This document shows positions 1-56,723 of a stretch of DNA of 56,723 bases, piece by piece. The stretch is taken from NCBI GenBank assembly GCA_042576165.1, contig JBHPBZ010000002.1, positions 1-56,723 of the forward strand, written 5' to 3'. The notes beneath the pieces are model-generated. The model made no database searches and was not told where the DNA came from. It saw only the letters and a program-made list of their open reading frames with translations. The stretch's first letter is position 1. Each line of letters begins with the position of its first letter. The position numbers and the translations under genes are program-made. The stretch comes from Candidatus Babelota bacterium (lineage in GTDB: Bacteria > Babelota > Babeliae > Babelales > UASB340).

Positions 1-61
1 GATTGAAAGAAAAATAAAGGATTTTGGTAAAAATAACTCCGATTATATTAAAAAATATATT

Positions 62-871
62 ATGAATCATTGTTCACATCAAAGGCTAACCAATAATCAA
101 GTGTTTGTGATTTGTATTTTTTTTGAATCTTTATTAGATAAAAGATTAATTGGATATGATGAGCTTTTAATCTTAAAAAAAATTGTACAAAAAAATAAGA
201 ATTTTATAGAAAATAAACTTAAAGACCATTTTTTGTTTTATTTCATGCTACAAATCATAAGCGCCAATAACAAATATTTAAAGATTTGGAATATCGTTTT
301 AAATAACATAAAAAAGCAACAAATAGAGCTCGAGCTAGGGTCATTAAATATTAATTATCGGGATTTACAAATTATCATTAAAATAATTTTATTAAATAAT
401 AATTTAAGAACATTAAATTTAGCTCTTAACCATATAAAAAGGTTGCCTCCAGAGATTGGAAAACTATATAACTTAATACATCTTGACTTAACTCTCAATG
501 ATTTAGAATGCTTACCTTGCGAAATTGAAAACTTATATAAATTAAAACATTTAATTTTAGGCCAGAATAATTTTAAAATAGTACCCTTGTGTATTTGGAA
601 ATTAAATAAATTAGAATTGCTCATTTTAAGCTTTAATAAGTTAAAACATTTATCTAAAAAAATTGGAATTTTTAAAAACCTTAGACTTCTTTCACTCCAA
701 AATAATAAATTAAAAAAATTACCTCTTTCTATGAGACAATTAAAAAACTTAGAGTATATCAATATTAACAATAATAATGACTTGCCTGCAGATTTAAGAG
801 GGTTTTACTGTAACGATAAAGAAAAAATTAAACTCTGGTTGGATGAAAAATTTAAAGAAAATCATGACTAA
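62..871 (+). CDS. leucine-rich repeat (LRR) protein, eukaryote-like
   Basis: 269-aa ORF. The C-terminal two thirds is about six tandem ~23-aa units of the LxxLxLxxNxLxxLPxxIxxLxxL type (LRTLNLALNHIKRLPPEIGKLYNLIHLDLTLNDLECLPCEIENLYKLKHLILGQNNFKIVP...). Confidence 0.85.
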   Translation: MNHCSHQRLTNNQVFVICIFFESLLDKRLIGYDELLILKKIVQKNKNFIENKLKDHFLFYFMLQIISANNKYLKIWNIVLNNIKKQQIELELGSLNINYRDLQIIIKIILLNNNLRTLNLALNHIKRLPPEIGKLYNLIHLDLTLNDLECLPCEIENLYKLKHLILGQNNFKIVPLCIWKLNKLELLILSFNKLKHLSKKIGIFKNLRLLSLQNNKLKKLPLSMRQLKNLEYININNNNDLPADLRGFYCNDKEKIKLWLDEKFKENHD

Positions 872-1237
872 TATTTAAAAAATATGCTATTTTTGTACAA
901 CTTTTTTTTCTTTGTTTAAAATTAACACTAAAACATAATAAATTAAACTGGATTTTATCTTTTTAGATAATTTATTTAATCTCTTCTTCACGATATTGTA
1001 ACCTTTAAGAGTTACTTTTTATGTGTAAAATTGGAGTATAGCTCTTTTTATTTTATTGATCTACACAGAACTTTTGAAAAATGCGTAAGTCCTGAAAAGA
1101 ACTTTTTAGTTATCGAATTGGTACTAAGTAGATTCTTTTAAAAACATACACTTTATTGTGGCTTGTTTTTTTGAGATAAAAATTATAAATTAGAGGTGGA
1201 TTACATAATTCATAGTTCATTTACTTTGAGTAGTTTT

Positions 1238-1945
1238 ATGAAGAAATTGTCGATTATTATTCCATGCTATAATGAAGAAAAAAATATTCCATTTCTCTTA
1301 GAGAGGTTTGGTTTTTTTATAAAGAATTTACCTATAGAAGTTATTTTAGTAGATAATGGTTCTTTTGATGAAAGTGCTAAAGTACTTACAGAGCTTATCC
1401 CGAAATATTCTTTTGCTAGAACGGTAAGAGTTGAAAAAAATCAAGGTTATGGCTTTGGTATTTTATATGGACTAAAATATGCCACAGGAGACTTTATCGG
1501 TTGGATTCATGCTGACATACAAACGGACCCATCTGATGTTGCTAGAGCTTTTGATATTATATGTTCCAATGATTTTGATTCTAATCTTTTTATTAAGGGT
1601 TTACGTAAAAAGCGATCTATTTTTGATACCTTTTTTACATTAGGTATGAGTGTGTTTGAGACTTTTTATCTTAAAGAAAGATTGTGGGATATTAATGCGC
1701 AACCAACTATTTTTCATAAAAGTTTTTTTAGTAAATGGCAAAATCCTCCATCTGATTTTTCACTAGACCTTTATGCTTTGTATATGGCAAAGAAGTGTAA
1801 TCTTAAAATTCGGCGATTTGAGGTTTTGTTTCCTCCGAGAATACATGGAAAATCTAGTTGGAACACTGGTATTGGTGCAAAGTTGAAGCTTATAAATAAA
1901 ACTATATCTTTTAGTGCTGATTTAAAAAAAAGAGCTTCTATATGA
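1238..1945 (+). CDS. family 2 glycosyltransferase (GT-A fold, polyprenyl-phosphate sugar transferase-like)
   Basis: The ORF track starts at GTG 1196. The in-frame ATG at 1238 gives MKKLSIIIPCYNEEKNI...VDNGSFDES...GWIHAD, the usual GT2 N-terminal signature. The stop overlaps the next start (ATGA at 1942). Confidence 0.8.
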   Translation: MKKLSIIIPCYNEEKNIPFLLERFGFFIKNLPIEVILVDNGSFDESAKVLTELIPKYSFARTVRVEKNQGYGFGILYGLKYATGDFIGWIHADIQTDPSDVARAFDIICSNDFDSNLFIKGLRKKRSIFDTFFTLGMSVFETFYLKERLWDINAQPTIFHKSFFSKWQNPPSDFSLDLYALYMAKKCNLKIRRFEVLFPPRIHGKSSWNTGIGAKLKLINKTISFSADLKKRASI

Positions 1946-2544
1946 TTTTTGTTGTGCACAGAATTAATTCAGTTCAAGAACTTAAAAAAATTCCTAAACA
2001 TTTTGGAGTAGAAATTGATTTGCGAGATAAAAATAAAAAACTTATTTTGCAACATGATCCTTTTAAGGATGGAGAGGATTTTGAAGAGTATCTTCAGTCT
2101 TATGGTCATGGCTTACTTATTCTTAATATTAAAAGTGAGCGTATTGAATTTAGGGTTCTTGAATTGCTTAAAAAATACAATATAAAAAATTATTTTTTTC
2201 TTGATTCGTCTTTTCCTATGATTTACACGTTAAGTGAATTGGGTGAAAAAAATATAGCTATTCGGTTTTCTGAATTTGAGGGAATAGATACTATTCTTGC
2301 TATGAAGAGTCGTATTAATTGGGTATGGGTTGATTGTTTTACTCAATTACCACTTAATAAACAAGTTTATAAAGTTTTTAAAGAAAACAGGATAAAAACT
2401 TGCCTTGTTTCTCCAGAATTACAAGGAAGAGATAGCGATATAAAAAAATATAAAAATTATCTATTAAAAGAAGAAATACAGGTTGATATTGTTTGTACAA
2501 AAATCGATAATGTCGATCGATGGGATAGTAGTTTTGTTAGGTGA
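1942..2544 (+). CDS. PLC-like / glycerophosphodiester phosphodiesterase (GDPD)-like protein
   Basis: The N-terminus VVHRINSVQELKKIPKHFGVEIDLRDKNKKLILQHDPF matches the GDPD pattern HR...E...E.D....D..vv.HD. At 200 aa it is short for the family. Confidence 0.5.
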   Translation: MIFVVHRINSVQELKKIPKHFGVEIDLRDKNKKLILQHDPFKDGEDFEEYLQSYGHGLLILNIKSERIEFRVLELLKKYNIKNYFFLDSSFPMIYTLSELGEKNIAIRFSEFEGIDTILAMKSRINWVWVDCFTQLPLNKQVYKVFKENRIKTCLVSPELQGRDSDIKKYKNYLLKEEIQVDIVCTKIDNVDRWDSSFVR

Positions 2545-2547
2545 AAA

Positions 2548-3600
2548 ATGTTAAAAACAATGAATGCAGCTTTTATAACTGGATTAAAAAGTTTAGAAAT
2601 AAAAAACGTTCCTGTTCCTCATGTTGAGCAGGGTACTGTTTTAGTAAAAGTTACTTCTTGTTCTGTATGTGGTTCAGATATACGAATTTTTGATACAGGG
2701 AATAAGCGTGTTGTTTATCCTGCAATTATTGGGCATGAAGTTGCTGGTGAAGTTGTGAAAGTTGGGCAGGGAATAACTCGTTTTCGAGTGGGTGATAAAG
2801 TTGCTCTTGGTGCCGATATTCCTTGCGGTGCTTGTGAATGGTGTTTAAATGGAATGTGTAATTGTTGTGACAAAAATTATGCTTTAGGGCACCAGTTTCC
2901 AGGTGGCTTTGCTCAATATTGTCTTCTTAATCCGCTTGTTGTGCAATTTGGAGCTGTAAGTTTTGTTTCCGAAAAAACTTCAATGGAAGAAGCTGCTCTT
3001 ACTGAGCCATTAGCTTGTTGTGTTAATGGGATGGAGAAAGTAAATTTTACTGGTGGCAAGTCGGTTTTGATATTTGGTGCTGGGCCGATAGGCTTGCTTC
3101 TTGCGCAGTTAGCAAGAGTTTTTGGCTCTACGTTGGTAATTGTTGTTGATATTGATGAAAAGCGTTTGGATCAAGCTCGTTTATTTAAACCTGATTATGT
3201 AATAAATAGTGCAAAAAACAACCTAACAAATATTATAAATAATTTAACAAATGGAAAAGGCGTAGATGTTATATTTACAGCATGCGCAGCGGCTAATGTT
3301 CATGAACTTTCATTAAGTCTTGTTGCGAAAAGAGGAAACATAAATTTATTTGGTGGGCTTCCAATAACCGCTGGTCCAATAAATATTTTCTCAAATCAAA
3401 TTCATTACAAAGAAATATCTGTTACAGGTTCTCACGGTTCAACACCAAAACAATTTGATCTTGCTATGCAGTTGATATCAAGTGGTCGAATTAACGTTTC
3501 ATCTTTAATAACACATCATTTTCCGTTAGTTGATTTAGAAAAAGCATTTGAAACTGTGCGTAATAGAGAGGGTCTTAAGATTGTTGTAAATCCATGGTAA
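2548..3600 (+). CDS. zinc-dependent medium-chain dehydrogenase/reductase (sorbitol/threonine dehydrogenase-like)
   Basis: CGSD, GHEVAGEVVKVG, a structural-Zn Cys cluster (CGACEWCLNGMCNCC) and the Rossmann motif GAGPIGL. Confidence 0.85.
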   Translation: MLKTMNAAFITGLKSLEIKNVPVPHVEQGTVLVKVTSCSVCGSDIRIFDTGNKRVVYPAIIGHEVAGEVVKVGQGITRFRVGDKVALGADIPCGACEWCLNGMCNCCDKNYALGHQFPGGFAQYCLLNPLVVQFGAVSFVSEKTSMEEAALTEPLACCVNGMEKVNFTGGKSVLIFGAGPIGLLLAQLARVFGSTLVIVVDIDEKRLDQARLFKPDYVINSAKNNLTNIINNLTNGKGVDVIFTACAAANVHELSLSLVAKRGNINLFGGLPITAGPINIFSNQIHYKEISVTGSHGSTPKQFDLAMQLISSGRINVSSLITHHFPLVDLEKAFETVRNREGLKIVVNPW

Positions 3601-3609
3601 GGAGAAGCA

Positions 3610-4335
3610 ATGAAAAAGAAAGTGACAAAGATATCAGCATCCGTTATTTGTGCTAATTGGATGAATCTGCAAGATGATTTACAATGTTTAGAACAAGAAG
3701 GAATTGATTACTTACATTATGATATAATGGATGGTTTTTTTTGTCCCGATTATTGTCTAGGTTCTCAACTTATTAATATTATTCGCAAAAATACGGCTAT
3801 TGCTTCAGATTATCACTTGATGGTTGAAGAACCAACTCGTATGTTAAAATATTTTATTCCCAAAAATGGTGATATTTTCACCATTCATTATGAAGCATGC
3901 AAAAATTTGCATCGTGATATTATGCTTATTAAAAAATCAGGATTTAAAGCTTCTGTTGCATTAAATCCCGCAACTCCAATAAGCGTTCTTGAATATGTAA
4001 TTCGAGATTTAGATATTATTCAAGTTATGACTGTTGATCCAGGTTCTGCTGGGCAAAAACTTGTTCCCCAAACGATTCACAAAATTAGCTTACTTGATGC
4101 ATGGAGAAAAAGAGAGAATCTTAAGTTTGAAATTATTTCTGATGGAAATGTGAGTTTAGAAAATGCATTTAAAATGGTTTCTTTAGGTTCTGATATTTTA
4201 GTTGGTGGATCTTCTGGAATGTTCCTCGAGGGACTTTCATTGGATAAAGGTATTAAAAAATTTAAAAATAGCATTGAAAATAAAAAGGTGTATCGTGCAA
4301 GTTACGCTAGGAATCAATACAGGGTTTGCAGTTAA
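3610..4335 (+). CDS. ribulose-phosphate 3-epimerase family protein (Rpe/AlsE-like)
   Basis: ISASVICANWMNLQDD...IDYLHYDIMDGFFCPDYCLG, MTVDPGSAGQKL and ISDGNV parallel the Rpe motifs SiL.aD...H.DvMDG.FVPN, MsVnPGfgGQ.F and vDGG. Confidence 0.8.
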   Translation: MKKKVTKISASVICANWMNLQDDLQCLEQEGIDYLHYDIMDGFFCPDYCLGSQLINIIRKNTAIASDYHLMVEEPTRMLKYFIPKNGDIFTIHYEACKNLHRDIMLIKKSGFKASVALNPATPISVLEYVIRDLDIIQVMTVDPGSAGQKLVPQTIHKISLLDAWRKRENLKFEIISDGNVSLENAFKMVSLGSDILVGGSSGMFLEGLSLDKGIKKFKNSIENKKVYRASYARNQYRVCS

Positions 4336-5203
4336 TCGTTTTCCTATGCCTGAAGAGTGGATTCCTTTAGTTGCAGATAAATTTGGTTTACGAATTGTTC
4401 AACTTACCGCAGATCTTATTAATCCATCATTGCCTGATGCAATAATTGATGATCAGGTATCTAGGTTAAAAAAGTTATGCAAAGAATATGGAGTTGAAAT
4501 TAGACATACTTTTACCGGTGCATTTACTCGTGTCAACCATCTTGCTCATCCTGATCCAGATGTGAGACTTTATTGGTTAAATTGGTTTTATCGATTTGTT
4601 GATATTTCAGCAGAGTTGGGCGCGGAGGATATGGGAAGCCATTTAGCTATTCTAAGTGTTTTTGATAACAATGATTTAGCAAGAAAAAAAGAGCGCTTTG
4701 AACAAATAGTTCAAGGCTGGCAAAAAATAGCATTGTATGCAGCAAAAAAAGGATTAAAATATTTAACTTGGGAGCCTATGTCTATTGCTCGTGAAATGGG
4801 AGAAACTATAAGTGAAACACTGCGTATTCAAAAAGAACTTAATACCAACATTTCTATTCCAATGAAGTTATGTTTAGATGTAGATCATGGTGATGTTTCT
4901 TCATTAGATCACCGGGATACTGATCCGTATAGTTGGCTAAAAGTATTCGCTAAAGAAAGTCCTATTTTACACATCAAACAAGCATCTACAAACAAAGGAG
5001 GCCATTGGCCATTTACTCCAGAATATAATACTCAAGGTAAAATAATTCCTGAGAAATTACTAAGTGTTTTAAAGGATAGCGGAGTAGAAGAAATAACATT
5101 GTTATTAGAGCTAAGTTTTAAAGAGCGTGAGCCATTTGAAAGTAGAGTCATACAAGATATCAAAGCGTCTGTTGATTATTGGAAACCATTTGTAACTTTA
5201 TAA
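4295..5203 (+). CDS. xylose-isomerase-like TIM-barrel protein (sugar phosphate isomerase/epimerase family)
   Basis: The ORF track starts at 4202 inside the preceding gene. The in-frame GTG at 4295 follows AAAAGGTG and gives VQVTLGINTGFAVNRF.... Size and the N-terminal LGINTG.. pattern fit the AP-endonuclease-2/xylose isomerase-like fold. Confidence 0.6.
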   Translation: MQVTLGINTGFAVNRFPMPEEWIPLVADKFGLRIVQLTADLINPSLPDAIIDDQVSRLKKLCKEYGVEIRHTFTGAFTRVNHLAHPDPDVRLYWLNWFYRFVDISAELGAEDMGSHLAILSVFDNNDLARKKERFEQIVQGWQKIALYAAKKGLKYLTWEPMSIAREMGETISETLRIQKELNTNISIPMKLCLDVDHGDVSSLDHRDTDPYSWLKVFAKESPILHIKQASTNKGGHWPFTPEYNTQGKIIPEKLLSVLKDSGVEEITLLLELSFKEREPFESRVIQDIKASVDYWKPFVTL

Positions 5204-5213
5204 AGAGATATAC

Positions 5214-5993
5214 ATGCAAATTATTATTCCTATGTCGGGGCATTCACGGCGGTTTAAAAAAGCTGGGTATAAAGAACCTAAGCCTTTCATAATGATTAAT
5301 GGTAAGCCAATGATACAACACGTTTGTTCGATGTTCTCCCCTAATGATAACTTTGTTTTTGTTTGTAACAAAGAGCATTTAGATGTTGCATCATATAAGC
5401 ATATACTCTCCAATATTGTTAAAAATTTTAAAATTATAGCTATTGATCCTCATGAATATGGTCCAGTACATTCTGTTCTTCAAGCAGAAAATGCTATTGA
5501 TCCTGATCAACCAATTATAATGACTTATTGTGATTTCATGATGCGTTGGAATTATAAACAATTTTGTGCAAGTGTTTCTAAATATGAAGGAGCAATTGCG
5601 GTTTTTAAAGGTTTTCATCCAGCTTCGTTTGGTAATACGTTTTATGCATACTTAAAGGCAAACAAAAAACTTGAGATGGAAGCTTTAAGAGAAAAGCAAT
5701 CTTTTACAGACAATCGAGTTAATGAGTTTGCATCAACAGGCCTTTATTATTTGGCTAATTGGGATTTGTTTAAGCGTTATGCAATTGAACTTCTTGAGAA
5801 AAAAGATAAAGTTGCCGAAGAGTATTATTGTAGTTTGATTTATAACTATTTAGTTCGTGATGGCTTAAAAGTATCTTTATTTGAAGTTCAAAATTTTATT
5901 TGTTGGGGAACTCCAGAAGATCTTGAAGAATATAAATTTTGGTCAAATTATTTTCATCTTCACGCAAATCAAATTATGGAGAAACCGTTATGA
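5214..5993 (+). CDS. sugar-phosphate nucleotidyltransferase (GT-A-like NTP-transferase), paralogue 1
   Basis: MQIIIPMSGHSRRFKKAGYKEPKPFIMINGKPMIQHV is an N-terminal NTP-transferase loop (iPmaG.g.Rf...KP...i.gkpmi). It is paralogous to the next gene, with shared C-terminal F(I)xxGxPxxLExxxxWxNYF. Confidence 0.7.
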   Translation: MQIIIPMSGHSRRFKKAGYKEPKPFIMINGKPMIQHVCSMFSPNDNFVFVCNKEHLDVASYKHILSNIVKNFKIIAIDPHEYGPVHSVLQAENAIDPDQPIIMTYCDFMMRWNYKQFCASVSKYEGAIAVFKGFHPASFGNTFYAYLKANKKLEMEALREKQSFTDNRVNEFASTGLYYLANWDLFKRYAIELLEKKDKVAEEYYCSLIYNYLVRDGLKVSLFEVQNFICWGTPEDLEEYKFWSNYFHLHANQIMEKPL

Positions 5994-6739
5994 TTACGCT
6001 TATTCCTATGGCAGGACTTGGCAATCGTTTTCTTAAAAAAAACTATCCGGTTTCTAAGCCTTTTATACCAATAATGAATGATCCTATGGTTATTACTGCA
6101 TTACGATCTTTTCCGCAATCCGATCGCTATATTTTTGTATGTCTTAAAGAGCATTATGATACTTTAAAGGCCGCAACTAAAGCTCTAAGTGTACCGGTAG
6201 AAATCATTGTTATTGATAAGGTTACACAGGGTCAAGCATGCACCTGTTTACACGCAAAAGAAACTTTTAACAAAGATGACAGCCTTTTTATTGCTTCCTG
6301 CGACTATCAAGTTGTTTACGATAAAAAACGTTACAATAAACTAATGAATGATAATTCTATTGATGTTATTATTTGGACTTTTAAAATAGGGGCAATAAAA
6401 AAAGCAAATCCAAAGGCTTTTGCGTATTGTAAAATAGATAATGGATTTGTTACTCAACTGGTGGAAAAACAGACAATAAGTAATGACCCAAACAAAGACT
6501 CTGCCGTTGTTGGTTCATTTACATATAAAAAAGCTTCTCTTTTTGAACAAAGTGCACAACAAATGATAAAAAAAAATATTAAAGTTAATGGTGAATTTTG
6601 CGTAGGCACTAGTATTAATCAACTTATCGAGCAAGGATATCGCGTAGTTCCTTTTGAAGTTGAACAATTTATTTCTTTTGGTGATCCCTTTGAATTAGAA
6701 CTATTTAATTATTGGCAAAACTATTTTAATAGATTGTAA
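5990..6739 (+). CDS. sugar-phosphate nucleotidyltransferase, paralogue 2
   Basis: The in-frame ATG at 5990 overlaps the previous stop (ATGA) and gives MITLIPMAGLGNRFLKKNYPVSKPFIPIMNDPMV. The track ORF begins earlier, at 5939, inside the previous gene. Confidence 0.7.
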   Translation: MITLIPMAGLGNRFLKKNYPVSKPFIPIMNDPMVITALRSFPQSDRYIFVCLKEHYDTLKAATKALSVPVEIIVIDKVTQGQACTCLHAKETFNKDDSLFIASCDYQVVYDKKRYNKLMNDNSIDVIIWTFKIGAIKKANPKAFAYCKIDNGFVTQLVEKQTISNDPNKDSAVVGSFTYKKASLFEQSAQQMIKKNIKVNGEFCVGTSINQLIEQGYRVVPFEVEQFISFGDPFELELFNYWQNYFNRL

Positions 6740-6743
6740 AAAT

Positions 6744-7787
6744 ATGAAAGCCCTTGTTTTAGAAGATAATAAAAAACTTGTATATAAAAATGTGGCAGAT
6801 CCTATCGTTGGGGATGATGAGTGTTTGATTGTTGTAAAAAGTGCTGGAATTTGTAGTTCTGATTTTCATAGAGCATATAATAATTGGGCATATTTTTATC
6901 CTTTAATTATGGGGCATGAATTTGCTGGTGAAGTTATTAAAACGGGACGCTTGGTAACAAAGTATAGTTTGGGTGATAGGGTTGTAATCTTTCCTCTACT
7001 TCCTTGTAATAAATGTGAATTTTGTTTAAGCAAACAGCATGCGCAGTGTATTTCTTATAATTATTATGGATCAAGAAGAGATGGTGGTTTTGCTGAATAT
7101 GTATCAGTTAAAGAATGGAATCTTTTAAAACTACCAAAAGAAATTAGTTTCCAAAGAGCTGCCGTTATAGAACCAATTGCCGTCGCTATTCATGCAATAT
7201 CTAGAGCCAAAATAAAACCAGAAGAAAAGATAGCAATATTAGGTACAGGCTTTATAGGATTGGTTACAGCATTTCTGCTTTCTAAAAAAGTAGATCCTAA
7301 ATTAATATATATGATTGATCAAGATAAAAATAAACTTGAATTTGCAGCAAAATATGGCTTTAAAACAATTTGCACCAAAGACAATGAATTCTGGGAAGAA
7401 TCCATTGTTAAAGCTGGAGGCATGCATACTGTTTTTGAAATGTGTGGAGTTGTCCAAACATTTAAGCATTCGCTTATTATTGCAAAAAGTCATGGTCAAA
7501 TTATTTGGGTTGGTAATATAACAAGTGATATTATGTTTGAAAAAAAATTAATAAGTAGCATTTTACGTAAAGAATTAAGCATAAAAGGTTCATGGAATTC
7601 GTTATTTGTGCATAATAATAATGATGATTGGCATAAAGCGATTTGCTATGCAAAACAAGCAAGTGAGTTAGAAGAAATGATTACTCATGTTATTTCACTT
7701 GAGCAAGGCGTAATTTTTTTTGAATCACGCATGTTGCACCCTAAAAAAGAGAATAATCTTTATATAAAATCAGTATTTAAAATGTAA
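6744..7787 (+). CDS. zinc-dependent medium-chain dehydrogenase/reductase, second copy
   Basis: CSSD, GHEFAGEVIKTG, a Cys cluster (CNKCEFCLSKQHAQC) and GTGFIGL. Confidence 0.85.
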   Translation: MKALVLEDNKKLVYKNVADPIVGDDECLIVVKSAGICSSDFHRAYNNWAYFYPLIMGHEFAGEVIKTGRLVTKYSLGDRVVIFPLLPCNKCEFCLSKQHAQCISYNYYGSRRDGGFAEYVSVKEWNLLKLPKEISFQRAAVIEPIAVAIHAISRAKIKPEEKIAILGTGFIGLVTAFLLSKKVDPKLIYMIDQDKNKLEFAAKYGFKTICTKDNEFWEESIVKAGGMHTVFEMCGVVQTFKHSLIIAKSHGQIIWVGNITSDIMFEKKLISSILRKELSIKGSWNSLFVHNNNDDWHKAICYAKQASELEEMITHVISLEQGVIFFESRMLHPKKENNLYIKSVFKM

Positions 7788-7810
7788 TAAGAAAAAGGCA
7801 ATAGATAAAT

Positions 7811-9985
7811 ATGTTTAATATATCATTTTCTAGAAAAAACATAATTACTTGGGGAATTGCTTGTCTCACGTTTATTTTTCTTGTAAAAGGAATAACGTTG
7901 AGTTTATTTGCTGCTGGATTATTATTGTTTTCTTCTTTCTTTTATTTTATTTCCAAAAAGATAAATAACAATGTGGTTTTGATAGGAATAATGGCATCAC
8001 TTTTTTCTTTGATGTCTTGGTTCTTTCACGGGTCCTATCTAACTGTTTGTATTTTGGCATTGTTTATAGCTTTATTGATTAGTTGGAGTGCTGCTCATCT
8101 TTTGATTCAAGATGGGATAGTAGCTCTATGGAGTGTTGTGATTTCTTTAATAGAATGTTCTTTTTCACCTCCAAATCTATATATCTACATAACTTTGGGT
8201 TGGTTTATAGGAGTAGCTTTATTATTTTTTTTAAAATATGAAAAATTGAAAACAAATACAAGATATTTTTATGAATATATTAATAATTCAATCAGTTGGC
8301 TTGATTTGCTAACCATGTTTATTCTTTTGTGTTCGATGCTTTTGTTACTTATTTCAAAAGGGGGTTGTTTTTGGGCTCTTGATTCCCATCATCCTTTTTA
8401 TGAATTATCTATTGGGCAATCGTTCAAAAATGCCTTATTTCATGTACCCGATTTATCCTATAGTGGGAAGTTTTTAAGATTCCATTTTTTGAGTACTCAA
8501 TTGCCTTTTTACTTTAGTCACATGTTTAATATTTCTCTTTTACATTCTCTGTATATAGTAGTGATGATTTTTTTAGTCTTTTTAAGTTTTTTATTAATAT
8601 TATCTTTTTTCCATTACCACCAAAAACTTAAGGCTCCCTTGTTGTTTGTTTTTTTTATGCCAAGTTTTCTTTTTTTATTTGAGTGTCCTTATAAATCTAC
8701 CGTGCGTGCACCAGTGTCATATCTTTTAGCCTTTATATTTATTATATGCGCGTTGCATTTTTTAATTTGTAAAAAACATTGGTTGCTATTCATTTGTTCT
8801 TGTTTTCTTCTTTTAATAAAAGCAAGTTATTTTATGGCTTTATGTGGGGGTATTTTTATTTTTTTGATACGTCAAAGATATTCTTTTATGGTGGTTTTTA
8901 AAAAAATGCTACCATATGTTTTATTTTTTTTTATGGCAAACTTTTTGTTTTTATCAGGAGCCCATAATCATAATTTGTGGGTATTAATGCCCTCTTTTAT
9001 GTTTCATTATACAAAAGGGGCATATTTTTTTTGTAGGGCAGAAGCTTTTTTGGGAATATTGATTTTTTCTTATGCTTTTTACCAATTAAGAAAATCTGAA
9101 AATATTAATATTCACGCATTAGCCTCCATTATTCTTTCAGGGTTAATTGGGTGGTTCTTGATTATTGAACTGACAGAGGGAAATAGCTATCAATTTATTA
9201 GAGCTATATATTTTCCATTAACACTATTTGCGTGGTTTATAATAAATAAACCTTTTCGAAAAACCTTATTTATTTGTATGTCAATATTGAGCTTTTATTT
9301 TTGTTCATATTTTTTATTTCAATCTTGTTCTTTGATAGGCAATCTTATAAACAGTAAAAATTCTTCTATTACTCAGTCATTTATTAAAACTTATTCATGG
9401 CTTGGAAACAATATTACCAAGGATAGTGTTGTTTTGTTTGGATTACATTATAACTATGACTCAGATCCAAGAATAACTAAACGGTCGGCTATAAGTGGCA
9501 GACAAATGTATTGTGAAGGTTTTACAGTTAAAGGTATTTTAATGGAGAGTGATTATGTATTAAGAAAAGCTAATACTGCAAGGTTTTATAAAGAGTTTGT
9601 AAATCTTAGCGCTTTATCTAAAGAAAAGTTTAATTCTTTCGAGAAGAATGCATGTGGGAATAAACCAGGAATTCCTCTTTCTCAATCACCAGCATTTTCA
9701 GTGCGGTTATTGCATTATTTAAGCTTAGGCAAAGAGTGGCATACTATTAATAGAAAAAAACAGATAGGTTTTGAGCTTAAATCACACTTGACCAAAACCT
9801 TTTCAGAAGATGATGCAAATAAATTCCTTGTTCAAGCGAAAATAACACATATTATATTGGAGGACGGCGATACTCCATCAGATTTTTTAAGAAAAATAGG
9901 TAGAGAGATTTATAATTTAGAGGGTTTTTCTGTTTTTGAAGTTAAGCATAAAGTAGATGAAGAATGGATTAAAAACGAGTGTTAG
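7811..9985 (+). CDS. large polytopic membrane protein with C-terminal soluble domain (possible GT-C-like glycosyl/polymer transferase)
   Basis: 724 aa. The first ~520 aa are hydrophobic, Phe/Leu-rich segments consistent with more than 10 TM helices. The last ~200 aa are hydrophilic. It is the last gene of the co-directional glycan cluster. The function is inferred from context only. Confidence 0.4.
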   Translation: MFNISFSRKNIITWGIACLTFIFLVKGITLSLFAAGLLLFSSFFYFISKKINNNVVLIGIMASLFSLMSWFFHGSYLTVCILALFIALLISWSAAHLLIQDGIVALWSVVISLIECSFSPPNLYIYITLGWFIGVALLFFLKYEKLKTNTRYFYEYINNSISWLDLLTMFILLCSMLLLLISKGGCFWALDSHHPFYELSIGQSFKNALFHVPDLSYSGKFLRFHFLSTQLPFYFSHMFNISLLHSLYIVVMIFLVFLSFLLILSFFHYHQKLKAPLLFVFFMPSFLFLFECPYKSTVRAPVSYLLAFIFIICALHFLICKKHWLLFICSCFLLLIKASYFMALCGGIFIFLIRQRYSFMVVFKKMLPYVLFFFMANFLFLSGAHNHNLWVLMPSFMFHYTKGAYFFCRAEAFLGILIFSYAFYQLRKSENINIHALASIILSGLIGWFLIIELTEGNSYQFIRAIYFPLTLFAWFIINKPFRKTLFICMSILSFYFCSYFLFQSCSLIGNLINSKNSSITQSFIKTYSWLGNNITKDSVVLFGLHYNYDSDPRITKRSAISGRQMYCEGFTVKGILMESDYVLRKANTARFYKEFVNLSALSKEKFNSFEKNACGNKPGIPLSQSPAFSVRLLHYLSLGKEWHTINRKKQIGFELKSHLTKTFSEDDANKFLVQAKITHIILEDGDTPSDFLRKIGREIYNLEGFSVFEVKHKVDEEWIKNEC

Positions 9986-10080
9986 ATCAAGCTAAAATTT
10001 TTAGAACATTTGATAAAAACAAATCCTGCTAGAGATAGAATATTTCAAAAAAGATCAATATTTGTTATCGAAATAATATA

Positions 10081-10243
10081 GCCCTACTTTGCTTTCTACT
10101 TTGTTAAAGCTCCGTAGAGAGAAACATGACGGCCCTTAGTTGACGCGTTTCGCAACAAAGATATCGTGTTCGATTTCAGCTTGCAGCATTCTCAACTTAT
10201 TCAGACTACTTTGCTAATTCGTACGACACAGCATTACGCATAA
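10081..10243 (+). repeat. decayed coding repeat, copy 1 (TGA-RPLVDAFRNKDIVFDFSLQH... tail)
   Basis: Shares GCCCTACTTTGC plus a ~64-nt core (10126..10189) with 13750..13910. TGA replaces the conserved TGG codon. Confidence 0.7.
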
Positions 10244-10266
10244 TAGGTGCTCGCATAAAGCAGCTC

Positions 10267-10683
10267 ATGTATCAAGGTACGATTGATCGCCACTTAGCCC
10301 TTGAAATGCTGTCGCTATATGATCCAGAATACAGACAATATTTGAAGCTGAGTAAGTTGAAAGATGAAACTGTTGGCGAAACTAAATTTATGGCGATAAT
10401 GATACCTCAATATAGAACCGTACCTTTATCTGAATTCACGAAAACGAGGGCCTGCGGGAAAACAGAAGAAGAGCTCAAAAAAAGATTAGATATTGTACAT
10501 GAACTCATCACGTTTCCCCTAACTGAGGAAGAAATGGATGAGATGAAGCAATTAGCGGCAAAGATTGCTGCTCGTAGAAAATCTGTGCGCACCCCTGGCG
10601 ATTGCTCGCACTCAGAAGAAGAATATCAGGATGCGATAAGAAGTACACGAGGTTCATGTGATATAAAACAGGTACAAATGTAA
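10267..10683 (+). CDS. hypothetical protein in a locally GC-enriched segment
   Basis: 138-aa ORF with no motif I recognise. The first 60-nt row of the ORF counts 27 G+C, clearly above the surrounding AT-rich DNA. Confidence 0.5.
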   Translation: MYQGTIDRHLALEMLSLYDPEYRQYLKLSKLKDETVGETKFMAIMIPQYRTVPLSEFTKTRACGKTEEELKKRLDIVHELITFPLTEEEMDEMKQLAAKIAARRKSVRTPGDCSHSEEEYQDAIRSTRGSCDIKQVQM

Positions 10684-10807
10684 GAGGAGTATGACTATGA
10701 AAAAATTCTATGTACCGACAACTAAAGAAATAATCACGGAGCTCAGTTGCTTAAAAAAAGTTAAAACGAAATGAAGCGAAATGAAACGAAAATTAAAGCG
10801 AAGTCGT

Positions 10808-10824
10808 GACAGGCTACGCCTGTC
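10808..10824. other. GC-rich hairpin GACAGGC-TAC-GCCTGTC between convergent genes
   Basis: Perfect 7-bp stem with a 3-nt loop read directly from the sequence. No U-run follows, so terminator function is uncertain. Confidence 0.3.
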
Positions 10825-10862
10825 CACTTGGCGGTCGGCTTGCCTCTAAGCGTCAAAATGAG

Positions 10863-11681
10863 CTAAATCATACCAGAATTCTTAAAAAATTCAGTACACA
10901 GACCTTTTGCAAATGGACAAAAAATATGCTTATAATCGATAAAAAAGTTTTTTATTTTAGGTACATTCCAAGGTGTTTTAAATTCATCGGCATGATTCAT
11001 AACAATTAAAGTAAAATTCTTGTCCTTAAAGCTGTTATTAAGGGCTTCAAGCAATTCCAAAGACTGTGCTTTTGTTATGTCAGTGGAACGTATAAAATAA
11101 ATTTCCCCCTTAAATGCTGAAAGGTTCCTGAATCGTTCAACCCTTCGCATTAGCTTTGAATAAGTTTCATCATATTGGCTTTTTACCAACTCGCCAAAGC
11201 TGTTAAAATTATAAAATTGCTTCATGGTATCAAATTTAAAATTTTCAATTCGTTGGAACGGAAAATCATGAACAATTCTTATATCATACAAACAATCATG
11301 GACGCGAGTATCTCGATCTGCTATTAAGTTTTCAAGGGATAAAAAATCTTTAAAATCATTGTTAATGCATCTGATCAACCCTTCAATGTGTGACTCACAC
11401 CAATCAAAAGGAAATGCTGTATGTCTTATTTGTTCGTTGCTGAGTTGGCCAGCAACTATGCAATTATATCCAAGGCTTACAGCTATTTTCTCCTGATCCA
11501 TCCAGTTGGTCTCAATAAGAACATGCTCTGATGGGTGCCTGTTTTGTAGATCGACCATCTCATTAATGAGATGGATATCGTTATTGATTTCACAAGGTAA
11601 AAGATCATGTGTCGCAAATAAAAATATTGCATAAAACAATACGCCTGTATATTTACGTTGCCTTATTAAAAAATCTTTCAC
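10863..11681 (-). CDS. DUF1796-like putative papain-like cysteine peptidase (signal/anchor at N-terminus)
   Basis: IAVSLGYNCIVAGQLSNEQIRHTAFPFDWCES resembles the sLG.nC....l...g.r..a.PFDW opening I recall for PF08795. The N-terminus is hydrophobic (GVLFYAIFLFA). Confidence 0.45.
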   Translation of the reverse strand: MKDFLIRQRKYTGVLFYAIFLFATHDLLPCEINNDIHLINEMVDLQNRHPSEHVLIETNWMDQEKIAVSLGYNCIVAGQLSNEQIRHTAFPFDWCESHIEGLIRCINNDFKDFLSLENLIADRDTRVHDCLYDIRIVHDFPFQRIENFKFDTMKQFYNFNSFGELVKSQYDETYSKLMRRVERFRNLSAFKGEIYFIRSTDITKAQSLELLEALNNSFKDKNFTLIVMNHADEFKTPWNVPKIKNFFIDYKHIFCPFAKGLCTEFFKNSGMI

Positions 11682-11992
11682 TCCCTATCCTTCCATGTTA
11701 AAAAATATTGCCTTCCTGATTATGCAGAAAATAACATATCAACCTGTATGAAAAGCTATTCAGGGTGATCAATGTTTGGTATAATTTCCCAAGATCTACA
11801 CCAATGCTCCTAAACCGACAAAATACTCTGGATATTGTATGTAAATCATAGAATTATCCTTTCAGATAATGATTTAATGTTAGATAAAAACTTATAGTAG
11901 ATTAATATTTTATTCCATAGGGATGCCAGAAAAAAATAAATTTATGGCAGTTTTGATGTTTCTGCCTTTTTACTTTTCAATTAAGGAAACAA

Positions 11993-12784
11993 ATGATTAT
12001 TTACAAACAAATATCAACACCTTTAATGTTTTTTTCATTCTTGAATATGAGATTATTTACAAAGTTCTTTTTATGGATTTTGCTTTTGTTCAAGCTTGTT
12101 TCAGCAGGACAAATTGCAGCAAGCGTAACAGGATATCCAAAATCAACAAACAAGTATGTTAACGATTTTGCAGAAGTCATAGATAAAGTAGATGCTCAAA
12201 GAATAAAAAAACAGTTGAAACACGTTGAAAAACAAACAGGAATAGAGATCACTGTTGTTTCCATCAAATCTATTAATGATTATCAACGTACTGAAATAAA
12301 TTTTGAAAAATTTGCAACTGCATTATTTAATACGTGGGGAATAGGAAAAAAGAAAGAGAACAATGGAGTCCTTTTCTTGATCGCCATTAAAGATCGAATG
12401 GTTCGTATCGAACTTGGCACTGGATATTCAAGTATTTATGATAAGAAAATGAAAAGTGTTATTGAAAATGATATCATTCCTTACTTTAAAATGAATCAAT
12501 ATAGTAGAGGTATCTATGAAGGAACACATGGCATTATTACATGTGTGATAAAAGAAGTCTCGTGGCTTGAGTTTTATAAGTGGCATATCCTCATATTCTT
12601 ACTTATCATTCTTCTTAGTCTTGCAACCGTTTCTTGTTTTCGATCAGGCAAAAAAGGTTGGGGGTGGGCATTATTTGCATTAATTGGCCTTCTTTTTATT
12701 TTTCTATGGAAAATACGTGGTAGATCGTCAGATAATTTTGGAGGAGGCTCGTCATCTGGTGGTGGAGCAAGCGGTAAATGGTAA
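11993..12784 (+). CDS. TPM-domain (TLP18.3/Psb32/MOLO-1 type) protein with C-terminal TM segments and Gly/Ser tail
   Basis: YVNDFAEVIDKVDAQRIKKQLKHVEKQTGIEITVVSIKSI is typical of TPM_phosphatase domains. Two TM helices follow, then GGGSSSGGGASGKW. The true start may be the ATG at 12047 (MRLFTKFFLWILLLF signal peptide). Confidence 0.8.
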   Translation: MIIYKQISTPLMFFSFLNMRLFTKFFLWILLLFKLVSAGQIAASVTGYPKSTNKYVNDFAEVIDKVDAQRIKKQLKHVEKQTGIEITVVSIKSINDYQRTEINFEKFATALFNTWGIGKKKENNGVLFLIAIKDRMVRIELGTGYSSIYDKKMKSVIENDIIPYFKMNQYSRGIYEGTHGIITCVIKEVSWLEFYKWHILIFLLIILLSLATVSCFRSGKKGWGWALFALIGLLFIFLWKIRGRSSDNFGGGSSSGGGASGKW

Positions 12785-12890
12785 ACAGCTTTTTTAACAA
12801 AAAAAATTACTTAATTGATCTAGGATTTTTGGCAATAAAGGCTTCGATCGCTAATGGTAAATCATCTTCTATTGCTTTTAAATCTATAAA

Positions 12891-13577
12891 CTAGTTAATA
12901 GTTTTTTCCCCTTGCTGTTGTATTTTATAATTTGGAAAAAAATCTTTTAAGTATAGTGAGCAGATTAAATCAACTAATCGTTCTTTTTCCCAATGTTCAA
13001 GATTATATTGTTTTACAATATCTTCTTCTATTCCAATATGAACAATTTCATGTGCGATGATTGTTGCAATAGACCTTTTCATATTGTTTTTATGAATAAT
13101 TATTTTTCCTATATTTTTTTCTGGATAATAACTACCACCTGGTCCATATAATGTTAACAAAACTTCATATTTTGGTTTGAGCTGAAAACCCCAGTTTTTT
13201 TCCAAAAGAACAAGTTTTTCTAAAATTTCGTTTATAAATGTTTTAGTTTGAGAAATTTTTTTCAAACTTTCATCAAATACTGATACATCATAAATTTTAT
13301 TATAAAAAATTTGTTTTAGATGTTCTTTTTCTTTTTCATTTACTACTTTGTTTTCATGATAAGCTTGAGCAAAATCTTTGTGTTTCGGAAACCCTATATT
13401 GTAACCATTTTCTTTAAACCATAATGATATTGATAGGCACTCCATAACATATGAAAAAGCCTCTTCTTTTGTTTGTGGACGATAAATAATTTCCGGTATT
13501 TTTTCAGAAAATAAATTTGAAAAATTAAGCAAAAAAAGAAGTGAAACAAGTATTTTAACATGTGTCTTATTGATCAT
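12891..13577 (-). CDS. secreted HExxH zinc-metallopeptidase-like protein
   Basis: Signal peptide (VKILVSLLFLLNFSNLFS) and IIAHEIVHIGIEED (HExxH followed by an acidic residue). No finer family assignment is possible by eye. Confidence 0.5.
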   Translation of the reverse strand: MINKTHVKILVSLLFLLNFSNLFSEKIPEIIYRPQTKEEAFSYVMECLSISLWFKENGYNIGFPKHKDFAQAYHENKVVNEKEKEHLKQIFYNKIYDVSVFDESLKKISQTKTFINEILEKLVLLEKNWGFQLKPKYEVLLTLYGPGGSYYPEKNIGKIIIHKNNMKRSIATIIAHEIVHIGIEEDIVKQYNLEHWEKERLVDLICSLYLKDFFPNYKIQQQGEKTIN

Positions 13578-13717
13578 TTATATTCCTTTTCTTTGGTCGA
13601 TGTATACTTAGAACCACCTTCATTATGTTGCAATATTCGTTCTTTGAGATTTGTTATATAATCAACATAAGTTTGATTTGGTTTTTTAAGAGATTTAAGT
13701 AGATATATATAATGCAT
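13574..13717 (-). pseudogene. truncated GIY-YIG nuclease-domain gene (YhbQ/UPF0213-like N-terminal half)
   Basis: MHYIYLLKSLKKPNQTYVDYITNLKERILQHNEGGSKYTSTKE matches the GIY...YIG...R...HN part of the domain but stops after ~47 codons. The stop overlaps the next start (ATGA). Confidence 0.6.
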
Positions 13718-13749
13718 AAAAATTAGATTAATTTGTAAAAATAAGAAAA

Positions 13750-13910
13750 GCCCTACTTTGCACAAATTTACTATCAATTGCTAACTTCATTTAAAAAGAT
13801 GGCGGCCCCTCGTTGACGGGTTTCGCAACAAAGATGATATGTTTGATTTTAGTTTGCAACATATACAAACCATTTTTACATGCTTTAATATTCAATCACA
13901 ATTTGCCTAA
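13750..13910 (+). repeat. decayed coding repeat, copy 2 (WRPLVDGFRNKDDMFDFSLQH... tail)
   Basis: See copy 1. The 20-codon core differs from copy 1 at 8 codons, 5 of them synonymous in the + frame. Confidence 0.7.
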
Positions 13911-13975
13911 AAAAAAAGAACCATAGTATATTTAGACCTTAAATTTTTTCCGAGAAACAAAAGGAAAATTATACT

Positions 13976-14350
13976 ATGGCATCATCTATAAATAAGCTTA
14001 AAACAATCAATGATAAAGTTCAAGAAACAAATTCTGGAAAGCTTTTATTTCTTTCTGGTTTTGATTTTGTAGAGGAATGTCTCTCAAATTCTTCTTTGAA
14101 GCCTATTCATCATTCCATTATGATTGAAGCAGATGATGATAAGAATAACTTTGTTGAGTTAGAAAGAGATGTTCTTGAAGAATTGGATTCTATTCATAAT
14201 GAGATCAAAAGTTATTCTAAAGAAAATGGAATAAAAATGAAATCTGATTTTGAGTCTTATGGAAATGAAGATCCTTGCAAATGTATTTATTCATCGTGGG
14301 ATGTTGCTAAAAATAAATATTTTTCGCTTAAAATACGAAGATCAATCTGA
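13976..14350 (+). CDS. hypothetical acidic protein
   Basis: 124-aa ORF preceded by AAAGGAAAA. A strong terminator lies downstream. No recognisable motif. Confidence 0.5.
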   Translation: MASSINKLKTINDKVQETNSGKLLFLSGFDFVEECLSNSSLKPIHHSIMIEADDDKNNFVELERDVLEELDSIHNEIKSYSKENGIKMKSDFESYGNEDPCKCIYSSWDVAKNKYFSLKIRRSI

Positions 14351-14473
14351 CGCGATTTTCTCCATGCATAAGAACTACCCAAACTTAATACTATTAAGAA
14401 TACAAAAATAAAGTTTATTTTTTTCATAAAAAAATCTTTCCTAAAAATAAAATTTCAAAATGTACCAAGAGCT

Positions 14474-14511
14474 AAAAAATAGCCTAACTTTTAACATTAG
14501 GCTATTTTTTT
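14474..14511. terminator. bidirectional rho-independent terminator
   Basis: AAAAAATAGCCTAA / 9-nt loop / TTAGGCTATTTTTT: a perfect 14-bp stem with A-run and T-run flanks, between convergent genes. Confidence 0.75.
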
Positions 14512-14584
14512 AAATTTTTTTTTAAAAAAATTTATGAAACTAGATCAAGTAATTAGAGATGTTTTTTACAAATTTAAAATTAAT

Positions 14585-15181
14585 TTATAATTCAACTAAT
14601 TTTCCAAAATCATAATTTGGATTCCAAAGCATACTTACATAACCTCGAGTTTGTAATTTAAACTTTGTAATACCCATTGATTTTAAAAAATCATAAATAA
14701 GCTTTATACCAACATTGGCATCTTGCACTTCTTTTTTTAACTCAACTTCAATAAAGGTTCCACAATTTTTTACTTGGTCAATAACAATCTCAAAACAATC
14801 ATGCATGTAAATATTTCTGTTTTTTTCAACAAGAGTTTGTTCTGAATAACCTAAAGATCTAAACAATTCTAGAGTTACCTTACCATCCGAAACTTTTACT
14901 TCGTATTCATCACAATACAAAGGTCTTTTTTCAACAGGATCTTCATGAAACCTTTTAAAGCAAAGAGTATCTCCATTTTTATTAAAACGCACTCTTAGGT
15001 AATCTATGGCATCCTTATAGCCTTCGGGAGCTGTAAATAAAAAACTAGTTGCCGGCTTATTTAAGTAATACTCAGTATGCTTTTCTTCTCTTATATGTTT
15101 TGCATTTTGATTTAACCATGACTTTACAAAATCAAAAATATTATCATCAATCTGCAATTTTACTTCTATTTCTTTGTTCAT
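14585..15181 (-). CDS. CYTH-domain protein (CyaB-type class IV adenylyl cyclase / triphosphate tunnel metalloenzyme family)
   Basis: The N-terminal EIEVKL is the ExExK signature. Later come YLRVR and FIEVELK. The ~200-aa size is typical. Confidence 0.75.
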   Translation of the reverse strand: MNKEIEVKLQIDDNIFDFVKSWLNQNAKHIREEKHTEYYLNKPATSFLFTAPEGYKDAIDYLRVRFNKNGDTLCFKRFHEDPVEKRPLYCDEYEVKVSDGKVTLELFRSLGYSEQTLVEKNRNIYMHDCFEIVIDQVKNCGTFIEVELKKEVQDANVGIKLIYDFLKSMGITKFKLQTRGYVSMLWNPNYDFGKLVEL

Positions 15182-15305
15182 AAAAACCCCTTGTTATTAA
15201 AATATTTTTTGAAAATTTTAATTTTTTAATAATGACATGTTCAGATAAAAAAGATAAAATTGCAAATTAAAAAGCTTTATAAAAAAATCAAGTAGAAGAA
15301 AAATC

Positions 15306-16040
15306 TTGAACAACAAAAAAAATTTAACTCACGTTTTTATAGATAGCTTGATGACAATTTTTAAAAATCCAATTTATTTATTAATCATATTTATTTTGAC
15401 TTTAGAATATTATGCGCTTATACATTTTTATGTTTCTTCTAATTATACAGCTATAAATTCACCAGCCAATTCTCTAATCAGTCTAATCTTCGACCTTTTT
15501 CAAGGTACTTTGTTGTTAATCATTAGCACAGCGATATATCAAAAAGAATTAGGGCTAAATGTAAAAAATAATTTAAAATTTGGAATTTCCGCACAAATAA
15601 AATATGCAGTATTAAGTCTTTTTCTTTTTTTCATATTTTTATTGCTTCCTTTATCCATTATTTTTTCTTTCTTAAGCATAAGAAACTTGACAGTCTTTTG
15701 GTTTAGTGCGATATATGTAGGGTTGTTCTATTTTTTCTATACACAAAACACATGGCTAGTAATACCGATAAAATTAAATGATAAAATTCCATTTCTAGAT
15801 GCTTGTACCAAATCTTATAATTATCTAAAACAACATCAAGGATTTATAATCTTAATACTTCTGTCAAACTTATCTTTCTGGTTTTTTCGTCCATCTCTTA
15901 AAACAATATTCTTAAAACACATTACCCCTTCAATCTTTGGCAACATTAGTCTTGTATTTTTTTTCATGTCCTACAATATTTTTTTTCCAGTTTTTCAAAC
16001 AATAGCCTATCTCTTTATCAAAAATAAATTGGACAACTAA
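15306..16040 (+). CDS. multi-pass membrane protein, unknown function
   Basis: 244-aa ORF with a TTG start (the first ATG is 15 codons in) and about 6 hydrophobic segments. It lies 1 nt from the next gene. Confidence 0.55.
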   Translation: MNNKKNLTHVFIDSLMTIFKNPIYLLIIFILTLEYYALIHFYVSSNYTAINSPANSLISLIFDLFQGTLLLIISTAIYQKELGLNVKNNLKFGISAQIKYAVLSLFLFFIFLLLPLSIIFSFLSIRNLTVFWFSAIYVGLFYFFYTQNTWLVIPIKLNDKIPFLDACTKSYNYLKQHQGFIILILLSNLSFWFFRPSLKTIFLKHITPSIFGNISLVFFFMSYNIFFPVFQTIAYLFIKNKLDN

Positions 16041-16041
16041 T

Positions 16042-16803
16042 ATGAAAAATTTTCTTAAAATCTTCTTAATATTTTTTTTATTAACTAATTTTATAGATCA
16101 AAACAAAATATTTGCTTACCCCCAAGATAAAGTAAAACAAGAGAACGGTACAACTTATATATACCCAAACAGCCACGCATATGTTGGTATTATTATTGGA
16201 GGAACATTAACCGTAATTGGTACAGGAATATTAATATATGACTACTTAAAATACAAAAAACAAAAAAATAACAATCGGTATTCAAGAAGTTATTTTAGTT
16301 GGATAAAAGAAAAAGCAACGACAGGAATTGCAGGAATTATTACAAGCTTAGCAGGTCTTATAACTTGTGGAGGGAGTTTTATATCACATAAAAATAGTAA
16401 ATATCCTTTTATTTGGTTAGATAACAATGAAATTAGGTACAATGGAAAAACAATGAAGTGGCAAGATCTTGGTGATATCGATACAAAAACTAAATTCAGA
16501 ACTTACAGAACAACAGAAACTCAATCTATTCCCACCCCTAGGGGAATAATTCATTCAATACATATCCCCAAAACACAAACCATTGCCAGAGACTATATAA
16601 TTTTTTTTCGTAAAACAAACCACCACCCTCTGACTTCTTTTAGTTGTGAAAACAATCACTTTGGCATACACCCAGCAGATAATCCCAACAACATTGCAAT
16701 CCCAATTGATAAATTACCAATTTCAAAAGAAGAATTTATGAATTTGGTAAAAAATTTCAAGCCAAGAAGAGATGGCCCATTTAATTTTATTCCCAGATTA
16801 TAA
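16042..16803 (+). CDS. membrane protein (signal peptide + 2 TM + C-terminal soluble region), unknown function
   Basis: 253-aa ORF. Hydrophobic segments: KIFLIFFLLTNFI, YVGIIIGGTLTVIGTGILIY and GIAGIITSLAGLITCGG. Confidence 0.55.
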   Translation: MKNFLKIFLIFFLLTNFIDQNKIFAYPQDKVKQENGTTYIYPNSHAYVGIIIGGTLTVIGTGILIYDYLKYKKQKNNNRYSRSYFSWIKEKATTGIAGIITSLAGLITCGGSFISHKNSKYPFIWLDNNEIRYNGKTMKWQDLGDIDTKTKFRTYRTTETQSIPTPRGIIHSIHIPKTQTIARDYIIFFRKTNHHPLTSFSCENNHFGIHPADNPNNIAIPIDKLPISKEEFMNLVKNFKPRRDGPFNFIPRL

Positions 16804-16838
16804 AAAAAGGTCCCGAGTTTTATCTCAGGACCTTTTTT
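16802..16838. terminator. bidirectional rho-independent terminator
   Basis: AAAAAAGGTCC(CGAG)...(CTCA)GGACCTTTTTT hairpin between convergent genes. Confidence 0.7.
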
Positions 16839-16852
16839 ATAACTTCAAAATA

Positions 16853-17860
16853 TCAAATTAATTCTGGCTTCAAGCTTTCATTTTCAATGAACTTAACTTC
16901 TGTAACAACCAGCTTCCCATCCACTCTACCAAAAACAGGTTGAATATCAAGATAATTGTATGCAAGACAGCTTGCACATCTTGCAAAATTAGAAAGTCCA
17001 TGAATAAAACAATCAAATTGATTAAATGCAAAAAAATCATATAATACGTTTGAATCATGGTTATTACCACTTGTTCTACAATCAAACTGAATATTATAAT
17101 CTTGAGTAAACTGTTTTTCAAAGCGTTCTTTTATTGATCTAGGATTAGAATCATCTGTAAAGATGTAAACATAAAGAGGAGTTCCCGCAAACATTTGATG
17201 AACTTTTTTAAGCTGATCAATATAATATTTTTCTTCCATAAATTTATCGGGAAAGAGCTCTCTTAAACGTCCCTCGCTACCCTCATACCTCCCTTTTCTT
17301 ACATGCACAGCAACAGAAATACGATCTTCAGGTAAATTCATTTTGGCAAATGCATTTTTAGGTGCAATAAATTTCCTTAACTCTTGAATAAAATCTTCAT
17401 CTTGCCAATCAATAGGATGTTTTCTTAAAAAGCCATTACTTTTGTAAAAATCCAGAACATATAGTACTTGTTTTTTTTGATCTTTATTTATAACAGTCTT
17501 CCCTGTAAGAGTAACTATATCAGTGTACTTTTTTTGCATCTTACTGCTAAATTTTTGTTCTTGTTCGTCCATGACAAGTTGATCTGAATATTGAAACGGC
17601 TTATAGAGTAAAATCATATTGTATTTATATGAAACCCATTTTGCCCTCATATATGCTAATAGATTATCGCCAAAACGACCGCCAGAAAAAGTATACGTTA
17701 CTGCATTGTGCTTACTTACTGTTTTCGAAGATATTGTTCCCAAACAATATATACAAAGAAAAAAAATAACAAAAAAACAAAACCTATTTTTTTTAACACT
17801 ATTAAATTGTTTTTTCATAGCAATCAGGTCTTTCTTTTTTCTGGCAATTTCATTTTGCAC
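16853..17860 (-). CDS. GT11-like (alpha-1,2-fucosyltransferase-like) glycosyltransferase with N-terminal signal anchor
   Basis: Three blocks parallel the GT11 motifs: SGGRFGDNLLAYMRA (GGLGNQMFQYA), HVRKGRY (HVRRGDY) and IFTDDSNP (FSDD). The N-terminal TM is FCFFVIFFLCIYCLG. Confidence 0.45.
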   Translation of the reverse strand: MQNEIARKKKDLIAMKKQFNSVKKNRFCFFVIFFLCIYCLGTISSKTVSKHNAVTYTFSGGRFGDNLLAYMRAKWVSYKYNMILLYKPFQYSDQLVMDEQEQKFSSKMQKKYTDIVTLTGKTVINKDQKKQVLYVLDFYKSNGFLRKHPIDWQDEDFIQELRKFIAPKNAFAKMNLPEDRISVAVHVRKGRYEGSEGRLRELFPDKFMEEKYYIDQLKKVHQMFAGTPLYVYIFTDDSNPRSIKERFEKQFTQDYNIQFDCRTSGNNHDSNVLYDFFAFNQFDCFIHGLSNFARCASCLAYNYLDIQPVFGRVDGKLVVTEVKFIENESLKPELI

Positions 17861-18030
17861 TTATAATATAAAACCACTCTAAATTCCCATTCCAACGTTT
17901 TTCTAGTTTTAATTTATCAGAATAATTTGTATAAAGAAATAGTTGCCACAATAATCTAATTAATTTTTTATTTGTTGTTTATCATATGGCTTCAAAATTA
18001 CGCATCGCTTTAACTTTGGGAGAAAGAAAT

Positions 18031-18114
18031 ATGAAAACTATTCTTATCGCTCGCGTAAACACAGAATAACAGAAAGAAGCGGGCAACTCGCTACGAGCTA
18101 CAAAAATCTTTTGA
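18031..18114 (+). pseudogene. remnant of a serine recombinase N-terminus
   Basis: A GGGAGAAAG RBS is followed by MKTILIARVNTE*QKEAGNSLRATKIF*. This resembles M..aiYaRVSTeeQ...G.SL..Q, but Asn replaces the catalytic Ser and there is an in-frame TAA. Confidence 0.35.
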
Positions 18115-18145
18115 TTTGATAGTAAAAAATGGGGATCGTAAACTA

Positions 18146-18253
18146 TGGCGGTACTTAGTTGACACATTCAGGAATGGTGAAATTGAATTTGAAGCAAAAT
18201 TAAACAATATAAAAACGCTATATTCAACATTTGGAATAGAATTAGAAATTTAG
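18146..18253 (+). repeat. decayed coding repeat, copy 3 (WRYLVDTFRNGEIEFEAKL... tail)
   Basis: The W-R-x-L-V-D-x-F-R-N peptide is shared with copies 1 and 2 and read in a + frame ending at TAG 18251. It lies directly downstream of the recombinase remnant. Confidence 0.5.
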
Positions 18254-18295
18254 TTTTTTTATATACCCCAAACCACTCTGTTTAAAATCATATCA

Positions 18296-18324
18296 TTGAC
18301 AACACGATTAAATGTTCTTACAAT
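18296..18324 (+). promoter_or_regulatory. consensus sigma-70-type promoter TTGACA-17 nt-TACAAT
   Basis: TTGACA at 18296..18301, an exact 17-nt spacer, TACAAT at 18319..18324. The site is enclosed by an 11-bp inverted repeat, CTCTGTTTAAA (18276..18286) / TTTAAACAGAG (18342..18352). Confidence 0.45.
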
Positions 18325-18360
18325 TTCACACAATGTATCAATTTAAACAGAGGAAGAGTA

Positions 18361-18483
18361 ATGAACATCATCATAAATTTTAGTAATCAATACCTGATTA
18401 CCAAACTAAAGCATTGGGGAATAAGTTATAATGATGTCTCCCTTTGTTATCAAACAAGTTTGCTTGCACTAAAAAACAAATAA
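18361..18483 (+). CDS. possible 40-codon small ORF downstream of the consensus promoter
   Basis: GAGGAAGAG RBS 2 nt before the ATG. Product MNIIINFSNQYLITKLKHWGISYNDVSLCYQTSLLALKNK. It is too short to validate by eye. Confidence 0.25.
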   Translation: MNIIINFSNQYLITKLKHWGISYNDVSLCYQTSLLALKNK

Positions 18484-18719
18484 TCTTTTTTAGACATCTC
18501 ACATCCTAATATTGTTCCCCTAATTTTATTTATAGGTTTTTTCATATAAACCTCTCATAGATGTAATGTATTATACTCATGTTCTTTATGTCTACAAAAA
18601 GGTAGCAAGATTAGTTCATAAGAAGATATAACATCTAAGATACTATTATCATGAATAAATACATTTAGGAGATTTTTTTGTATTTCTGTTTTAAAATTTT
18701 CTTGATTTTTATTTTTTAA

Positions 18720-19274
18720 TTATTTGGGCCATCCATCCGAATCTTCAAAAAGGCAATTATAAACTCTAACATCCTCTTTTCTAAGTTCTAAAGAAATCCC
18801 TTTCGTTTTTATTAATAATATTTCATCATCCAAAAAAGTTATATTTTTTGCTTGAAGGTGTTTTTTTAATTTATCACCGTATTTTGCATGTTTAGGTTTA
18901 AATGGAAGACAGCTACTAAATACTTTTACTTCTCCATCTACTAGTCTATATTGAAGATAATTAATAATTGAATATGGAGCTATAACTGAAATATGTGTTA
19001 ATAACAAGTCAGCATAACCTTTTTCCTTTAGATAAGCATCAAATTCATTTGAATAAAAGCTTGCATTTATTGGTGATAAATTTAAATACATTGTAAAACA
19101 AACCGAATAATTAAAATCTGTTTCATTATAAGAATACTTTTCTGGAAACCAATCATTAAATGATTTCACCCAAAACTTATTTGGTACATAGTTCCATATA
19201 GCATATTTACAATCTCCATGTTTATATATTTGTTCTATATCTAACATAACTTTGTTTTTAATATTATTATTCAT
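18720..19274 (-). CDS. immunity-like protein, cassette 2 (paralogue of 19976..20533)
   Basis: 184 aa, starting 12 nt after the toxin-like ORF. It shares long identical blocks with its paralogue (YKHGDCKYAIWNY, TDFNYSVCFTMYLNLSP, DVRVYNCLF). Confidence 0.6.
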   Translation of the reverse strand: MNNNIKNKVMLDIEQIYKHGDCKYAIWNYVPNKFWVKSFNDWFPEKYSYNETDFNYSVCFTMYLNLSPINASFYSNEFDAYLKEKGYADLLLTHISVIAPYSIINYLQYRLVDGEVKVFSSCLPFKPKHAKYGDKLKKHLQAKNITFLDDEILLIKTKGISLELRKEDVRVYNCLFEDSDGWPK

Positions 19275-19286
19275 TTTATCTCTCGC

Positions 19287-19568
19287 TTATTGAGAATAAT
19301 TTGGATATCCATGAATATATCCTTTTTCATCTATATGAACTTTTATTTTTAAATTTCCTTTAGTATATGTTTTCACAGTGGGATTTCCTGTAGGCTTACC
19401 CTTTAACCATCCTTCTTGTGTTAATTTTACACCATTTTCATTTGTAGGCCACAATGATTTTTTAGGGTTGAAATTATTATGCCCTGGAATGTGTTTACCT
19501 TGTTTTCCTGCATCAACAGGAGGAGCCCCTGGCACTTGACCAGAATCAACTATACCCTGATTTGGCAA
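19287..19568 (-). CDS. Ntox50-like polymorphic-toxin C-terminal domain, cassette 2 (orphan module)
   Basis: DAGKQGKHIPGHNNFNPKKS...KVHIDEKGYIHGYPNY. The start in the ORF track is a TTG. The frame stays open upstream to 19796 with no ATG, and further upstream there are in-frame TAA stops at 19797..19799 and 19923..19925. Confidence 0.55.
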   Translation of the reverse strand: MPNQGIVDSGQVPGAPPVDAGKQGKHIPGHNNFNPKKSLWPTNENGVKLTQEGWLKGKPTGNPTVKTYTKGNLKIKVHIDEKGYIHGYPNYSQ

Positions 19569-19975
19569 CTTATCATTATCTGATTGAAGTTGTTTAATTG
19601 TATTTTTTTTATTTTTTTTCTTGTTTAATTCTTTTCCATTTTTATCGCATTTTTCAATATCAGTTTTATCTGATTTTTTGTTATTATGTTTATCATTAGT
19701 AGGATTTTTTTGTATTTCCGCTTCAGACTTATCTTGATTTAGATTTAAATCATAAATAAAATAAATTTTATTTTCTTCAAGTCTGCGATCTACTCCTTAA
19801 TCAGAAAGTTCTGGAAAATTTTTAAAGAAATATAATCTGTCTAGATCTTCTCGAGTTGCTTTGCTTTTGCGAACTTTATCTTGAAGAAATTCAATATATT
19901 GTTGTCTAATATCTGCATTTCTTTAGTCTTGTGCAAGACTAATAAACAATGATTTACTAACTCTAAAATAATTAA

Positions 19976-20533
19976 TTATTTTGGCCAAGTATCAGAATCA
20001 TCAAAAAGACAATTATAAACTCTAACGTCTTTGGTTCTGTTTTCTAAACTTATTTCATCATCAACCTTGGCAAATAATATATCATCTTCCAAGCAAGTTA
20101 TACACCTGTCTTGAAGGTGTCTTTTTAATTTATTACCATATTTTGCATGTACAGGTTTAAATGGAGTATAACTATCAAATAATTTTGTATTATTATCTAT
20201 AAATCGATATTGAAGATATTTAACAACTGCATATGGGGCTACAACTGAAATATCTGCTAATAATAAGTCAAGAACGCCATTGGTTATTACATAATTCCTA
20301 AATTCTTTTGTGCCGATTTGATATTTTGTAGGAGATAAATTTAAATACATTGTAAAACAAACAGAATAATTAAAATCAGTTGCATTATAAGAATAGATAT
20401 CAGGAAACCAATCCTTAAATGGTTGAATCCAAAAACCTCTTGGAATATAATTCCATATTGCATATTTGCAATCTCCATGTTTATAGATCATTTCTACGTC
20501 TGAAATTACGGTAGTTTTTTTTGGGTCATTCAT
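19976..20533 (-). CDS. immunity-like protein, cassette 1
   Basis: 185 aa, with a GGAG RBS, starting 9 nt after the toxin-like ORF. Paralogue of 18720..19274. Confidence 0.6.
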   Translation of the reverse strand: MNDPKKTTVISDVEMIYKHGDCKYAIWNYIPRGFWIQPFKDWFPDIYSYNATDFNYSVCFTMYLNLSPTKYQIGTKEFRNYVITNGVLDLLLADISVVAPYAVVKYLQYRFIDNNTKLFDSYTPFKPVHAKYGNKLKRHLQDRCITCLEDDILFAKVDDEISLENRTKDVRVYNCLFDDSDTWPK

Positions 20534-20542
20534 TTTAATCTC

Positions 20543-20830
20543 CTATATTTTTAAAGGATAATTTGGATAACCATGAATACATCCTTGCTTGTCAATATGA
20601 ACTTTAATATCTAGATTATTCTTTGTATATGTTTTAACGGTAATTTTTTTTGTTGGCTCACCATTCATCCATGCTTCTTGTGTTAATTCTATACCATTTT
20701 CACCTGCAGGCCATAATGATTTTTTAGGGTTGCAATTATTATGACCTGGAATATGTTTACCTTGTTTTCCTGCATCAACAGGAGGAGCATCCGGTATTTT
20801 TCCCGCAGTAACTAATCCTTGATTTGGCAA
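20543..20830 (-). CDS. Ntox50-like polymorphic-toxin C-terminal domain, cassette 1
   Basis: DAGKQGKHIPGHNNCNPKKS...KVHIDKQGCIHGYPNY. 68 of 91 aligned residues are identical to cassette 2 by manual count. It begins at a TTG in a frame offset by one nucleotide from the upstream signal-peptide ORF. Confidence 0.55.
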   Translation of the reverse strand: MPNQGLVTAGKIPDAPPVDAGKQGKHIPGHNNCNPKKSLWPAGENGIELTQEAWMNGEPTKKITVKTYTKNNLDIKVHIDKQGCIHGYPNYPLKI

Positions 20831-21063
20831 TTTATCATTGGAGTTTTAACAAATTCAATACAAAATTTTTCATCATCAAGTTTTTTTAATTTCAAACCTA
20901 AAACTTCATCGCCAATTTTTAAGTTTTCTACACACTTATAATCGTTTATTGATTCTCCAGTTTTGATTAGAGTTCCCGTAATTATATTTGGAAAAATTGT
21001 GTTTAGATTTAAAAGAGTTAAAAATAATGTAAAAAAAATAAAATTTATTTTTTGGGTTTTCAT
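20812..21063 (-). CDS. signal peptide + short Hint-like stub (probable decayed N-terminus of the toxin gene)
   Basis: MKTQKINFIFFTLFLTLLNLN signal peptide, then GTLIKTGESINDYKCVENLKIGDEVLG, resembling the Hint pattern GT.V.t..G....i..l.vGD.Vl but lacking the first Cys. It overlaps the toxin ORF by 19 nt in another frame. Confidence 0.4.
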   Translation of the reverse strand: MKTQKINFIFFTLFLTLLNLNTIFPNIITGTLIKTGESINDYKCVENLKIGDEVLGLKLKKLDDEKFCIEFVKTPMINCQIKD

Positions 21064-21146
21064 TGAGTTCCAGACATTAAATATCTTTTTTATAGGAAAT
21101 ACTTTAACTATATTTAATTTTGTATCTTTGTAATTTAAAACAAAGG

Positions 21147-21497
21147 ATTTATGATAAAAAAATGAAAAGTGTTATTGAAAATGATATCATTCCTTACTTT
21201 AAAATGAATCAATATAGTAGAGGTATCTATGAAGGAACACATGGCATTATTACATGTGTGACAAAAAAAGTCTCATGGCTTGAGTTTTACAAGTGGCATA
21301 TCCTTATATGCTTACTTATCATTTTTCTTAGTCTTGCAACCATTTCTTGTTTTCGATCAGGCAAAAAAAGTTGGGGGTGGGTATTATTTACATTAATAGG
21401 CCTTCTTTTTATTTTTCTATGGAAAATAGGTGGTAGATCATCAGATAATTTTGGAGGAGGCTCGTCATCTGGTGGTGGAGCAAGCGGTAAATGGTAA
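21147..21497 (+). pseudogene. duplicated 3' fragment of the TPM-domain gene (direct repeat of 12434..12784)
   Basis: The translated tail YDKKMKSVIENDIIPYFKMNQYSRG...GGGSSSGGGASGKW differs from residues of 11993..12784 at 9 of 115 positions by manual count. There is no TPM domain upstream. Confidence 0.85.
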
Positions 21498-21652
21498 AAT
21501 TGTTTAGGTTTTCTTATAATGCAGTATAAATAACTATATGAAGAAATATACAGTCGGAAAAGATTCTAGGCTCTTGTTGTTTTAGATTAATTTTTCTATA
21601 AAGAGTTTCCTTTTTGCGAAGATGGCTTGCCATCCGTAGCTTTAGCGTAGGA

Positions 21653-21730
21653 TGGCGGGGCTAACGAGACTCGAACTCGCGACCTTTCGCGTGACAGGCG
21701 AACGCTCTAACCAAACTGAGCTATAGCCCC
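21653..21730 (-). tRNA. tRNA-Asp (GTC)
   Basis: The reverse complement GGGGCTATAGCTCAGTTTGGTTAGAGCGTTCGCCTGTCACGCGAAAGGTCGCGAGTTCGAGTCTCGTTAGCCCCGCCA folds as a cloverleaf. Anticodon loop CTGTCAC. CCA is encoded. Confidence 0.93.
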
Positions 21731-21741
21731 CTAAAATCTTA

Positions 21742-21817
21742 TGGCTCCCCGGGCAGGACTCGAACCTGCGACCGAACGATTAACAGTCGTTTGCTCTACC
21801 AACTGAGCTACCGAGGA
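21742..21817 (-). tRNA. tRNA-Asn (GTT)
   Basis: Reverse complement TCCTCGGTAGCTCAGTTGGTAGAGCAAACGACTGTTAATCGTTCGGTCGCAGGTTCGAGTCCTGCCCGGGGAGCCA. Anticodon loop CTGTTAA. CCA is encoded. Confidence 0.93.
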
Positions 21818-21894
21818 ACATAATTGCAAGATACCAATTAGTAAAGTATCAAAGCAAATAAATATTTCAATAATTTTTTCGACGTAAGTTTTAA

Positions 21895-21971
21895 TGGTGG
21901 GCGAAGCAGGATTCGAACCTGCGACCCCCTGCTTGTAAGGCAGGTGCTCTAACCAACTGAGCTATTCGCCC
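21895..21971 (-). tRNA. tRNA-Val (TAC)
   Basis: Reverse complement GGGCGAATAGCTCAGTTGGTTAGAGCACCTGCCTTACAAGCAGGGGGTCGCAGGTTCGAATCCTGCTTCGCCCACCA. Anticodon loop CTTACAA. CCA is encoded. Confidence 0.93.
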
Positions 21972-22046
21972 ATTTCAAAAACCTACAATTTCAATCGGAC
22001 AACTAGATATTAAATGAAAAAACAATACAAGTCAAAACTTTTTGGT

Positions 22047-22763
22047 TTAAAAAGATACTTTATAAAAATCTTTTTTCCCAATCCCCTGAAATAAACAATT
22101 GTTTGTTTTCTCAAAAAAATTTTGTAGTTTAACAATATGCTTATGCAAATTCGCTTGTATATCTATAAAGTCGTGACTACAATCCAAAATTAAAACAGGA
22201 ACTTTTTTAAGATCTTCAAATATCCCTTCTTTTTGAATCAAAAATTTTTCATGCCATGTATCAATTTGCTTTATATACCGAAGAGTAATCTTTTTTTCAC
22301 TTATTCTATTCCTCTTTTGAATACGCTTATAACAAATTTCAGGATCCGCCTTAAGATAAATAAAACCTCTTGGAAGATCACATTTTTGATGCAATAAAAA
22401 TTCAACCCATTTGTTATAAACTTGCCATTCAATTTTAGAAAAAAAACCACTTTCATATCCATTTTGTGCAAAGCAATAATGTCCAGAATAAATGGAACGT
22501 TCTACAAGTATATTGTTTGATTTATCAGCTTGTTCATTTATATGATCTTTTGCCCTACACATCATAGCGAAAGTTTCTAAAGTATATGCCCACCTCTGAG
22601 GGTTTTTGTAAAAGTTTTCCAACAATGATTGGCCATAAATCTGATTTGTCCAATTATCTTTGGGCTCAGTTAAAATCTTAACTTCAGATAAATTTTTTTT
22701 CATGAGTGTTAAAAATGTTGATTTTCCAACACCTATATTTCCTTCTACTATATACATTTTCAT
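22047..22763 (-). CDS. deoxynucleoside kinase (dAK/dGK/dCK family)
   Basis: P-loop IVEGNIGVGKSTFL, the ERSIYS motif and an Arg-rich lid (RIQKRNRISEKK). Confidence 0.85.
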   Translation of the reverse strand: MKMYIVEGNIGVGKSTFLTLMKKNLSEVKILTEPKDNWTNQIYGQSLLENFYKNPQRWAYTLETFAMMCRAKDHINEQADKSNNILVERSIYSGHYCFAQNGYESGFFSKIEWQVYNKWVEFLLHQKCDLPRGFIYLKADPEICYKRIQKRNRISEKKITLRYIKQIDTWHEKFLIQKEGIFEDLKKVPVLILDCSHDFIDIQANLHKHIVKLQNFFEKTNNCLFQGIGKKDFYKVSF

Positions 22764-22848
22764 CCTAATGCGTTTGTTGAAAGTTCTTTTTTATGCTAAA
22801 TTCTGTCATATAAATGCTATTTTTATTATAGACGTTACTTTATAAAGT

Positions 22849-23634
22849 GTGAATAATAAATATTTGGTAAAATTCAAAATGACTACTAAAAAAAATCAAA
22901 CTAAGAAAAATACAAAAAAAATGCAACATGATGTTGTCTACGGAGTTCACTCAATAGTTGAACTTTTAAAAGCAAAACGCAGAAAACTAGTATCTATTTA
23001 TACAACAAAGCCTTTACCAAAGGTTTGGCACAGAATAGAAAACTTATTACCAAAACCTCGCCCAAATATTCAGTACGTTCCAAGACACGTATTAGACCGA
23101 ATGTCCTGCTCATCTGAACACATGGGAATTGTAGCATTAGTTTCTCCTTTTAAGTTTCAAACAAAAATATTTGATCCTAAGAAAAAACCTTTTATTTTAC
23201 TTTTAGATTCCATTCAAGATATCCGAAATTTAGGTGCAATTTTACGATCAGCATATTGCACAGGAGTTAATGGTGTAGTTTTATGCAAAAAAGAATCAGC
23301 TCCATTAAATGCGGCAGCCCACAAAGCCTCCGCAGGACTTTGTGAACATCTTAATATTTATGTTGCTAACTCAACGCATGGCGCCGTATTGGATCTTAAA
23401 AAAGCCGGCTATAATTTTTATATGGCAGTTCTTGAAAATGGAGTAGATGCAACAAAAATTGATTATAAAAAGCCTCTCTGTCTTGTAATTGGCAACGAAG
23501 CTGTAGGGATTTCAAAACCGGTTCAAAAAGAAGGAACCCTAATTACTATTCCGCAACGATCAGCCGACATTTCTTACAATGCCTCTGTTGCAACCGGAAT
23601 TCTTTTATTTATTATTTCTCAAAATTCAAAATAG
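22849..23634 (+). CDS. rlmB: SpoU/TrmH-family 23S rRNA 2'-O-methyltransferase (RlmB-like)
   Basis: VYGVHSIVELL, LDSIQDIRNLGAILRSA, VIGNEAVGIS and IPQRS..ISYNASVATGILLF. The start is uncertain (GTG 22849, or ATG 22879 or 22921). Confidence 0.75.
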   Translation: MNNKYLVKFKMTTKKNQTKKNTKKMQHDVVYGVHSIVELLKAKRRKLVSIYTTKPLPKVWHRIENLLPKPRPNIQYVPRHVLDRMSCSSEHMGIVALVSPFKFQTKIFDPKKKPFILLLDSIQDIRNLGAILRSAYCTGVNGVVLCKKESAPLNAAAHKASAGLCEHLNIYVANSTHGAVLDLKKAGYNFYMAVLENGVDATKIDYKKPLCLVIGNEAVGISKPVQKEGTLITIPQRSADISYNASVATGILLFIISQNSK

Positions 23635-23809
23635 TATAATAGCTTAAAACAATGAATTAATGAGGGCTTTTATAATATAAGCAAATCCCATAGTAAATAT
23701 TTTTTATAATTAAGATACTGATATATTGCGATATAACAATCATTTTTTTTAAAATTATTATGCAAATTGGAATAAACCTAATTTGTTATTTTTAAAAACG
23801 GTGATTAAA

Positions 23810-24610
23810 ATGGCAATAAAAATCAAAAAATTATTTCGAATAAAAAGTTTTTTTTTAACACTAGTTTCTATTGGATTCATATTTTTATCCACAAAATTAT
23901 TATTAACTGTTAAAAAAACTATTCAAAATACTTTTATGCCCAAACATATAAAATTAAAAATTAGTTCTATTTATTCCCAAAAAATCAAATCTGATTTAAA
24001 AGCTTTTTTTAACAAAAATATTAATAATGAAATTACTCTAAATATGTCAATCAACAGTTTATGTTCCAATTTTAAAAAAAAATTTGCAATAGTAAAAACA
24101 ATTAAATGGAATTTTGATTCACCAGGATTTGCTAATTTGAAAATTAAAGGCACAAAACCAATTTTAAAAATCAATAATACTTTTATTTTGTGTGATAATA
24201 AAAAAATCTTTGATATACAAAGTTTTAAAAACTTTAATCTAGATAAATTAAAAAACATTTATATATCAGCAAATTACATTGATCTCAAATTTAAAAATCC
24301 AGATTTAGGTTTTATTAATAATCTTCCAAAGAGAGTAGTCGAACAATACGAAATAAACTATCTAAAAAATTCGTATATCGCACTTACAACACAACATAAA
24401 AATTGGAAAAAAAAAGATTTTTTTATAATCGGTTACAATTTTTTATCTAACAAAAAACTTATTACTGCAGAATTTATTAATAAAAATCTTAAATCAAACA
24501 ACCAACACCATAAAGGATATTCTTTTGATTTAAGATTTAAAGATAGAGTTTATGTTAAACCAGTCCATAGGGAAGGATTGAAATTTGCTCAAATAATGGG
24601 GAGGGAATAA
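23810..24610 (+). CDS. FtsQ/DivIB-like cell-division protein (by position and topology)
   Basis: A single N-terminal TM (FFLTLVSIGFIFLSTKLLL) followed by a soluble domain. The stop overlaps the ftsA start (ATAATG region). The sequence is too divergent to confirm by eye. The track ORF starts at 23783. Confidence 0.45.
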   Translation: MAIKIKKLFRIKSFFLTLVSIGFIFLSTKLLLTVKKTIQNTFMPKHIKLKISSIYSQKIKSDLKAFFNKNINNEITLNMSINSLCSNFKKKFAIVKTIKWNFDSPGFANLKIKGTKPILKINNTFILCDNKKIFDIQSFKNFNLDKLKNIYISANYIDLKFKNPDLGFINNLPKRVVEQYEINYLKNSYIALTTQHKNWKKKDFFIIGYNFLSNKKLITAEFINKNLKSNNQHHKGYSFDLRFKDRVYVKPVHREGLKFAQIMGRE

Positions 24611-25863
24611 TGGTAAAAAATATTTTATCAATAATAGATATCGGCACAACAAAAATTTGTGTTTTAGTTGCAACTCAAGATTGTTCAGGAAAATTAGATT
24701 TAATTGGTTTTGGACAACATCCTTCTTTAGGTTTAAAAAAAGGAGTTGTTGTAAATATAACAAAAACAGTTGATTCAATTAAAAATGCTATTAAAAAAGC
24801 TGAAGAAATGGCAAAAATTAAAATAGAAAACGTTACTGTCGGAATTTCAGGAGGCCACATAAAATCTTTTAATTCTACTGGTGTAGTTGCAGTTAAAAAT
24901 AAAAACATATCTCAAACCGATATAGACCGTGTAATTGAATCTGCAAAAGCAATAGTTTTACCAGAAGACCAAGAGATTTTACATATACTGCCACAATATT
25001 TTAAGGTTGACGGTCAAAACCTCATTTTAGACTCCCTTGGAATGCACGGAATTAGACTTGAAGCACAAATTCATATAATAACAGGAGCAATTACTTCAGC
25101 CCAAAACATCATACAATCATGCGAACTTGCAGGGGTTAAAGTAAATGATATTGTTTTAGAACAAATTGCATCTGCAGATGCAGTTTTAAGCCCATCAGAA
25201 AAAGAACTCGGAGTTGGAATTCTTGATATTGGTGGTGGAACATCCGATTTCGCAATTTATAGGGATGGAAGAATCATGCATTCAAAGGTTATCGCAATTG
25301 CAGGAAACCATTTTACAAATGACCTTGCGATAGGACTTTCTATTCCTATCTATCAATCAGAAGAAATAAAAAAACAATATGGATTTGTTTGGAAAGAAAA
25401 ATTCCTAGATTTAGACACAGATACAATTAAAATCAATTTGGGATATACAAAAGAAACTACAAAAATTGAAGTATATTCTTTATATGACATCCTAGCTCCA
25501 AGAGCAGAAGAAGTTTTCGATCTATTAAACAAAGAATTAATTAAATATAAATTAAAACATTTTATGCCATCAGGAATTGTTATTACAGGAGGAGGATCTT
25601 TATTGTCAGGAATACAAGAGCTTGCAAAAAACAAATTTAAAATACCTATTCGCATAGGTACTCCAAATTGTTATAAAAAAAATGAAACCACGGCAGAGCA
25701 AGAAATGCCTGATTTATTAAAAAGTCCAATTTACTCCACTGGGTATGGCTTACTAATTTATGCTAGCAATAAAAACAAACTCGATCTTACAATATCTTCA
25801 AGCAATTCAAACTTTAAAACAGTTTTCAAGCGAATGAAATCTTGGATATATGATTTTTTATAA
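24610..25863 (+). CDS. ftsA: cell division protein FtsA
   Basis: Actin-like ATPase motifs: IDIGTTKICVLV, GILDIGGGTSDFAIY and VITGGGSLLSGI. It lies directly upstream of ftsZ. Confidence 0.95.
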   Translation: MVKNILSIIDIGTTKICVLVATQDCSGKLDLIGFGQHPSLGLKKGVVVNITKTVDSIKNAIKKAEEMAKIKIENVTVGISGGHIKSFNSTGVVAVKNKNISQTDIDRVIESAKAIVLPEDQEILHILPQYFKVDGQNLILDSLGMHGIRLEAQIHIITGAITSAQNIIQSCELAGVKVNDIVLEQIASADAVLSPSEKELGVGILDIGGGTSDFAIYRDGRIMHSKVIAIAGNHFTNDLAIGLSIPIYQSEEIKKQYGFVWKEKFLDLDTDTIKINLGYTKETTKIEVYSLYDILAPRAEEVFDLLNKELIKYKLKHFMPSGIVITGGGSLLSGIQELAKNKFKIPIRIGTPNCYKKNETTAEQEMPDLLKSPIYSTGYGLLIYASNKNKLDLTISSSNSNFKTVFKRMKSWIYDFL

Positions 25864-25889
25864 TTTAGAACATAAAGGAAAGGTTTGCA

Positions 25890-27128
25890 ATGATTGAATT
25901 CAACATAGAAGATGAAAAACAAGAAAAAATTGGCGCCAATTTAAAAGTAATCGGGGTTGGGGGAGCTGGAGGGAATGCCGTTAATAGTATGATCAACGGT
26001 AATGAATTAAATAGCGTAGAATTTATTATAGCAAACACAGATGCCCAAGCTTTAGATCTTTCCTTTGCTGAAAATAAAATTCAAATTGGTACCAAAATAA
26101 CAAAGGGACTTGGAGCTGGATCTAATCCTGATATTGGTCGAAGATCAGCAGAAGAAGATTTAGATACAATTTTAGAAAAAATATCTGATACCGACATTCT
26201 TTTCTTAACAGCTGGTTTTGGAGGGGGGACTGGATCTGGAGCTCTTCCCATAATTGCAAAAGCGGCAAAAGATATGGGGATTCTAACAGTTGCTATTATT
26301 ACAAAACCTTTTTCATTTGAAGGCAAAAAGCGCGCAATGCATGCCGATGAAGCAATAAAAATATTAAAAGAACAAAATGTAGACACTTTAATTGTAATTC
26401 CAAACCAAAAATTATTAGAAATATCCGATCCAAAAATCTCTATGCTAGACGCCTTTGCAATGTCTAACGATGTTTTAAAACAGGCAATTCTAGGAATTTC
26501 TGACATTATTACAAAAGCAGGACATATTAACGTAGATTTTGCTGACGTTAAGTCAATCATGAAAGATATGGGAATGGCATTAATGGGAACAGGCAGAGCT
26601 GAAGGAGAAGATAGAGCTAGACAAGCAGCACTTAATGCTATAAATTCTCCATTACTTGAAAACATCAATATTGAAGGAGCAAAAGGAGTACTCATAAATA
26701 TAACAGGAAATTCCGATTTAGGATTACAAGAAATTAACGAAGCAGCAAGCCTTGTTCACGATATAGTAAGTCCAGATGCAGAAATAATTCTTGGTTCTGT
26801 AATTGATACAAATATTGGCAATGAAATTATGGTTACAGTAATTGCAACAGGTTTTGAAAATAAAATAAAAAAAGAAGCCACTATTAATGTAAAAAACAAT
26901 TATTTTCTACATCAAAAAGAGGGTTCCTATAAAGCCCAAACTGAAAATATAAACAACAGTGCTCAATTATCTAATATTTCTAACAATGATTTTGACTTAA
27001 ATGATATTGACACACCCACTTTTTTAAGAAAAAAAGCACTAATAGAAAAAGAAATTATAGAAAAAAATACCAATGCGCAAATTTCATTAAATGAAATGAA
27101 TAACAAAAATAATCAAATAATAGATTAA
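25890..27128 (+). CDS. ftsZ: cell division GTPase FtsZ
   Basis: GVGGAGGNAVNSMI, the tubulin signature GGGTGSGALPIIA, NTDAQAL and a variable C-terminal tail. Confidence 0.97.
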   Translation: MIEFNIEDEKQEKIGANLKVIGVGGAGGNAVNSMINGNELNSVEFIIANTDAQALDLSFAENKIQIGTKITKGLGAGSNPDIGRRSAEEDLDTILEKISDTDILFLTAGFGGGTGSGALPIIAKAAKDMGILTVAIITKPFSFEGKKRAMHADEAIKILKEQNVDTLIVIPNQKLLEISDPKISMLDAFAMSNDVLKQAILGISDIITKAGHINVDFADVKSIMKDMGMALMGTGRAEGEDRARQAALNAINSPLLENINIEGAKGVLINITGNSDLGLQEINEAASLVHDIVSPDAEIILGSVIDTNIGNEIMVTVIATGFENKIKKEATINVKNNYFLHQKEGSYKAQTENINNSAQLSNISNNDFDLNDIDTPTFLRKKALIEKEIIEKNTNAQISLNEMNNKNNQIID

Positions 27129-27145
27129 AAAAATAAGAGTTATTT

Positions 27146-27856
27146 ATGATTTTACACAATGATTCTTCTTACATGATTTATTTTGGAGATTGTAAAGATC
27201 CTTGTGTAAAATCCAACACAAAGATCTCACTAAACTGTCTAAAAAAAATTAAAAATCGCTTACATCTAGAAAAAATAATTGTTTTAAATCAATTACACGG
27301 GATTAAGGGAATTTGCTTAAAAGACTTATCTACAAGTTTTTCTGAAGTTTCCTTTATGCAAAAAACTGGTGATTATATAATTACCAACATTTCCAAAATA
27401 GGCATTGGAGTTCTTACTGCAGATTGCTTGCCAATAATTTTTTATGATCCAGTACATAACATAATTGCTATTGCTCATGCTGGTTGGCGTGGAGCCGTTA
27501 AAGAAATTGCAAAAAATCTCATACAAAAAATGGAACAATCTTTTAATACTTATACTCAAAAACTTATCGTTTATCTTGCTCCAAGTGCAAAATTTTGTTG
27601 TTACCAAGTTGATAATAAATTTTTAAATCACCTAGAAAACTCAACTTTTATTAATCAAGTTATTCTAAAACGTCAAAATAAGTATTTTTTTGATTTACCT
27701 AAATTCGTACGCTTACAATTATTAGATCTAGGAATTAAGGAAAACAATATTCATCAAAACTATAACGATTGCACAATTTGTAACACAAAATTTTGCTCTT
27801 TTCGTCGACAAAATGGAACTTCATCTAGACAAGTAACAGTTGTTGCTCTAAAGTAA
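27146..27856 (+). CDS. pgeF: YfiH/PgeF (DUF152, laccase-domain) protein
   Basis: LTADCLPIIFYDP....IAIAHAGWRG, and a late C..C...F.S.RR block (CTICNTKFCSFRR). Confidence 0.8.
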   Translation: MILHNDSSYMIYFGDCKDPCVKSNTKISLNCLKKIKNRLHLEKIIVLNQLHGIKGICLKDLSTSFSEVSFMQKTGDYIITNISKIGIGVLTADCLPIIFYDPVHNIIAIAHAGWRGAVKEIAKNLIQKMEQSFNTYTQKLIVYLAPSAKFCCYQVDNKFLNHLENSTFINQVILKRQNKYFFDLPKFVRLQLLDLGIKENNIHQNYNDCTICNTKFCSFRRQNGTSSRQVTVVALK

Positions 27857-27902
27857 AATAAATTTAAAAAACTATTGCCTATGTACAATTAAAAGGAGAT
27901 TT

Positions 27903-28916
27903 ATGATAGAAGAGCTAACACTTTGGAGTCAAAAAATAAAAGATGGATTACAGCTTGCTCATGATTTTCACTTCCAACATTCCGCTCAATTACCATCAAA
28001 TATAAAAAAAATTGCTTTTGTAGGAATGGGTGGATCTGGTATTGCTGGAAAAATTATAAAAACATTTTTAGACAAAAAAACAACCATTCCATCTTTTATT
28101 ATAAATTCCCCAGAATTGCCCAATTTTATAGATACCGATACTCTGGTTTTTGCAGCATCCTATTCAGGAAATACCTGGGAAACGGTTGATGTATTAAAAC
28201 AATTATCCGAAAAATTTATTCCTACAATAGTTCTTTCTAATAATGGGCAAGCTGCTCAAATTGCAGAAGCTAAAAATTTACCATTTATTCTACTACCTAA
28301 ATCTATGCAACCAAGAACGGCATTAGGTAATTTTTTAGGAATAATCATGGGCTTACTTTCTTTAATGGATATTCTCCCTGAAGGAATAGAAATTCTTAAA
28401 ACTTTTATTAAACAGTCCAATCTACATGTTGCAAAATTTTCGGAGGATAAAGGCTTTTTTGATGAATTCATTCAAATATCAAACAACTGTGATTTTTTTC
28501 ATATTTGGGGAGTGTCATCTGACACACAAGCTTTTGCTTATAGAGCACAAACACAATTTAATGAAAATAGTAAAATTCAAGCCGTAAACTCTACCCTACC
28601 AGAATGTTGTCATAATCTAATTAATGGTTTTGATAAATTTAACAAAAAACCATTAGTTTTACTGTATTATACAGATTTTTTAACAGCAAACTTAGATATT
28701 GCTTTACAAGCTACTTGTGACTTACTAAAAGAACAGGGTGTATTACTTTACAAACCCCCAGTTTTAGGTGATACTTGGGAAGGACAATTGTTTTATACTA
28801 TCTTATGGTCTGACTTTGCTTCCTATTATTTAGGGAAAAAACGCGGAGTGGATATTGCTCGCGTTGAAGTTATCGAAAAATTAAAGCAAAAACATATAGA
28901 TAGAGGAATTAAGTAG
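27903..28916 (+). CDS. SIS-domain bifunctional phosphoglucose/phosphomannose isomerase-like protein
   Basis: FVGMGGSGIAGKI and AASYSGNTWET are SIS motifs. The ~337-aa size fits the PGI/PMI family. Confidence 0.6.
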   Translation: MIEELTLWSQKIKDGLQLAHDFHFQHSAQLPSNIKKIAFVGMGGSGIAGKIIKTFLDKKTTIPSFIINSPELPNFIDTDTLVFAASYSGNTWETVDVLKQLSEKFIPTIVLSNNGQAAQIAEAKNLPFILLPKSMQPRTALGNFLGIIMGLLSLMDILPEGIEILKTFIKQSNLHVAKFSEDKGFFDEFIQISNNCDFFHIWGVSSDTQAFAYRAQTQFNENSKIQAVNSTLPECCHNLINGFDKFNKKPLVLLYYTDFLTANLDIALQATCDLLKEQGVLLYKPPVLGDTWEGQLFYTILWSDFASYYLGKKRGVDIARVEVIEKLKQKHIDRGIK

Positions 28917-28928
28917 GAGCTTTGCAGA

Positions 28929-29144
28929 ATGAAAAAAGATTTACATCCAAAAAGTTACGATGTAACAGTCAAATGTGTTTGCGGAAATAATTTTAAAACT
29001 ACATCTACGGTAGCAGACTTTGATGTTGACATATGTTCAGCTTGTCACCCGTTCTTTACAGGAACGCAAAAATTTGTAGATACTGCTGGAAGAATTGAAA
29101 AATTCCAAAAGAAATATGCTACTAAAAATAAAGCTAAAAAATAA
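28929..29144 (+). CDS. rpmE: 50S ribosomal protein L31
   Basis: [10 protein letters not shown]...CVCGNNF...[20 protein letters not shown]. Confidence 0.95.
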
Positions 29145-29171
29145 ATTACCAAGAATAAGTAATTATACAAC

Positions 29172-29205
29172 AAAAGGCAGGATCAAACCTGTCTTTTGTT
29201 TGTTT
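29172..29205 (+). terminator. rho-independent terminator after rpmE
   Basis: AAAAGGCAGG-ATCAAA-CCTGTCTTTT (one G-T pair), followed by GTTTGTTT. Confidence 0.6.
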
Positions 29206-29244
29206 ATAACATAAAAATCAATACAGAGGTATGTCGGAAAAGAT

Positions 29245-30321
29245 ATGGTAAAACTTGACTGGAGTTCTTTAGAAACAGAATATGCAAATATTATAAAAAA
29301 ACTTTCAAATTCATCTTTAGATAAAAAAGAACGAGCTGAATTACAAAAAACTTCTTCTCAATATTCCGACTTACTCTCAAAACATAAAGAAATAAATAAT
29401 CTCGAAAAAGAATTTAGTGATCTAAAAAAGCAAGCAGTAGAAGAAACCGATGAAGAGATGAAAACACTTTTCAACGAAGAAATTGTCCTAAAAGAAGAAA
29501 ATCTCAAAATTATGCAAAAAGAACTAGATACCTTTTTGTATCCAGCTGATGAACGCGATAAACGTTCTGTTTTTATAGAAATAAGAGCAGGCGCAGGAGG
29601 ACAAGAATCCGCCCTTTTTGTTGATAATCTTTTTAGAATGTATAGCAATTATGCTTTAACTCATGGATGGAATGTTTCTATTGTCGATTTTAATTCAACA
29701 GACATCGGTGGATACAAAGAACTTGTAATTTACATTAAAGGGAAGTATGTTTTTAAACATCTAAAATTTGAATCTGGTGTTCATAGAGTTCAAAGAGTTC
29801 CACAAACAGAAACTTCTGGCCGAATTCATACATCAACAGTTACAGTAGTTGTTCTTCCCGAAGCAAAAGAAGTTGACGTACAAATCAATCCAAACGACTT
29901 AAGAATCGATACATATCGAGCAGGAGGTGCTGGAGGCCAGCATGTAAATAAAACTGACTCTGCAGTAAGAATCACACACATTCCAACCGGATTAGTTGTT
30001 GCATGCCAAGATGAACGTTCTCAAATTAAAAATAAAGCTAAAGCTCTTAAAGTTTTAGCTTCTCGCATATTAGAAATGGAAAGAGAGAAAAAAGAAGCAG
30101 AATTGAGCGCACAAAGAAAGCAACAGACAGGAACGGGCATGAGAGCAGAAAAGATTAGAACTTATAACTATCCTCAAAATAGGGTCACTGATCACCGCAT
30201 TAATCTTACCCTTAAAAAATTAGATCTAATTATGGAAGGAAATCTTGACGATCTCATAAAACCATTGATGGAATGGGAAAGTATCAGAAAACGAGAAAAT
30301 AAATCTTTATTTTTAAAATAA
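29245..30321 (+). CDS. prfA: peptide chain release factor 1
   Basis: RVQRVPQTETSGRIHTST (PxT tripeptide region) and YRAGGAGGQHVNKTDSAVRITHIPTG (GGQ). Confidence 0.95.
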   Translation: MVKLDWSSLETEYANIIKKLSNSSLDKKERAELQKTSSQYSDLLSKHKEINNLEKEFSDLKKQAVEETDEEMKTLFNEEIVLKEENLKIMQKELDTFLYPADERDKRSVFIEIRAGAGGQESALFVDNLFRMYSNYALTHGWNVSIVDFNSTDIGGYKELVIYIKGKYVFKHLKFESGVHRVQRVPQTETSGRIHTSTVTVVVLPEAKEVDVQINPNDLRIDTYRAGGAGGQHVNKTDSAVRITHIPTGLVVACQDERSQIKNKAKALKVLASRILEMEREKKEAELSAQRKQQTGTGMRAEKIRTYNYPQNRVTDHRINLTLKKLDLIMEGNLDDLIKPLMEWESIRKRENKSLFLK

Positions 30322-31722
30322 TAAAGGTTTTATAACGAAACAATCAGGTGATTTATTAAAATTTTTGATACAAATAAATGAAGGAAAGTACCGTAAAATT
30401 GGTTTATAAGAAATAGGGAATGTCCCACTAATAAGTGTTATAAAATTAAAATTATCAATAGAAAAAATCGATATTCCAACGTTCATTACTTTATTCATTA
30501 AAAAAGGTAAATCATGCTGATGCCCATGAATAAAAGTTCTTGTATAATATTTGTTTTTTAATGATGCATAATTATCTAAAAAAAAGTTTATTAAAAAAAG
30601 AGAATAATTTAATCCTCTTTCTCCCCAAAAAAAATCTTTTCCCGATTTTAATGCAATATCTGTCCAATAAAAAGAATCTTTTTTAGGTGAAAAATAATCT
30701 CGCATAAAAATGAATTCCAATAAATTTTGTTCCCAAATTATGTCTTCAAAAAATATGTCTGAATTTTTCTCTAAACTTAATTTTAATAACCAATCCTTGA
30801 GGTTGTTACTAATCAATAAATCACGATTATTTATCGAACATAATTTTAAACTATTTTTGTCTTTACCTTCAAAATTTAAAAGAATTCGATAATCTAATCG
30901 AATATCAAAAGCAGCATGGCTTAAAATAAGAAAATTTATTATTTTATTTTTCTGTATTTTTCCCAAAAAACATGCAAGAGGCAAAGAATTAGAAAAAGAT
31001 AAAAATGCTTTTTTTAAAATTTTATACTTCCTACTATTATCACAATATTTTTTTGTTATTTCTGAATATAAACCAAAATGCTTACATTTTTTTCCATAAT
31101 ACTCAAAATAAGGTCCTTTATTTTTAAACTTTGATTCATGATTACCCTTTAATAAAATCACATATCCAGGATTTTTAAGCCATAATAACATTAATAATGA
31201 TAAAACCTTAAAATTATCACTTCCTCTATCGATATAATCACCAAGAAAAAATAAATATGAACCTTTGGATAAAATCAAATTACTATCAAGAACATTCCCC
31301 CTCTGCAAACTAATTATTATTTTACTTAATCCATGAAAATCCGCATGTAAATCACCAAAAATAAAACAACTCGAATCTTTCGGAACAATTAGTTTTGAGA
31401 AAAAATCATCTTCACCAAAATTAATTTCATTACCCAAGCTCTCTGAATTTTGATTATAAAATTTATAAATTTCTCTAAGATAATAACCTGATACTTGTAA
31501 AAAAAAATTATCCCACCCACTCTTGTAACTCAAAAACATTCTCCAACTCATATCATAAAAGGCTATCCGTGTTTTTTTATTCTCAAGTGACCTTGATGTT
31601 ATTTTCGACGCATTAATCTTATTTTCATATCCAATAACATTTTTTTGATTTTTGGCAAAATAAAAAGAAATAACACAAAAATAAACTATTAAATATAAAG
31701 TTATTTTAATTTTTATAGACAT
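30313..31722 (-). CDS. secreted/anchored PPP-type (eukaryote-like) serine/threonine phosphatase / metallophosphoesterase
   Basis: N-terminal hydrophobic segment ITLYLIVYFCVISFYFA. GDLHADFHG, YLFFLGDYIDRGSDNFKVLSLLMLLWLKNPGYVILLKGNHES (GDxHG / GDYVDRG / GNHE spacing as in PPP enzymes) and a late HGHQH. Its 3' end overlaps the prfA 3' end by 9 nt (convergent). Confidence 0.75.
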   Translation of the reverse strand: MSIKIKITLYLIVYFCVISFYFAKNQKNVIGYENKINASKITSRSLENKKTRIAFYDMSWRMFLSYKSGWDNFFLQVSGYYLREIYKFYNQNSESLGNEINFGEDDFFSKLIVPKDSSCFIFGDLHADFHGLSKIIISLQRGNVLDSNLILSKGSYLFFLGDYIDRGSDNFKVLSLLMLLWLKNPGYVILLKGNHESKFKNKGPYFEYYGKKCKHFGLYSEITKKYCDNSRKYKILKKAFLSFSNSLPLACFLGKIQKNKIINFLILSHAAFDIRLDYRILLNFEGKDKNSLKLCSINNRDLLISNNLKDWLLKLSLEKNSDIFFEDIIWEQNLLEFIFMRDYFSPKKDSFYWTDIALKSGKDFFWGERGLNYSLFLINFFLDNYASLKNKYYTRTFIHGHQHDLPFLMNKVMNVGISIFSIDNFNFITLISGTFPISYKPILRYFPSFICIKNFNKSPDCFVIKPLLF

Positions 31723-31825
31723 ATGCTTCTCAAAATAATTCTTTATAATCCAAAGCTTTAACTTTCTTATTTTTCTTATAATAATTTAAAGCTAAAAAAT
31801 CCAATCTAACGTTATAAAAACAGCC

Positions 31826-31861
31826 AACATAATACGAATTTCATGAAATTCGTATTATGTT
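31826..31861. promoter_or_regulatory. perfect 36-bp palindrome in a divergent intergenic region (candidate operator)
   Basis: AACATAATACGAATTTCA|TGAAATTCGTATTATGTT equals its own reverse complement. It lies 104 bp upstream of 31722 (-) and 196 bp upstream of 32058 (+). Confidence 0.4.
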
Positions 31862-32057
31862 TATTTCTCTTATTTCTATCTAAATCATTAAAATCCTTTT
31901 ATTTATAATCTAACATATGTAGTAAGATATTATTTGACATAAAATATCTTGTTAAATAACATTGAATTTTCAATGCTTGTTCAAAAATAAAATTACCACT
32001 ATTTTCTTTATATACTTTTTTATTTTTTAATTTTTTTACCACTTAAGGAGTACAATA

Positions 32058-33284
32058 ATGTCCAATCCTATTTTTTCTTATTTTTTTGTTAACAATCATC
32101 ATATGAGTATTCTTGGAATTTTTGTTTTTCTTTTTATTGCATTTATTTTTTCAAATAACAAAAGAAAAATAAATCTTAGAAGAATTCTCGGGGGCCTAAT
32201 ACTTCAATTTCTTTTGGCAATTTTTGTTTTAAACACAAAAATTGGACATAGAGTTTTTTCTACATTTGCTGAAGGATTTAGAATTCTTTATGGATATTCT
32301 GATGCAGGAATAAAATTCATGTTCGGCAATCTTATTGACGCAACAGCCTCTTGGGGTTTTCTCTTTGTGATAAAAGTTGTTCCTATAATTATATTTTTTG
32401 GTGCATTAATGTCTCTTCTATATCACATAGGCATAATTCAATTATTCGTAAAATTTTTAGCACTAATAATACGACCAATTTTGGGAACATCTGGAGCCGA
32501 AACTTTATGTACTGTTGGAAATATAGTTTTAGGACCAACAGAAGCTCCACTACTTATTAAAAAATATTTAAAAGTAATGACTGATTCTGAAATGTTAGTT
32601 GTAATGATTAGCGGAATGTCAACAATAACAGCTTCACTTTTAGCCATTTATGGATCAATGGGAATTTCAATGATTCATCTTATTACAGCATCTGTAATGT
32701 CAATTCCTGGCTCGATTCTTATTTCAAAAATTTTAATTCCCGAAACAAAAATCCCTAAAACTGCGGTCGGAAATCATATGGAAATGAAAAAGGATACTGC
32801 AAATATTTTAGATGCAGTTGCTGTAGGAACATGTGATGGTTTAAAATTAGCAGCAAATATTGCAGCTATGCTTATTGCATTTATAAGTTTAATGGCTATG
32901 GCTGATCATATCTTACTTTCAGTTATTGGATATAGTCTTAACAATATTTTTGCAAAACTTTTTTCTGGAGTTGCACATCTTATTGGAATTTCTAACCAAG
33001 ACAAAAACACCGCCGGAGTGCTTTTGGGACAGAAATTAGTAATTAATGAGTTTGTTGCATATGCAAGTCTTGTAAAAGCAACTTTAACAGTAAGAAGTAA
33101 AACCATCTTAACATATGCTTTATGCGGTTTTTCTAATATTTCGGTAATTGGAATATTGATTGGCGGAATTTCGGCATTGGCACCAAATAAAAAATCATTT
33201 TTAACCAAATTCGGCTGGAGAGCATTACTTGGTGGAACTCTTGTAAACCTTTTAAATGCAGCAATAGCAGGGCTACTAATCTGA
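32058..33284 (+). CDS. NupC/CNT-family concentrative nucleoside transporter
   Basis: Polytopic, 408 aa. GAETLCTVGNIVLGPTEAPLLIKKYL matches the conserved NupC block (..aanif.GqtEaPl.i.pyl). Confidence 0.8.
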   Translation: MSNPIFSYFFVNNHHMSILGIFVFLFIAFIFSNNKRKINLRRILGGLILQFLLAIFVLNTKIGHRVFSTFAEGFRILYGYSDAGIKFMFGNLIDATASWGFLFVIKVVPIIIFFGALMSLLYHIGIIQLFVKFLALIIRPILGTSGAETLCTVGNIVLGPTEAPLLIKKYLKVMTDSEMLVVMISGMSTITASLLAIYGSMGISMIHLITASVMSIPGSILISKILIPETKIPKTAVGNHMEMKKDTANILDAVAVGTCDGLKLAANIAAMLIAFISLMAMADHILLSVIGYSLNNIFAKLFSGVAHLIGISNQDKNTAGVLLGQKLVINEFVAYASLVKATLTVRSKTILTYALCGFSNISVIGILIGGISALAPNKKSFLTKFGWRALLGGTLVNLLNAAIAGLLI

Positions 33285-33311
33285 AAAGATTTATACAAAT
33301 CCGTCTTCGAT

Positions 33312-33351
33312 AAAACAAACTTCAACTTGAATTTAAGTTGAAGTTTGTTTT
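33312..33351 (+). terminator. rho-independent terminator after the nucleoside transporter
   Basis: AAAACAAACTTCAACTT-GAATTT-AAGTTGAAGTTTGTTTT, a perfect 17-bp stem. Confidence 0.8.
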
Positions 33352-33476
33352 GCAAATAAAAGCACATAAGCAAACAAATATTGGCCTTTTTTAGAAAACT
33401 GATTTTTATGATAAAATATACTCTATATCAAGTTTTAATATTATTTTTTGGTGAAAATAGATTTAATTAAAAAATT

Positions 33477-34529
33477 ATGAAGATTGCAATTTTATTATCC
33501 GGTGGCGTAGACAGCTCAGTAGCTCTAAAATTACTTCAAGATCAAAAGCATGAAATTACAGCTTTTTATCTTAAAATTTGGCTAGAAGATGAACTATCTT
33601 TTCTTGGAAATTGTCCCTGGGAAGAAGATTTAAAATATGCTCAAGCTGTTTGTAAACAAACAAATATCCCTTTAAAAGTTATTAACTTACAACAAGAATA
33701 TCACGATAAAATCGTATCTTATACAATCTCAGAAGTAAAAACAGGAAGAACTCCAAGCCCTGATATTTTTTGTAATAAATTAATAAAATTTGGATGTTTT
33801 TTAGAAAAATTTAGAAATCAATTTGATAAAGTCGCAACAGGACATTATGCACGAATAGATAATCAAAATGATTTATTTCTTTTAAAAAAAGCTATTGATC
33901 CAATAAAAGATCAAACATATTTTTTATCTCATCTCACTCAAAAACAATTATCAAAAATTCTATTTCCAATCGGACATCTCAAAAAAAATGAAGTACGAGA
34001 ACTTGCCAAAAAATATAATTTGCCAAACCAAGATAGAAAAGATAGTCAAGGAATATGTTTTCTTGGAAAAATTAAATTCAGTGATTTTATCAAACACCAC
34101 ATTGGAACCCTAAATGGAGATTTTTTAGAATTTGAAACAAATAAAAAAATAGGAACTCATAAAGGCTTTTGGTTCTATACAATTGGTCAACGCAAAGGAA
34201 TTGGGCTTTCTAATGGCCCATGGTATGTTGTAAAAAAAAATACAAAAAAAAATATCGTTTATATTTCTAACAAATACTTTACACCAGAAAAATCTCGCGA
34301 TACATTCACCATTTACCAATTTAATTGGATCTCAGGAGAACCACTCAAAAATAAAAACTTAATGGTTAAAATTCGTCATGGAGAACAATTATATAAAGTC
34401 ACTGTAGATTTTATAAAACCGGATTGTGCAATTGTAAAACTAAATAAACAAGACCAAGGTTTAGCACCGGGACAATTTGCAGTATTTTATGATAATGATA
34501 TTTGTTTAGGCTGTGGAGTAATTAAATAA
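33477..34529 (+). CDS. mnmA: tRNA 2-thiouridine(34) synthase MnmA
   Basis: PP-loop MKIAILLSGGVDSSVA, ATGHYAR, KDQTYFL and DSQGICFLG. Confidence 0.93.
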   Translation: MKIAILLSGGVDSSVALKLLQDQKHEITAFYLKIWLEDELSFLGNCPWEEDLKYAQAVCKQTNIPLKVINLQQEYHDKIVSYTISEVKTGRTPSPDIFCNKLIKFGCFLEKFRNQFDKVATGHYARIDNQNDLFLLKKAIDPIKDQTYFLSHLTQKQLSKILFPIGHLKKNEVRELAKKYNLPNQDRKDSQGICFLGKIKFSDFIKHHIGTLNGDFLEFETNKKIGTHKGFWFYTIGQRKGIGLSNGPWYVVKKNTKKNIVYISNKYFTPEKSRDTFTIYQFNWISGEPLKNKNLMVKIRHGEQLYKVTVDFIKPDCAIVKLNKQDQGLAPGQFAVFYDNDICLGCGVIK

Positions 34530-35491
34530 TGTTTAAAAATCTTTTTAATAACAAAAATTATGTTAAATATGATTTAACACCTATAGAGAGAATAAAAGAA
34601 TTTATAAAAACCTTTTGGCATTCTAAGTCTGAATGGTTCTTAAATAAAAGTTCTAAAAGATACTATGCTGGAATTGATGCGCGCAAATGGTTATATGTTC
34701 AACCTACAATTCCCAAGAGTCACAAACCCAAAATTACATGGATTGGGCAATCAACCTTTTTGATTCAGTTCGGGAATGTTAATATTTTAACCGATCCTGT
34801 TTTTTCTAACATAAACCCAATTTTTCCTCGAAATTTTGTTCCAGGAATTAGTCTTAACAAATTACCTAAAATAGATTACATAATAATTTCTCATAACCAT
34901 GCTGACCATATGGATAAAAACTGTTTACTTTATTTAAAAGCCCAACAACCCAAAATATTGGTTCCTAAAGGTGATAAAGCTTGGTTTGATTACCATGGTT
35001 TTGAAAATACTCAAGAAATGGATTGGTGGCAAAACTATAATTCTAAAACAAATATTAAATTTAGATTTTTGCCTGCAATACATTGGTCTGGATACAATAT
35101 TTTTAGAATAAATAAAGCAATGTGGGGAAGCTGGATGTTGGAATTTAATAATTACAAAATATATTTTGCAGGTGATACTGCATACGCAAAACATTTCTGT
35201 GAAATTTCTAAAGAGCACCCCAATATTGATATCGCAATGTTACCAATTGGACCAGAAAACCCACGTAATCTTGTAAAACAATCACACATGGACTCTAAAG
35301 AGGCAGTAAATGCCTTTATTGACTTGAAAGCAAAACATTTTATTCCTATGCATTGGGGAACTTTTAGAATTGATAGTGATAAATTTTATGATCCAATAAG
35401 AAATCTTGAAAAAAACTGGGATAACAAAAAAGATTTGCTATTCCAATCTGATCTTAATATTTTTAAATTTGGCCAAAGAAAAGAATTTTGA
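34529..35491 (+). CDS. MBL-fold metallo-hydrolase (NAPE-PLD-like)
   Basis: IIISHNHADHMD (HxHxDH) and a later FAGDT...H. The start overlaps the mnmA stop. Confidence 0.75.
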   Translation: MFKNLFNNKNYVKYDLTPIERIKEFIKTFWHSKSEWFLNKSSKRYYAGIDARKWLYVQPTIPKSHKPKITWIGQSTFLIQFGNVNILTDPVFSNINPIFPRNFVPGISLNKLPKIDYIIISHNHADHMDKNCLLYLKAQQPKILVPKGDKAWFDYHGFENTQEMDWWQNYNSKTNIKFRFLPAIHWSGYNIFRINKAMWGSWMLEFNNYKIYFAGDTAYAKHFCEISKEHPNIDIAMLPIGPENPRNLVKQSHMDSKEAVNAFIDLKAKHFIPMHWGTFRIDSDKFYDPIRNLEKNWDNKKDLLFQSDLNIFKFGQRKEF

Positions 35492-35604
35492 TTGGTATTT
35501 ATTTCGGCATTTCATATTCAGGATAAAATTTTTTCATTATTTTTTTTGTTTTATCCGTTAGTTTAACATCGTTTTTTATAAGTAAATCTAAAAACTTTTT
35601 TTAC

Positions 35605-36669
35605 TTAAAAATGACCATTTTCTAAACAACCAATAGTATTGTTATGAACAATCTCTAAACCAACAGATTGATATTCAAGCATTTTTGTTGGACGAGAAAC
35701 CCAATTGATTATATCTTTATCCCTAAAAAGAAACCCTACATCACAAGCAGCTAAAAATTTATGTAACTCACTTGCCTTTACACAAAGAATTTTATATTTA
35801 TTTTTTTCTATATTTTTATCTTTAATTAAATTTTCTATGTCTATTTTGTCAGAAGATAAAATAAGCAAAAATTTTTTTTTATCTTTTTTAATTTTTTCAG
35901 AAAAATAATCTACTATATTCGGTAGACATTGCCAGACCTTATATGAACCGCTATAACAATAGACTTTTGTATCATCTGATATTTTCAAGTTTTCTCTAAT
36001 TTTCTTTCTAAAAAACTCTATATCTTTTTGAGAAAGTTTTTTTGGAATATCATCTTTTGCAATTGTTATTTTAGAACTTTTGGCACCAAAATTTATCATT
36101 AAATAATTTTTAAGAGCAGGACTTACAGATTCTATATAAAAATCAAATTTCAAATTATTGTTTTTATTATAAGCTTCTAATTCTATTTGATGTAACTTTT
36201 GTACTATGATTTTTCTGGCCCATTTATTTATAAAATTTTCTTTTTTATATTGACAAACAAATCGATATTCTTGCGCACACAATCCCCTTGCTTGTAAAAT
36301 AATTTTGGGACTTACTCCACTTTTTTTTGTTAATGCTTTAATCGTTATCCATCCTGCAAGTGGTCCACGGGTAATAATTTCATCTGACTGTATTTTTTTA
36401 AATATTTTTTTTAATTGATAAACTGCAAATCTTAAACTTAATTTACCAAAAAAGGGAAGCTTTTTGCACAAAATAAAATTTAATCTATTGTGAGTAGGAA
36501 TTAAATTCAAAAGTATTGTGTTCGATATTTTTTCTTTTTCAAATGAAATTAGATTTATTTTAAGTTTATTATTTTTCTTCAATAAATTAAGCAATGGCCG
36601 CAATACCTGACTAGAAAAAACTGAATTTTGTATTCCATCGTATACTATAAATGTTAACTTTTTATACAT
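35605..36669 (-). CDS. GT-B fold glycosyltransferase (group 1 / GT4-like)
   Basis: 354 aa. The C-terminal block SRPTKMLEYQSVGLEIV resembles the E..K..EY.a.G.PvV motif of GT4 enzymes. The call is weak by eye. Confidence 0.5.
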   Translation of the reverse strand: MYKKLTFIVYDGIQNSVFSSQVLRPLLNLLKKNNKLKINLISFEKEKISNTILLNLIPTHNRLNFILCKKLPFFGKLSLRFAVYQLKKIFKKIQSDEIITRGPLAGWITIKALTKKSGVSPKIILQARGLCAQEYRFVCQYKKENFINKWARKIIVQKLHQIELEAYNKNNNLKFDFYIESVSPALKNYLMINFGAKSSKITIAKDDIPKKLSQKDIEFFRKKIRENLKISDDTKVYCYSGSYKVWQCLPNIVDYFSEKIKKDKKKFLLILSSDKIDIENLIKDKNIEKNKYKILCVKASELHKFLAACDVGFLFRDKDIINWVSRPTKMLEYQSVGLEIVHNNTIGCLENGHF

Positions 36670-36758
36670 GATGATCCTTTTTTGTTTTTATTGTAGTATT
36701 ACTAATCATTTTTTTCTAGACTTTTTCAAAGATTATTAAAATACAAAGGTAAACAATT

Positions 36759-39161
36759 ATGAAATTGAAATTTATAAAAAAATTTGAAAATATAAGTATA
36801 AAAGATATTCACTTAGTTGGTGGTAAAAATGCATCTTTAGGAGAAATGATACAGCAACTATCATCAAAGGGGGTTTTACTTCCTGGTGGTTTTGCCATTA
36901 CAGCTGATGCATATAGGTATCATTTAAAAGAAAATAAAATTGAAAATGAGATTCAAAAACTAGTATCTCAAATTGATAAAAAAAACTTGAAAAAATTAGC
37001 ACAAATTGGCAAAAAAATACGTACCTTAATCGAAAAATCTCCTCTACCTAAAAACTTACAAATTCAAATAATTAAGTCTTACAAAGAACTAGAAACAAAA
37101 TATGGTAAAAATTTCAGTGTCGCCGTTCGCTCATCAGCAACAGCAGAAGATTTACCAGAAGCTTCTTTTGCAGGCCAACAAGAAACTTATTTAAATATCA
37201 CCGGTGAAAAGCATTTATTAATAGCCTGCCAAAAGTGCTTTGCTTCCCTTTTTACAAACAGAGCTATTTCTTATCGAATTGATCATGGTTTTAATCATAT
37301 GGATATTGCACTTTCCATCGGCGTACAAAAAATGGTGCGTTCTGATAAGGCAACTGCAGGTGTTGCATTTACGCTTGATACTGAATCAGGATTACCTAAC
37401 ATTATTTTTATAAACTCTGCATATGGTCTAGGTGAAAATGTTGTAAAAGGAACAGTAAGTCCCGATGAATTTTATGTACACAAAGCAACTCTCGAAAAAG
37501 GCTTTAAACCAATATTAAAAAAAAGATTGGGCCAAAAACGCAAAAAAATGATTTATGCAAAAAGCACAAAAAATCCAACCAAGGATGTAATTGTTCCAAT
37601 AAAAGATAGAAAAGTTTTTTCTCTTACTGATAATGAAATTTTAGATATTGCAAAACAATGTCTAATAATCGAGAATCATTACTCCAATTTAAAAAAATAT
37701 TGGGTACCAATGGATATTGAATGGGCAAAAGATGGAAATGACAATAAAATATACATTGTTCAAGCCAGACCTGAAACTGTTCATTCCCAAAAAAAAGAAA
37801 AATCAATAATCGAAGAATATATAATACAAAAAAAATCTACAAAAAAAATTTTGGCAACGGGGAAAAGTGTTGGTAAAAAAATTGCCCACGGTTCAGCCAA
37901 AATAATTGATTCTGTAAAAGATATTGATAAGATCGGCAAAGGAGATATTTTAGTCACAGATATGACAGATCCAGATTGGGAACCAATTATGAAAATTGCA
38001 TCGGGCATTGTTACCAATAAGGGAGGTCGAACTTGTCATGCTGCAATTATTAGTAGAGAACTGGGAATTCCTGCAATTGTTGGAACTACAAATTCAACTA
38101 AAAAAATTAAAAATAATCAAAATATAACCATTGATTGTGCAAGCAGTGAAATAGGAACAGTTTATGATGGCAAAATCCCATTTAAAATTCTAAAATTAAA
38201 AATATCAAAATTACCAAAACTAAAAACAAAAATAATGATGAATGTTGGTAACCCAGATCAAGCTTTTAATTTTGCAATGCTACCAAATGATGGTGTTGGA
38301 TTAGCTCGTTTAGAATTTATAATAAATGATTCAATAAAAATTCATCCTATGGCTTTAGTTGAATTCAACAAACTTTCTGACTCAAAAATAAAAAACAAAA
38401 TTAAAGAATTAACTTTTGGATATAAAGATAAAAAAGAATTTTTTGTAACAAAATTGGCACAAGAAGTTGGAACAATAGTTGCAGCCTTTTATCCAAAGCC
38501 AGTAATCGTTAGATTTTCTGATTTTAAAAGTAATGAATATAGAAAATTAATAGGTGGAGATATTTTTGAACCAATAGAAGAAAATCCTATGCTTGGATTT
38601 AGAGGAGCATCAAGATATTATAATTCAAAATATAGCCCCGCATTTAAATTAGAATGCCTAGCTATGAAAAAAATAAGATACGAAATGGGACTAACAAATG
38701 CAAAATTGATGATTCCCTTTGTGCGCACTATAAATGAAGCAAAATTAGTGATTAAAGAAATGAAAAAGCATGGAATTAAACAAAGCAAAAATGACTTTGA
38801 AATCTATATGATGGCTGAAATTCCAGCAAATATTTTATTAATTGATGATTTTAGTAAAATTTTTGATGGATTTTCGATAGGATCAAATGATTTAACGCAA
38901 ACCACACTTGCTGTTGACCGCGATTCTAATTTAGTTGCATATCTTTTTGATGAAAGAAATGCAGCTGTTAAAAAAATATTAAAAATGGCAATCAATGGTG
39001 CAAAAAGAAATAAGAAAAAAATTGGAATATGTGGCCAAGCTCCTTCTGACTATCCAGAAATTGCACAATTTTTAGTAAAATGTGGAATAGATTCTATATC
39101 TTTAACCCCAGATACTATTTTAAAAGAAATTATGATTTTAGGTAAAAAAACAATAACCTAA
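36759..39161 (+). CDS. ppsA: phosphoenolpyruvate synthase (pyruvate, water dikinase)
   Basis: 800 aa. VGGKNASLGEM, VAVRSSATAEDLPEASFAGQQETYLN, the phosphohistidine region GGRTCHAAIISRELGIPAIVG, and the C-terminal PEP-utilising block GSNDLTQ. Confidence 0.95.
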   Translation: MKLKFIKKFENISIKDIHLVGGKNASLGEMIQQLSSKGVLLPGGFAITADAYRYHLKENKIENEIQKLVSQIDKKNLKKLAQIGKKIRTLIEKSPLPKNLQIQIIKSYKELETKYGKNFSVAVRSSATAEDLPEASFAGQQETYLNITGEKHLLIACQKCFASLFTNRAISYRIDHGFNHMDIALSIGVQKMVRSDKATAGVAFTLDTESGLPNIIFINSAYGLGENVVKGTVSPDEFYVHKATLEKGFKPILKKRLGQKRKKMIYAKSTKNPTKDVIVPIKDRKVFSLTDNEILDIAKQCLIIENHYSNLKKYWVPMDIEWAKDGNDNKIYIVQARPETVHSQKKEKSIIEEYIIQKKSTKKILATGKSVGKKIAHGSAKIIDSVKDIDKIGKGDILVTDMTDPDWEPIMKIASGIVTNKGGRTCHAAIISRELGIPAIVGTTNSTKKIKNNQNITIDCASSEIGTVYDGKIPFKILKLKISKLPKLKTKIMMNVGNPDQAFNFAMLPNDGVGLARLEFIINDSIKIHPMALVEFNKLSDSKIKNKIKELTFGYKDKKEFFVTKLAQEVGTIVAAFYPKPVIVRFSDFKSNEYRKLIGGDIFEPIEENPMLGFRGASRYYNSKYSPAFKLECLAMKKIRYEMGLTNAKLMIPFVRTINEAKLVIKEMKKHGIKQSKNDFEIYMMAEIPANILLIDDFSKIFDGFSIGSNDLTQTTLAVDRDSNLVAYLFDERNAAVKKILKMAINGAKRNKKKIGICGQAPSDYPEIAQFLVKCGIDSISLTPDTILKEIMILGKKTIT

Positions 39162-39163
39162 AT

Positions 39164-40918
39164 TTACATTTCAGGAATTGTTTCAACATCATGAGAAAGC
39201 CAACTTTTTAACCCATCCAGGATTTCTCTAATTTTATGTTCATCACCTTTGAAAATAATTCCTTTATCTGGATACAGAATTATTTCAACATTTCCTTTTT
39301 CGAGAGTAAGAATTTTATTACCTTCAGCAAGTTCAATAATTGGATTCATTTCTTTTGCTTGTTCAACATACATAGAAATAACGTCAAACATGTGCCTTGT
39401 AGATAAATAACTAAATGGACCAATTTTCATACAAAACTCATCTTCATCTAATAATTCCTTATGAACTACAAGTTTATTAAAGCCTAAAGCCATCATTATT
39501 GGTGAAGTAATTGTTGTAAGAACAATTACTGATACACAAATTACATATTGATTACTCGTCATTAAACATGTACTTTTTAGAATAGTTGCAATTACCAAAC
39601 TAACTTCACCTCGAGCAACCATTGATGATCCAAAAAGATAACTTTCTAAAAAGCTCCATTTTTTTTCTTTATCCTTAGCAAACAAATTTGAAAATAAAGT
39701 TGTAATATTACAACCAATCATTTTTGAAAAAACAGCTGCAAATAAAATAACAAAAACAACTAGCCAATCTATTGGTCTTAAAATAGTTATATTGACTTGC
39801 ATTCCAATTGAACCTAAAAAAATTGGTAATAAAACTGTATTTACAAAAGGAGAAATTGCACGCACAGCCTTATGCCTTGTGTCTCCCATTCTATGAAAAA
39901 ATCCTGCAAAATATGCACCGGTAATTCCAGCAAGTCCACCAACAAGCTCCGATAAAGAAAAAAACGAAAGCATAATAATTGTTGCAAAGGTAGGTAAAAT
40001 GTGAGATAAACGCAAATTCCTAAGTGCTTTTGTTATATAAACAATAAAATATCGTCCAAATAAAAACATCATAAAAAATGATAGAAGCATATAGAGAATT
40101 GAACTAAAAATTCCAGTAGAATGTCCCACACATTTTAAACAGTGAATTTTTCCAAGCAATCCACCTTGTAACATAACAATAAAAAATGAAAATAAAATTA
40201 CTGCTAAAATATCATCAACTATAGCGGCACCCATTGTTGCCTTAGATGAACGTAAATTCATTTTATTTTGAGAAATCAACATTGCCACAGGAATAGAAAC
40301 ACTCGTAGGAGAAAATATAATTCCTATACCAATTGCCGTTGCAAAAGCGTAACCACTATCTAAAAAGAAAAATACCGAAAATGCAACAATCAGAATTGGA
40401 AGAATTGCCCCTAATATACCCCCTAAAGTTGATTCTAAACCAACCTTTGCCATATCAGCAATATCAGTCTCATGCCCAGCTAGCCAAAGCAAATATGCAA
40501 CAGTAAGAGCGGATGAAATTAAAAGAATAAAAAAGAAAAAAAGATCCGAAGATGCGATTTGATAAATTTGATGTTTAGCAACATCTACAAATTCTAAAGG
40601 AGATACAAAAAAATTAATATTTTTTATATTTATTAGGGATGGCCCAAGAATTATTCCACCAATAATTTGTCCTGCAACAATTGGTAATTTAAAAAGTCTT
40701 TTAAAAAGTTTTCCCACCAAAAGAGTTGTTAAAAGTACAACCGATATAAATAACGTAAATTTTGCAGCAAAGGTAGCATTAATACCATTTTGAGATAAAT
40801 TTTCTATATAAATAGTTTTATAAACTAAAGCTGCTGATAATTTTGTCTTCTCCGTAAAAAAAATTGAATATGAACTAAAAATAGATACCAAACTAATAAT
40901 AAACTTACTGATTTTCAT
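39164..40918 (-). CDS. cation:proton antiporter (CPA1/CPA2, Kef/NhaP-like) with C-terminal soluble domain
   Basis: Polytopic. GQIIGGIILGPSL near the N-terminus is the family hallmark. There is a ~130-aa hydrophilic C-terminus. Confidence 0.75.
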   Translation of the reverse strand: MKISKFIISLVSIFSSYSIFFTEKTKLSAALVYKTIYIENLSQNGINATFAAKFTLFISVVLLTTLLVGKLFKRLFKLPIVAGQIIGGIILGPSLINIKNINFFVSPLEFVDVAKHQIYQIASSDLFFFFILLISSALTVAYLLWLAGHETDIADMAKVGLESTLGGILGAILPILIVAFSVFFFLDSGYAFATAIGIGIIFSPTSVSIPVAMLISQNKMNLRSSKATMGAAIVDDILAVILFSFFIVMLQGGLLGKIHCLKCVGHSTGIFSSILYMLLSFFMMFLFGRYFIVYITKALRNLRLSHILPTFATIIMLSFFSLSELVGGLAGITGAYFAGFFHRMGDTRHKAVRAISPFVNTVLLPIFLGSIGMQVNITILRPIDWLVVFVILFAAVFSKMIGCNITTLFSNLFAKDKEKKWSFLESYLFGSSMVARGEVSLVIATILKSTCLMTSNQYVICVSVIVLTTITSPIMMALGFNKLVVHKELLDEDEFCMKIGPFSYLSTRHMFDVISMYVEQAKEMNPIIELAEGNKILTLEKGNVEIILYPDKGIIFKGDEHKIREILDGLKSWLSHDVETIPEM

Positions 40919-41981
40919 TGTTACCTTTACTTAAAATAAATTGACCGCAACCACCTTTGATTTTTTTCCCTTTGCTTCTCCTGATAGTAACCATTATCTT
41001 TTTGGATCGTAAATATTTTGCAAACAAATTAATTTGTTCTTCTGAAGAAGGTAAAACTGGTAGGCTTTTTGTTGAATTATAAGGAATTAAATTTATTTTA
41101 ACCTTTAAACCATGTAAAACCTTTATCAACTTTTTTGCATGCAATATTGTATCATTAATTTTATTCAGCATTATATATTCAATTGTTATAAAACTTCTTT
41201 TTTCAAGTTTTATTTTCTTTAACTCATCAATAAGTTTTTGCAACGAAAAACTTATATTTATGGGCATAAACTCACTTCTTTGTTCATCTGTTGGAAAATG
41301 AAGAGAAACTGCCAATTTTATCTGAAATTTATTTATTAAATCTGATAATCCAGTTGTCACTCCAGATGTTGATAAAGTAATCCTATTTTTTGAAAAATCA
41401 AAGGCATTTTTATCCAAAAAAATTTGTATAGTTTTTTCTATATTTTTCAAATTCAACAACGGCTCTCCCATTCCCATAAAAACAATATTGGTAACTTTGC
41501 ACATTGTTTTGCCATCTTCTAAAACAACATTATTCTCTTTAATGTATTTTTGTATAGATAAAACTTGGCCAACAATTTCTGAGATTTCTAGCTTTCTTAA
41601 AAATTTTAATTCCGAACCAGTTGCACAAAATTTACACTTGAGCGGACACCCTATCATACAAGAAACACAAATTGTCGCTCGCTTACCAGAAATCATTAAA
41701 ATTGATTCTATTAATTTTTGATCTTCAGTTTTTAACAAAAATTTATATGAATTATCATCTTCAGAAACTGTAACATCATGAATTCTTGGAATTTTGATTT
41801 CTAAATTTTGATTTATTTTTTCTTTTAAATCTTTTGTAAAATTAGAAAATAAATCAGTATCAAAAACTGTTTTTTTATAGATCCAATCAAAAGACTGATT
41901 TGCCCTATAAGGCTTTTCGCACAAAGATAAAAACTTCTCTTTTAATTCAAAAATAGTTAGATTTATTAAATTTTCTTTCAT
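40905..41981 (-). CDS. rlmN: 23S rRNA/tRNA m2A methyltransferase RlmN (radical SAM)
   Basis: RATICVSCMIGCPLKCKFCATG (CxxxCxxC), NIVFMGMGEPLLN and GGCGQ near the C-terminus. Confidence 0.9.
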   Translation of the reverse strand: MKENLINLTIFELKEKFLSLCEKPYRANQSFDWIYKKTVFDTDLFSNFTKDLKEKINQNLEIKIPRIHDVTVSEDDNSYKFLLKTEDQKLIESILMISGKRATICVSCMIGCPLKCKFCATGSELKFLRKLEISEIVGQVLSIQKYIKENNVVLEDGKTMCKVTNIVFMGMGEPLLNLKNIEKTIQIFLDKNAFDFSKNRITLSTSGVTTGLSDLINKFQIKLAVSLHFPTDEQRSEFMPINISFSLQKLIDELKKIKLEKRSFITIEYIMLNKINDTILHAKKLIKVLHGLKVKINLIPYNSTKSLPVLPSSEEQINLFAKYLRSKKIMVTIRRSKGKKIKGGCGQFILSKGNNENQ

Positions 41982-42192
41982 ATTCCACCAAATTTTTAAT
42001 TATTTTTATCATTTTAACCTATTTTTTGTATTTTTAACAACGCATTAAAATAACCCCATTTGTCATTCTCATGCGGCCTTTGATTAAAGACACTGGAAAT
42101 GCTATATTAAACATAATTACATTTAGAATTTATATTTAAAATTAAGCATGTTTTTTAATATAAAAAAACATTTAAAATGAGGAATTTTAAAA

Positions 42193-43344
42193 ATGATTAA
42201 AAATAGATTTATGAAAACACTATTTATTTTAATAGTTCTAATATTTACAAATAGCTTCAATGTTAAAGCTATGAAGCGGCCTGCCAACAATAATATAAGC
42301 TCTCCTGCTAATAAACGACACAAGCCTTATCCTAAAACACCCACAAAACAAACCATATCTACTAAAAAATCTTTTCAGTCTCCAGGAGAAATGAAAATTT
42401 CTATAGAAAATTTATGCCGAAAAGTTTTAGGCGCAAATAATGATAAAAACGAAATAAGAATTGACACCAAAAAAGCAATTGTAGACTTAATATTATTTTT
42501 TAAAAGTCTTCCAACCGATTCCTTTTCAGCCTATTTCAAAAATTGTAGTGATAAAGATAAAGCTTTGTTCAGAAAAGATTTAACTCTATCCCTGTTTTAT
42601 ATGATATTTCTATCAATTTTGCAATGTGACAAAGAAGATACTGATAAAGAATTCGAAAAATTCATCCCTGCGAATAATGGTCTTACTTTTGATGAAAACA
42701 AAAATACTGTCGAATTAAATTTTAAAGGACATAAGTTTACATTTAAATATAATCAAAATAGTTCTGATGATGAAAAACGATATCTTAATATAATAAAGTG
42801 TAACCAAAATAATTCACAATCTTTGAATTATAATAGCAATAACTATATAAAAAAGACAATTATAAGTCTTTTGAATATTAAGAATTACACTAAAAATAAA
42901 GAGTCTAATGATGAGTTGGATGAAAACTTATCAACTAAATTTACATACATTTTAAAAAAATTACCGGATGACTTAATTAAAAATTATGAAAAATTCTTTC
43001 ATACAATCGTTGCATCAATACTTCTATTTATGGGAAGCAATTTAAGCTTCTCAGAAATGTATGCAGGAGACGGACGCGCAGATCTAATCTATAAAAGCAC
43101 TTATGGAGACGGAATTATTGAATTTAAGCTAAATAAAAAAGATAATTCTAAAGGCTTAGAACAAATTCATTTACAAAAATATTTCAAACATTTTTGTAAT
43201 CATTCAAAACCTATAAAATTAATTAGTTTTACTTTTCATGCAACTAATGAAGCTTTCACCCGTGTAGAAATTAAAATAGAAAAGTTTAACATTCCAAATG
43301 TTAAACTTACTAAAATAAAAGATGGCTACTCAGCAAGCTTTTAA
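42193..43344 (+). CDS. secreted protein with basic NLS-like segment and C-terminal PD-(D/E)XK (PDDEXK_9/DUF1703-like) domain
   Basis: Signal peptide MKTLFILIVLIFTNSFNVKA. KRPANNNISSPANKRHKP. The C-terminal SEMYAGDGRADLIYKSTYGDGIIEFKLNKKDNSKGLEQIHLQKYF matches sE...g.GRiDl........iiEfK......AleQI..K.Y. Confidence 0.55.
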   Translation: MIKNRFMKTLFILIVLIFTNSFNVKAMKRPANNNISSPANKRHKPYPKTPTKQTISTKKSFQSPGEMKISIENLCRKVLGANNDKNEIRIDTKKAIVDLILFFKSLPTDSFSAYFKNCSDKDKALFRKDLTLSLFYMIFLSILQCDKEDTDKEFEKFIPANNGLTFDENKNTVELNFKGHKFTFKYNQNSSDDEKRYLNIIKCNQNNSQSLNYNSNNYIKKTIISLLNIKNYTKNKESNDELDENLSTKFTYILKKLPDDLIKNYEKFFHTIVASILLFMGSNLSFSEMYAGDGRADLIYKSTYGDGIIEFKLNKKDNSKGLEQIHLQKYFKHFCNHSKPIKLISFTFHATNEAFTRVEIKIEKFNIPNVKLTKIKDGYSASF

Positions 43345-43347
43345 AAT

Positions 43348-43381
43348 AAAAAAGGCTGACAATTTTTTGTCAGCCTTTTTT
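43348..43381. terminator. bidirectional rho-independent terminator
   Basis: AAAAAAGGCTGACAA-TTTT-TTGTCAGCCTTTTTT between convergent genes. Confidence 0.8.
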
Positions 43382-43394
43382 ATTTTAAAAATAT

Positions 43395-44360
43395 CTATTT
43401 TGATTTATTAAAAATCTCTTTTATTGTTGAAAGCGATCCCATAAGTGCACTCGATTCATAAGGCATCAAAATTAATTTTCCATCTTTACCTTTTGTGATC
43501 TCAGGCAAAATTTTAATATAATTTAATGCAACCATATAAGGAAGAGGATCTGCACTTGGAACAGCAGCTTGAATATAACCAATAGCTTCTGCTTCAGCAT
43601 TAGCAGTAATCAAACGAGACTTAGCCTCACCTTCAGCTTTTGTAATTTTTGCCATTTTTATACCTTCAGCTTCCAAAATAGCAGATCTTTTTTTACCTTC
43701 AGCTTCTAGTATCAAAGCACGACGATCACGCTCAGCTCTCATTTGTTTTTCCATTGCACTACGAATATCATGCGGAGGATTAATTTCTTGAAGTTCAACT
43801 CTGTTTATTTTCACACCCCATTTATCTGTAGCTTCGTCTAAAATTGCTTGCAATCTATCATTAATCTGATCTCTAGAAACTAAAGTTCCATCCAAATCCA
43901 TCGAACCAATAACATTACGCAAAGTAGTTTGTGTCAATTTTTCTATTGCTTGAGGTAAATTTGTAACCTCATACATAGCGCGCATAGGATCTGTAACTTG
44001 ATAATAAAGCAAAGCATTAATTTCTATCGTTACATTATCTTTTGTTATAACATTTTGTTTAGGAAAATCATAAACAGATTCACGTAAATCAATTCTTTCT
44101 ACTTGTTCTGAATAGCGATACACTCTTTTGCCATAACCTTCTTCTTTTACAAAAGTCCAAGTTATTGTTCTAGGATGATCTAAAAAAGGAACAATAAAGT
44201 GTATTCCTGGTTTTAAAATTTTATTAAACTTACCCAGTCGTTCTATCATTATGACTTCAGATTGTCTTATAATGTAAGTTGATTTAACTAAAACTGTTAT
44301 AAAAAATAAAATTAAAAATACAAAAAAGATGGAAAACCCGCCCATAATTCCAGATATCAT
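43395..44360 (-). CDS. SPFH/band-7 (stomatin-like) membrane protein
   Basis: N-terminal TM, then the SPFH core (ERLGKF...LKPGIHFIVPF...VITKDNV.) and a C-terminal Ala/Glu-rich coiled coil (RALILEAEGKKRSAILEAEG). Confidence 0.9.
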   Translation of the reverse strand: MISGIMGGFSIFFVFLILFFITVLVKSTYIIRQSEVIMIERLGKFNKILKPGIHFIVPFLDHPRTITWTFVKEEGYGKRVYRYSEQVERIDLRESVYDFPKQNVITKDNVTIEINALLYYQVTDPMRAMYEVTNLPQAIEKLTQTTLRNVIGSMDLDGTLVSRDQINDRLQAILDEATDKWGVKINRVELQEINPPHDIRSAMEKQMRAERDRRALILEAEGKKRSAILEAEGIKMAKITKAEGEAKSRLITANAEAEAIGYIQAAVPSADPLPYMVALNYIKILPEITKGKDGKLILMPYESSALMGSLSTIKEIFNKSK

Positions 44361-44390
44361 ATCAAAACTCCCAAAGTAAAATAAAAATTA

Positions 44391-44843
44391 TTAAGATTTG
44401 CTTTTAACCACTAGTCTATTACCTTTAACATTCACTACTAAAACTTCAGTTCCTTTTTGTAAAATTACATTATCAGCACATTCTGCCATCCATCTTTCAC
44501 CACGAACTTTTACATATCCAAACGCATTTGATTCTATTGTTTTTACAACCATACATTTTTTACCAATTAATGCATCAACATTAGTATCTGTAGTAACTCC
44601 AGAAATTTTGGCAGCAAAAAAATGTTTCAAAATAAAGAATGAAACAATCGTAAAACAAAAACCAACAATACACTGGCTAATAAAAGATAGTCCAAAAAAA
44701 GCTAAAATTGCAGCCATACAACATCCGCAAGAAAATGCTATAAAACAAAATAATCCAGATAATATCATTTCAATAAAAAGAAATACTATTGCTAAAATAA
44801 GCCAAAAATATATTAAATAAATTGAATCAAATAAAAATAACAT
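44391..44843 (-). CDS. NfeD-family membrane protein (stomatin operon partner)
   Basis: About three N-terminal TM helices plus a C-terminal OB-like segment (GKKCMVVKTIESNAFGYVKVRGERWMAECADNVILQKGTEVLVVNVKGNRLVV). It lies upstream of the SPFH gene, as in ybbJ-ybbK-type operons. Confidence 0.75.
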   Translation of the reverse strand: MLFLFDSIYLIYFWLILAIVFLFIEMILSGLFCFIAFSCGCCMAAILAFFGLSFISQCIVGFCFTIVSFFILKHFFAAKISGVTTDTNVDALIGKKCMVVKTIESNAFGYVKVRGERWMAECADNVILQKGTEVLVVNVKGNRLVVKSKS

Positions 44844-44873
44844 AGAATAAAATCCTCTAATTTCAGATATTTT

Positions 44874-45566
44874 TTATTTCCCCGCAAAACTATTATGCCT
44901 CAAAAACCCCATACTTTCAACCAAGGCATAAATCAAAGACCTCCATTGATCTTCTTTACAAATTCCTAATTCTATAGCCAATGCGGGCGCAATAATACCA
45001 CAGAGTGGTTTAAATGGAATACCAAATAATCCATAAAAATCAAATGACTTTTGATTAATATCAGATGTTAATGACTGCTTCATATCCTCACCCCAAAGTC
45101 TTGTTGTTTTAATATTTGCAAAATGAGCATTATGTACTGCAACAAAAGAATATGGGACAAAGTTATGAGGAGCAAGATCAATTAATGAATTATATAAGAG
45201 ATGATATAAAAAGACCTTAGGCTTTAAAACTTCCTCTCTGTAAACATGAAGACTTAAATAAAAATCAACACCTAAACGATTTGAAAAAGAAGCTGATTCC
45301 CAATCAACAATTTCTTCGCCGGGATAACGAGTCAAAATAACCCTTACATTATATTGTTCTTGCAACGCCTTTTTTAAACTTTTTGCAAAATCAAAAGTTA
45401 TCGCACGCTCCACACTTTCTACCAAACGGCGACCAACATTTTTTGCATGTCCCGCAGGATTAATCATAACAACGAATTGCTTTTCTTGAGATGTCTTATT
45501 TGAAAATAAAAAATTAAAAGAAAATAATGTTATAAATATAAAATTCGGATTTAATTTAAAAGCCAT
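44874..45566 (-). CDS. divergent N-acetylmuramoyl-L-alanine amidase (Amidase_3-like)
   Basis: Signal peptide, then VVMINPAGHAKNVGRR...VILTRYPGE......SFSNRLGVDFYLSLHVY, which parallels iviDpGHGG.d.Ga...v.lTR..d....l..R...aN...adlfiSiH. Confidence 0.55.
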   Translation of the reverse strand: MAFKLNPNFIFITLFSFNFLFSNKTSQEKQFVVMINPAGHAKNVGRRLVESVERAITFDFAKSLKKALQEQYNVRVILTRYPGEEIVDWESASFSNRLGVDFYLSLHVYREEVLKPKVFLYHLLYNSLIDLAPHNFVPYSFVAVHNAHFANIKTTRLWGEDMKQSLTSDINQKSFDFYGLFGIPFKPLCGIIAPALAIELGICKEDQWRSLIYALVESMGFLRHNSFAGK

Positions 45567-45574
45567 AGCCTACT

Positions 45575-45637
45575 AATTTATAAAAATCGTGTAGTATATT
45601 TTTTTACATAAAATATACTACACGATTTTTATAAATT
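45575..45637. terminator. 28-bp perfect-stem hairpin between the WD40 gene and the amidase gene
   Basis: AATTTATAAAAATCGTGTAGTATATTTT / TTTACAT / AAAATATACTACACGATTTTTATAAATT. It lies 9 nt upstream of the amidase start and 92 nt downstream of the WD40 gene stop, on the minus strand. Confidence 0.55.
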
Positions 45638-45729
45638 TTAAAAATAAAAGCATTTAAATCTTTTATAAATACTCTTTAAAATCAAATAAATCTCTTACTA
45701 TACTCCCTATTCTTTTTTTAAAAAACGTC

Positions 45730-47700
45730 CTAAACATAAATATATCCATCTAAAATAATTTCAGCCCCACCCAAAACACAAATTTTTGCGTCGGACTCAA
45801 TTCCATTTTTTAAATCACTAAAAACAATTGAATTCGACAAAGCTTGAGTTTGCAAATCAGGACCAAAATTTGAACGGTACAACATTAAATTTTCTTCTCC
45901 TGTCGAATCACTTCCACCAATTGCCAAAAATCTACCATCTGAACTCCAGTCGACTGAATAAAGATAACTACCATAATCTAGAGAAATAACCCACTTTAAA
46001 CTTGATCCATTAAATGAATACACTTGTAACTCTTTTCCACTAGTTGGCGAATCTCCACCAATTGCCAAAAATCTACCATCTGGACTCCAGTCAACTGAAT
46101 GAATATAATCTCCATAAGCCATTGAATCAATCCAACCTAAACTTGATCCATTAAATGAATATACTTGTAGTTCATCTCCACTAGTTGGCAAATTTCCCCC
46201 AATTGCCAAAAACCTTCCATCTGGACTCCAGGAAACTGAATAAATAAAAGATCCATAATTCTCTTCAGCAACTTTTACCAAACTTGATCCATTAAATGAA
46301 TACACTTTTAACTCAGCTCCAGTTCCTGAATCATATCCACCAATTGCCAAAAATCTACCATCCGGACTCCAGTCAACTGAATAAACCCTACTTCCGCAAT
46401 CCTTCTCAAGGACCAAACTCAAACTTGATCCATCAAATGAACACACGCGCAACTCATTTGCAATTCCTGTATCTTCTCCCCCAATTGCCAAAAATCTACC
46501 ATCCGGACTCCATGAAACTGATTCAATCCAAATTCCATAATTATTTGAATCAACCAGTACTAATCTTGATCCATCAAATGAATACACTCTTAGGTCGGCA
46601 TCATTTGTTGGGAAAAATCCACCAATTGCCAAAAATCTTCCATCTGGACTCCATGAAACTGACTCAATCCACTCTGCATAATTCTCTGAATCAACAAGTA
46701 CTAAACTTGATCCATCAAATGAATATACTCTTAATTCATTTCCAATTACTGGCTCATTTCCACCAAAAGCCAAAAATCTACCGTCCGGACTCCATGAAAC
46801 TGAATAAATACTATCTATACCATCGTTAGAAAAAGTCTCTGTTACATCACTTAATGTTAAAGTTGCTGCACTTGTAATTGTAACTTTGTTATCAAAATAA
46901 ACTTTACCTTTGGTTAGTTGAAAACCAGTATATGTAGATTTAACCGTGCAACAATTAAAATGAAGTGCTGAAGTTTCATCTAACATTTTAATTAAAGTAG
47001 AATCTGTAGTTGATGGTCTAAAATCAAAAGCCGTTCCTTCATCAAAAAACAGCGTTGCATGTGGAGCAATATAACTAGGCCTTACTCCCCAATAAACAAA
47101 TTCCGATGAACCAGTAAACACCACATCATTATGAATAAAGAATTGTCCGCTATAAAAATAAAAATCATCATTTAATGCTAGTTCAACATTATCAAGTGCC
47201 AACTTTCCGTCCCAACCGATACACCTTATTGCAGGACGCCCAATGGTATTTGCAGTATTACGAAAATTTAAATTTCTCAGCGTTAATGTTGAATTTGCAT
47301 CAACTAAAAGCTGTGCTGTATAACCCAGTGTTAAACTATTTCCATTTCCATCAATAATAATATTTCCACTTAAATACCATGTTTCGCCAGCAGGAATTTC
47401 AAGATTATCTTCCAATACCAATGAATGTGAATTTCCTAAAACCTTATTATTATTAAAATCTAAGTGACTATTTTTTGTTAAAATTAAATCTTCATTTAAT
47501 GTTAAATCATTTTCTAGTGTTGTATTCCCATCCAACCTTCCTATAAATTTTTGTGAACTAGATATACTCTCTAGAACAAATGTTGAATTTTGTGTTACAT
47601 GTAAATTTGAATATTTAGAAGAATCTAAAGAACAAATAGCCGAAGTAAATATCATAGATAAAAAAACCATTGTTGTTTTTATGTATAAAAAAATCCTCAT
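45730..47700 (-). CDS. secreted protein: N-terminal beta-helix-like region + seven WD40-like blades
   Basis: Signal peptide. ~290 aa rich in N/T/L with L.L.N..F.N-type turns. Then seven ~44-aa units carrying (S/D)WSPDGRFLAIGG....(E/D)L.VYSF(D/N)GSSL. Confidence 0.85.
   Translation of the reverse strand: MRIFLYIKTTMVFLSMIFTSAICSLDSSKYSNLHVTQNSTFVLESISSSQKFIGRLDGNTTLENDLTLNEDLILTKNSHLDFNNNKVLGNSHSLVLEDNLEIPAGETWYLSGNIIIDGNGNSLTLGYTAQLLVDANSTLTLRNLNFRNTANTIGRPAIRCIGWDGKLALDNVELALNDDFYFYSGQFFIHNDVVFTGSSEFVYWGVRPSYIAPHATLFFDEGTAFDFRPSTTDSTLIKMLDETSALHFNCCTVKSTYTGFQLTKGKVYFDNKVTITSAATLTLSDVTETFSNDGIDSIYSVSWSPDGRFLAFGGNEPVIGNELRVYSFDGSSLVLVDSENYAEWIESVSWSPDGRFLAIGGFFPTNDADLRVYSFDGSRLVLVDSNNYGIWIESVSWSPDGRFLAIGGEDTGIANELRVCSFDGSSLSLVLEKDCGSRVYSVDWSPDGRFLAIGGYDSGTGAELKVYSFNGSSLVKVAEENYGSFIYSVSWSPDGRFLAIGGNLPTSGDELQVYSFNGSSLGWIDSMAYGDYIHSVDWSPDGRFLAIGGDSPTSGKELQVYSFNGSSLKWVISLDYGSYLYSVDWSSDGRFLAIGGSDSTGEENLMLYRSNFGPDLQTQALSNSIVFSDLKNGIESDAKICVLGGAEIILDGYIYV
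45880..46820 (-). repeat. seven tandem ~132-bp coding repeats (WD40 blades) with long near-identical DNA blocks
   Basis: Recurring CCAATTGCCAAAAATCTACCATC(C/T)GGACTCCA strings on the + strand at ~132-bp spacing. Confidence 0.85.
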
Positions 47701-48183
47701 ATCTCTCCCTTTTCATTATAAAATTAATAAATAGCACTCTCTAAAAAAATTATTTTATATAAAACAAATCCTATAACTATTTAACTTAAGTTATGACCTA
47801 TTAAATTTGTAAAAAATGAATCTCCATAGCAAGCTCTTATTTGTTATTATAAACAATGAAATAAAAAATAAGGATAAGCTCTAGGAAATAAATATTATTG
47901 TAACATATCGTGTGTATGTTATTAAATTAAGTTGTTAGAACAAGTTGATAATTTTGTATTTAACAGCAAAGTAAAAATGTCAAATTCAAAAATAACAACA
48001 ATAGAAATAACCGAGAGAATATTTTTGGTAGGCAATTAAGAAAAATAAAATTTTTTTTAATAGAACACAATTATATAAAAAATACTTTAAGCAAAAGCAA
48101 ATTTAATAGAAAATTACATCCGTACCAAAGTATGTTTGGCTAATTGATTTTTAATATTGAGCTGAAACATTTAAAGAAAAAAA

Positions 48184-49398
48184 TTATTTGAAATAAAATA
48201 TTTCATGTCTCTTGATCACAAATTCTTTTAATCTTTTTAAAAACCTATCCTCTGTTTTAAATTCTTTGGTATCTGCAAATAAGTAACTATGGTTAATAAA
48301 ACCTACCTTACATCTACCATCAATTCCACGAATAGAACGTTCTTTATAAGGGTAAGCCTTTAGTCTTGCATGAAAATACTCACCAACAGCCAAAAAATCT
48401 ACTAACGCTAAAAATGGAGGTACAAAAACAAAAGACTTATTTCTCTCTTCTTCATAAATATTAATTTTACAAATATGTAATTTAGATGAAATTTGCATTC
48501 TTGCAAATGAGCATCCCGAAAGATCAACACTTCCAAAATTAGCATCATTCCATGAATCAAATATAATTCCACCAAACAACCTCGTTCCAAAGGAATCAGA
48601 TTCATTAGCAACAATGTTTTTTGGTTTCCAATTATCAGATGCTCTGTAAATTATCCATTTTTGATTTTTATATGCTTTAAGTTCATTGGCAATTAAAGTT
48701 GAAAAATTGGTTGATAGAAAAACATTTTTTTTGAATTTCACCGCAGTCTTTGTAATTAAATAAGGCATAAGCTCATGTTCTATAGTTGATTGCGAATTTT
48801 TATCATTTTTTATCATAAGAATTATTTCATCAACTAAAGTTTTAACTACTGATCGACAATGTGACTTGGGAAAAGCAATTCTATTTTCTATAAAGTATTT
48901 TACTATCCCCTCATTTAATAAAAAATGCATTTTTTTCACATCATCATTATTATTTAGTTCATTTACATGATCCTTATATTTTTTATAATTCCATGTATCC
49001 ATTTTCATAATATCTTCATAAGCAAATCTTATATTCCACATTAGATCCAAAATCTCGTTATTTTCTTCATTTTTATTCTTCGAATTTTGTAAATAACATC
49101 TGAGAAAAAATAAACCATACAAAGTTGGTGCAATAAATAAAGTCCTTACTCCACTTGGCAATTGTTTTTTTATTAAAAATTCTTCATGCTTATCTAGATT
49201 TATATCATCAAAATTCTGAGACATAGGATACGCATATTTTGTTAAAACAAAAAAACAATTTTCATGTTCTTTTTCTGAAATCAACTCAACTTTATCTTTA
49301 TTTTGTTTATAAAAAATGTACTCGGCAAAAACCAAGTTTTTTGAACAAACCAATAATAAAAGTGAAAATAAAATTTTTTTTGAAATACTTTTCAACAC
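48184..49398 (-). CDS. hypothetical secreted protein
   Basis: 404-aa ORF with a GTG start and signal peptide KKILFSLLLLVCSKNLVFA. No recognisable motif. Confidence 0.6.
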   Translation of the reverse strand: MLKSISKKILFSLLLLVCSKNLVFAEYIFYKQNKDKVELISEKEHENCFFVLTKYAYPMSQNFDDINLDKHEEFLIKKQLPSGVRTLFIAPTLYGLFFLRCYLQNSKNKNEENNEILDLMWNIRFAYEDIMKMDTWNYKKYKDHVNELNNNDDVKKMHFLLNEGIVKYFIENRIAFPKSHCRSVVKTLVDEIILMIKNDKNSQSTIEHELMPYLITKTAVKFKKNVFLSTNFSTLIANELKAYKNQKWIIYRASDNWKPKNIVANESDSFGTRLFGGIIFDSWNDANFGSVDLSGCSFARMQISSKLHICKINIYEEERNKSFVFVPPFLALVDFLAVGEYFHARLKAYPYKERSIRGIDGRCKVGFINHSYLFADTKEFKTEDRFLKRLKEFVIKRHEIFYFK

Positions 49399-49649
49399 GT
49401 CATAACCTCTTTTTTTAATAAAAAAACTAACATCGTTTATATATTTAACATTAATGCAAATAGAAATTTTGTCAAAATTATATCAAAAAAGATAAATATG
49501 CTTGATGTATCAAGAATCATGCTTCAATTTTACACAAAACCACACTTTTCACCTAAAAGAATGTCCTCTTCCAAATTATTTGATATTTTTTAAAAAAAGT
49601 AATAGAAATTTACATTTAATAAAATTTTATAATCATTTAGGTATTCATT

Positions 49650-52250
49650 ATGAATTCATTTGAAGTCAGAAAAAAGTTTTTGAATTTCTTTAAAAAAAAT
49701 GGACATACAATAGTTACAAGTTCTTCATTAATTCCAGCACAAGACCCTACTCTTCTTTTTACAAACGCAGGAATGAATCAATTTAAAGATATTTTTTTAG
49801 GAAAAGAAAAACGAAAATATACACGAGCAACTAGTTCACAAAAATGTGTTCGTGCCGGAGGCAAGCACAATGATCTTAATGAAGTTGGTTTTACAAATAA
49901 ACATCTAACATTTTTTGAAATGTTGGGAAATTTTTCTTTTGGTGATTACTTCAAAGAACAAGCAATTAGTTATGCATGGCAAGTATTAACAAATGAATTT
50001 AAATTTGATCCTAAAAAATTAGTCATAACTATTTATAAAAACGATGACCAAAGTCATGAAATTTGGAATAAAAAAATTAAAATTCCAAAAGAAAAAATCA
50101 TACGCCTAGGAAAAAAAGATAATTTTTGGCAAATGGGTAATACCGGACCCTGCGGACCATGTACCGAAATTCACTATGATTATGGAAAAGATATTGGATG
50201 TAAACAAAAAACATGTGATCCCTCTTGTAGCTGCAATCGATTTGTTGAATTATGGAACCTTGTATTTATGCAATATAATCGACAAAAAAATGGAGAACTA
50301 ATTAATTTAAAACAAACTGGCGTTGATACAGGAATGGGCCTAGAACGTATTACAATGGTTTTGCAAAAAAAAGATTCAATTTTTCATACCAATCTTTTTG
50401 AACCATTGATTAAAAAAATTGAAGAAATATCACAACTTAATTATCAAGAATCCATAGAAAAAATACAAACCGCCTTCCATGTTGTTTGCGATCACGCAAG
50501 ATCAAGCTCTCTTTTAATTGCAGATGGAGCAATCCCTTCAAATGAAGGCCGCGGATATGTTTTGAGAAAAATAATTAGACGCGCCGCACTTTTTACACAA
50601 AAAATAACACCTAATCCTAAACTATTTTTATCAGTTGCAAATGAATTTATTTGTTTTATGTCTCCAATCTTTCCTGAATTAAAAACTAATCGTGATTTCA
50701 TTTTAAAAACACTCGAAAATGAAATTGAAAAGTTTGCAACAAATCTTTTGCAAGGAAAAAATATTTTAGAAAAATATATCGAACAAACTTTATCAAAAAA
50801 AGAAAATATCTTATCCGGAAAACATATTTTTAAATTATATGATACCTATGGTTTCCCTACAGAAATAACACAAGTTATTGCAAAAGAAAAAAATCTTTCA
50901 TTAGATATTGATGGTTTTGAAATAGAAATGAAAAAACAACAAGAACAATCTGGAAAAAAAAGTCCAAAAGAAAAAACTGGACCACAAATTCCATCTGATA
51001 TTTCAACAACATTTATTGGGAATGAAAAATTAGAACTTGAAACGACAATAAACTTTATTTCAAAAGATGATTCAAAACTTTGGATATCAACTAAAGAATC
51101 TCCATTTTATGTAGAAAGCGGAGGGCAAGCTAGTGATAAAGGCTGGATTAAAATTAAAGATCAAACTTATCCAATAATATCTTTTACAAAATCAGATAAA
51201 AATACTAATCCCGCAATTGCAATACAAATAAAATGTACCGAAAATATAAAAATTGGAGATAAAATAAAATGCATTGTTGATTCTTATTCTCGAATTAATA
51301 CTGAAAAAAATCACACTGCAACACACATGTTACAAGCAGCATTAGTTCAAATCTTGGGACAACATATAAAGCAAGCAGGATCATTTGTAAATAATAAACA
51401 ACTTAGATTTGATTTTACACATATTAATGGATTAACAAAAAAAGAAATAGAAGAAATAGAAAATATTGTAAATATAAAAATACAAGAAGATATAAAACTA
51501 AAAATATTTTTAACAACACTAGAAAAAGCAAAAGAAGTTGGCGCAAAAGCATTTTTTGGTGAAAAATATAATCCAGAAGAGGTTAGAGTTGTACAAATAC
51601 CTGGATTTTCAGTAGAACTATGTGGAGGAACACATTTAAATAGCACAGGACAAATTGGATGTTTTAAAATTGAAAGTGAAATTGCACTTTCATCAGGCAT
51701 CAGAAGAATAACCGCAAAAACAGGACCCGAAGCCATAAGACTTTTTCAAAAAAGTTTTGATCTAACAAAAACTTTGGGAGACACTTTTAAAGTTAAAGCT
51801 GAAAGTATTTTTAGTTCTATACAAAAACAAACAAATGATTTAAATATTGCATTTAGCACAATAAAACGTCTTAGAAAACAATTATGGAAAAATCAAATTC
51901 CAACCTGGCAAAAACAGGTCTCTCTTACAGGTAAAGTTCCATTTATATTTTTAAATCTTGAAAATATAAAAAGTAATCAAGCAAAAGAAATTTTTGAAAA
52001 TATTCAAATAAAATCACCTGGTTTTTATTTTATGATTTGCATAAATCCTGAAAAACCCAATAACATAAATTTCTTTGCACATGTAAGCTCAAAGTGGCAA
52101 CCACAAATTAATTTAAAAGAGTTCTCCACATTTTTAAAAGATAAATTCGAATTTCGTGGTGGTGGCAGCAAACAAATGATTCAGGGTGGTGGAATAAAAA
52201 AAGAAGTTAATTATAAAACTGAAATAGAAAATTGGGTAAAGCAAATTTGA
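49650..52250 (+). CDS. alaS: alanine--tRNA ligase
   Basis: 866 aa. FTNAGMNQFK, RAGGKHNDL, FEMLGNFSFGDYFK, the editing-domain HTATHML and C..H, and the C-terminal GGG block. Confidence 0.97.
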   Translation: MNSFEVRKKFLNFFKKNGHTIVTSSSLIPAQDPTLLFTNAGMNQFKDIFLGKEKRKYTRATSSQKCVRAGGKHNDLNEVGFTNKHLTFFEMLGNFSFGDYFKEQAISYAWQVLTNEFKFDPKKLVITIYKNDDQSHEIWNKKIKIPKEKIIRLGKKDNFWQMGNTGPCGPCTEIHYDYGKDIGCKQKTCDPSCSCNRFVELWNLVFMQYNRQKNGELINLKQTGVDTGMGLERITMVLQKKDSIFHTNLFEPLIKKIEEISQLNYQESIEKIQTAFHVVCDHARSSSLLIADGAIPSNEGRGYVLRKIIRRAALFTQKITPNPKLFLSVANEFICFMSPIFPELKTNRDFILKTLENEIEKFATNLLQGKNILEKYIEQTLSKKENILSGKHIFKLYDTYGFPTEITQVIAKEKNLSLDIDGFEIEMKKQQEQSGKKSPKEKTGPQIPSDISTTFIGNEKLELETTINFISKDDSKLWISTKESPFYVESGGQASDKGWIKIKDQTYPIISFTKSDKNTNPAIAIQIKCTENIKIGDKIKCIVDSYSRINTEKNHTATHMLQAALVQILGQHIKQAGSFVNNKQLRFDFTHINGLTKKEIEEIENIVNIKIQEDIKLKIFLTTLEKAKEVGAKAFFGEKYNPEEVRVVQIPGFSVELCGGTHLNSTGQIGCFKIESEIALSSGIRRITAKTGPEAIRLFQKSFDLTKTLGDTFKVKAESIFSSIQKQTNDLNIAFSTIKRLRKQLWKNQIPTWQKQVSLTGKVPFIFLNLENIKSNQAKEIFENIQIKSPGFYFMICINPEKPNNINFFAHVSSKWQPQINLKEFSTFLKDKFEFRGGGSKQMIQGGGIKKEVNYKTEIENWVKQI

Positions 52251-52441
52251 GCTTTACCCAAAAACAAAAATTAAACTTAAAGTTCAGATTCAAACATAAA
52301 GATCATACCATTTTTTCTTCTAAAAATTTTAAAAAATTAGAAAATTTGGAATACTCTTTATGAGAAAAGGAATCACCATTGCAATCAATATACGTTATTA
52401 AACCCTTTTTGCTTTCAAATTCTTTATAGCAAAAATCTTCA

Positions 52442-52972
52442 TCACATCCATCTCCTACGAAGATTGAAGAACAAGGTATATATTTTTATCAAAAAAGCAA
52501 GCGATACACAAAAAATCCCCCCTCCCAAAAACCACGGTTTTAAATTTTCATTTGTCACATAGTAATATAGTAAAATTAAAGGCAGAATAAAAACAGCAGA
52601 AGTAATACCTAAAACCGCACAACCCACGTTACAAAAATTTGACCTTGATAAATGTATTTTTTTGCGTATGTTGATACTATTTTGTCTTATATAATCTTCA
52701 AGTTTTTTCTTATCGAAATCTGCATTTTTTAATAATCCATCAATTTTTTTAACCCCCTCATTCAAACAGTTGTGGCAAATTACAAACATCTTTTTTGAGT
52801 TATCTTTGACCGAACAATCAAATAAAGTTGCAGTATTTTTAATTTTATCATTGAGAACAATCTCTTTTTGGCAAGAATCACATTTTTTAAAATCAAAAAC
52901 AGATATATCACTTTCTTTTTCCTTTTCCATCCCAAAAGAAAAATTAAAATTCAATGCAAATAAAACAATCAC
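52442..52972 (-). CDS. hypothetical membrane protein with CxxC...CxxC segment and two C-terminal TM helices
   Basis: 176 aa. CDSCQKE...CHNCLNEG. C-terminal hydrophobic stretches AVLGITSAVFILPLILLYYY and FLGGGIFCVSLAFLIKIY. Confidence 0.5.
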   Translation of the reverse strand: MIVLFALNFNFSFGMEKEKESDISVFDFKKCDSCQKEIVLNDKIKNTATLFDCSVKDNSKKMFVICHNCLNEGVKKIDGLLKNADFDKKKLEDYIRQNSINIRKKIHLSRSNFCNVGCAVLGITSAVFILPLILLYYYVTNENLKPWFLGGGIFCVSLAFLIKIYTLFFNLRRRWM

Positions 52973-53182
52973 ACATTAAAAAAACTTTTTCATAAAACTC
53001 CTATTTTAAAAAAAATAAATGTAAAATAAATACAAGGAATCAAGCATAAAGTAAAAATTAAAAGTGTAAAGTTCACTTTTAATGATAAAGTAATATACTT
53101 ACCCTTCGTTTAAAACAACTTAAGTGAATAGTTATTTTACTAAATACTCTTAGTCATTAGATAAATTAAATTTTATAAAAAT

Positions 53183-54070
53183 ATGCAAAAGATAAATACT
53201 ATAATTTTTATGCCCTTATTATTTTTACAAACAATCTGTACTAATTTGTTTGCAATGGAAAATAGAATTTGTTACGTAAAACCTATCCAATTGGAACAAT
53301 CATGTTATTGTTCTTTTTCAAAAAACGAAGAACTCTATGGAGGAATGTTAGCTTTAATACCCCCAAATACAGTAATCATTCCCGATGATTTTTTTAAACT
53401 AAGAATAAAAAAAAATTCCAATCCGAATCCCCAAACACCCTATTTTATATTAGGAGGACATTTTATAAATCCTAATTCTTTTAAATTGAATAATGATAAT
53501 TTTTATTTAACTCCTATCGATCAAGCATCCAACTTAATTCAAAATTCTAATAAAGAACCCGTTAAAGACATTGAACAATTTAAAATTTTAAGTTTTCAAC
53601 CAGTATCTAGCGATAATAAAATTCATTGGGGAACTTGGAATATTCAAAAAACAGATGTCAATCAAAAACAAAGTATTTTTTATAAATCAAGCAGTCTGTT
53701 GATTCTAGAAAACAAAAAAATTATAAAAAACATACTCCAAGAATTCTTGGATTTATGCATATGTCATCTTATAGCGCCAATAAAAATAAAAAACTATTCT
53801 ATTTTCGAAGATAATCCATGGAAAAGCTTTCTTCCAAAAGACATTTATGATAAAGAAAAAAATAAACGTAGTTTTTATTCCAAATCTTATATATATAACG
53901 CAATAATCAATAAAGCATTAGTTCGATTTAAAATAACTTTATCACATTGTATAACTAGTAATCATTATTTATTAACAAGTTTTTACCCTATTGATAATTG
54001 GAAAATAAAAGAATCCGCCAACTCACCATTTAAAATTATTTGTACAAGACTACCATCAATTAACATTTAG
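53183..54070 (+). CDS. hypothetical secreted protein
   Basis: 295-aa ORF with signal peptide IIFMPLLFLQTICTNLFA. No recognisable motif. Confidence 0.5.
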   Translation: MQKINTIIFMPLLFLQTICTNLFAMENRICYVKPIQLEQSCYCSFSKNEELYGGMLALIPPNTVIIPDDFFKLRIKKNSNPNPQTPYFILGGHFINPNSFKLNNDNFYLTPIDQASNLIQNSNKEPVKDIEQFKILSFQPVSSDNKIHWGTWNIQKTDVNQKQSIFYKSSSLLILENKKIIKNILQEFLDLCICHLIAPIKIKNYSIFEDNPWKSFLPKDIYDKEKNKRSFYSKSYIYNAIINKALVRFKITLSHCITSNHYLLTSFYPIDNWKIKESANSPFKIICTRLPSINI

Positions 54071-54118
54071 CCTTGTACAATACTCCTACGATACAAATTT
54101 AAATCACAAACAAATGTA

Positions 54119-56677
54119 TTAAGAAATTATAAATTCGGTATTTTTAATATCAACATTAAATATTTTTTTATTTGGATTTTTTAAAATATCTATTGCTAAA
54201 GGATTTGCAATATGCTGCTGAATTGCCCTTTTTAACGGCCTTGCCCCAAATTCTTTAACGTAACCTAATTCAGTAAGCCTTGTAATACAATTGTCCGAAA
54301 CTGTAAGTACAATATTTTTTTCTTTCATTCTTTTTTGTAGCTTTTTGATATGAATACTTACAATTTTTTGTATATCTTCTTTAGTTAAAGACTTAAAAAA
54401 TATTGTTTCATCAATTCTATTTAAAAATTCTGGCCTAAAGTTTTTATGTAATAAATTTTCAATTTCGTTTATAACTTTTTGTGTAATACTCCCAGCTTTT
54501 AAAATTAAATCAGAACCAATATTGGAAGTCATAATAACAATAGAATTTTTAAAAGAAACAGTTCTTCCTTTCGCATCAGTCAAACGTCCATCATCTAAAA
54601 TTTGTAAAAATATATTAAAAACATCAGGATGTGCTTTTTCTATTTCATCAAAAAGTAAAACAGAATATGGATGTTGACGAACTTGCTCTGTAAGTTGCCC
54701 ACCTTCTTCATAACCAACATAACCGGGAGGAGAACCAATTAATTTTGAAACAGAATGTTTTTCCATATATTCAGACATATCTATTCTAATAATCTGATGC
54801 TCATCATTAAAAAGATAATCTGCCAAACTTTTTGCAACTTCTGTTTTTCCAACACCAGTTGGGCCTAAAAATAAAAATGAACCAATTGGTTTATTGGGAT
54901 CTGAAATTCCTGCACGATGAACACGAATTGTATTTGAAATTTTTGTAATTGCTTCATCTTGCCCAATAACCCTTTTGTGCAAAATCTCTTCCATTTTTAT
55001 AAGTTTTTCGCTTTCATCAGCTTTCAATTTTTCTACTGGAACTTTTATCCAACGAGACAGCACCGATGCAATATCATCTTCATCAACTTCTTCTTTTGTC
55101 ATACGATGTTGTAATTTTTTTAGTTCTTCTTGTTCTTTTTTCAGTTCAACATTTAACTCTGCTAATGTTCCATATTTAATTCTAGATGCTTTTGTAAAAT
55201 CTCCATCTCGTTCTGCCTGGGCATATTCAATATTTGATCTATCAATCTTTGACTTTAAAGATTGGATTCTATCTAATGGTCTTTTTTCAGATTTCCACTG
55301 ATCCATCAAATGTCGATTTTCTTCTTTAATGTTTGAAAGTTCCTTTTCTATAACTTTTAATCTTTTTTTAGAATCTTCATCTTTTTCTTTTTCAAGAGCA
55401 ACTTTTTCAATTTCCAACTGCCTTATTTTTCTTTCTAATTTATCCAAATCTTCTGGTTTAGAATCGATCGCCATTTTTACTTTTGCTGCAGCTTCATCAA
55501 CAAGATCAATCGCTTTATCCGGCAAAAATCTATCCGAAATCATTTTTGCAGAAAGATTTGCCGCACTTACCAAAGCCTGATCTTTAATTCTAATTCCATG
55601 ATGCAATTCATATCGTTCTTTTAAGCCTCGTAGAATTGAAATAGTATCCTGAATTGACGGTTCTTCGACCAAGACTTTTTGAAATCTCCGTTCAAGGGCT
55701 GCATCTTTTTCGATATACTTTTTATATTCAGATAAAGTTGTTGCACCAACACAATGCAAAGATCCTCTTGCAAGGGCAGGTTTTAACAAATTCGATGCAT
55801 CCATTCCACCTTCAGATGCACCAGCTCCAACAAGCATATGCATCTCATCGATAAATAAAATTATATTAGAAGAATCTTTTTCTATCGATTTTAAAAGTGC
55901 TTTCAATCTTTCTTCAAATTCACCTCTAAATTTCGTTCCTGCAAGCAAAGAACCCAAATCTAATGATAAAATCTTTCGATTTCTCAAACTTTCTGGCACA
56001 TCATGATCAATAATTCTTTGCGCAATACCTTCCACAATTGCAGTCTTACCAACACCTGGATCTCCCACAAGAACAGGGTTGTTTTTTCTACGACGCGAAA
56101 GTATCTGAATTACTCTTCTAATTTCATCATTTCTACCAATCACAACATCCAGTTTTCCATCAGATGCCATCTTTGTTAAATCATGACAATATTTTTCTAA
56201 AACCTGATGTGTATTTTCTGCATTCTGACTTTTTACATTTTCACCTTGTCTTAGATTTTTTACCCAATCTAAAACTCGAGAATAAGTAAAATTATTTTGT
56301 TTAAAAAAATCAGAAATAAAATGTGGTAAGTTTTTTGTTTTGGCTAAAGTTAATAATGAAATATCCACACTTATGTAATCATCACCAAAGGCCTTTGCTT
56401 CTTTTTCACAATCTTGTAAAAAACTATAAAAATTGTTATCCAAAGCTGGCTGAATACCTTGCACCCTAGAAAGAGTTAAAAGTTCTTTTGTAACTAAGTT
56501 TTTTAAAACATTTGTATTAATATTTAATTTTTTAAAACACGATAAAAAATAATCATTTTGTAATCCAACCATTAAAAGATGGATTATTTGCAATGTTGCA
56601 CTTTGTTGCTCCGAAGCAAAAGTAAATGCCTCTTGCAACAAATTTGCAAAGGCATTTGTAAAATTTTTATTATTCAT
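54119..56677 (-). CDS. clpB: ATP-dependent chaperone/disaggregase ClpB
   Basis: 852 aa. Two AAA+ modules ([13 protein letters not shown]; [13 protein letters not shown]), a long coiled-coil middle domain between them, and [10 protein letters not shown]. Confidence 0.97.
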
Positions 56678-56723
56678 AAATTTAATTCTCCTATCAAAAA
56701 GAACTTTTAACTCTTTCTAGGGT

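Follow-up and report, generated by a model that had tools for sequence, protein, structure and literature searches.

The window, by which we mean the whole 56,723-nt stretch of DNA analysed, is an entire metagenomic contig from a Dependentiae (TM6) bacterium, whose closest FtsZ relative in the collections searched is 76% identical at best. The contig end bears a 27-nt inverted repeat that resembles an assembly artefact. The part of interest holds an intact TPM-domain gene, a second copy of that gene's 3' end in direct orientation, a tRNA cluster, and the remains of a large serine recombinase (LSR) family:

10127..10240, plus strand: rem1, a third isolated LSR tail, left of the TPM gene and outside the island proposed earlier
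10267..11681: a 138-aa ORF and a DUF1796 papain-like gene, the latter on the minus strand
12047..12784, plus strand: intact gene for a TPM-domain membrane protein (PF04536, E = 3e-32; alternative upstream ATG at 11993)
12434..12785, plus strand: left repeat copy, the last 116 codons, stop and 1 nt of the intact TPM gene
12891..13577, minus strand: 228-aa ORF with a signal-like N-terminus and an HExxH motif, yet no family match
13574..13777, minus strand: truncated small GIY-YIG gene (PF01541)
13800..13907, plus strand: rem2, an isolated LSR native tail (P' arm), an attL-type fossil
13976..17860: cargo between rem2 and the LSR pseudogene, five ORFs including one of 124 aa and the next three entries
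14585-15181, minus strand: CYTH/CyaB-like gene
15306-16803: two membrane ORFs
16853-17860, minus strand: 335-aa ORF
18031..18253, plus strand: rem3, an LSR pseudogene of attP type (N-terminal 23 codons, C-terminal ~16 codons, 35-aa native tail)
18720..19568, minus strand: cassette 1, a 93-aa Ntox50 toxin C-terminal domain (PF15542) and a 184-aa presumed immunity gene
19976..21063, minus strand: cassette 2, a 95-aa Ntox50 toxin domain (PF15542) and a 185-aa presumed immunity gene
21147..21498, plus strand: right repeat copy, a start-less displaced TPM 3' fragment
21499..21652: spacer of 154 nt between the TPM fragment and tRNA-Asp
21653..21730, minus strand: tRNA-Asp(GTC)
21742..21971, minus strand: tRNA-Asn(GTT) and tRNA-Val(TAC), where the conserved backbone begins (dNK, SpoU, ftsA, ftsZ onwards)

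The duplicated TPM 3' end

The two copies, 12434-12785 and 21147-21498, match directly, in register and without gaps at 336 of 351 positions (95.7%, 15 mismatches), and a blastn search within the window recovers the pair at E = 4e-163, so the direct duplication claimed in the preliminary description is real. They are 8362 nt apart. On the left the identity fades at 12430/21143, and on the right the match ends 1 nt past the TAA stop. Six mismatches are synonymous and nine change an amino acid, which upholds the nine differences counted before, here across 116 codons. The mismatches cluster (P about 0.006, span statistic): 14 of the 15 lie within a central 179 nt, the 115 nt before it have a single one, and the 58 nt after it have none. 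The central part is 7.8% diverged, and perfectly identical stretches of 103 nt and 58 nt occur in the repeat.

The protein encoded by the intact gene covers positions 1-124 of the 125 in the PF04536 profile, the complete domain preceding a transmembrane segment and a Gly-rich tail, and it aligns over its full length with 12 homologues, keeping the conserved residues. The right copy begins mid-domain, matches PF04536 at positions 85-124 only and is, as had been said, a fragment that lacks a start. In the alignment with the 12 homologues it carries four derived residues against two in the left copy, including one at a nearly invariant Gly, and this alignment shows relaxed constraint on the fragment. 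The closest TPM found in the collections searched is 66% identical, and the TPM genes of the nearest relatives have other gene contexts. A duplicated TPM 3' end is absent from all 28 other TPM loci examined, and an LSR is nearby in only one of them; in L017 the TPM gene stands 1.2 kb from an LSR element.

Accessory DNA at a tRNA hotspot

From tRNA-Asn/Val rightwards the backbone (dNK, SpoU, ftsA/Z) is syntenic in five relatives (L011-L015), with the tRNAs found at the syntenic locus only in L013-L015. Left of the tRNAs every one of the five has different DNA, and no ORF of the interval between the repeats has a homologue at the syntenic locus in any of them, which bears out the view of the interval as accessory and mobile DNA. 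The tRNA cluster is an integration hotspot. The tRNA-Asp, tRNA-Asn and tRNA-Val genes lie where they had been placed, just right of the right copy (21653-21971, minus strand, the first 156 nt away), and the displaced TPM 3' end still flanks them.

Several of the genes assigned earlier to the interval hold up. The CYTH gene matches both PF01928 and TIGR00318 CyaB, and the truncated GIY-YIG gene is indeed a fragment, covering profile positions 1-41 of 78, but its match is weak, at 20.5 bits against a cut-off of 22.6. The 335-aa ORF had been called a GT11-like enzyme, a label that finds no support in Pfam, NCBIfam, PHROGs or PDB sequences. Both Ntox50 ORFs pass the Pfam gathering score (31.5 and 30.2 bits against 22.2), confirming the toxin cassettes, with immunity partners presumed from position alone. 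The two cassettes form a tandem duplication, seen as repeats in the comparison of the window with itself, and the two pairs of toxin and downstream gene have diverged to 75-81% identity. As in polymorphic toxin cassettes of the Ntox50 type, a toxin C-terminal domain is paired with a small downstream gene, here in two tandem pairs; unlike those, the window has no full-length delivery protein. Neither Ntox50 ORF (93 and 95 aa) has a fused N-terminal delivery or trafficking region, and upstream there is only an 83-aa signal-peptide ORF, which precedes cassette 2 and overlaps its toxin ORF in another frame, so that cassette 2 looks like a decayed secreted toxin.

The preliminary description had looked to the composition of the interval, set against its flanks, for a sign of insertion. 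This went the other way: the compositional outliers of the window are the TPM gene and its two left neighbours, the DUF1796 gene and the 138-aa ORF (GC3 0.26-0.36), and within the interval both codon usage and GC3 resemble those of the core genes (0.19 against 0.18).

An LSR family and its remains

The serine-recombinase remnant noticed earlier (rem3) is real: it goes undetected by Pfam but is recognised by comparison with intact homologues, which have all three domains (Resolvase, Recombinase and Zn-ribbon). Its N-terminal 23 codons, 74-83% identical to intact LSRs across those 23 aa, have Asn for the catalytic Ser as well as a stop codon, an internal deletion has removed about 435 codons, and the last roughly 16 codons, QKSFDLIVKNGDRKLW, are followed by the 35-aa native tail. 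Along the last 61 nt rem3 shares 92% nucleotide identity with L037, and it departs from the integrated form exactly after TGGCGG, running on into the native tail, into which the LSR gene of the circular element L035 also continues.

We worked out the att system of this family from one circular relative (L035) and two integrated ones (L034 and L037). The TGGCGG core sits in the 3' ends of tRNA genes, for the most part in tRNA-Asp. Upon integration into tRNA-Asp, Dependentiae LSRs have their 35-aa tail swapped for 'RG*', and the C-terminus WR[G/S/D]*, present in 70 of 120 homologues, corresponds to the tRNA-Asp 3' end read as its reverse complement. The LSRs of L034 and L037 continue into the tRNA-Asp of the same Asp/Asn/Val cluster (ending WRG*), and in L034 an isolated tail is also present 6 kb upstream. 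The tRNA-Asp(GTC) of the window, whose 3' end on the plus strand is TGGCGGGGCTAA, offers the attB of this family, currently unoccupied or scarred. Searching by tblastn with LSRs, we found none next to tRNA-Asp in the window (rem3 is 3.4 kb off and has kept its native tail), and neither LSR coding sequence nor LSR tail in the spacer at 21499..21652. As no LSR abuts this tRNA-Asp, it was not the block's own integrase that brought it in.

The similarity of rem1 to the rem2 unit stretches further left, to about 10033. Read along the window, the giy+tail units (10.03-10.24 kb and 13.70-13.91 kb) alternate with the two copies of the TPM 3' end. Identity is 81% within the giy+tail pair and 96% within the TPM pair. 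With this third att fossil at 10.1 kb, left of TPM, the mobile DNA exceeds the island first proposed. That proposal, an old island with a decayed recombinase, was right about the accessory DNA and the decayed recombinase and wrong about the limits. Its reading of the repeats as attL/attR-like junctions finds no support, since the LSR family uses a 6-nt core and leaves no long repeats, and an LSR therefore cannot have made the 351-bp duplication.

Like phiC31, Bxb1, Tn4451 and SCCmec/Ccr, this family belongs among LSR elements with Resolvase/Recombinase/Zn-ribbon relatives and a very short crossover core, but it differs from them in targeting tRNA 3' ends and in having an ORF that runs across attP. 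According to PMC4383910, serine integrases had not been known to target the 3' ends of tRNA genes. The tandem accretion of elements at a single site recalls the SCC arrays at rlmH (compare PMC6222049). Genes that span attP are known from the Mx8 integrase IntP and from SSV-type integrases (PMC4383910; for the SSV type also PMC7253208): integration alters the C-terminus of the Mx8 integrase and splits the SSV gene, and Dependentiae LSRs likewise exchange a C-terminal tail. Those are tyrosine recombinases, however, whereas the Dependentiae enzymes are of the serine type and exchange only the last roughly 35 codons.

Origin of the repeat

We favour, with a probability of about 0.5, the view that DNA entered the TPM gene by way of homology, in a stretch of roughly 11.6 kb strewn with dead mobile elements, and that the repeats are not integrase att sites. 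Incoming DNA that itself contained the final 116 codons of TPM would have recombined with the chromosomal TPM gene. The crossover would have restored an intact TPM by joining the host's 5' part to the 3' end brought in (the left copy). It would have moved the original 3' end, its native spacer and tRNA-Asp still attached, to a distance of 8.4 kb (the right copy), where it would since have drifted as a pseudogene. The donor would most simply be a circular, composite and already decaying LSR-type element, but a linear fragment with one homologous end as its anchor, as in homology-facilitated illegitimate recombination (HFIR), would have led to the same outcome. The repeat with its gene context, the LSR pseudogene and its configuration, the att system of the family and the variability of the locus among relatives are observed, whereas we infer the direction of the event as an insertion, the circular intermediate and a joint made by host homologous recombination; the circular relative L035 tells us only that such elements exist as circles. 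The insertion would be set within ~11.6 kb (about 10.03-21.65 kb) of integrative-element remains at the tRNA-Asp hotspot, a site used by the Dependentiae-specific LSR family. The LSR itself did not form the TPM junction; the sites it uses are the TGGCGG core at the tRNA 3' end and the tail motifs.

What such an insertion should leave is present, in that the direct repeats are the shared segment and one copy completes the gene. The clustered mismatches and the near-identical first 115 nt are as expected from a crossover or conversion tract within the repeat. Several observations count against insertion. No empty site was found among relatives no closer than 76% (FtsZ) or 66% (TPM), and no duplicated 3' end occurs in the 28 other TPM loci. 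The interval is core-like while TPM is the outlier, the opposite of what a recent foreign insert predicts unless the donor was a close relative. The third LSR tail and the alternating repeats hint at tandem units, and since the homology stops 1 nt after the stop codon, the donor TPM must have been followed by different DNA. As in Campbell-type (single-crossover) integration and HFIR (PMC3240628), homology in a conserved gene would have been the anchor for the DNA that came in. In those cases the former 3' part ends up downstream, where it decays, as does the old module in Vibrio cholerae, where T6SS effector/immunity modules undergo sequential displacement (PMC5361080) and toxin/immunity cassettes, as here, are among the cargo. 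The process in the window is read only from its end product, unlike Campbell-type integration and HFIR, and its anchor is a TPM-domain gene rather than a toxin or secretion gene.

The succession of direct repeats (giy+tail, TPM 3', giy+tail, TPM 3'), with a third tail left of TPM, hints at a history of tandem units. It is conceivable, if unlikely, that nothing was inserted into TPM at all, and that two related tail-cargo-TPM units stood side by side at tRNA-Asp or a second TPM copy arrived on a block of rem1, the 138-aa ORF, DUF1796 and TPM; either way the TPM on the tRNA side, having become redundant, might have lost its 5' part through a toxin-cassette insertion or a deletion. Decay of such an array would fit the relaxed constraint on the TPM fragment and the deviant composition of TPM, DUF1796 and the 138-aa ORF with an LSR tail just upstream, and the TPM of L017 likewise lies close to an LSR element. 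But TPM is not regular cargo, being absent from five LSR loci (L013, L015, L034, L035 and L037), just as an LSR is near only one in 28 TPM loci; the unequal identities of the two pairs (81% and 96%) speak against a single duplication; and at least two extra events are needed, as well as a coincidence that puts a block boundary exactly 1 nt past the stop codon.

An assembly artefact seems improbable to us. In that case the assembly would have used the identical stretches of 103 nt and 58 nt to splice into the chromosome either a strain variant or a separate circle of ~8.7 kb bearing a TPM 3' fragment, and the true chromosome would have TPM beside tRNA-Asp. Such stretches are long, the window is a whole metagenomic contig with an artefact-like 27-nt inverted repeat at its end, and the LSR of the interval has the circular-form (attP) configuration while tRNA-Asp is unoccupied. 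Against this, the supposed circle would differ from the circular L035 in lacking a replication gene and in having an integrase that is dead, the contig joins the better-conserved 3' copy to the TPM 5' part, and identical stretches of at most 103 nt would not collapse at large k.

In E. coli, e14 and phage 21 insert into the 3' end of icd. The tDNA islands catalogued by Islander (PMC4383910) similarly have an intact gene and a displaced direct 3' fragment bracketing accessory DNA, and the window shares this topology of a regenerated target and a displaced fragment (the principle is set out in PMC4383910), with identity that stops at the gene end and tRNA genes adjoining. On the model of the preliminary description, the attP of a site-specific island would have supplied a substitute 3' end for TPM, the copies would be attL and attR, and the integrase would have decayed. 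We hold this to be even less probable than an artefact. Gene-restoring islands have a tyrosine integrase and a short core, whereas here the repeat is 351 bp long and the recombinase remnants are solely of the serine type, with att sites mapped elsewhere (TGGCGG, tRNA 3' ends); for the ORFs of 12786-21146, Pfam, NCBIfam and PHROGs gave no tyrosine integrase domain and no match to any integrase family. Elements of serine recombinases carry only very short flanking repeats, the best-studied one using 2-bp identical sequences (PMC5704250). There is no second case among the 28 TPM loci, and nine of the 15 differences are non-synonymous, unlike what a selected replacement end would show.

Least probable of all is a local tandem duplication of the 352-bp segment with mobile DNA inserted later exactly at the joint of the copies, which would suit copies that are near-identical at both ends, as if once identical in one genome, but requires a unit ending by chance 1 nt after the stop codon, entry of all 8.4 kb precisely at the joint, and a later allelic patch to account for the central 7.8% divergence.

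The duplicated 3' end of the TPM gene

The window, which is one complete contig of 56,723 bp, holds an intact TPM-domain gene (12047-12784; PF04536, E = 3e-32) whose last 116 codons, at 12434-12785, are repeated in direct orientation at 21147-21498, without gaps and with 336 of 351 bases identical (blastn, E = 4e-163). Identity fades at 12430/21143 and ends one base past the TAA stop, and the distance between the copies is 8362 nt. The right copy is without a start and matches the last third of the TPM domain only. This duplication had been reported in the preliminary description, and blastn and self-comparison bear out every number given there. The 15 differences between the copies (nine amino-acid changes and six synonymous) are clustered along the repeat: the first 115 nt contain one, the following 179 nt contain 14, and the final 58 nt are free of them (P ~0.006). 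Four derived changes fall in the fragment, including one at a nearly invariant Gly, versus two in the left copy.

Beginning 156 nt beyond the right copy, the minus strand carries tRNA-Asp, tRNA-Asn and tRNA-Val (21653-21971); Rfam finds these three tRNAs and nothing else, and a search for partial tRNA copies, the mark of a classical tRNA-att island, found none. To their right lies core chromosome (dNK, SpoU methylase, ftsA, ftsZ, pgi, prfA, a nucleoside transporter, mnmA and PPDK), and gene order from dNK rightwards is kept in all five relatives' loci around ftsZ (L011-L015), three of which (L013-L015) have tRNA-Asn and tRNA-Val. Left of the tRNAs the content is different in every relative, and no homologue of the ORFs between the repeats was found in any fetched locus, so the interval between the repeats is accessory DNA in a variable spot, as had been claimed for it. 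The closest FtsZ proteins are at most 76% identical, some labelled Candidatus Dependentiae or Babeliales by their sources, and the best TPM homologue is 66% identical. A genome-collection scan returned only relatives at <=54% identity, none of the 18 TPM loci from a metagenome scan has a second TPM fragment, and exact-protein matches sought for TPM (both start codons) and dNK gave none. The tRNA-Asp to tRNA-Asn gap is only 11 nt in the window (21731-21741); the clusters of L013-L015, the three FtsZ-closest relatives in which one was found, consist of Asn and Val only, and two further relatives' loci, L034 and L037, have Asp/Asn/Val clusters with spacers of 194 and 100 nt.

Recombinase remnants and a family at tRNA 3' ends

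Three sites in the window derive from a large serine recombinase (LSR). A 68-nt motif occupies 10122-10189 and 13795-13862, with a weaker occurrence at 18145-18168 (repeats D7 and D13); inspection of the first two copies and their plus-frame translations shows their differences to be mostly synonymous in the plus-strand frame. The third site was recognised as an LSR pseudogene by comparison with the LSR locus L017. Its start, MKTILIARVNTE*QKEAGNSLRA, is 74% identical to an intact LSR with Resolvase, Recombinase and Zn-ribbon domains, after which ~435 codons are missing and QKSFDLIVKNGDRKLW and a 35-aa tail follow. The motif common to all three sites is this LSR tail. Pfam gave no match to conceptual translations of the three remnants, which were identified solely via the relatives' LSR loci L017, L034, L035 and L037.

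Recombinase remnants in the window and loci of the family
10127-10240, isolated tail, left of the TPM gene and outside the island first proposed
13800-13907, isolated tail, inside the interval
18031-18253, LSR pseudogene, compared with the family
21653-21664, tRNA-Asp segment compared with the family
L034:3969-11523, L037:1460-2983 and the whole locus of L035, relatives' LSR loci

The two isolated tails are also alike on their left side (10033-10240 and 13700-13907, including AGCCCTACTTTGC), beside a truncated GIY-YIG gene (giy, 13574-13777), so the repeated unit is 'giy + tail', as if the GIY-YIG gene had taken the recombinase's place. That the tails might be tRNA genes or form a T-arm was considered and rejected: ARAGORN detects no tRNA at any of them, and on inspection the local hairpin loop is 5 nt. 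They are tRNA-Asp-like over ~18 nt only. The pseudogene, 3.4 kb away from tRNA-Asp, retains an attP-type tail, and no LSR sequence abuts tRNA-Asp in the window. With these remnants and the isolated tails, it follows that the mobile DNA extends over ~10.03-21.65 kb, is composite and has TPM within it. Non-coding stretches yielded no further TPM, DUF1796 or other fossils. The 154-nt spacer between the right copy and tRNA-Asp resembles, by eye, the left attL arm of L034 (AGCGTAGRM), a likeness that is not significant, and the description of the site as an unoccupied attB thus rests on the absence of LSR sequence.

The design of the family emerges from the best 120 of 2135 LSR homologues with E <= 1e-20. 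All 120 share a terminal ...PFDLI...W, which is continued in one of three ways. Most (70/120) stop after WR[G/S/D], the tRNA-Asp 3' end read in reverse complement (TGGCGGGGCTAA in the window); 25 have other tRNA-encoded tails, such as WLPGQDSNLRPND, corresponding to tRNA-Asn; and 11 have long tails, with P0281, the LSR of L035, clearly of the window's type and several others sharing a W......[L/F]R motif. The element L035 is a 12.6-kb circle (terminal overlap 141 nt; L036 is its circular permutation), and since its LSR carries the long tail, we assign that tail to the attP form. The LSRs of L034 (a 1.6-Mb contig) and L037 extend into the tRNA-Asp of an Asp/Asn/Val cluster, and L034 has a further, isolated tail situated 6 kb upstream of its LSR, as expected of attL. 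L037 and window 18091-18151 are 92% identical and diverge immediately after TGGCGG, which places the crossover in this hexamer. The P' arm, TGGCGGTGCTTAGTTGAC, and tRNA-Asp, TGGCGGGGCTAACGAGAC, are alike at 13/18 positions. L014 and L015 are two assemblies of one species (99.98% identical right of L014:6034 / L015:1672) and differ by a related intact LSR element at tRNA-Asn, an element whose final 13 codons read as tRNA-Asn in reverse complement; at the tRNA-Asn 3' end they thus contrast an occupied site with one that is occupied differently, and L013 keeps a remnant there. Taken together, the comparisons among L034, L035, L037 and L013-L015 mark the tRNA cluster as a true serine-integrase integration hotspot in the clade.

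According to a standard reference (PMC4383910), no serine integrase was known to target tRNA genes; the family is absent from IMG/VR, and a literature search found no paper on Dependentiae recombinases. A tentative reading, which we think less likely than not, is that the window is a fossil bed of an LSR family widespread in Dependentiae, for which we found no description. Its attB would be a tRNA 3' end, mostly of tRNA-Asp, with the TGGCGG core at the encoded CCA; the ORF would span attP, such that the circular form's 35-aa tail, from a degenerate copy of the tRNA-Asp 3' end, is replaced by 'RG*' on integration; and the TPM duplication would be a by-product of recombination between such elements. 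The tail swap could act as a built-in switch dependent on integration state, and isolated tails (attL) could be secondary targets, building tandem arrays. The family has many members in a phylum that is uncultured and host-dependent, seems to target tRNA genes and has a gene that spans its own attP. If confirmed, it would widen the rules for genomic-island finding, under which an island at a tDNA now has to have a tyrosine integrase; it would supply a set of natural serine integrases whose target is defined and conserved; and it would offer a handle on gene flow in Dependentiae.

Origin of the duplication

We favour homologous recombination between the chromosomal TPM gene and a TPM 3' fragment on incoming DNA, at a probability of about 50%, as the simplest process that gives an insert between direct 351-bp copies, one of which completes a gene. 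Incoming DNA carrying the fragment would recombine with chromosomal TPM, and the donor might be either circular (Campbell type) or linear with a single anchored end, as in homology-facilitated illegitimate recombination (PMC3240628). An analogous displacement has been described for T6SS modules (PMC5361080). Such recombination fits an LSR in attP configuration with its attB unoccupied, the near identity of the repeat's first 115 nt, and the larger number of derived changes in the fragment.

A rather unlikely alternative is that a tandem array decayed, or else a second TPM copy borne by an element. The interleaving of the giy + tail and TPM 3' repeats and the atypical composition of TPM suggest it, but it would take more events and a boundary that falls at the stop codon by chance, and TPM is not regular cargo of LSR elements. 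We consider it improbable that the assembly threaded a separate circle or strain variant through identical stretches of the repeat. Site-specific integration, with the repeats as attL/attR-like junctions, was the original proposal and now seems very improbable. Serine-recombinase elements are flanked by very short repeats only, the best-studied one recombining at 2-bp identical sequences (PMC5704250); the TGGCGG core and tail-like arms are absent from the junctions at 12434 and 12785; and Pfam, NCBIfam and PHROGs find no tyrosine integrase in the interval. None of the recombinases identified here therefore has the repeats as its att sites. We also discarded the idea that the LSR made a junction at the TPM stop (AAATGGTAAA), as neither flank is P'- or B'-arm-like and the core is missing. 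What survives of the interpretation in the preliminary description is an island with a dead recombinase; but this recombinase is of the wrong kind to explain the repeats, which most likely are a homologous-recombination scar, and the island is composite and exceeds its proposed bounds. Least probable of all is a local tandem duplication with later insertions at the joint. By itself the duplication is a fairly ordinary trace of recombination in a variable region; what makes it useful is that it points to the tRNA-Asp-targeting serine-integrase family, which is the interesting part.

Composition and other gene content

Composition does not mark the interval as foreign: its genes resemble the core in GC3 (0.19 vs 0.18) and codon-adaptation index (CAI; 0.69 vs 0.68, with core genes as CAI reference). 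The GC3 outliers are a 138-aa ORF (0.36), a DUF1796 gene (0.30) and TPM (0.26). Composition agrees with TPM being inside a larger composite mobile region. The 138-aa ORF (GC 0.40, CAI 0.47) and the papain-like DUF1796 gene, together at 10267-11681, are the contig's strongest compositional outliers and probably its most recently acquired DNA.

Other genes of the interval
CYTH/CyaB-like gene
Two diverged tandem pairs of Ntox50 toxin-domain and immunity-like genes, with a decayed signal-peptide ORF upstream
Two membrane ORFs
228-aa HExxH ORF and 335-aa ORF

No family is detectable for the 228-aa and 335-aa ORFs, and comparing the unknown ORFs with PHROGs, NCBIfam and PDB sequences was uninformative; the 'GT11-like' label earlier attached to the 335-aa ORF lacks support. 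The Ntox50 toxin domain and a 184/185-aa gene form a ~1.26-kb tandem duplication (18716-20839) which must be old, as its copies share only 75-81% nucleotide identity. The ORF at 20812-21063 begins with a signal peptide, and one part of it (GTLIKTGESINDYKCVENLKIGDEVLG) resembles Hint by eye but has no Pfam match. Elsewhere, repeats of ~141-nt period at 45868-46850, in a 656-aa minus-strand gene, are WD40 beta-propeller repeats, and the contig terminates in a perfect 27-nt inverted repeat (56463-56489 / 56697-56723), probably an assembly artefact. Left of the mobile region (62-871 and 1196-9985) lie a leucine-rich-repeat protein and a sugar-nucleotide/glycosyltransferase cluster with a 724-aa polytopic membrane protein, probably a surface-polysaccharide locus.

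Follow-up and report, generated by a model that had tools for sequence, protein, structure and literature searches.

The locus under study lies on the minus strand of a 56,723-nt window (the whole stretch of DNA analyzed, from contig JBHPBZ010000002.1 of a Candidatus Babelota bacterium, assembly GCA_042576165.1) and consists of five ORFs that encode, in order, proteins of 83, 95, 185, 93, and 184 aa (Table 1). A preliminary description of this DNA had listed the same ORFs, and their positions, the spacing between each toxin stop codon and the following large ORF (9 nt in the first gene pair and 12 nt in the second), and a GGAG ribosome binding site 8 nt 5' of the 185-aa ORF were all reproduced from the sequence. 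It had likewise proposed that both the small and the large ORFs are paralogues. This is borne out by BLASTP, with the small ORFs identical at 68/91 residues (E 5e-52), exactly as first counted, and the 184- and 185-aa ORFs sharing 62% identity (E 3e-86). At the DNA level, the locus contains a repeat with a period of ~1256–1262 nt and 75–81% identity, and the similarity between the tandem cassettes is far above chance. A 44-nt repeat (D8) directly 3' of the second large ORF might be the scar of another linker copy, or simply a chance match in AT-rich sequence. In the ORF-poor stretch 17861–18719, tblastn with all ORFs of the related loci yielded no remnants, an Rfam scan of the window returned three tRNAs only, and promoter and terminator scans gave matches at chance level. 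A deoxynucleoside kinase gene is found near the locus.

Table 1. Features of the toxin/immunity locus, in the 5' to 3' order of the minus strand.
Feature	Position	Strand	Basis
Stub ORF, 83 aa	20812-21063	-	ORF list
Putative deletion/frameshift junction GTTAAAACTCC	20840-20850	-	Sequence, frames
Toxin module 1, Ntox50-class C-terminal toxin domain	20543-20839	-	PF15542, 30.2 bits
Small ORF 1, 95 aa, TTG	20543-20830	-	ORF list
Putative immunity gene 1, 185 aa, intact	19976-20533	-	ORF list, RBS table, family evidence
Putative pre-toxin linker remnant of toxin gene 2	19569-19922	-	tblastn
Toxin module 2, Ntox50-class orphan C-terminal toxin domain	19287-19577	-	PF15542, 31.5 bits
Small ORF 2, 93 aa, TTG	19287-19568	-	ORF list
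Putative immunity gene 2, 184 aa, intact	18720-19274	-	ORF list, paralogue BLASTP
Possible third linker scar, 44 nt	18671-18714	-	Repeat D8, 82% identity to 19703-19746

The small ORFs had been suspected of encoding Ntox50 domains, and both indeed match the Ntox50 profile PF15542 (E 3e-7 for the second and 8e-7 for the first, over profile positions 2–64 of 92) at scores above its gathering cut-off of 22.2 bits. A profile built from their clade also reaches the solved MafB2 toxin in the PDB (8HHJ_B, E 0.003), whereas a single-sequence search of PDB chains with the window toxin detected no similarity. Within this clade, several intact relatives reach only 15–25 bits with PF15542, below the cut-off, which points to a divergent Ntox50 sub-clade. 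Its invariant residues are K25 Q26 G27 K28 H29, G32 H33, K40 S41, T53, V80 H81, and H89 G90 Y91 P92. The conserved residues reported for Ntox50 are H, S, K, T, H, and K together with a C-terminal HxVP motif (Zhang et al. 2012, PMC3482391); the clade ends in H-G-Y-P instead of H-x-V-P, a motif that was paired with the VHIVP of MafB2 by eye, the Pfam alignment stopping at position 64. Ntox50 is a BECR RNase for which HINT is the typical processing protease (PMC3482391), and the C-terminal domain of YxiD (YxiD-CTD) is an Ntox50 tRNase (PMC12700104). The ~95-aa modules are thus probably BECR-fold RNases and, by analogy with YxiD-CTD, tRNases. Polymorphic toxins of the RHS type and of the Bacillus LXG/T7SS type carry the same C-terminal toxin domain (CT), with 50–57% identity. 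A word-index search with the 95-aa toxin retrieved 5 proteins and missed the intact toxins.

Upstream of the first toxin module, the 83-aa stub is predicted to consist of a signal peptide, with MKTQK at its N-terminus followed by a hydrophobic core (Kyte-Doolittle peak of 2.0 across residues 7–20), and ~50 residues that correspond to the N-terminal third of a pretoxin-HINT domain. Covering only those ~50 residues of a ~135-aa domain, the stub gives no Pfam match by itself. However, it shares 57% identity with the N-terminal part of P0159, a Candidatus Dependentiae protein whose residues 40–174 match PT-HINT (PF07591) with E 9e-6 and 26.4 bits against a cut-off of 27.7. Furthermore, a family profile that includes the stub (A7) matches the solved bacterial intein-like domain PDB 2LWY over its full length (residues 8–144, E 1.3e-6) and the strong PT-HINT region of locus L014 with an hhalign probability of 84.5%. 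The earlier reading of a signal peptide joined to a Hint-like stub therefore holds: the family to which the stub belongs would fall within the Hint superfamily, with the window retaining a fragment only. In relatives, the domain carries a C-terminal HN cleavage motif (LMHNN, FVHNY), and the window copy would be unable to self-cleave because the part carrying this motif has been deleted. The stub terminates at a TAG in a frame other than that of the toxin domain. Hint homology stops at ...VKTP, while toxin-module homology starts at 20839, coinciding with the boundary of repeat D1, and AATGATAAATTG, spanning 20839–20828, follows the junction. A programmed frameshift was considered and rejected, since there is no slippery heptamer (X XXY YYZ) between the in-frame TAA and the TAG of the stub and an out-of-frame deletion would explain the junction. 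Toxin module 1 itself has no internal stops and every family-invariant residue, is 69–74% identical to the C-termini of the intact toxins in loci L001, L003, L005, and L007, and has dN/dS values of 0.19–0.33; it lacks both an in-frame signal peptide and an evident start. Toxin gene 1 is thus predicted to be disabled by an out-of-frame deletion.

The second toxin gene seems to have been inactivated by a different route. The sequence preceding it had been called a decayed spacer, and although decay is apparent, the spacer is not featureless. By tblastn, window positions 19296–19922 align with residues 215–467 of a 470-aa toxin (L003, E 1e-54) and residues 219–461 of a 464-aa toxin (L007, E 1e-51), both intact in related Babeliales. 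The spacer covers residues ~215–365 of these toxins in a single frame and presumably represents the linker of a ~460-aa ancestor. Its 118 codons are in frame with toxin module 2 and include one TAA, while a second TAA directly upstream closes the frame. No ATG, GTG, or TTG precedes 19568, and neither a signal peptide nor a HINT domain remains. The module itself is free of internal stops, 70% identical to an orphan toxin of L005, and has dN/dS values of 0.14–0.33. Toxin gene 2 would consequently be disabled by 5' truncation and stops. In both copies, homology of the small ORFs to each other and to intact toxins begins three codons 5' of the TTG (NDK-LPNQG), which suggests that the TTGs are internal Leu codons of a longer ancestral gene, not evident starts.

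The preliminary description could not name the family of the 184/185-aa proteins and suspected it to be undescribed. Our searches agree. The window proteins have no match in Pfam, NCBIfam, PADLOC, or PDB sequences, 80 family members compared with Pfam gave nothing beyond isolated noise, a PHROGs search gave nothing significant, and an exact-sequence look-up found neither the window protein nor P0159 on record. An AlphaFold2 model of the family reaches a pLDDT of 95.7 and a pTM of 0.91. Its best Foldseek match in the PDB has an E of only 0.058 and a TM of 0.25, and none was found in BFVD. Matches to Crl and CapZ, obtained with a first model based on 14 sequences (pLDDT 65), vanished with the better one. 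Comparison with known immunity families (Pfam Imm1–Imm74, SUKH, SMI1/KNR4, CdiI, the Sm-like YxxD, and MafI2) likewise revealed no similarity of profile or fold to the 184/185-aa proteins. The family comprises 118 representative clusters. Apparent members matching in multiple stretches (P0096, P0103) proved to be repeat artefacts that the A3 profile does not confirm, and a related-locus search with profile A1 recovered one genome locus and three metagenome loci only.

It was also proposed that these proteins are the immunity partners of the toxins, which is now supported by the standard comparative evidence for a putative cognate immunity family. When cases were sampled through the family alone, the family gene lay directly 3' of this CT in 12 of 14 independent instances, on the same strand with a gap of ≤170 nt, in genomes ranging from 28 to 56% GC. 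The association extends to Bacillus, a Leptonema genome, and several unclassified metagenome contigs. Gene order is conserved across these distant lineages and with four types of toxin delivery parts, namely the signal peptide and HINT of Babeliales, a 2307-aa PT-HINT protein, an RHS-type end, and Bacillus LXG/T7SS. In the reverse direction, a Bacillus sonorensis LXG toxin found through its toxin domain is followed by a family member of 177 aa (profile E 5e-64), while one RHS toxin with the same CT has an unrelated gene downstream. Lone orphan copies exist as well (L012, L017), as do decayed toxins beside intact partners (L020, L010). In the window, the first protein is 75% identical to its L007 homologue and the second 78% identical to its L005 homologue. 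With dN/dS values of 0.22–0.49 for the first and 0.15–0.49 for the second, purifying selection acts on both immunity genes, neither of which is disrupted. Pairwise identities of toxins and immunity proteins are correlated (rho 0.83), but a common phylogeny would account for this just as well, and we do not count it as a sign of co-evolution.

Among the related Babeliales, it is evident that the toxins are built on a common scaffold. Proteins P0153–P0159 share a signal peptide, HINT domain, and linker at 44–75% identity, yet carry four unrelated C-termini (the Ntox50 CT in P0153/P0154, and others in P0155/P0159, P0156/P0157, and P0158). With at least four C-termini, this scaffold is truly polymorphic. 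A constant N-terminal region combined with alternative CTs, and an immunity gene that sits directly 3' and follows its CT whatever the N-terminus, are the features by which Zhang et al. (2012) recognize polymorphic toxins, and both are found here. Locus L003 provides an example of a recombination chimera. These comparisons also modify the view of the locus as a partly decayed duplication. Both decay and tandem pairs are evident, but recent tandem duplication is rejected, since each cassette is closer to a cassette of another genome than to its neighbor, and the two are old, diverged alleles.

Based upon these features, the locus is quite probably the remnant of a polymorphic-toxin system of a Babeliales (Dependentiae/TM6) bacterium, in which two orphan CT/immunity cassettes now mainly confer immunity. 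The ancestral toxin, still intact in relatives, would have been a Sec-exported protein of ~460 aa in which a signal peptide and a pretoxin-HINT domain were joined by a charged linker to a ~95-aa Ntox50-class RNase. Autoproteolysis by the HINT domain would release the C-terminus, while the immunity product, encoded 9–12 nt downstream, would bind and block the RNase in the producer. In gene 1, a deletion presumably removed the C-terminal two-thirds of the HINT domain and the whole linker, so that the toxin domain is no longer in frame, and gene 2 presumably lost its 5' end and accumulated stop codons in the linker remnant. The immunity genes, with ribosome binding sites of their own, would have persisted under purifying selection. 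Toxin export has probably been lost in the present cell, and the immunity proteins may be kept against matching toxins of related bacteria with which the cell shares a protist host or a habitat. The toxin modules would be silent orphan cassettes that recombination, or a one-base change in the case of gene 1, could reactivate. Inactivation is likely to be recent or incomplete, since dN/dS of the toxin modules (0.14–0.36) does not exceed that of intact toxins and internal stops are absent.

One might instead regard the system as directed against the eukaryotic host or as serving nutrient scavenging, with the secreted RNase degrading host RNA and the 185-aa protein acting as a barstar-like inhibitor for self-protection. 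As parasites that depend on their hosts, Dependentiae secrete numerous hydrolases and nucleases (PMC6561590), the deoxynucleoside kinase gene lies nearby, and eukaryote-like effectors, among them UCH and ankyrin proteins, are encoded next to the relatives' loci. In addition, the producer of a Sec-exported RNase would need an intracellular inhibitor whatever the target. Nevertheless, we consider this scenario unlikely. A single N-terminal scaffold bears several unrelated C-termini, each with its own small downstream gene, cassettes occur as orphans and immunity genes by themselves, and this locus retains a pair of diverged immunity alleles despite its broken toxins, all of which are hallmarks of diversifying conflict among related bacteria. 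The immunity genes themselves serve as the criterion of Zhang et al. for inter-bacterial conflict (PMC3482391).

Inactivation of gene 1 also deserves scrutiny. An A4 run is located at 20844–20847, and changing it in silico to A5 joins the stub and toxin domain into one open frame of 174 aa, whereas A3 does not fuse them. Gene 1 is thus a single A insertion from an open signal-peptide/toxin fusion, which counts against its being silent. This raises the prospect of an active secreted mini-toxin comprising the signal peptide, ~50 aa, and the RNase, with the frameshift being either an assembly error or a population-level or reversible change in A4 length. The stop-free toxin domain with all its invariant residues, the low dN/dS, and the immunity gene kept directly 3' would agree with such a toxin. 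Even so, it seems improbable: a 4-nt homopolymer is atypical as a site of error or slippage, the slippery site sought above is absent, and two-thirds of the HINT domain, with the HN motif that relatives carry at its C-terminus, would still be absent from the fused protein.

The idea that the small ORFs are translated from their TTGs as cytoplasmic toxins, so that the pairs function as toxin-antitoxin-like addiction modules and not as an export system, appears more doubtful still. Both ORFs are open from TTG to stop, and classical toxin-antitoxin systems also contain BECR RNases (PMC3482391). A clear Shine-Dalgarno sequence precedes no more than 15 of the 37 genes here, and initiation at the TTGs could therefore conceivably occur. 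However, homology to the long exported toxins extends 5' of both TTGs (NDK in each and the whole linker in copy 2), which marks them as inherited codons. In relatives, moreover, the domain is confined to fragments and to the C-terminal end of exported or T7SS/RHS proteins, and toxin-then-inhibitor order with variable N-termini is the polymorphic-toxin pattern. Finally, that the 184/185-aa protein is an accessory factor (chaperone, adaptor, or export helper) seems highly improbable, for although its inhibitory role is putative, its modeled fold has no known relative, and the window copies are near neutral (pI 6.3 and 7.6) compared with a strongly acidic Bacillus homologue (pI 4.4), the family follows the CT across Sec/HINT, RHS, and LXG-T7SS routes, which argues against a delivery-specific helper, persists beside frameshifted or fragmentary toxins and alone, and occupies the canonical immunity position.

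The polymorphic-toxin remnant that we favor has clear parallels among characterized systems. Pretoxin-HINT processing and orphan CT/immunity cassettes are established features of polymorphic toxins (Zhang, de Souza, Anantharaman, Iyer & Aravind 2012, PMC3482391). The Babeliales loci share with them a trafficking N-terminus (e.g. a signal peptide), HINT, a variable CT, an immunity gene directly 3', tandem 5'-truncated cassettes that keep part of the conserved upstream region, recombination chimeras, and lone immunity genes. They differ in that the main gene is broken in the window, which leaves no intact exporter of these CTs there, and in their host lineage, the obligate protist parasites of the Dependentiae. 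Orphan modules of CDI/Rhs systems were reportedly treated by Poole et al. in 2011. Tandem alternative CT/immunity cassettes are also typical of maf islands. Like Neisseria MafB2-CT2/MafI2 (PDB 8HHJ), the ancestral toxin would be exported by means of a signal peptide and have an Ntox50-type CT, and the MafB2 motif GxQGKHIxGHxN aligns with GKQGKHIPGHNN of the window. MafB, however, begins with a DUF1020/MafB domain where the window type has HINT, and the helical MafI2 bears no relation to the 185-aa family. YxiD-CTD/YxxD of Bacillus subtilis 6633 pairs an Ntox50 tRNase with an Sm-like immunity protein (PMC12700104). The window modules resemble YxiD-CTD in their PF15542 domain, conserved His/Lys residues, putative HxVP-type C-terminal motif (IHGYP in the window), immunity gene directly 3', and LXG/T7SS relatives in Bacillus. 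The window immunity protein is by contrast modeled as an unrelated ~185-aa alpha/beta protein, with no YxxD-like match in the PDB Foldseek search.

The locus had been considered unexpected in such a genome, which needs to be tempered, as intact versions exist in related Babeliales and toxins with immunity proteins are already described in the amoeba endosymbionts Odyssella, Simkania, and Rickettsia bellii, where they are read as conflict among co-resident bacteria (PMC3482391). The window lineage similarly resides within protists and, unusually, keeps immunity genes beside its toxins, but those organisms belong to other phyla, with URI and OTU toxin domains and other immunity families. In obligate intracellular bacteria, toxin and immunity pairs are rare. 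What is new here is the undescribed immunity family, together with the occurrence of toxin/immunity systems in Dependentiae. The diversified HINT-toxin family, orphan cassettes, and retained immunity alleles in Babeliales suggest competition among protist parasites. Two main Dependentiae genome papers (one being PMC6561590) do not mention toxins or discuss such competition. We can envision, tentatively, that the 184/185-aa proteins form an immunity family with a fold absent from solved structures, dedicated to a divergent Ntox50 clade that spans Bacillus T7SS/LXG toxins to Dependentiae. In that event, two alleles beside dead toxins might indicate a kind of superinfection competition, in which obligate intracellular protist parasites both attack their own relatives with RNases and defend themselves against such attack, within host cells or between them.

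Ntox50 was without a listed immunity family in 2012 (Zhang et al., PMC3482391), and the families solved since, YxxD and MafI2, have no relationship with one another or with the 184/185-aa proteins. The latter would thus be a third Ntox50 partner family, widespread and unnamed, whose confident predicted fold makes it a target for structural and biochemical work. Its named members are all annotated as hypothetical proteins, and recognition of the family would allow such entries to be annotated in Bacillus, Paenibacillus, Clostridia, Leptonema, and Dependentiae.

The locus at 18720-21063 on the minus strand comprises two tandem cassettes, each a C-terminal toxin domain (CT) followed by a putative immunity gene, in which the toxin genes are truncated and the immunity genes have stayed intact and constrained. 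All five ORFs of the preliminary description, a 5' stub and the four toxin and immunity ORFs in the table, were recovered in place. The repeat is recognizable in the DNA itself (period 1256-1262 nt, 75-81% identity). The two small ORFs are paralogous, sharing 68 of 91 aligned residues (E 5e-52), exactly as counted by hand beforehand, and the larger ORFs start 9 nt (pair 1) and 12 nt (pair 2) beyond the small-ORF stops, the first of them (185 aa) preceded by GGAG. The earlier view of a partly decayed, duplicated locus holds for the tandem units and the toxin-gene truncations; as to their history, the cassettes are old alleles, since immunity protein 1 is closest to that of the related locus L007 (75%) and immunity protein 2 to that of L005 (78%), while the two share only 62% identity with each other (E 3e-86). 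Toxin domains have dN/dS values of 0.14-0.36 and immunity genes of 0.15-0.49, with no more relaxation in the window copies than in intact relatives.

Features of the toxin locus and of the alaS-amidase interval
Feature	Position	Strand	Remark
Toxin module 1, small ORF, 95 aa	20543-20830	-	TTG at 5' end
Immunity gene 1, 185 aa	19976-20533	-	ORF
Toxin module 2, small ORF, 93 aa	19287-19568	-	TTG at 5' end
Immunity gene 2, 184 aa	18720-19274	-	ORF
WD40-repeat protein, 656 aa	45730-47700		In alaS-amidase interval
404-aa protein	48184-49398		In alaS-amidase interval; no Pfam match

The suggestion that the small ORFs carry Ntox50 toxin domains is now substantiated: both exceed the Pfam gathering score of 22.2 (31.5 and 30.2 bits), and the Babeliales toxin-domain profile matches the solved Neisseria MafB2 toxin (8HHJ_B, E 0.003) via GxQGKHIxGHxN. 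Ntox50 is a BECR-fold RNase in which H, S, K, T, H, K and HxVP are conserved; HINT was described as its associated processing protease, and no immunity family was then known for it (Zhang et al. 2012, PMC3482391). Residues invariant across the window toxin clade include KQGKH, GH, KS, T, VH and HGYP. One Ntox50 domain, YxiD-CTD of B. subtilis 6633, is a tRNase neutralised by the Sm-like YxxD (PMC12700104). For the window domains we infer RNase activity, probably against tRNA, and the 184/185-aa proteins would neutralise them through binding. Isoelectric points are basic for the window's toxin domains (pI 9.2 and 9.7) and near neutral for its immunity proteins (pI 6.3 and 7.6). Both truncated window copies pass the PF15542 cut-off, yet several intact toxins of the clade fall below it (15 bits at L001, 21 bits at L003 and 19.6 bits for the RHS protein P0164), and the model matches neither a Bacillus LXG toxin nor the L014 toxin of the same clade, so the clade is evidently under-annotated in a systematic manner.

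How these toxin genes were truncated can be read from their relatives. In all related Babeliales contigs, the 184/185-aa gene follows, after 2-10 nt, a gene whose length varies widely (1105, 464, 470 and 239 aa, and 195 aa in a chimera) and which always ends in the same toxin domain. From N- to C-terminus, the 464-aa (L007) and 470-aa (L003) toxins comprise a signal peptide, a ~140-aa domain (...EEPHTFF...LMHNN at its end), a charged linker and the toxin domain. Their residues 215-467 map by tblastn onto window positions 19296-19922 in one frame (E 1e-52 to 1e-55), and thus the "decayed spacer" of the preliminary description, which does contain stops, is not a mere spacer but the remnant of a toxin linker. 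Its decay is limited, as a single TAA occurs in 118 codons (a second lies just upstream) where ~8 would be expected at 0.066 stops per codon, the average over six frames; no start codon was found in this frame.

The 83-aa stub alone has no match in Pfam, and one relative of the stub belongs to a Candidatus Dependentiae bacterium. The stub shares 57% identity with the N-terminal part of the database protein P0159, whose residues 40-174 match the pretoxin domain PT-HINT slightly below the cut-off of 27.7 (26.4 bits, E 9e-6), and an N-terminal-domain profile including the stub matches the solved bacterial intein-like domain 2LWY over its full length (E 1.3e-6) and also aligns to L014 in its region of strong PT-HINT similarity (hhalign, 84.5% probability). 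These comparisons bear out the Hint-like assignment made earlier and indicate that the stub most probably holds a signal peptide and the initial third of a pretoxin-HINT domain. The Hint similarity stops at ...VKTP and the toxin-module similarity starts at the next base (20839) in another frame; a single out-of-frame deletion removing the rest of HINT and the linker would account for both features. It is conceivable that the stub and toxin 1 still form an active, fused mini-toxin, given that one A added in silico to the A4 run at 20844-20847 yields a 174-aa open frame spanning both; as the genome reads, the frames differ. We favor truncation, with export of these toxins presumably lost in the window genome.

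A second alternative is that the small ORFs are TA-like modules initiated at TTG. The missing Shine-Dalgarno motif before these codons says little in this respect, because only 15 of the 37 window genes have a clear one. However, the similarity between the copies, and to longer proteins elsewhere, extends 5' of both TTGs (NDK-LPNQG), which makes these look like inherited internal leucine codons; the small ORFs thus appear to be Ntox50 domains and not free-standing genes. Promoter- and terminator-like sites are no more frequent in the window (G+C ~29% throughout) than by chance, and an Rfam scan returned three tRNAs and nothing else. Immunity gene 2 is followed by ~860 nt (17861-18719) with no ORF above 61 aa, no Rfam match and nothing resembling the genes of related loci, within which lies a terminator-like hairpin (minus strand, 18101-18083).

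The 184/185-aa proteins likely belong to an undescribed family, as previously suspected: they match nothing in Pfam, NCBIfam, PADLOC or PDB sequences, and all named members (Bacillus sonorensis, Paenibacillus campi, Clostridia, Leptonema illini, Babeliales) are "hypothetical protein". A word-indexed search with the 185-aa protein reached only close relatives (14 clusters, all at least 56% identical; sole named match, Candidatus Babeliales bacterium), and an exhaustive profile search extended the family to 118 representative clusters (E <= 1e-3), 60 of them at E <= 1e-10, with members almost all 170-195 aa long; 80 members searched against Pfam gave no meaningful match. The AlphaFold2 model from an 80-sequence alignment is a confident alpha/beta fold (pLDDT 95.7, pTM 0.91) for which Foldseek found no significant neighbour in PDB (best TipC2, E 0.058, TM 0.25) or BFVD, and neither a YxxD-like nor a MafI2-like fold. 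The metagenomic protein P0069 (359 aa) joins this domain (residues 194-358) to an unrelated ~190-aa N-terminal domain and may be a two-domain "polyimmunity" protein.

Cultured Dependentiae live as intracellular parasites in protists and possess components of Sec and type II secretion (PMC6561590, PMC4776705). A further, less likely reading of the pair is an RNase that is aimed at the host or serves scavenging, together with a barstar-like inhibitor. The immunity assignment is supported by linkage. Among loci picked through the immunity family alone, with six-frame translations scanned using both partners' profiles, 12 of 14 family genes directly follow the toxin domain on its strand (genomes of 28% to 56% G+C). 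The delivery parts of these toxins vary: those of Babeliales have a signal peptide and HINT, one is a 2307-aa protein whose PT-HINT match is strong (E 9e-24), and an RHS-type C-terminal core also occurs. A Bacillus sonorensis LXG/T7SS toxin, located through its toxin domain, is followed by a 177-aa gene matching the family profile (E 5e-64). A merely accessory partner is a less attractive reading of this recurrent linkage, and lone family genes do exist (L012, L017/L022). Decay of the toxin with the immunity gene kept apparently recurs: Leptonema L010 has an intact family gene beside a toxin fragment, and at L020:310-726 a frameshift splits a toxin domain that is intact in the near-identical L021, with an intact immunity gene directly downstream. 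One RHS toxin with the same CT precedes a gene unrelated to the family, so immunity partners of this CT clade are not confined to a single family. At L017 (CAYVQB010000013.1) and L022, a Sel1-repeat protein comes after a family gene that shares 60% identity with the window's; the L017 GTDB representative contig is titled "uncultured Pseudomonadota bacterium", a label that may be wrong in view of its 31% G+C and of this gene.

By their architecture, the Babeliales proteins are polymorphic toxins in the strict sense. Four unrelated C-termini (P0153/4; P0155/9; P0156/7; P0158) are joined to one signal peptide/HINT/linker scaffold, which is conserved at 44-75% identity, and each type has its own small downstream gene. 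At L005:2057-5134, a 907-aa toxin-like protein with a differing CT (weak DUF4258 match, E 9e-5, just under the cut-off) is followed by a 110-aa gene and an orphan Ntox50/immunity cassette, and looks like a main toxin with orphan modules. The 195-aa chimera (L003:5412-5999, also L004:545-1132) joins immunity residues 2-135 to the C-terminal half of a toxin (residues 132-191), apparently after a deletion fused immunity 1 to toxin 2 in a window-like array. The system type, toxin domain, HINT processing and orphan-cassette organization are already known; new are the unnamed immunity family without a recognizable fold relative, which in different phyla partners a divergent Ntox50 clade, and the presence in Dependentiae of a diversified family of HINT-scaffold toxins. 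The two main Dependentiae genome papers (PMC6561590, PMC4776705) do not mention toxins, and our literature search found no paper joining "Dependentiae" and "polymorphic toxin". Presumably, the retained immunity genes are selected as protection against related bacteria, the reading also given for toxin and immunity pairs in the few intracellular bacteria having them (Zhang et al. 2012, PMC3482391).

The locus occupies differing chromosomal sites between genomes. In L003 it is flanked by alaS and amidase/NfeD/Band-7; in the window it adjoins a tRNA-Asp/Asn/Val cluster, and other genes fill the alaS-amidase interval. The window alaS, Band-7, NfeD and amidase are 51-81% identical to those of MAG GCA_030630075.1; together with the Babeliales and Dependentiae relatives of the 185-aa protein and the stub, this assigns the window to a Babeliales (Dependentiae/TM6) genome. 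At 43404-52250, two genes split alaS from amidase/NfeD/Band-7, an interval that varies between genomes. Between toxin locus and tRNA cluster lies a 125-aa TTG-start ORF (21120-21497, plus strand) that matches only the last 40 positions of a TPM-phosphatase domain, after which come a transmembrane segment and a Gly/Ser-rich tail; the gene may be truncated. At L001:83-2608 and L005:1-2012, immediately 5' of the toxin genes, are large proteins with a UCH (ubiquitin C-terminal hydrolase) domain and pentapeptide repeats, and an ankyrin-repeat protein lies near the L001 toxin gene; these neighbours resemble eukaryote-directed effectors.
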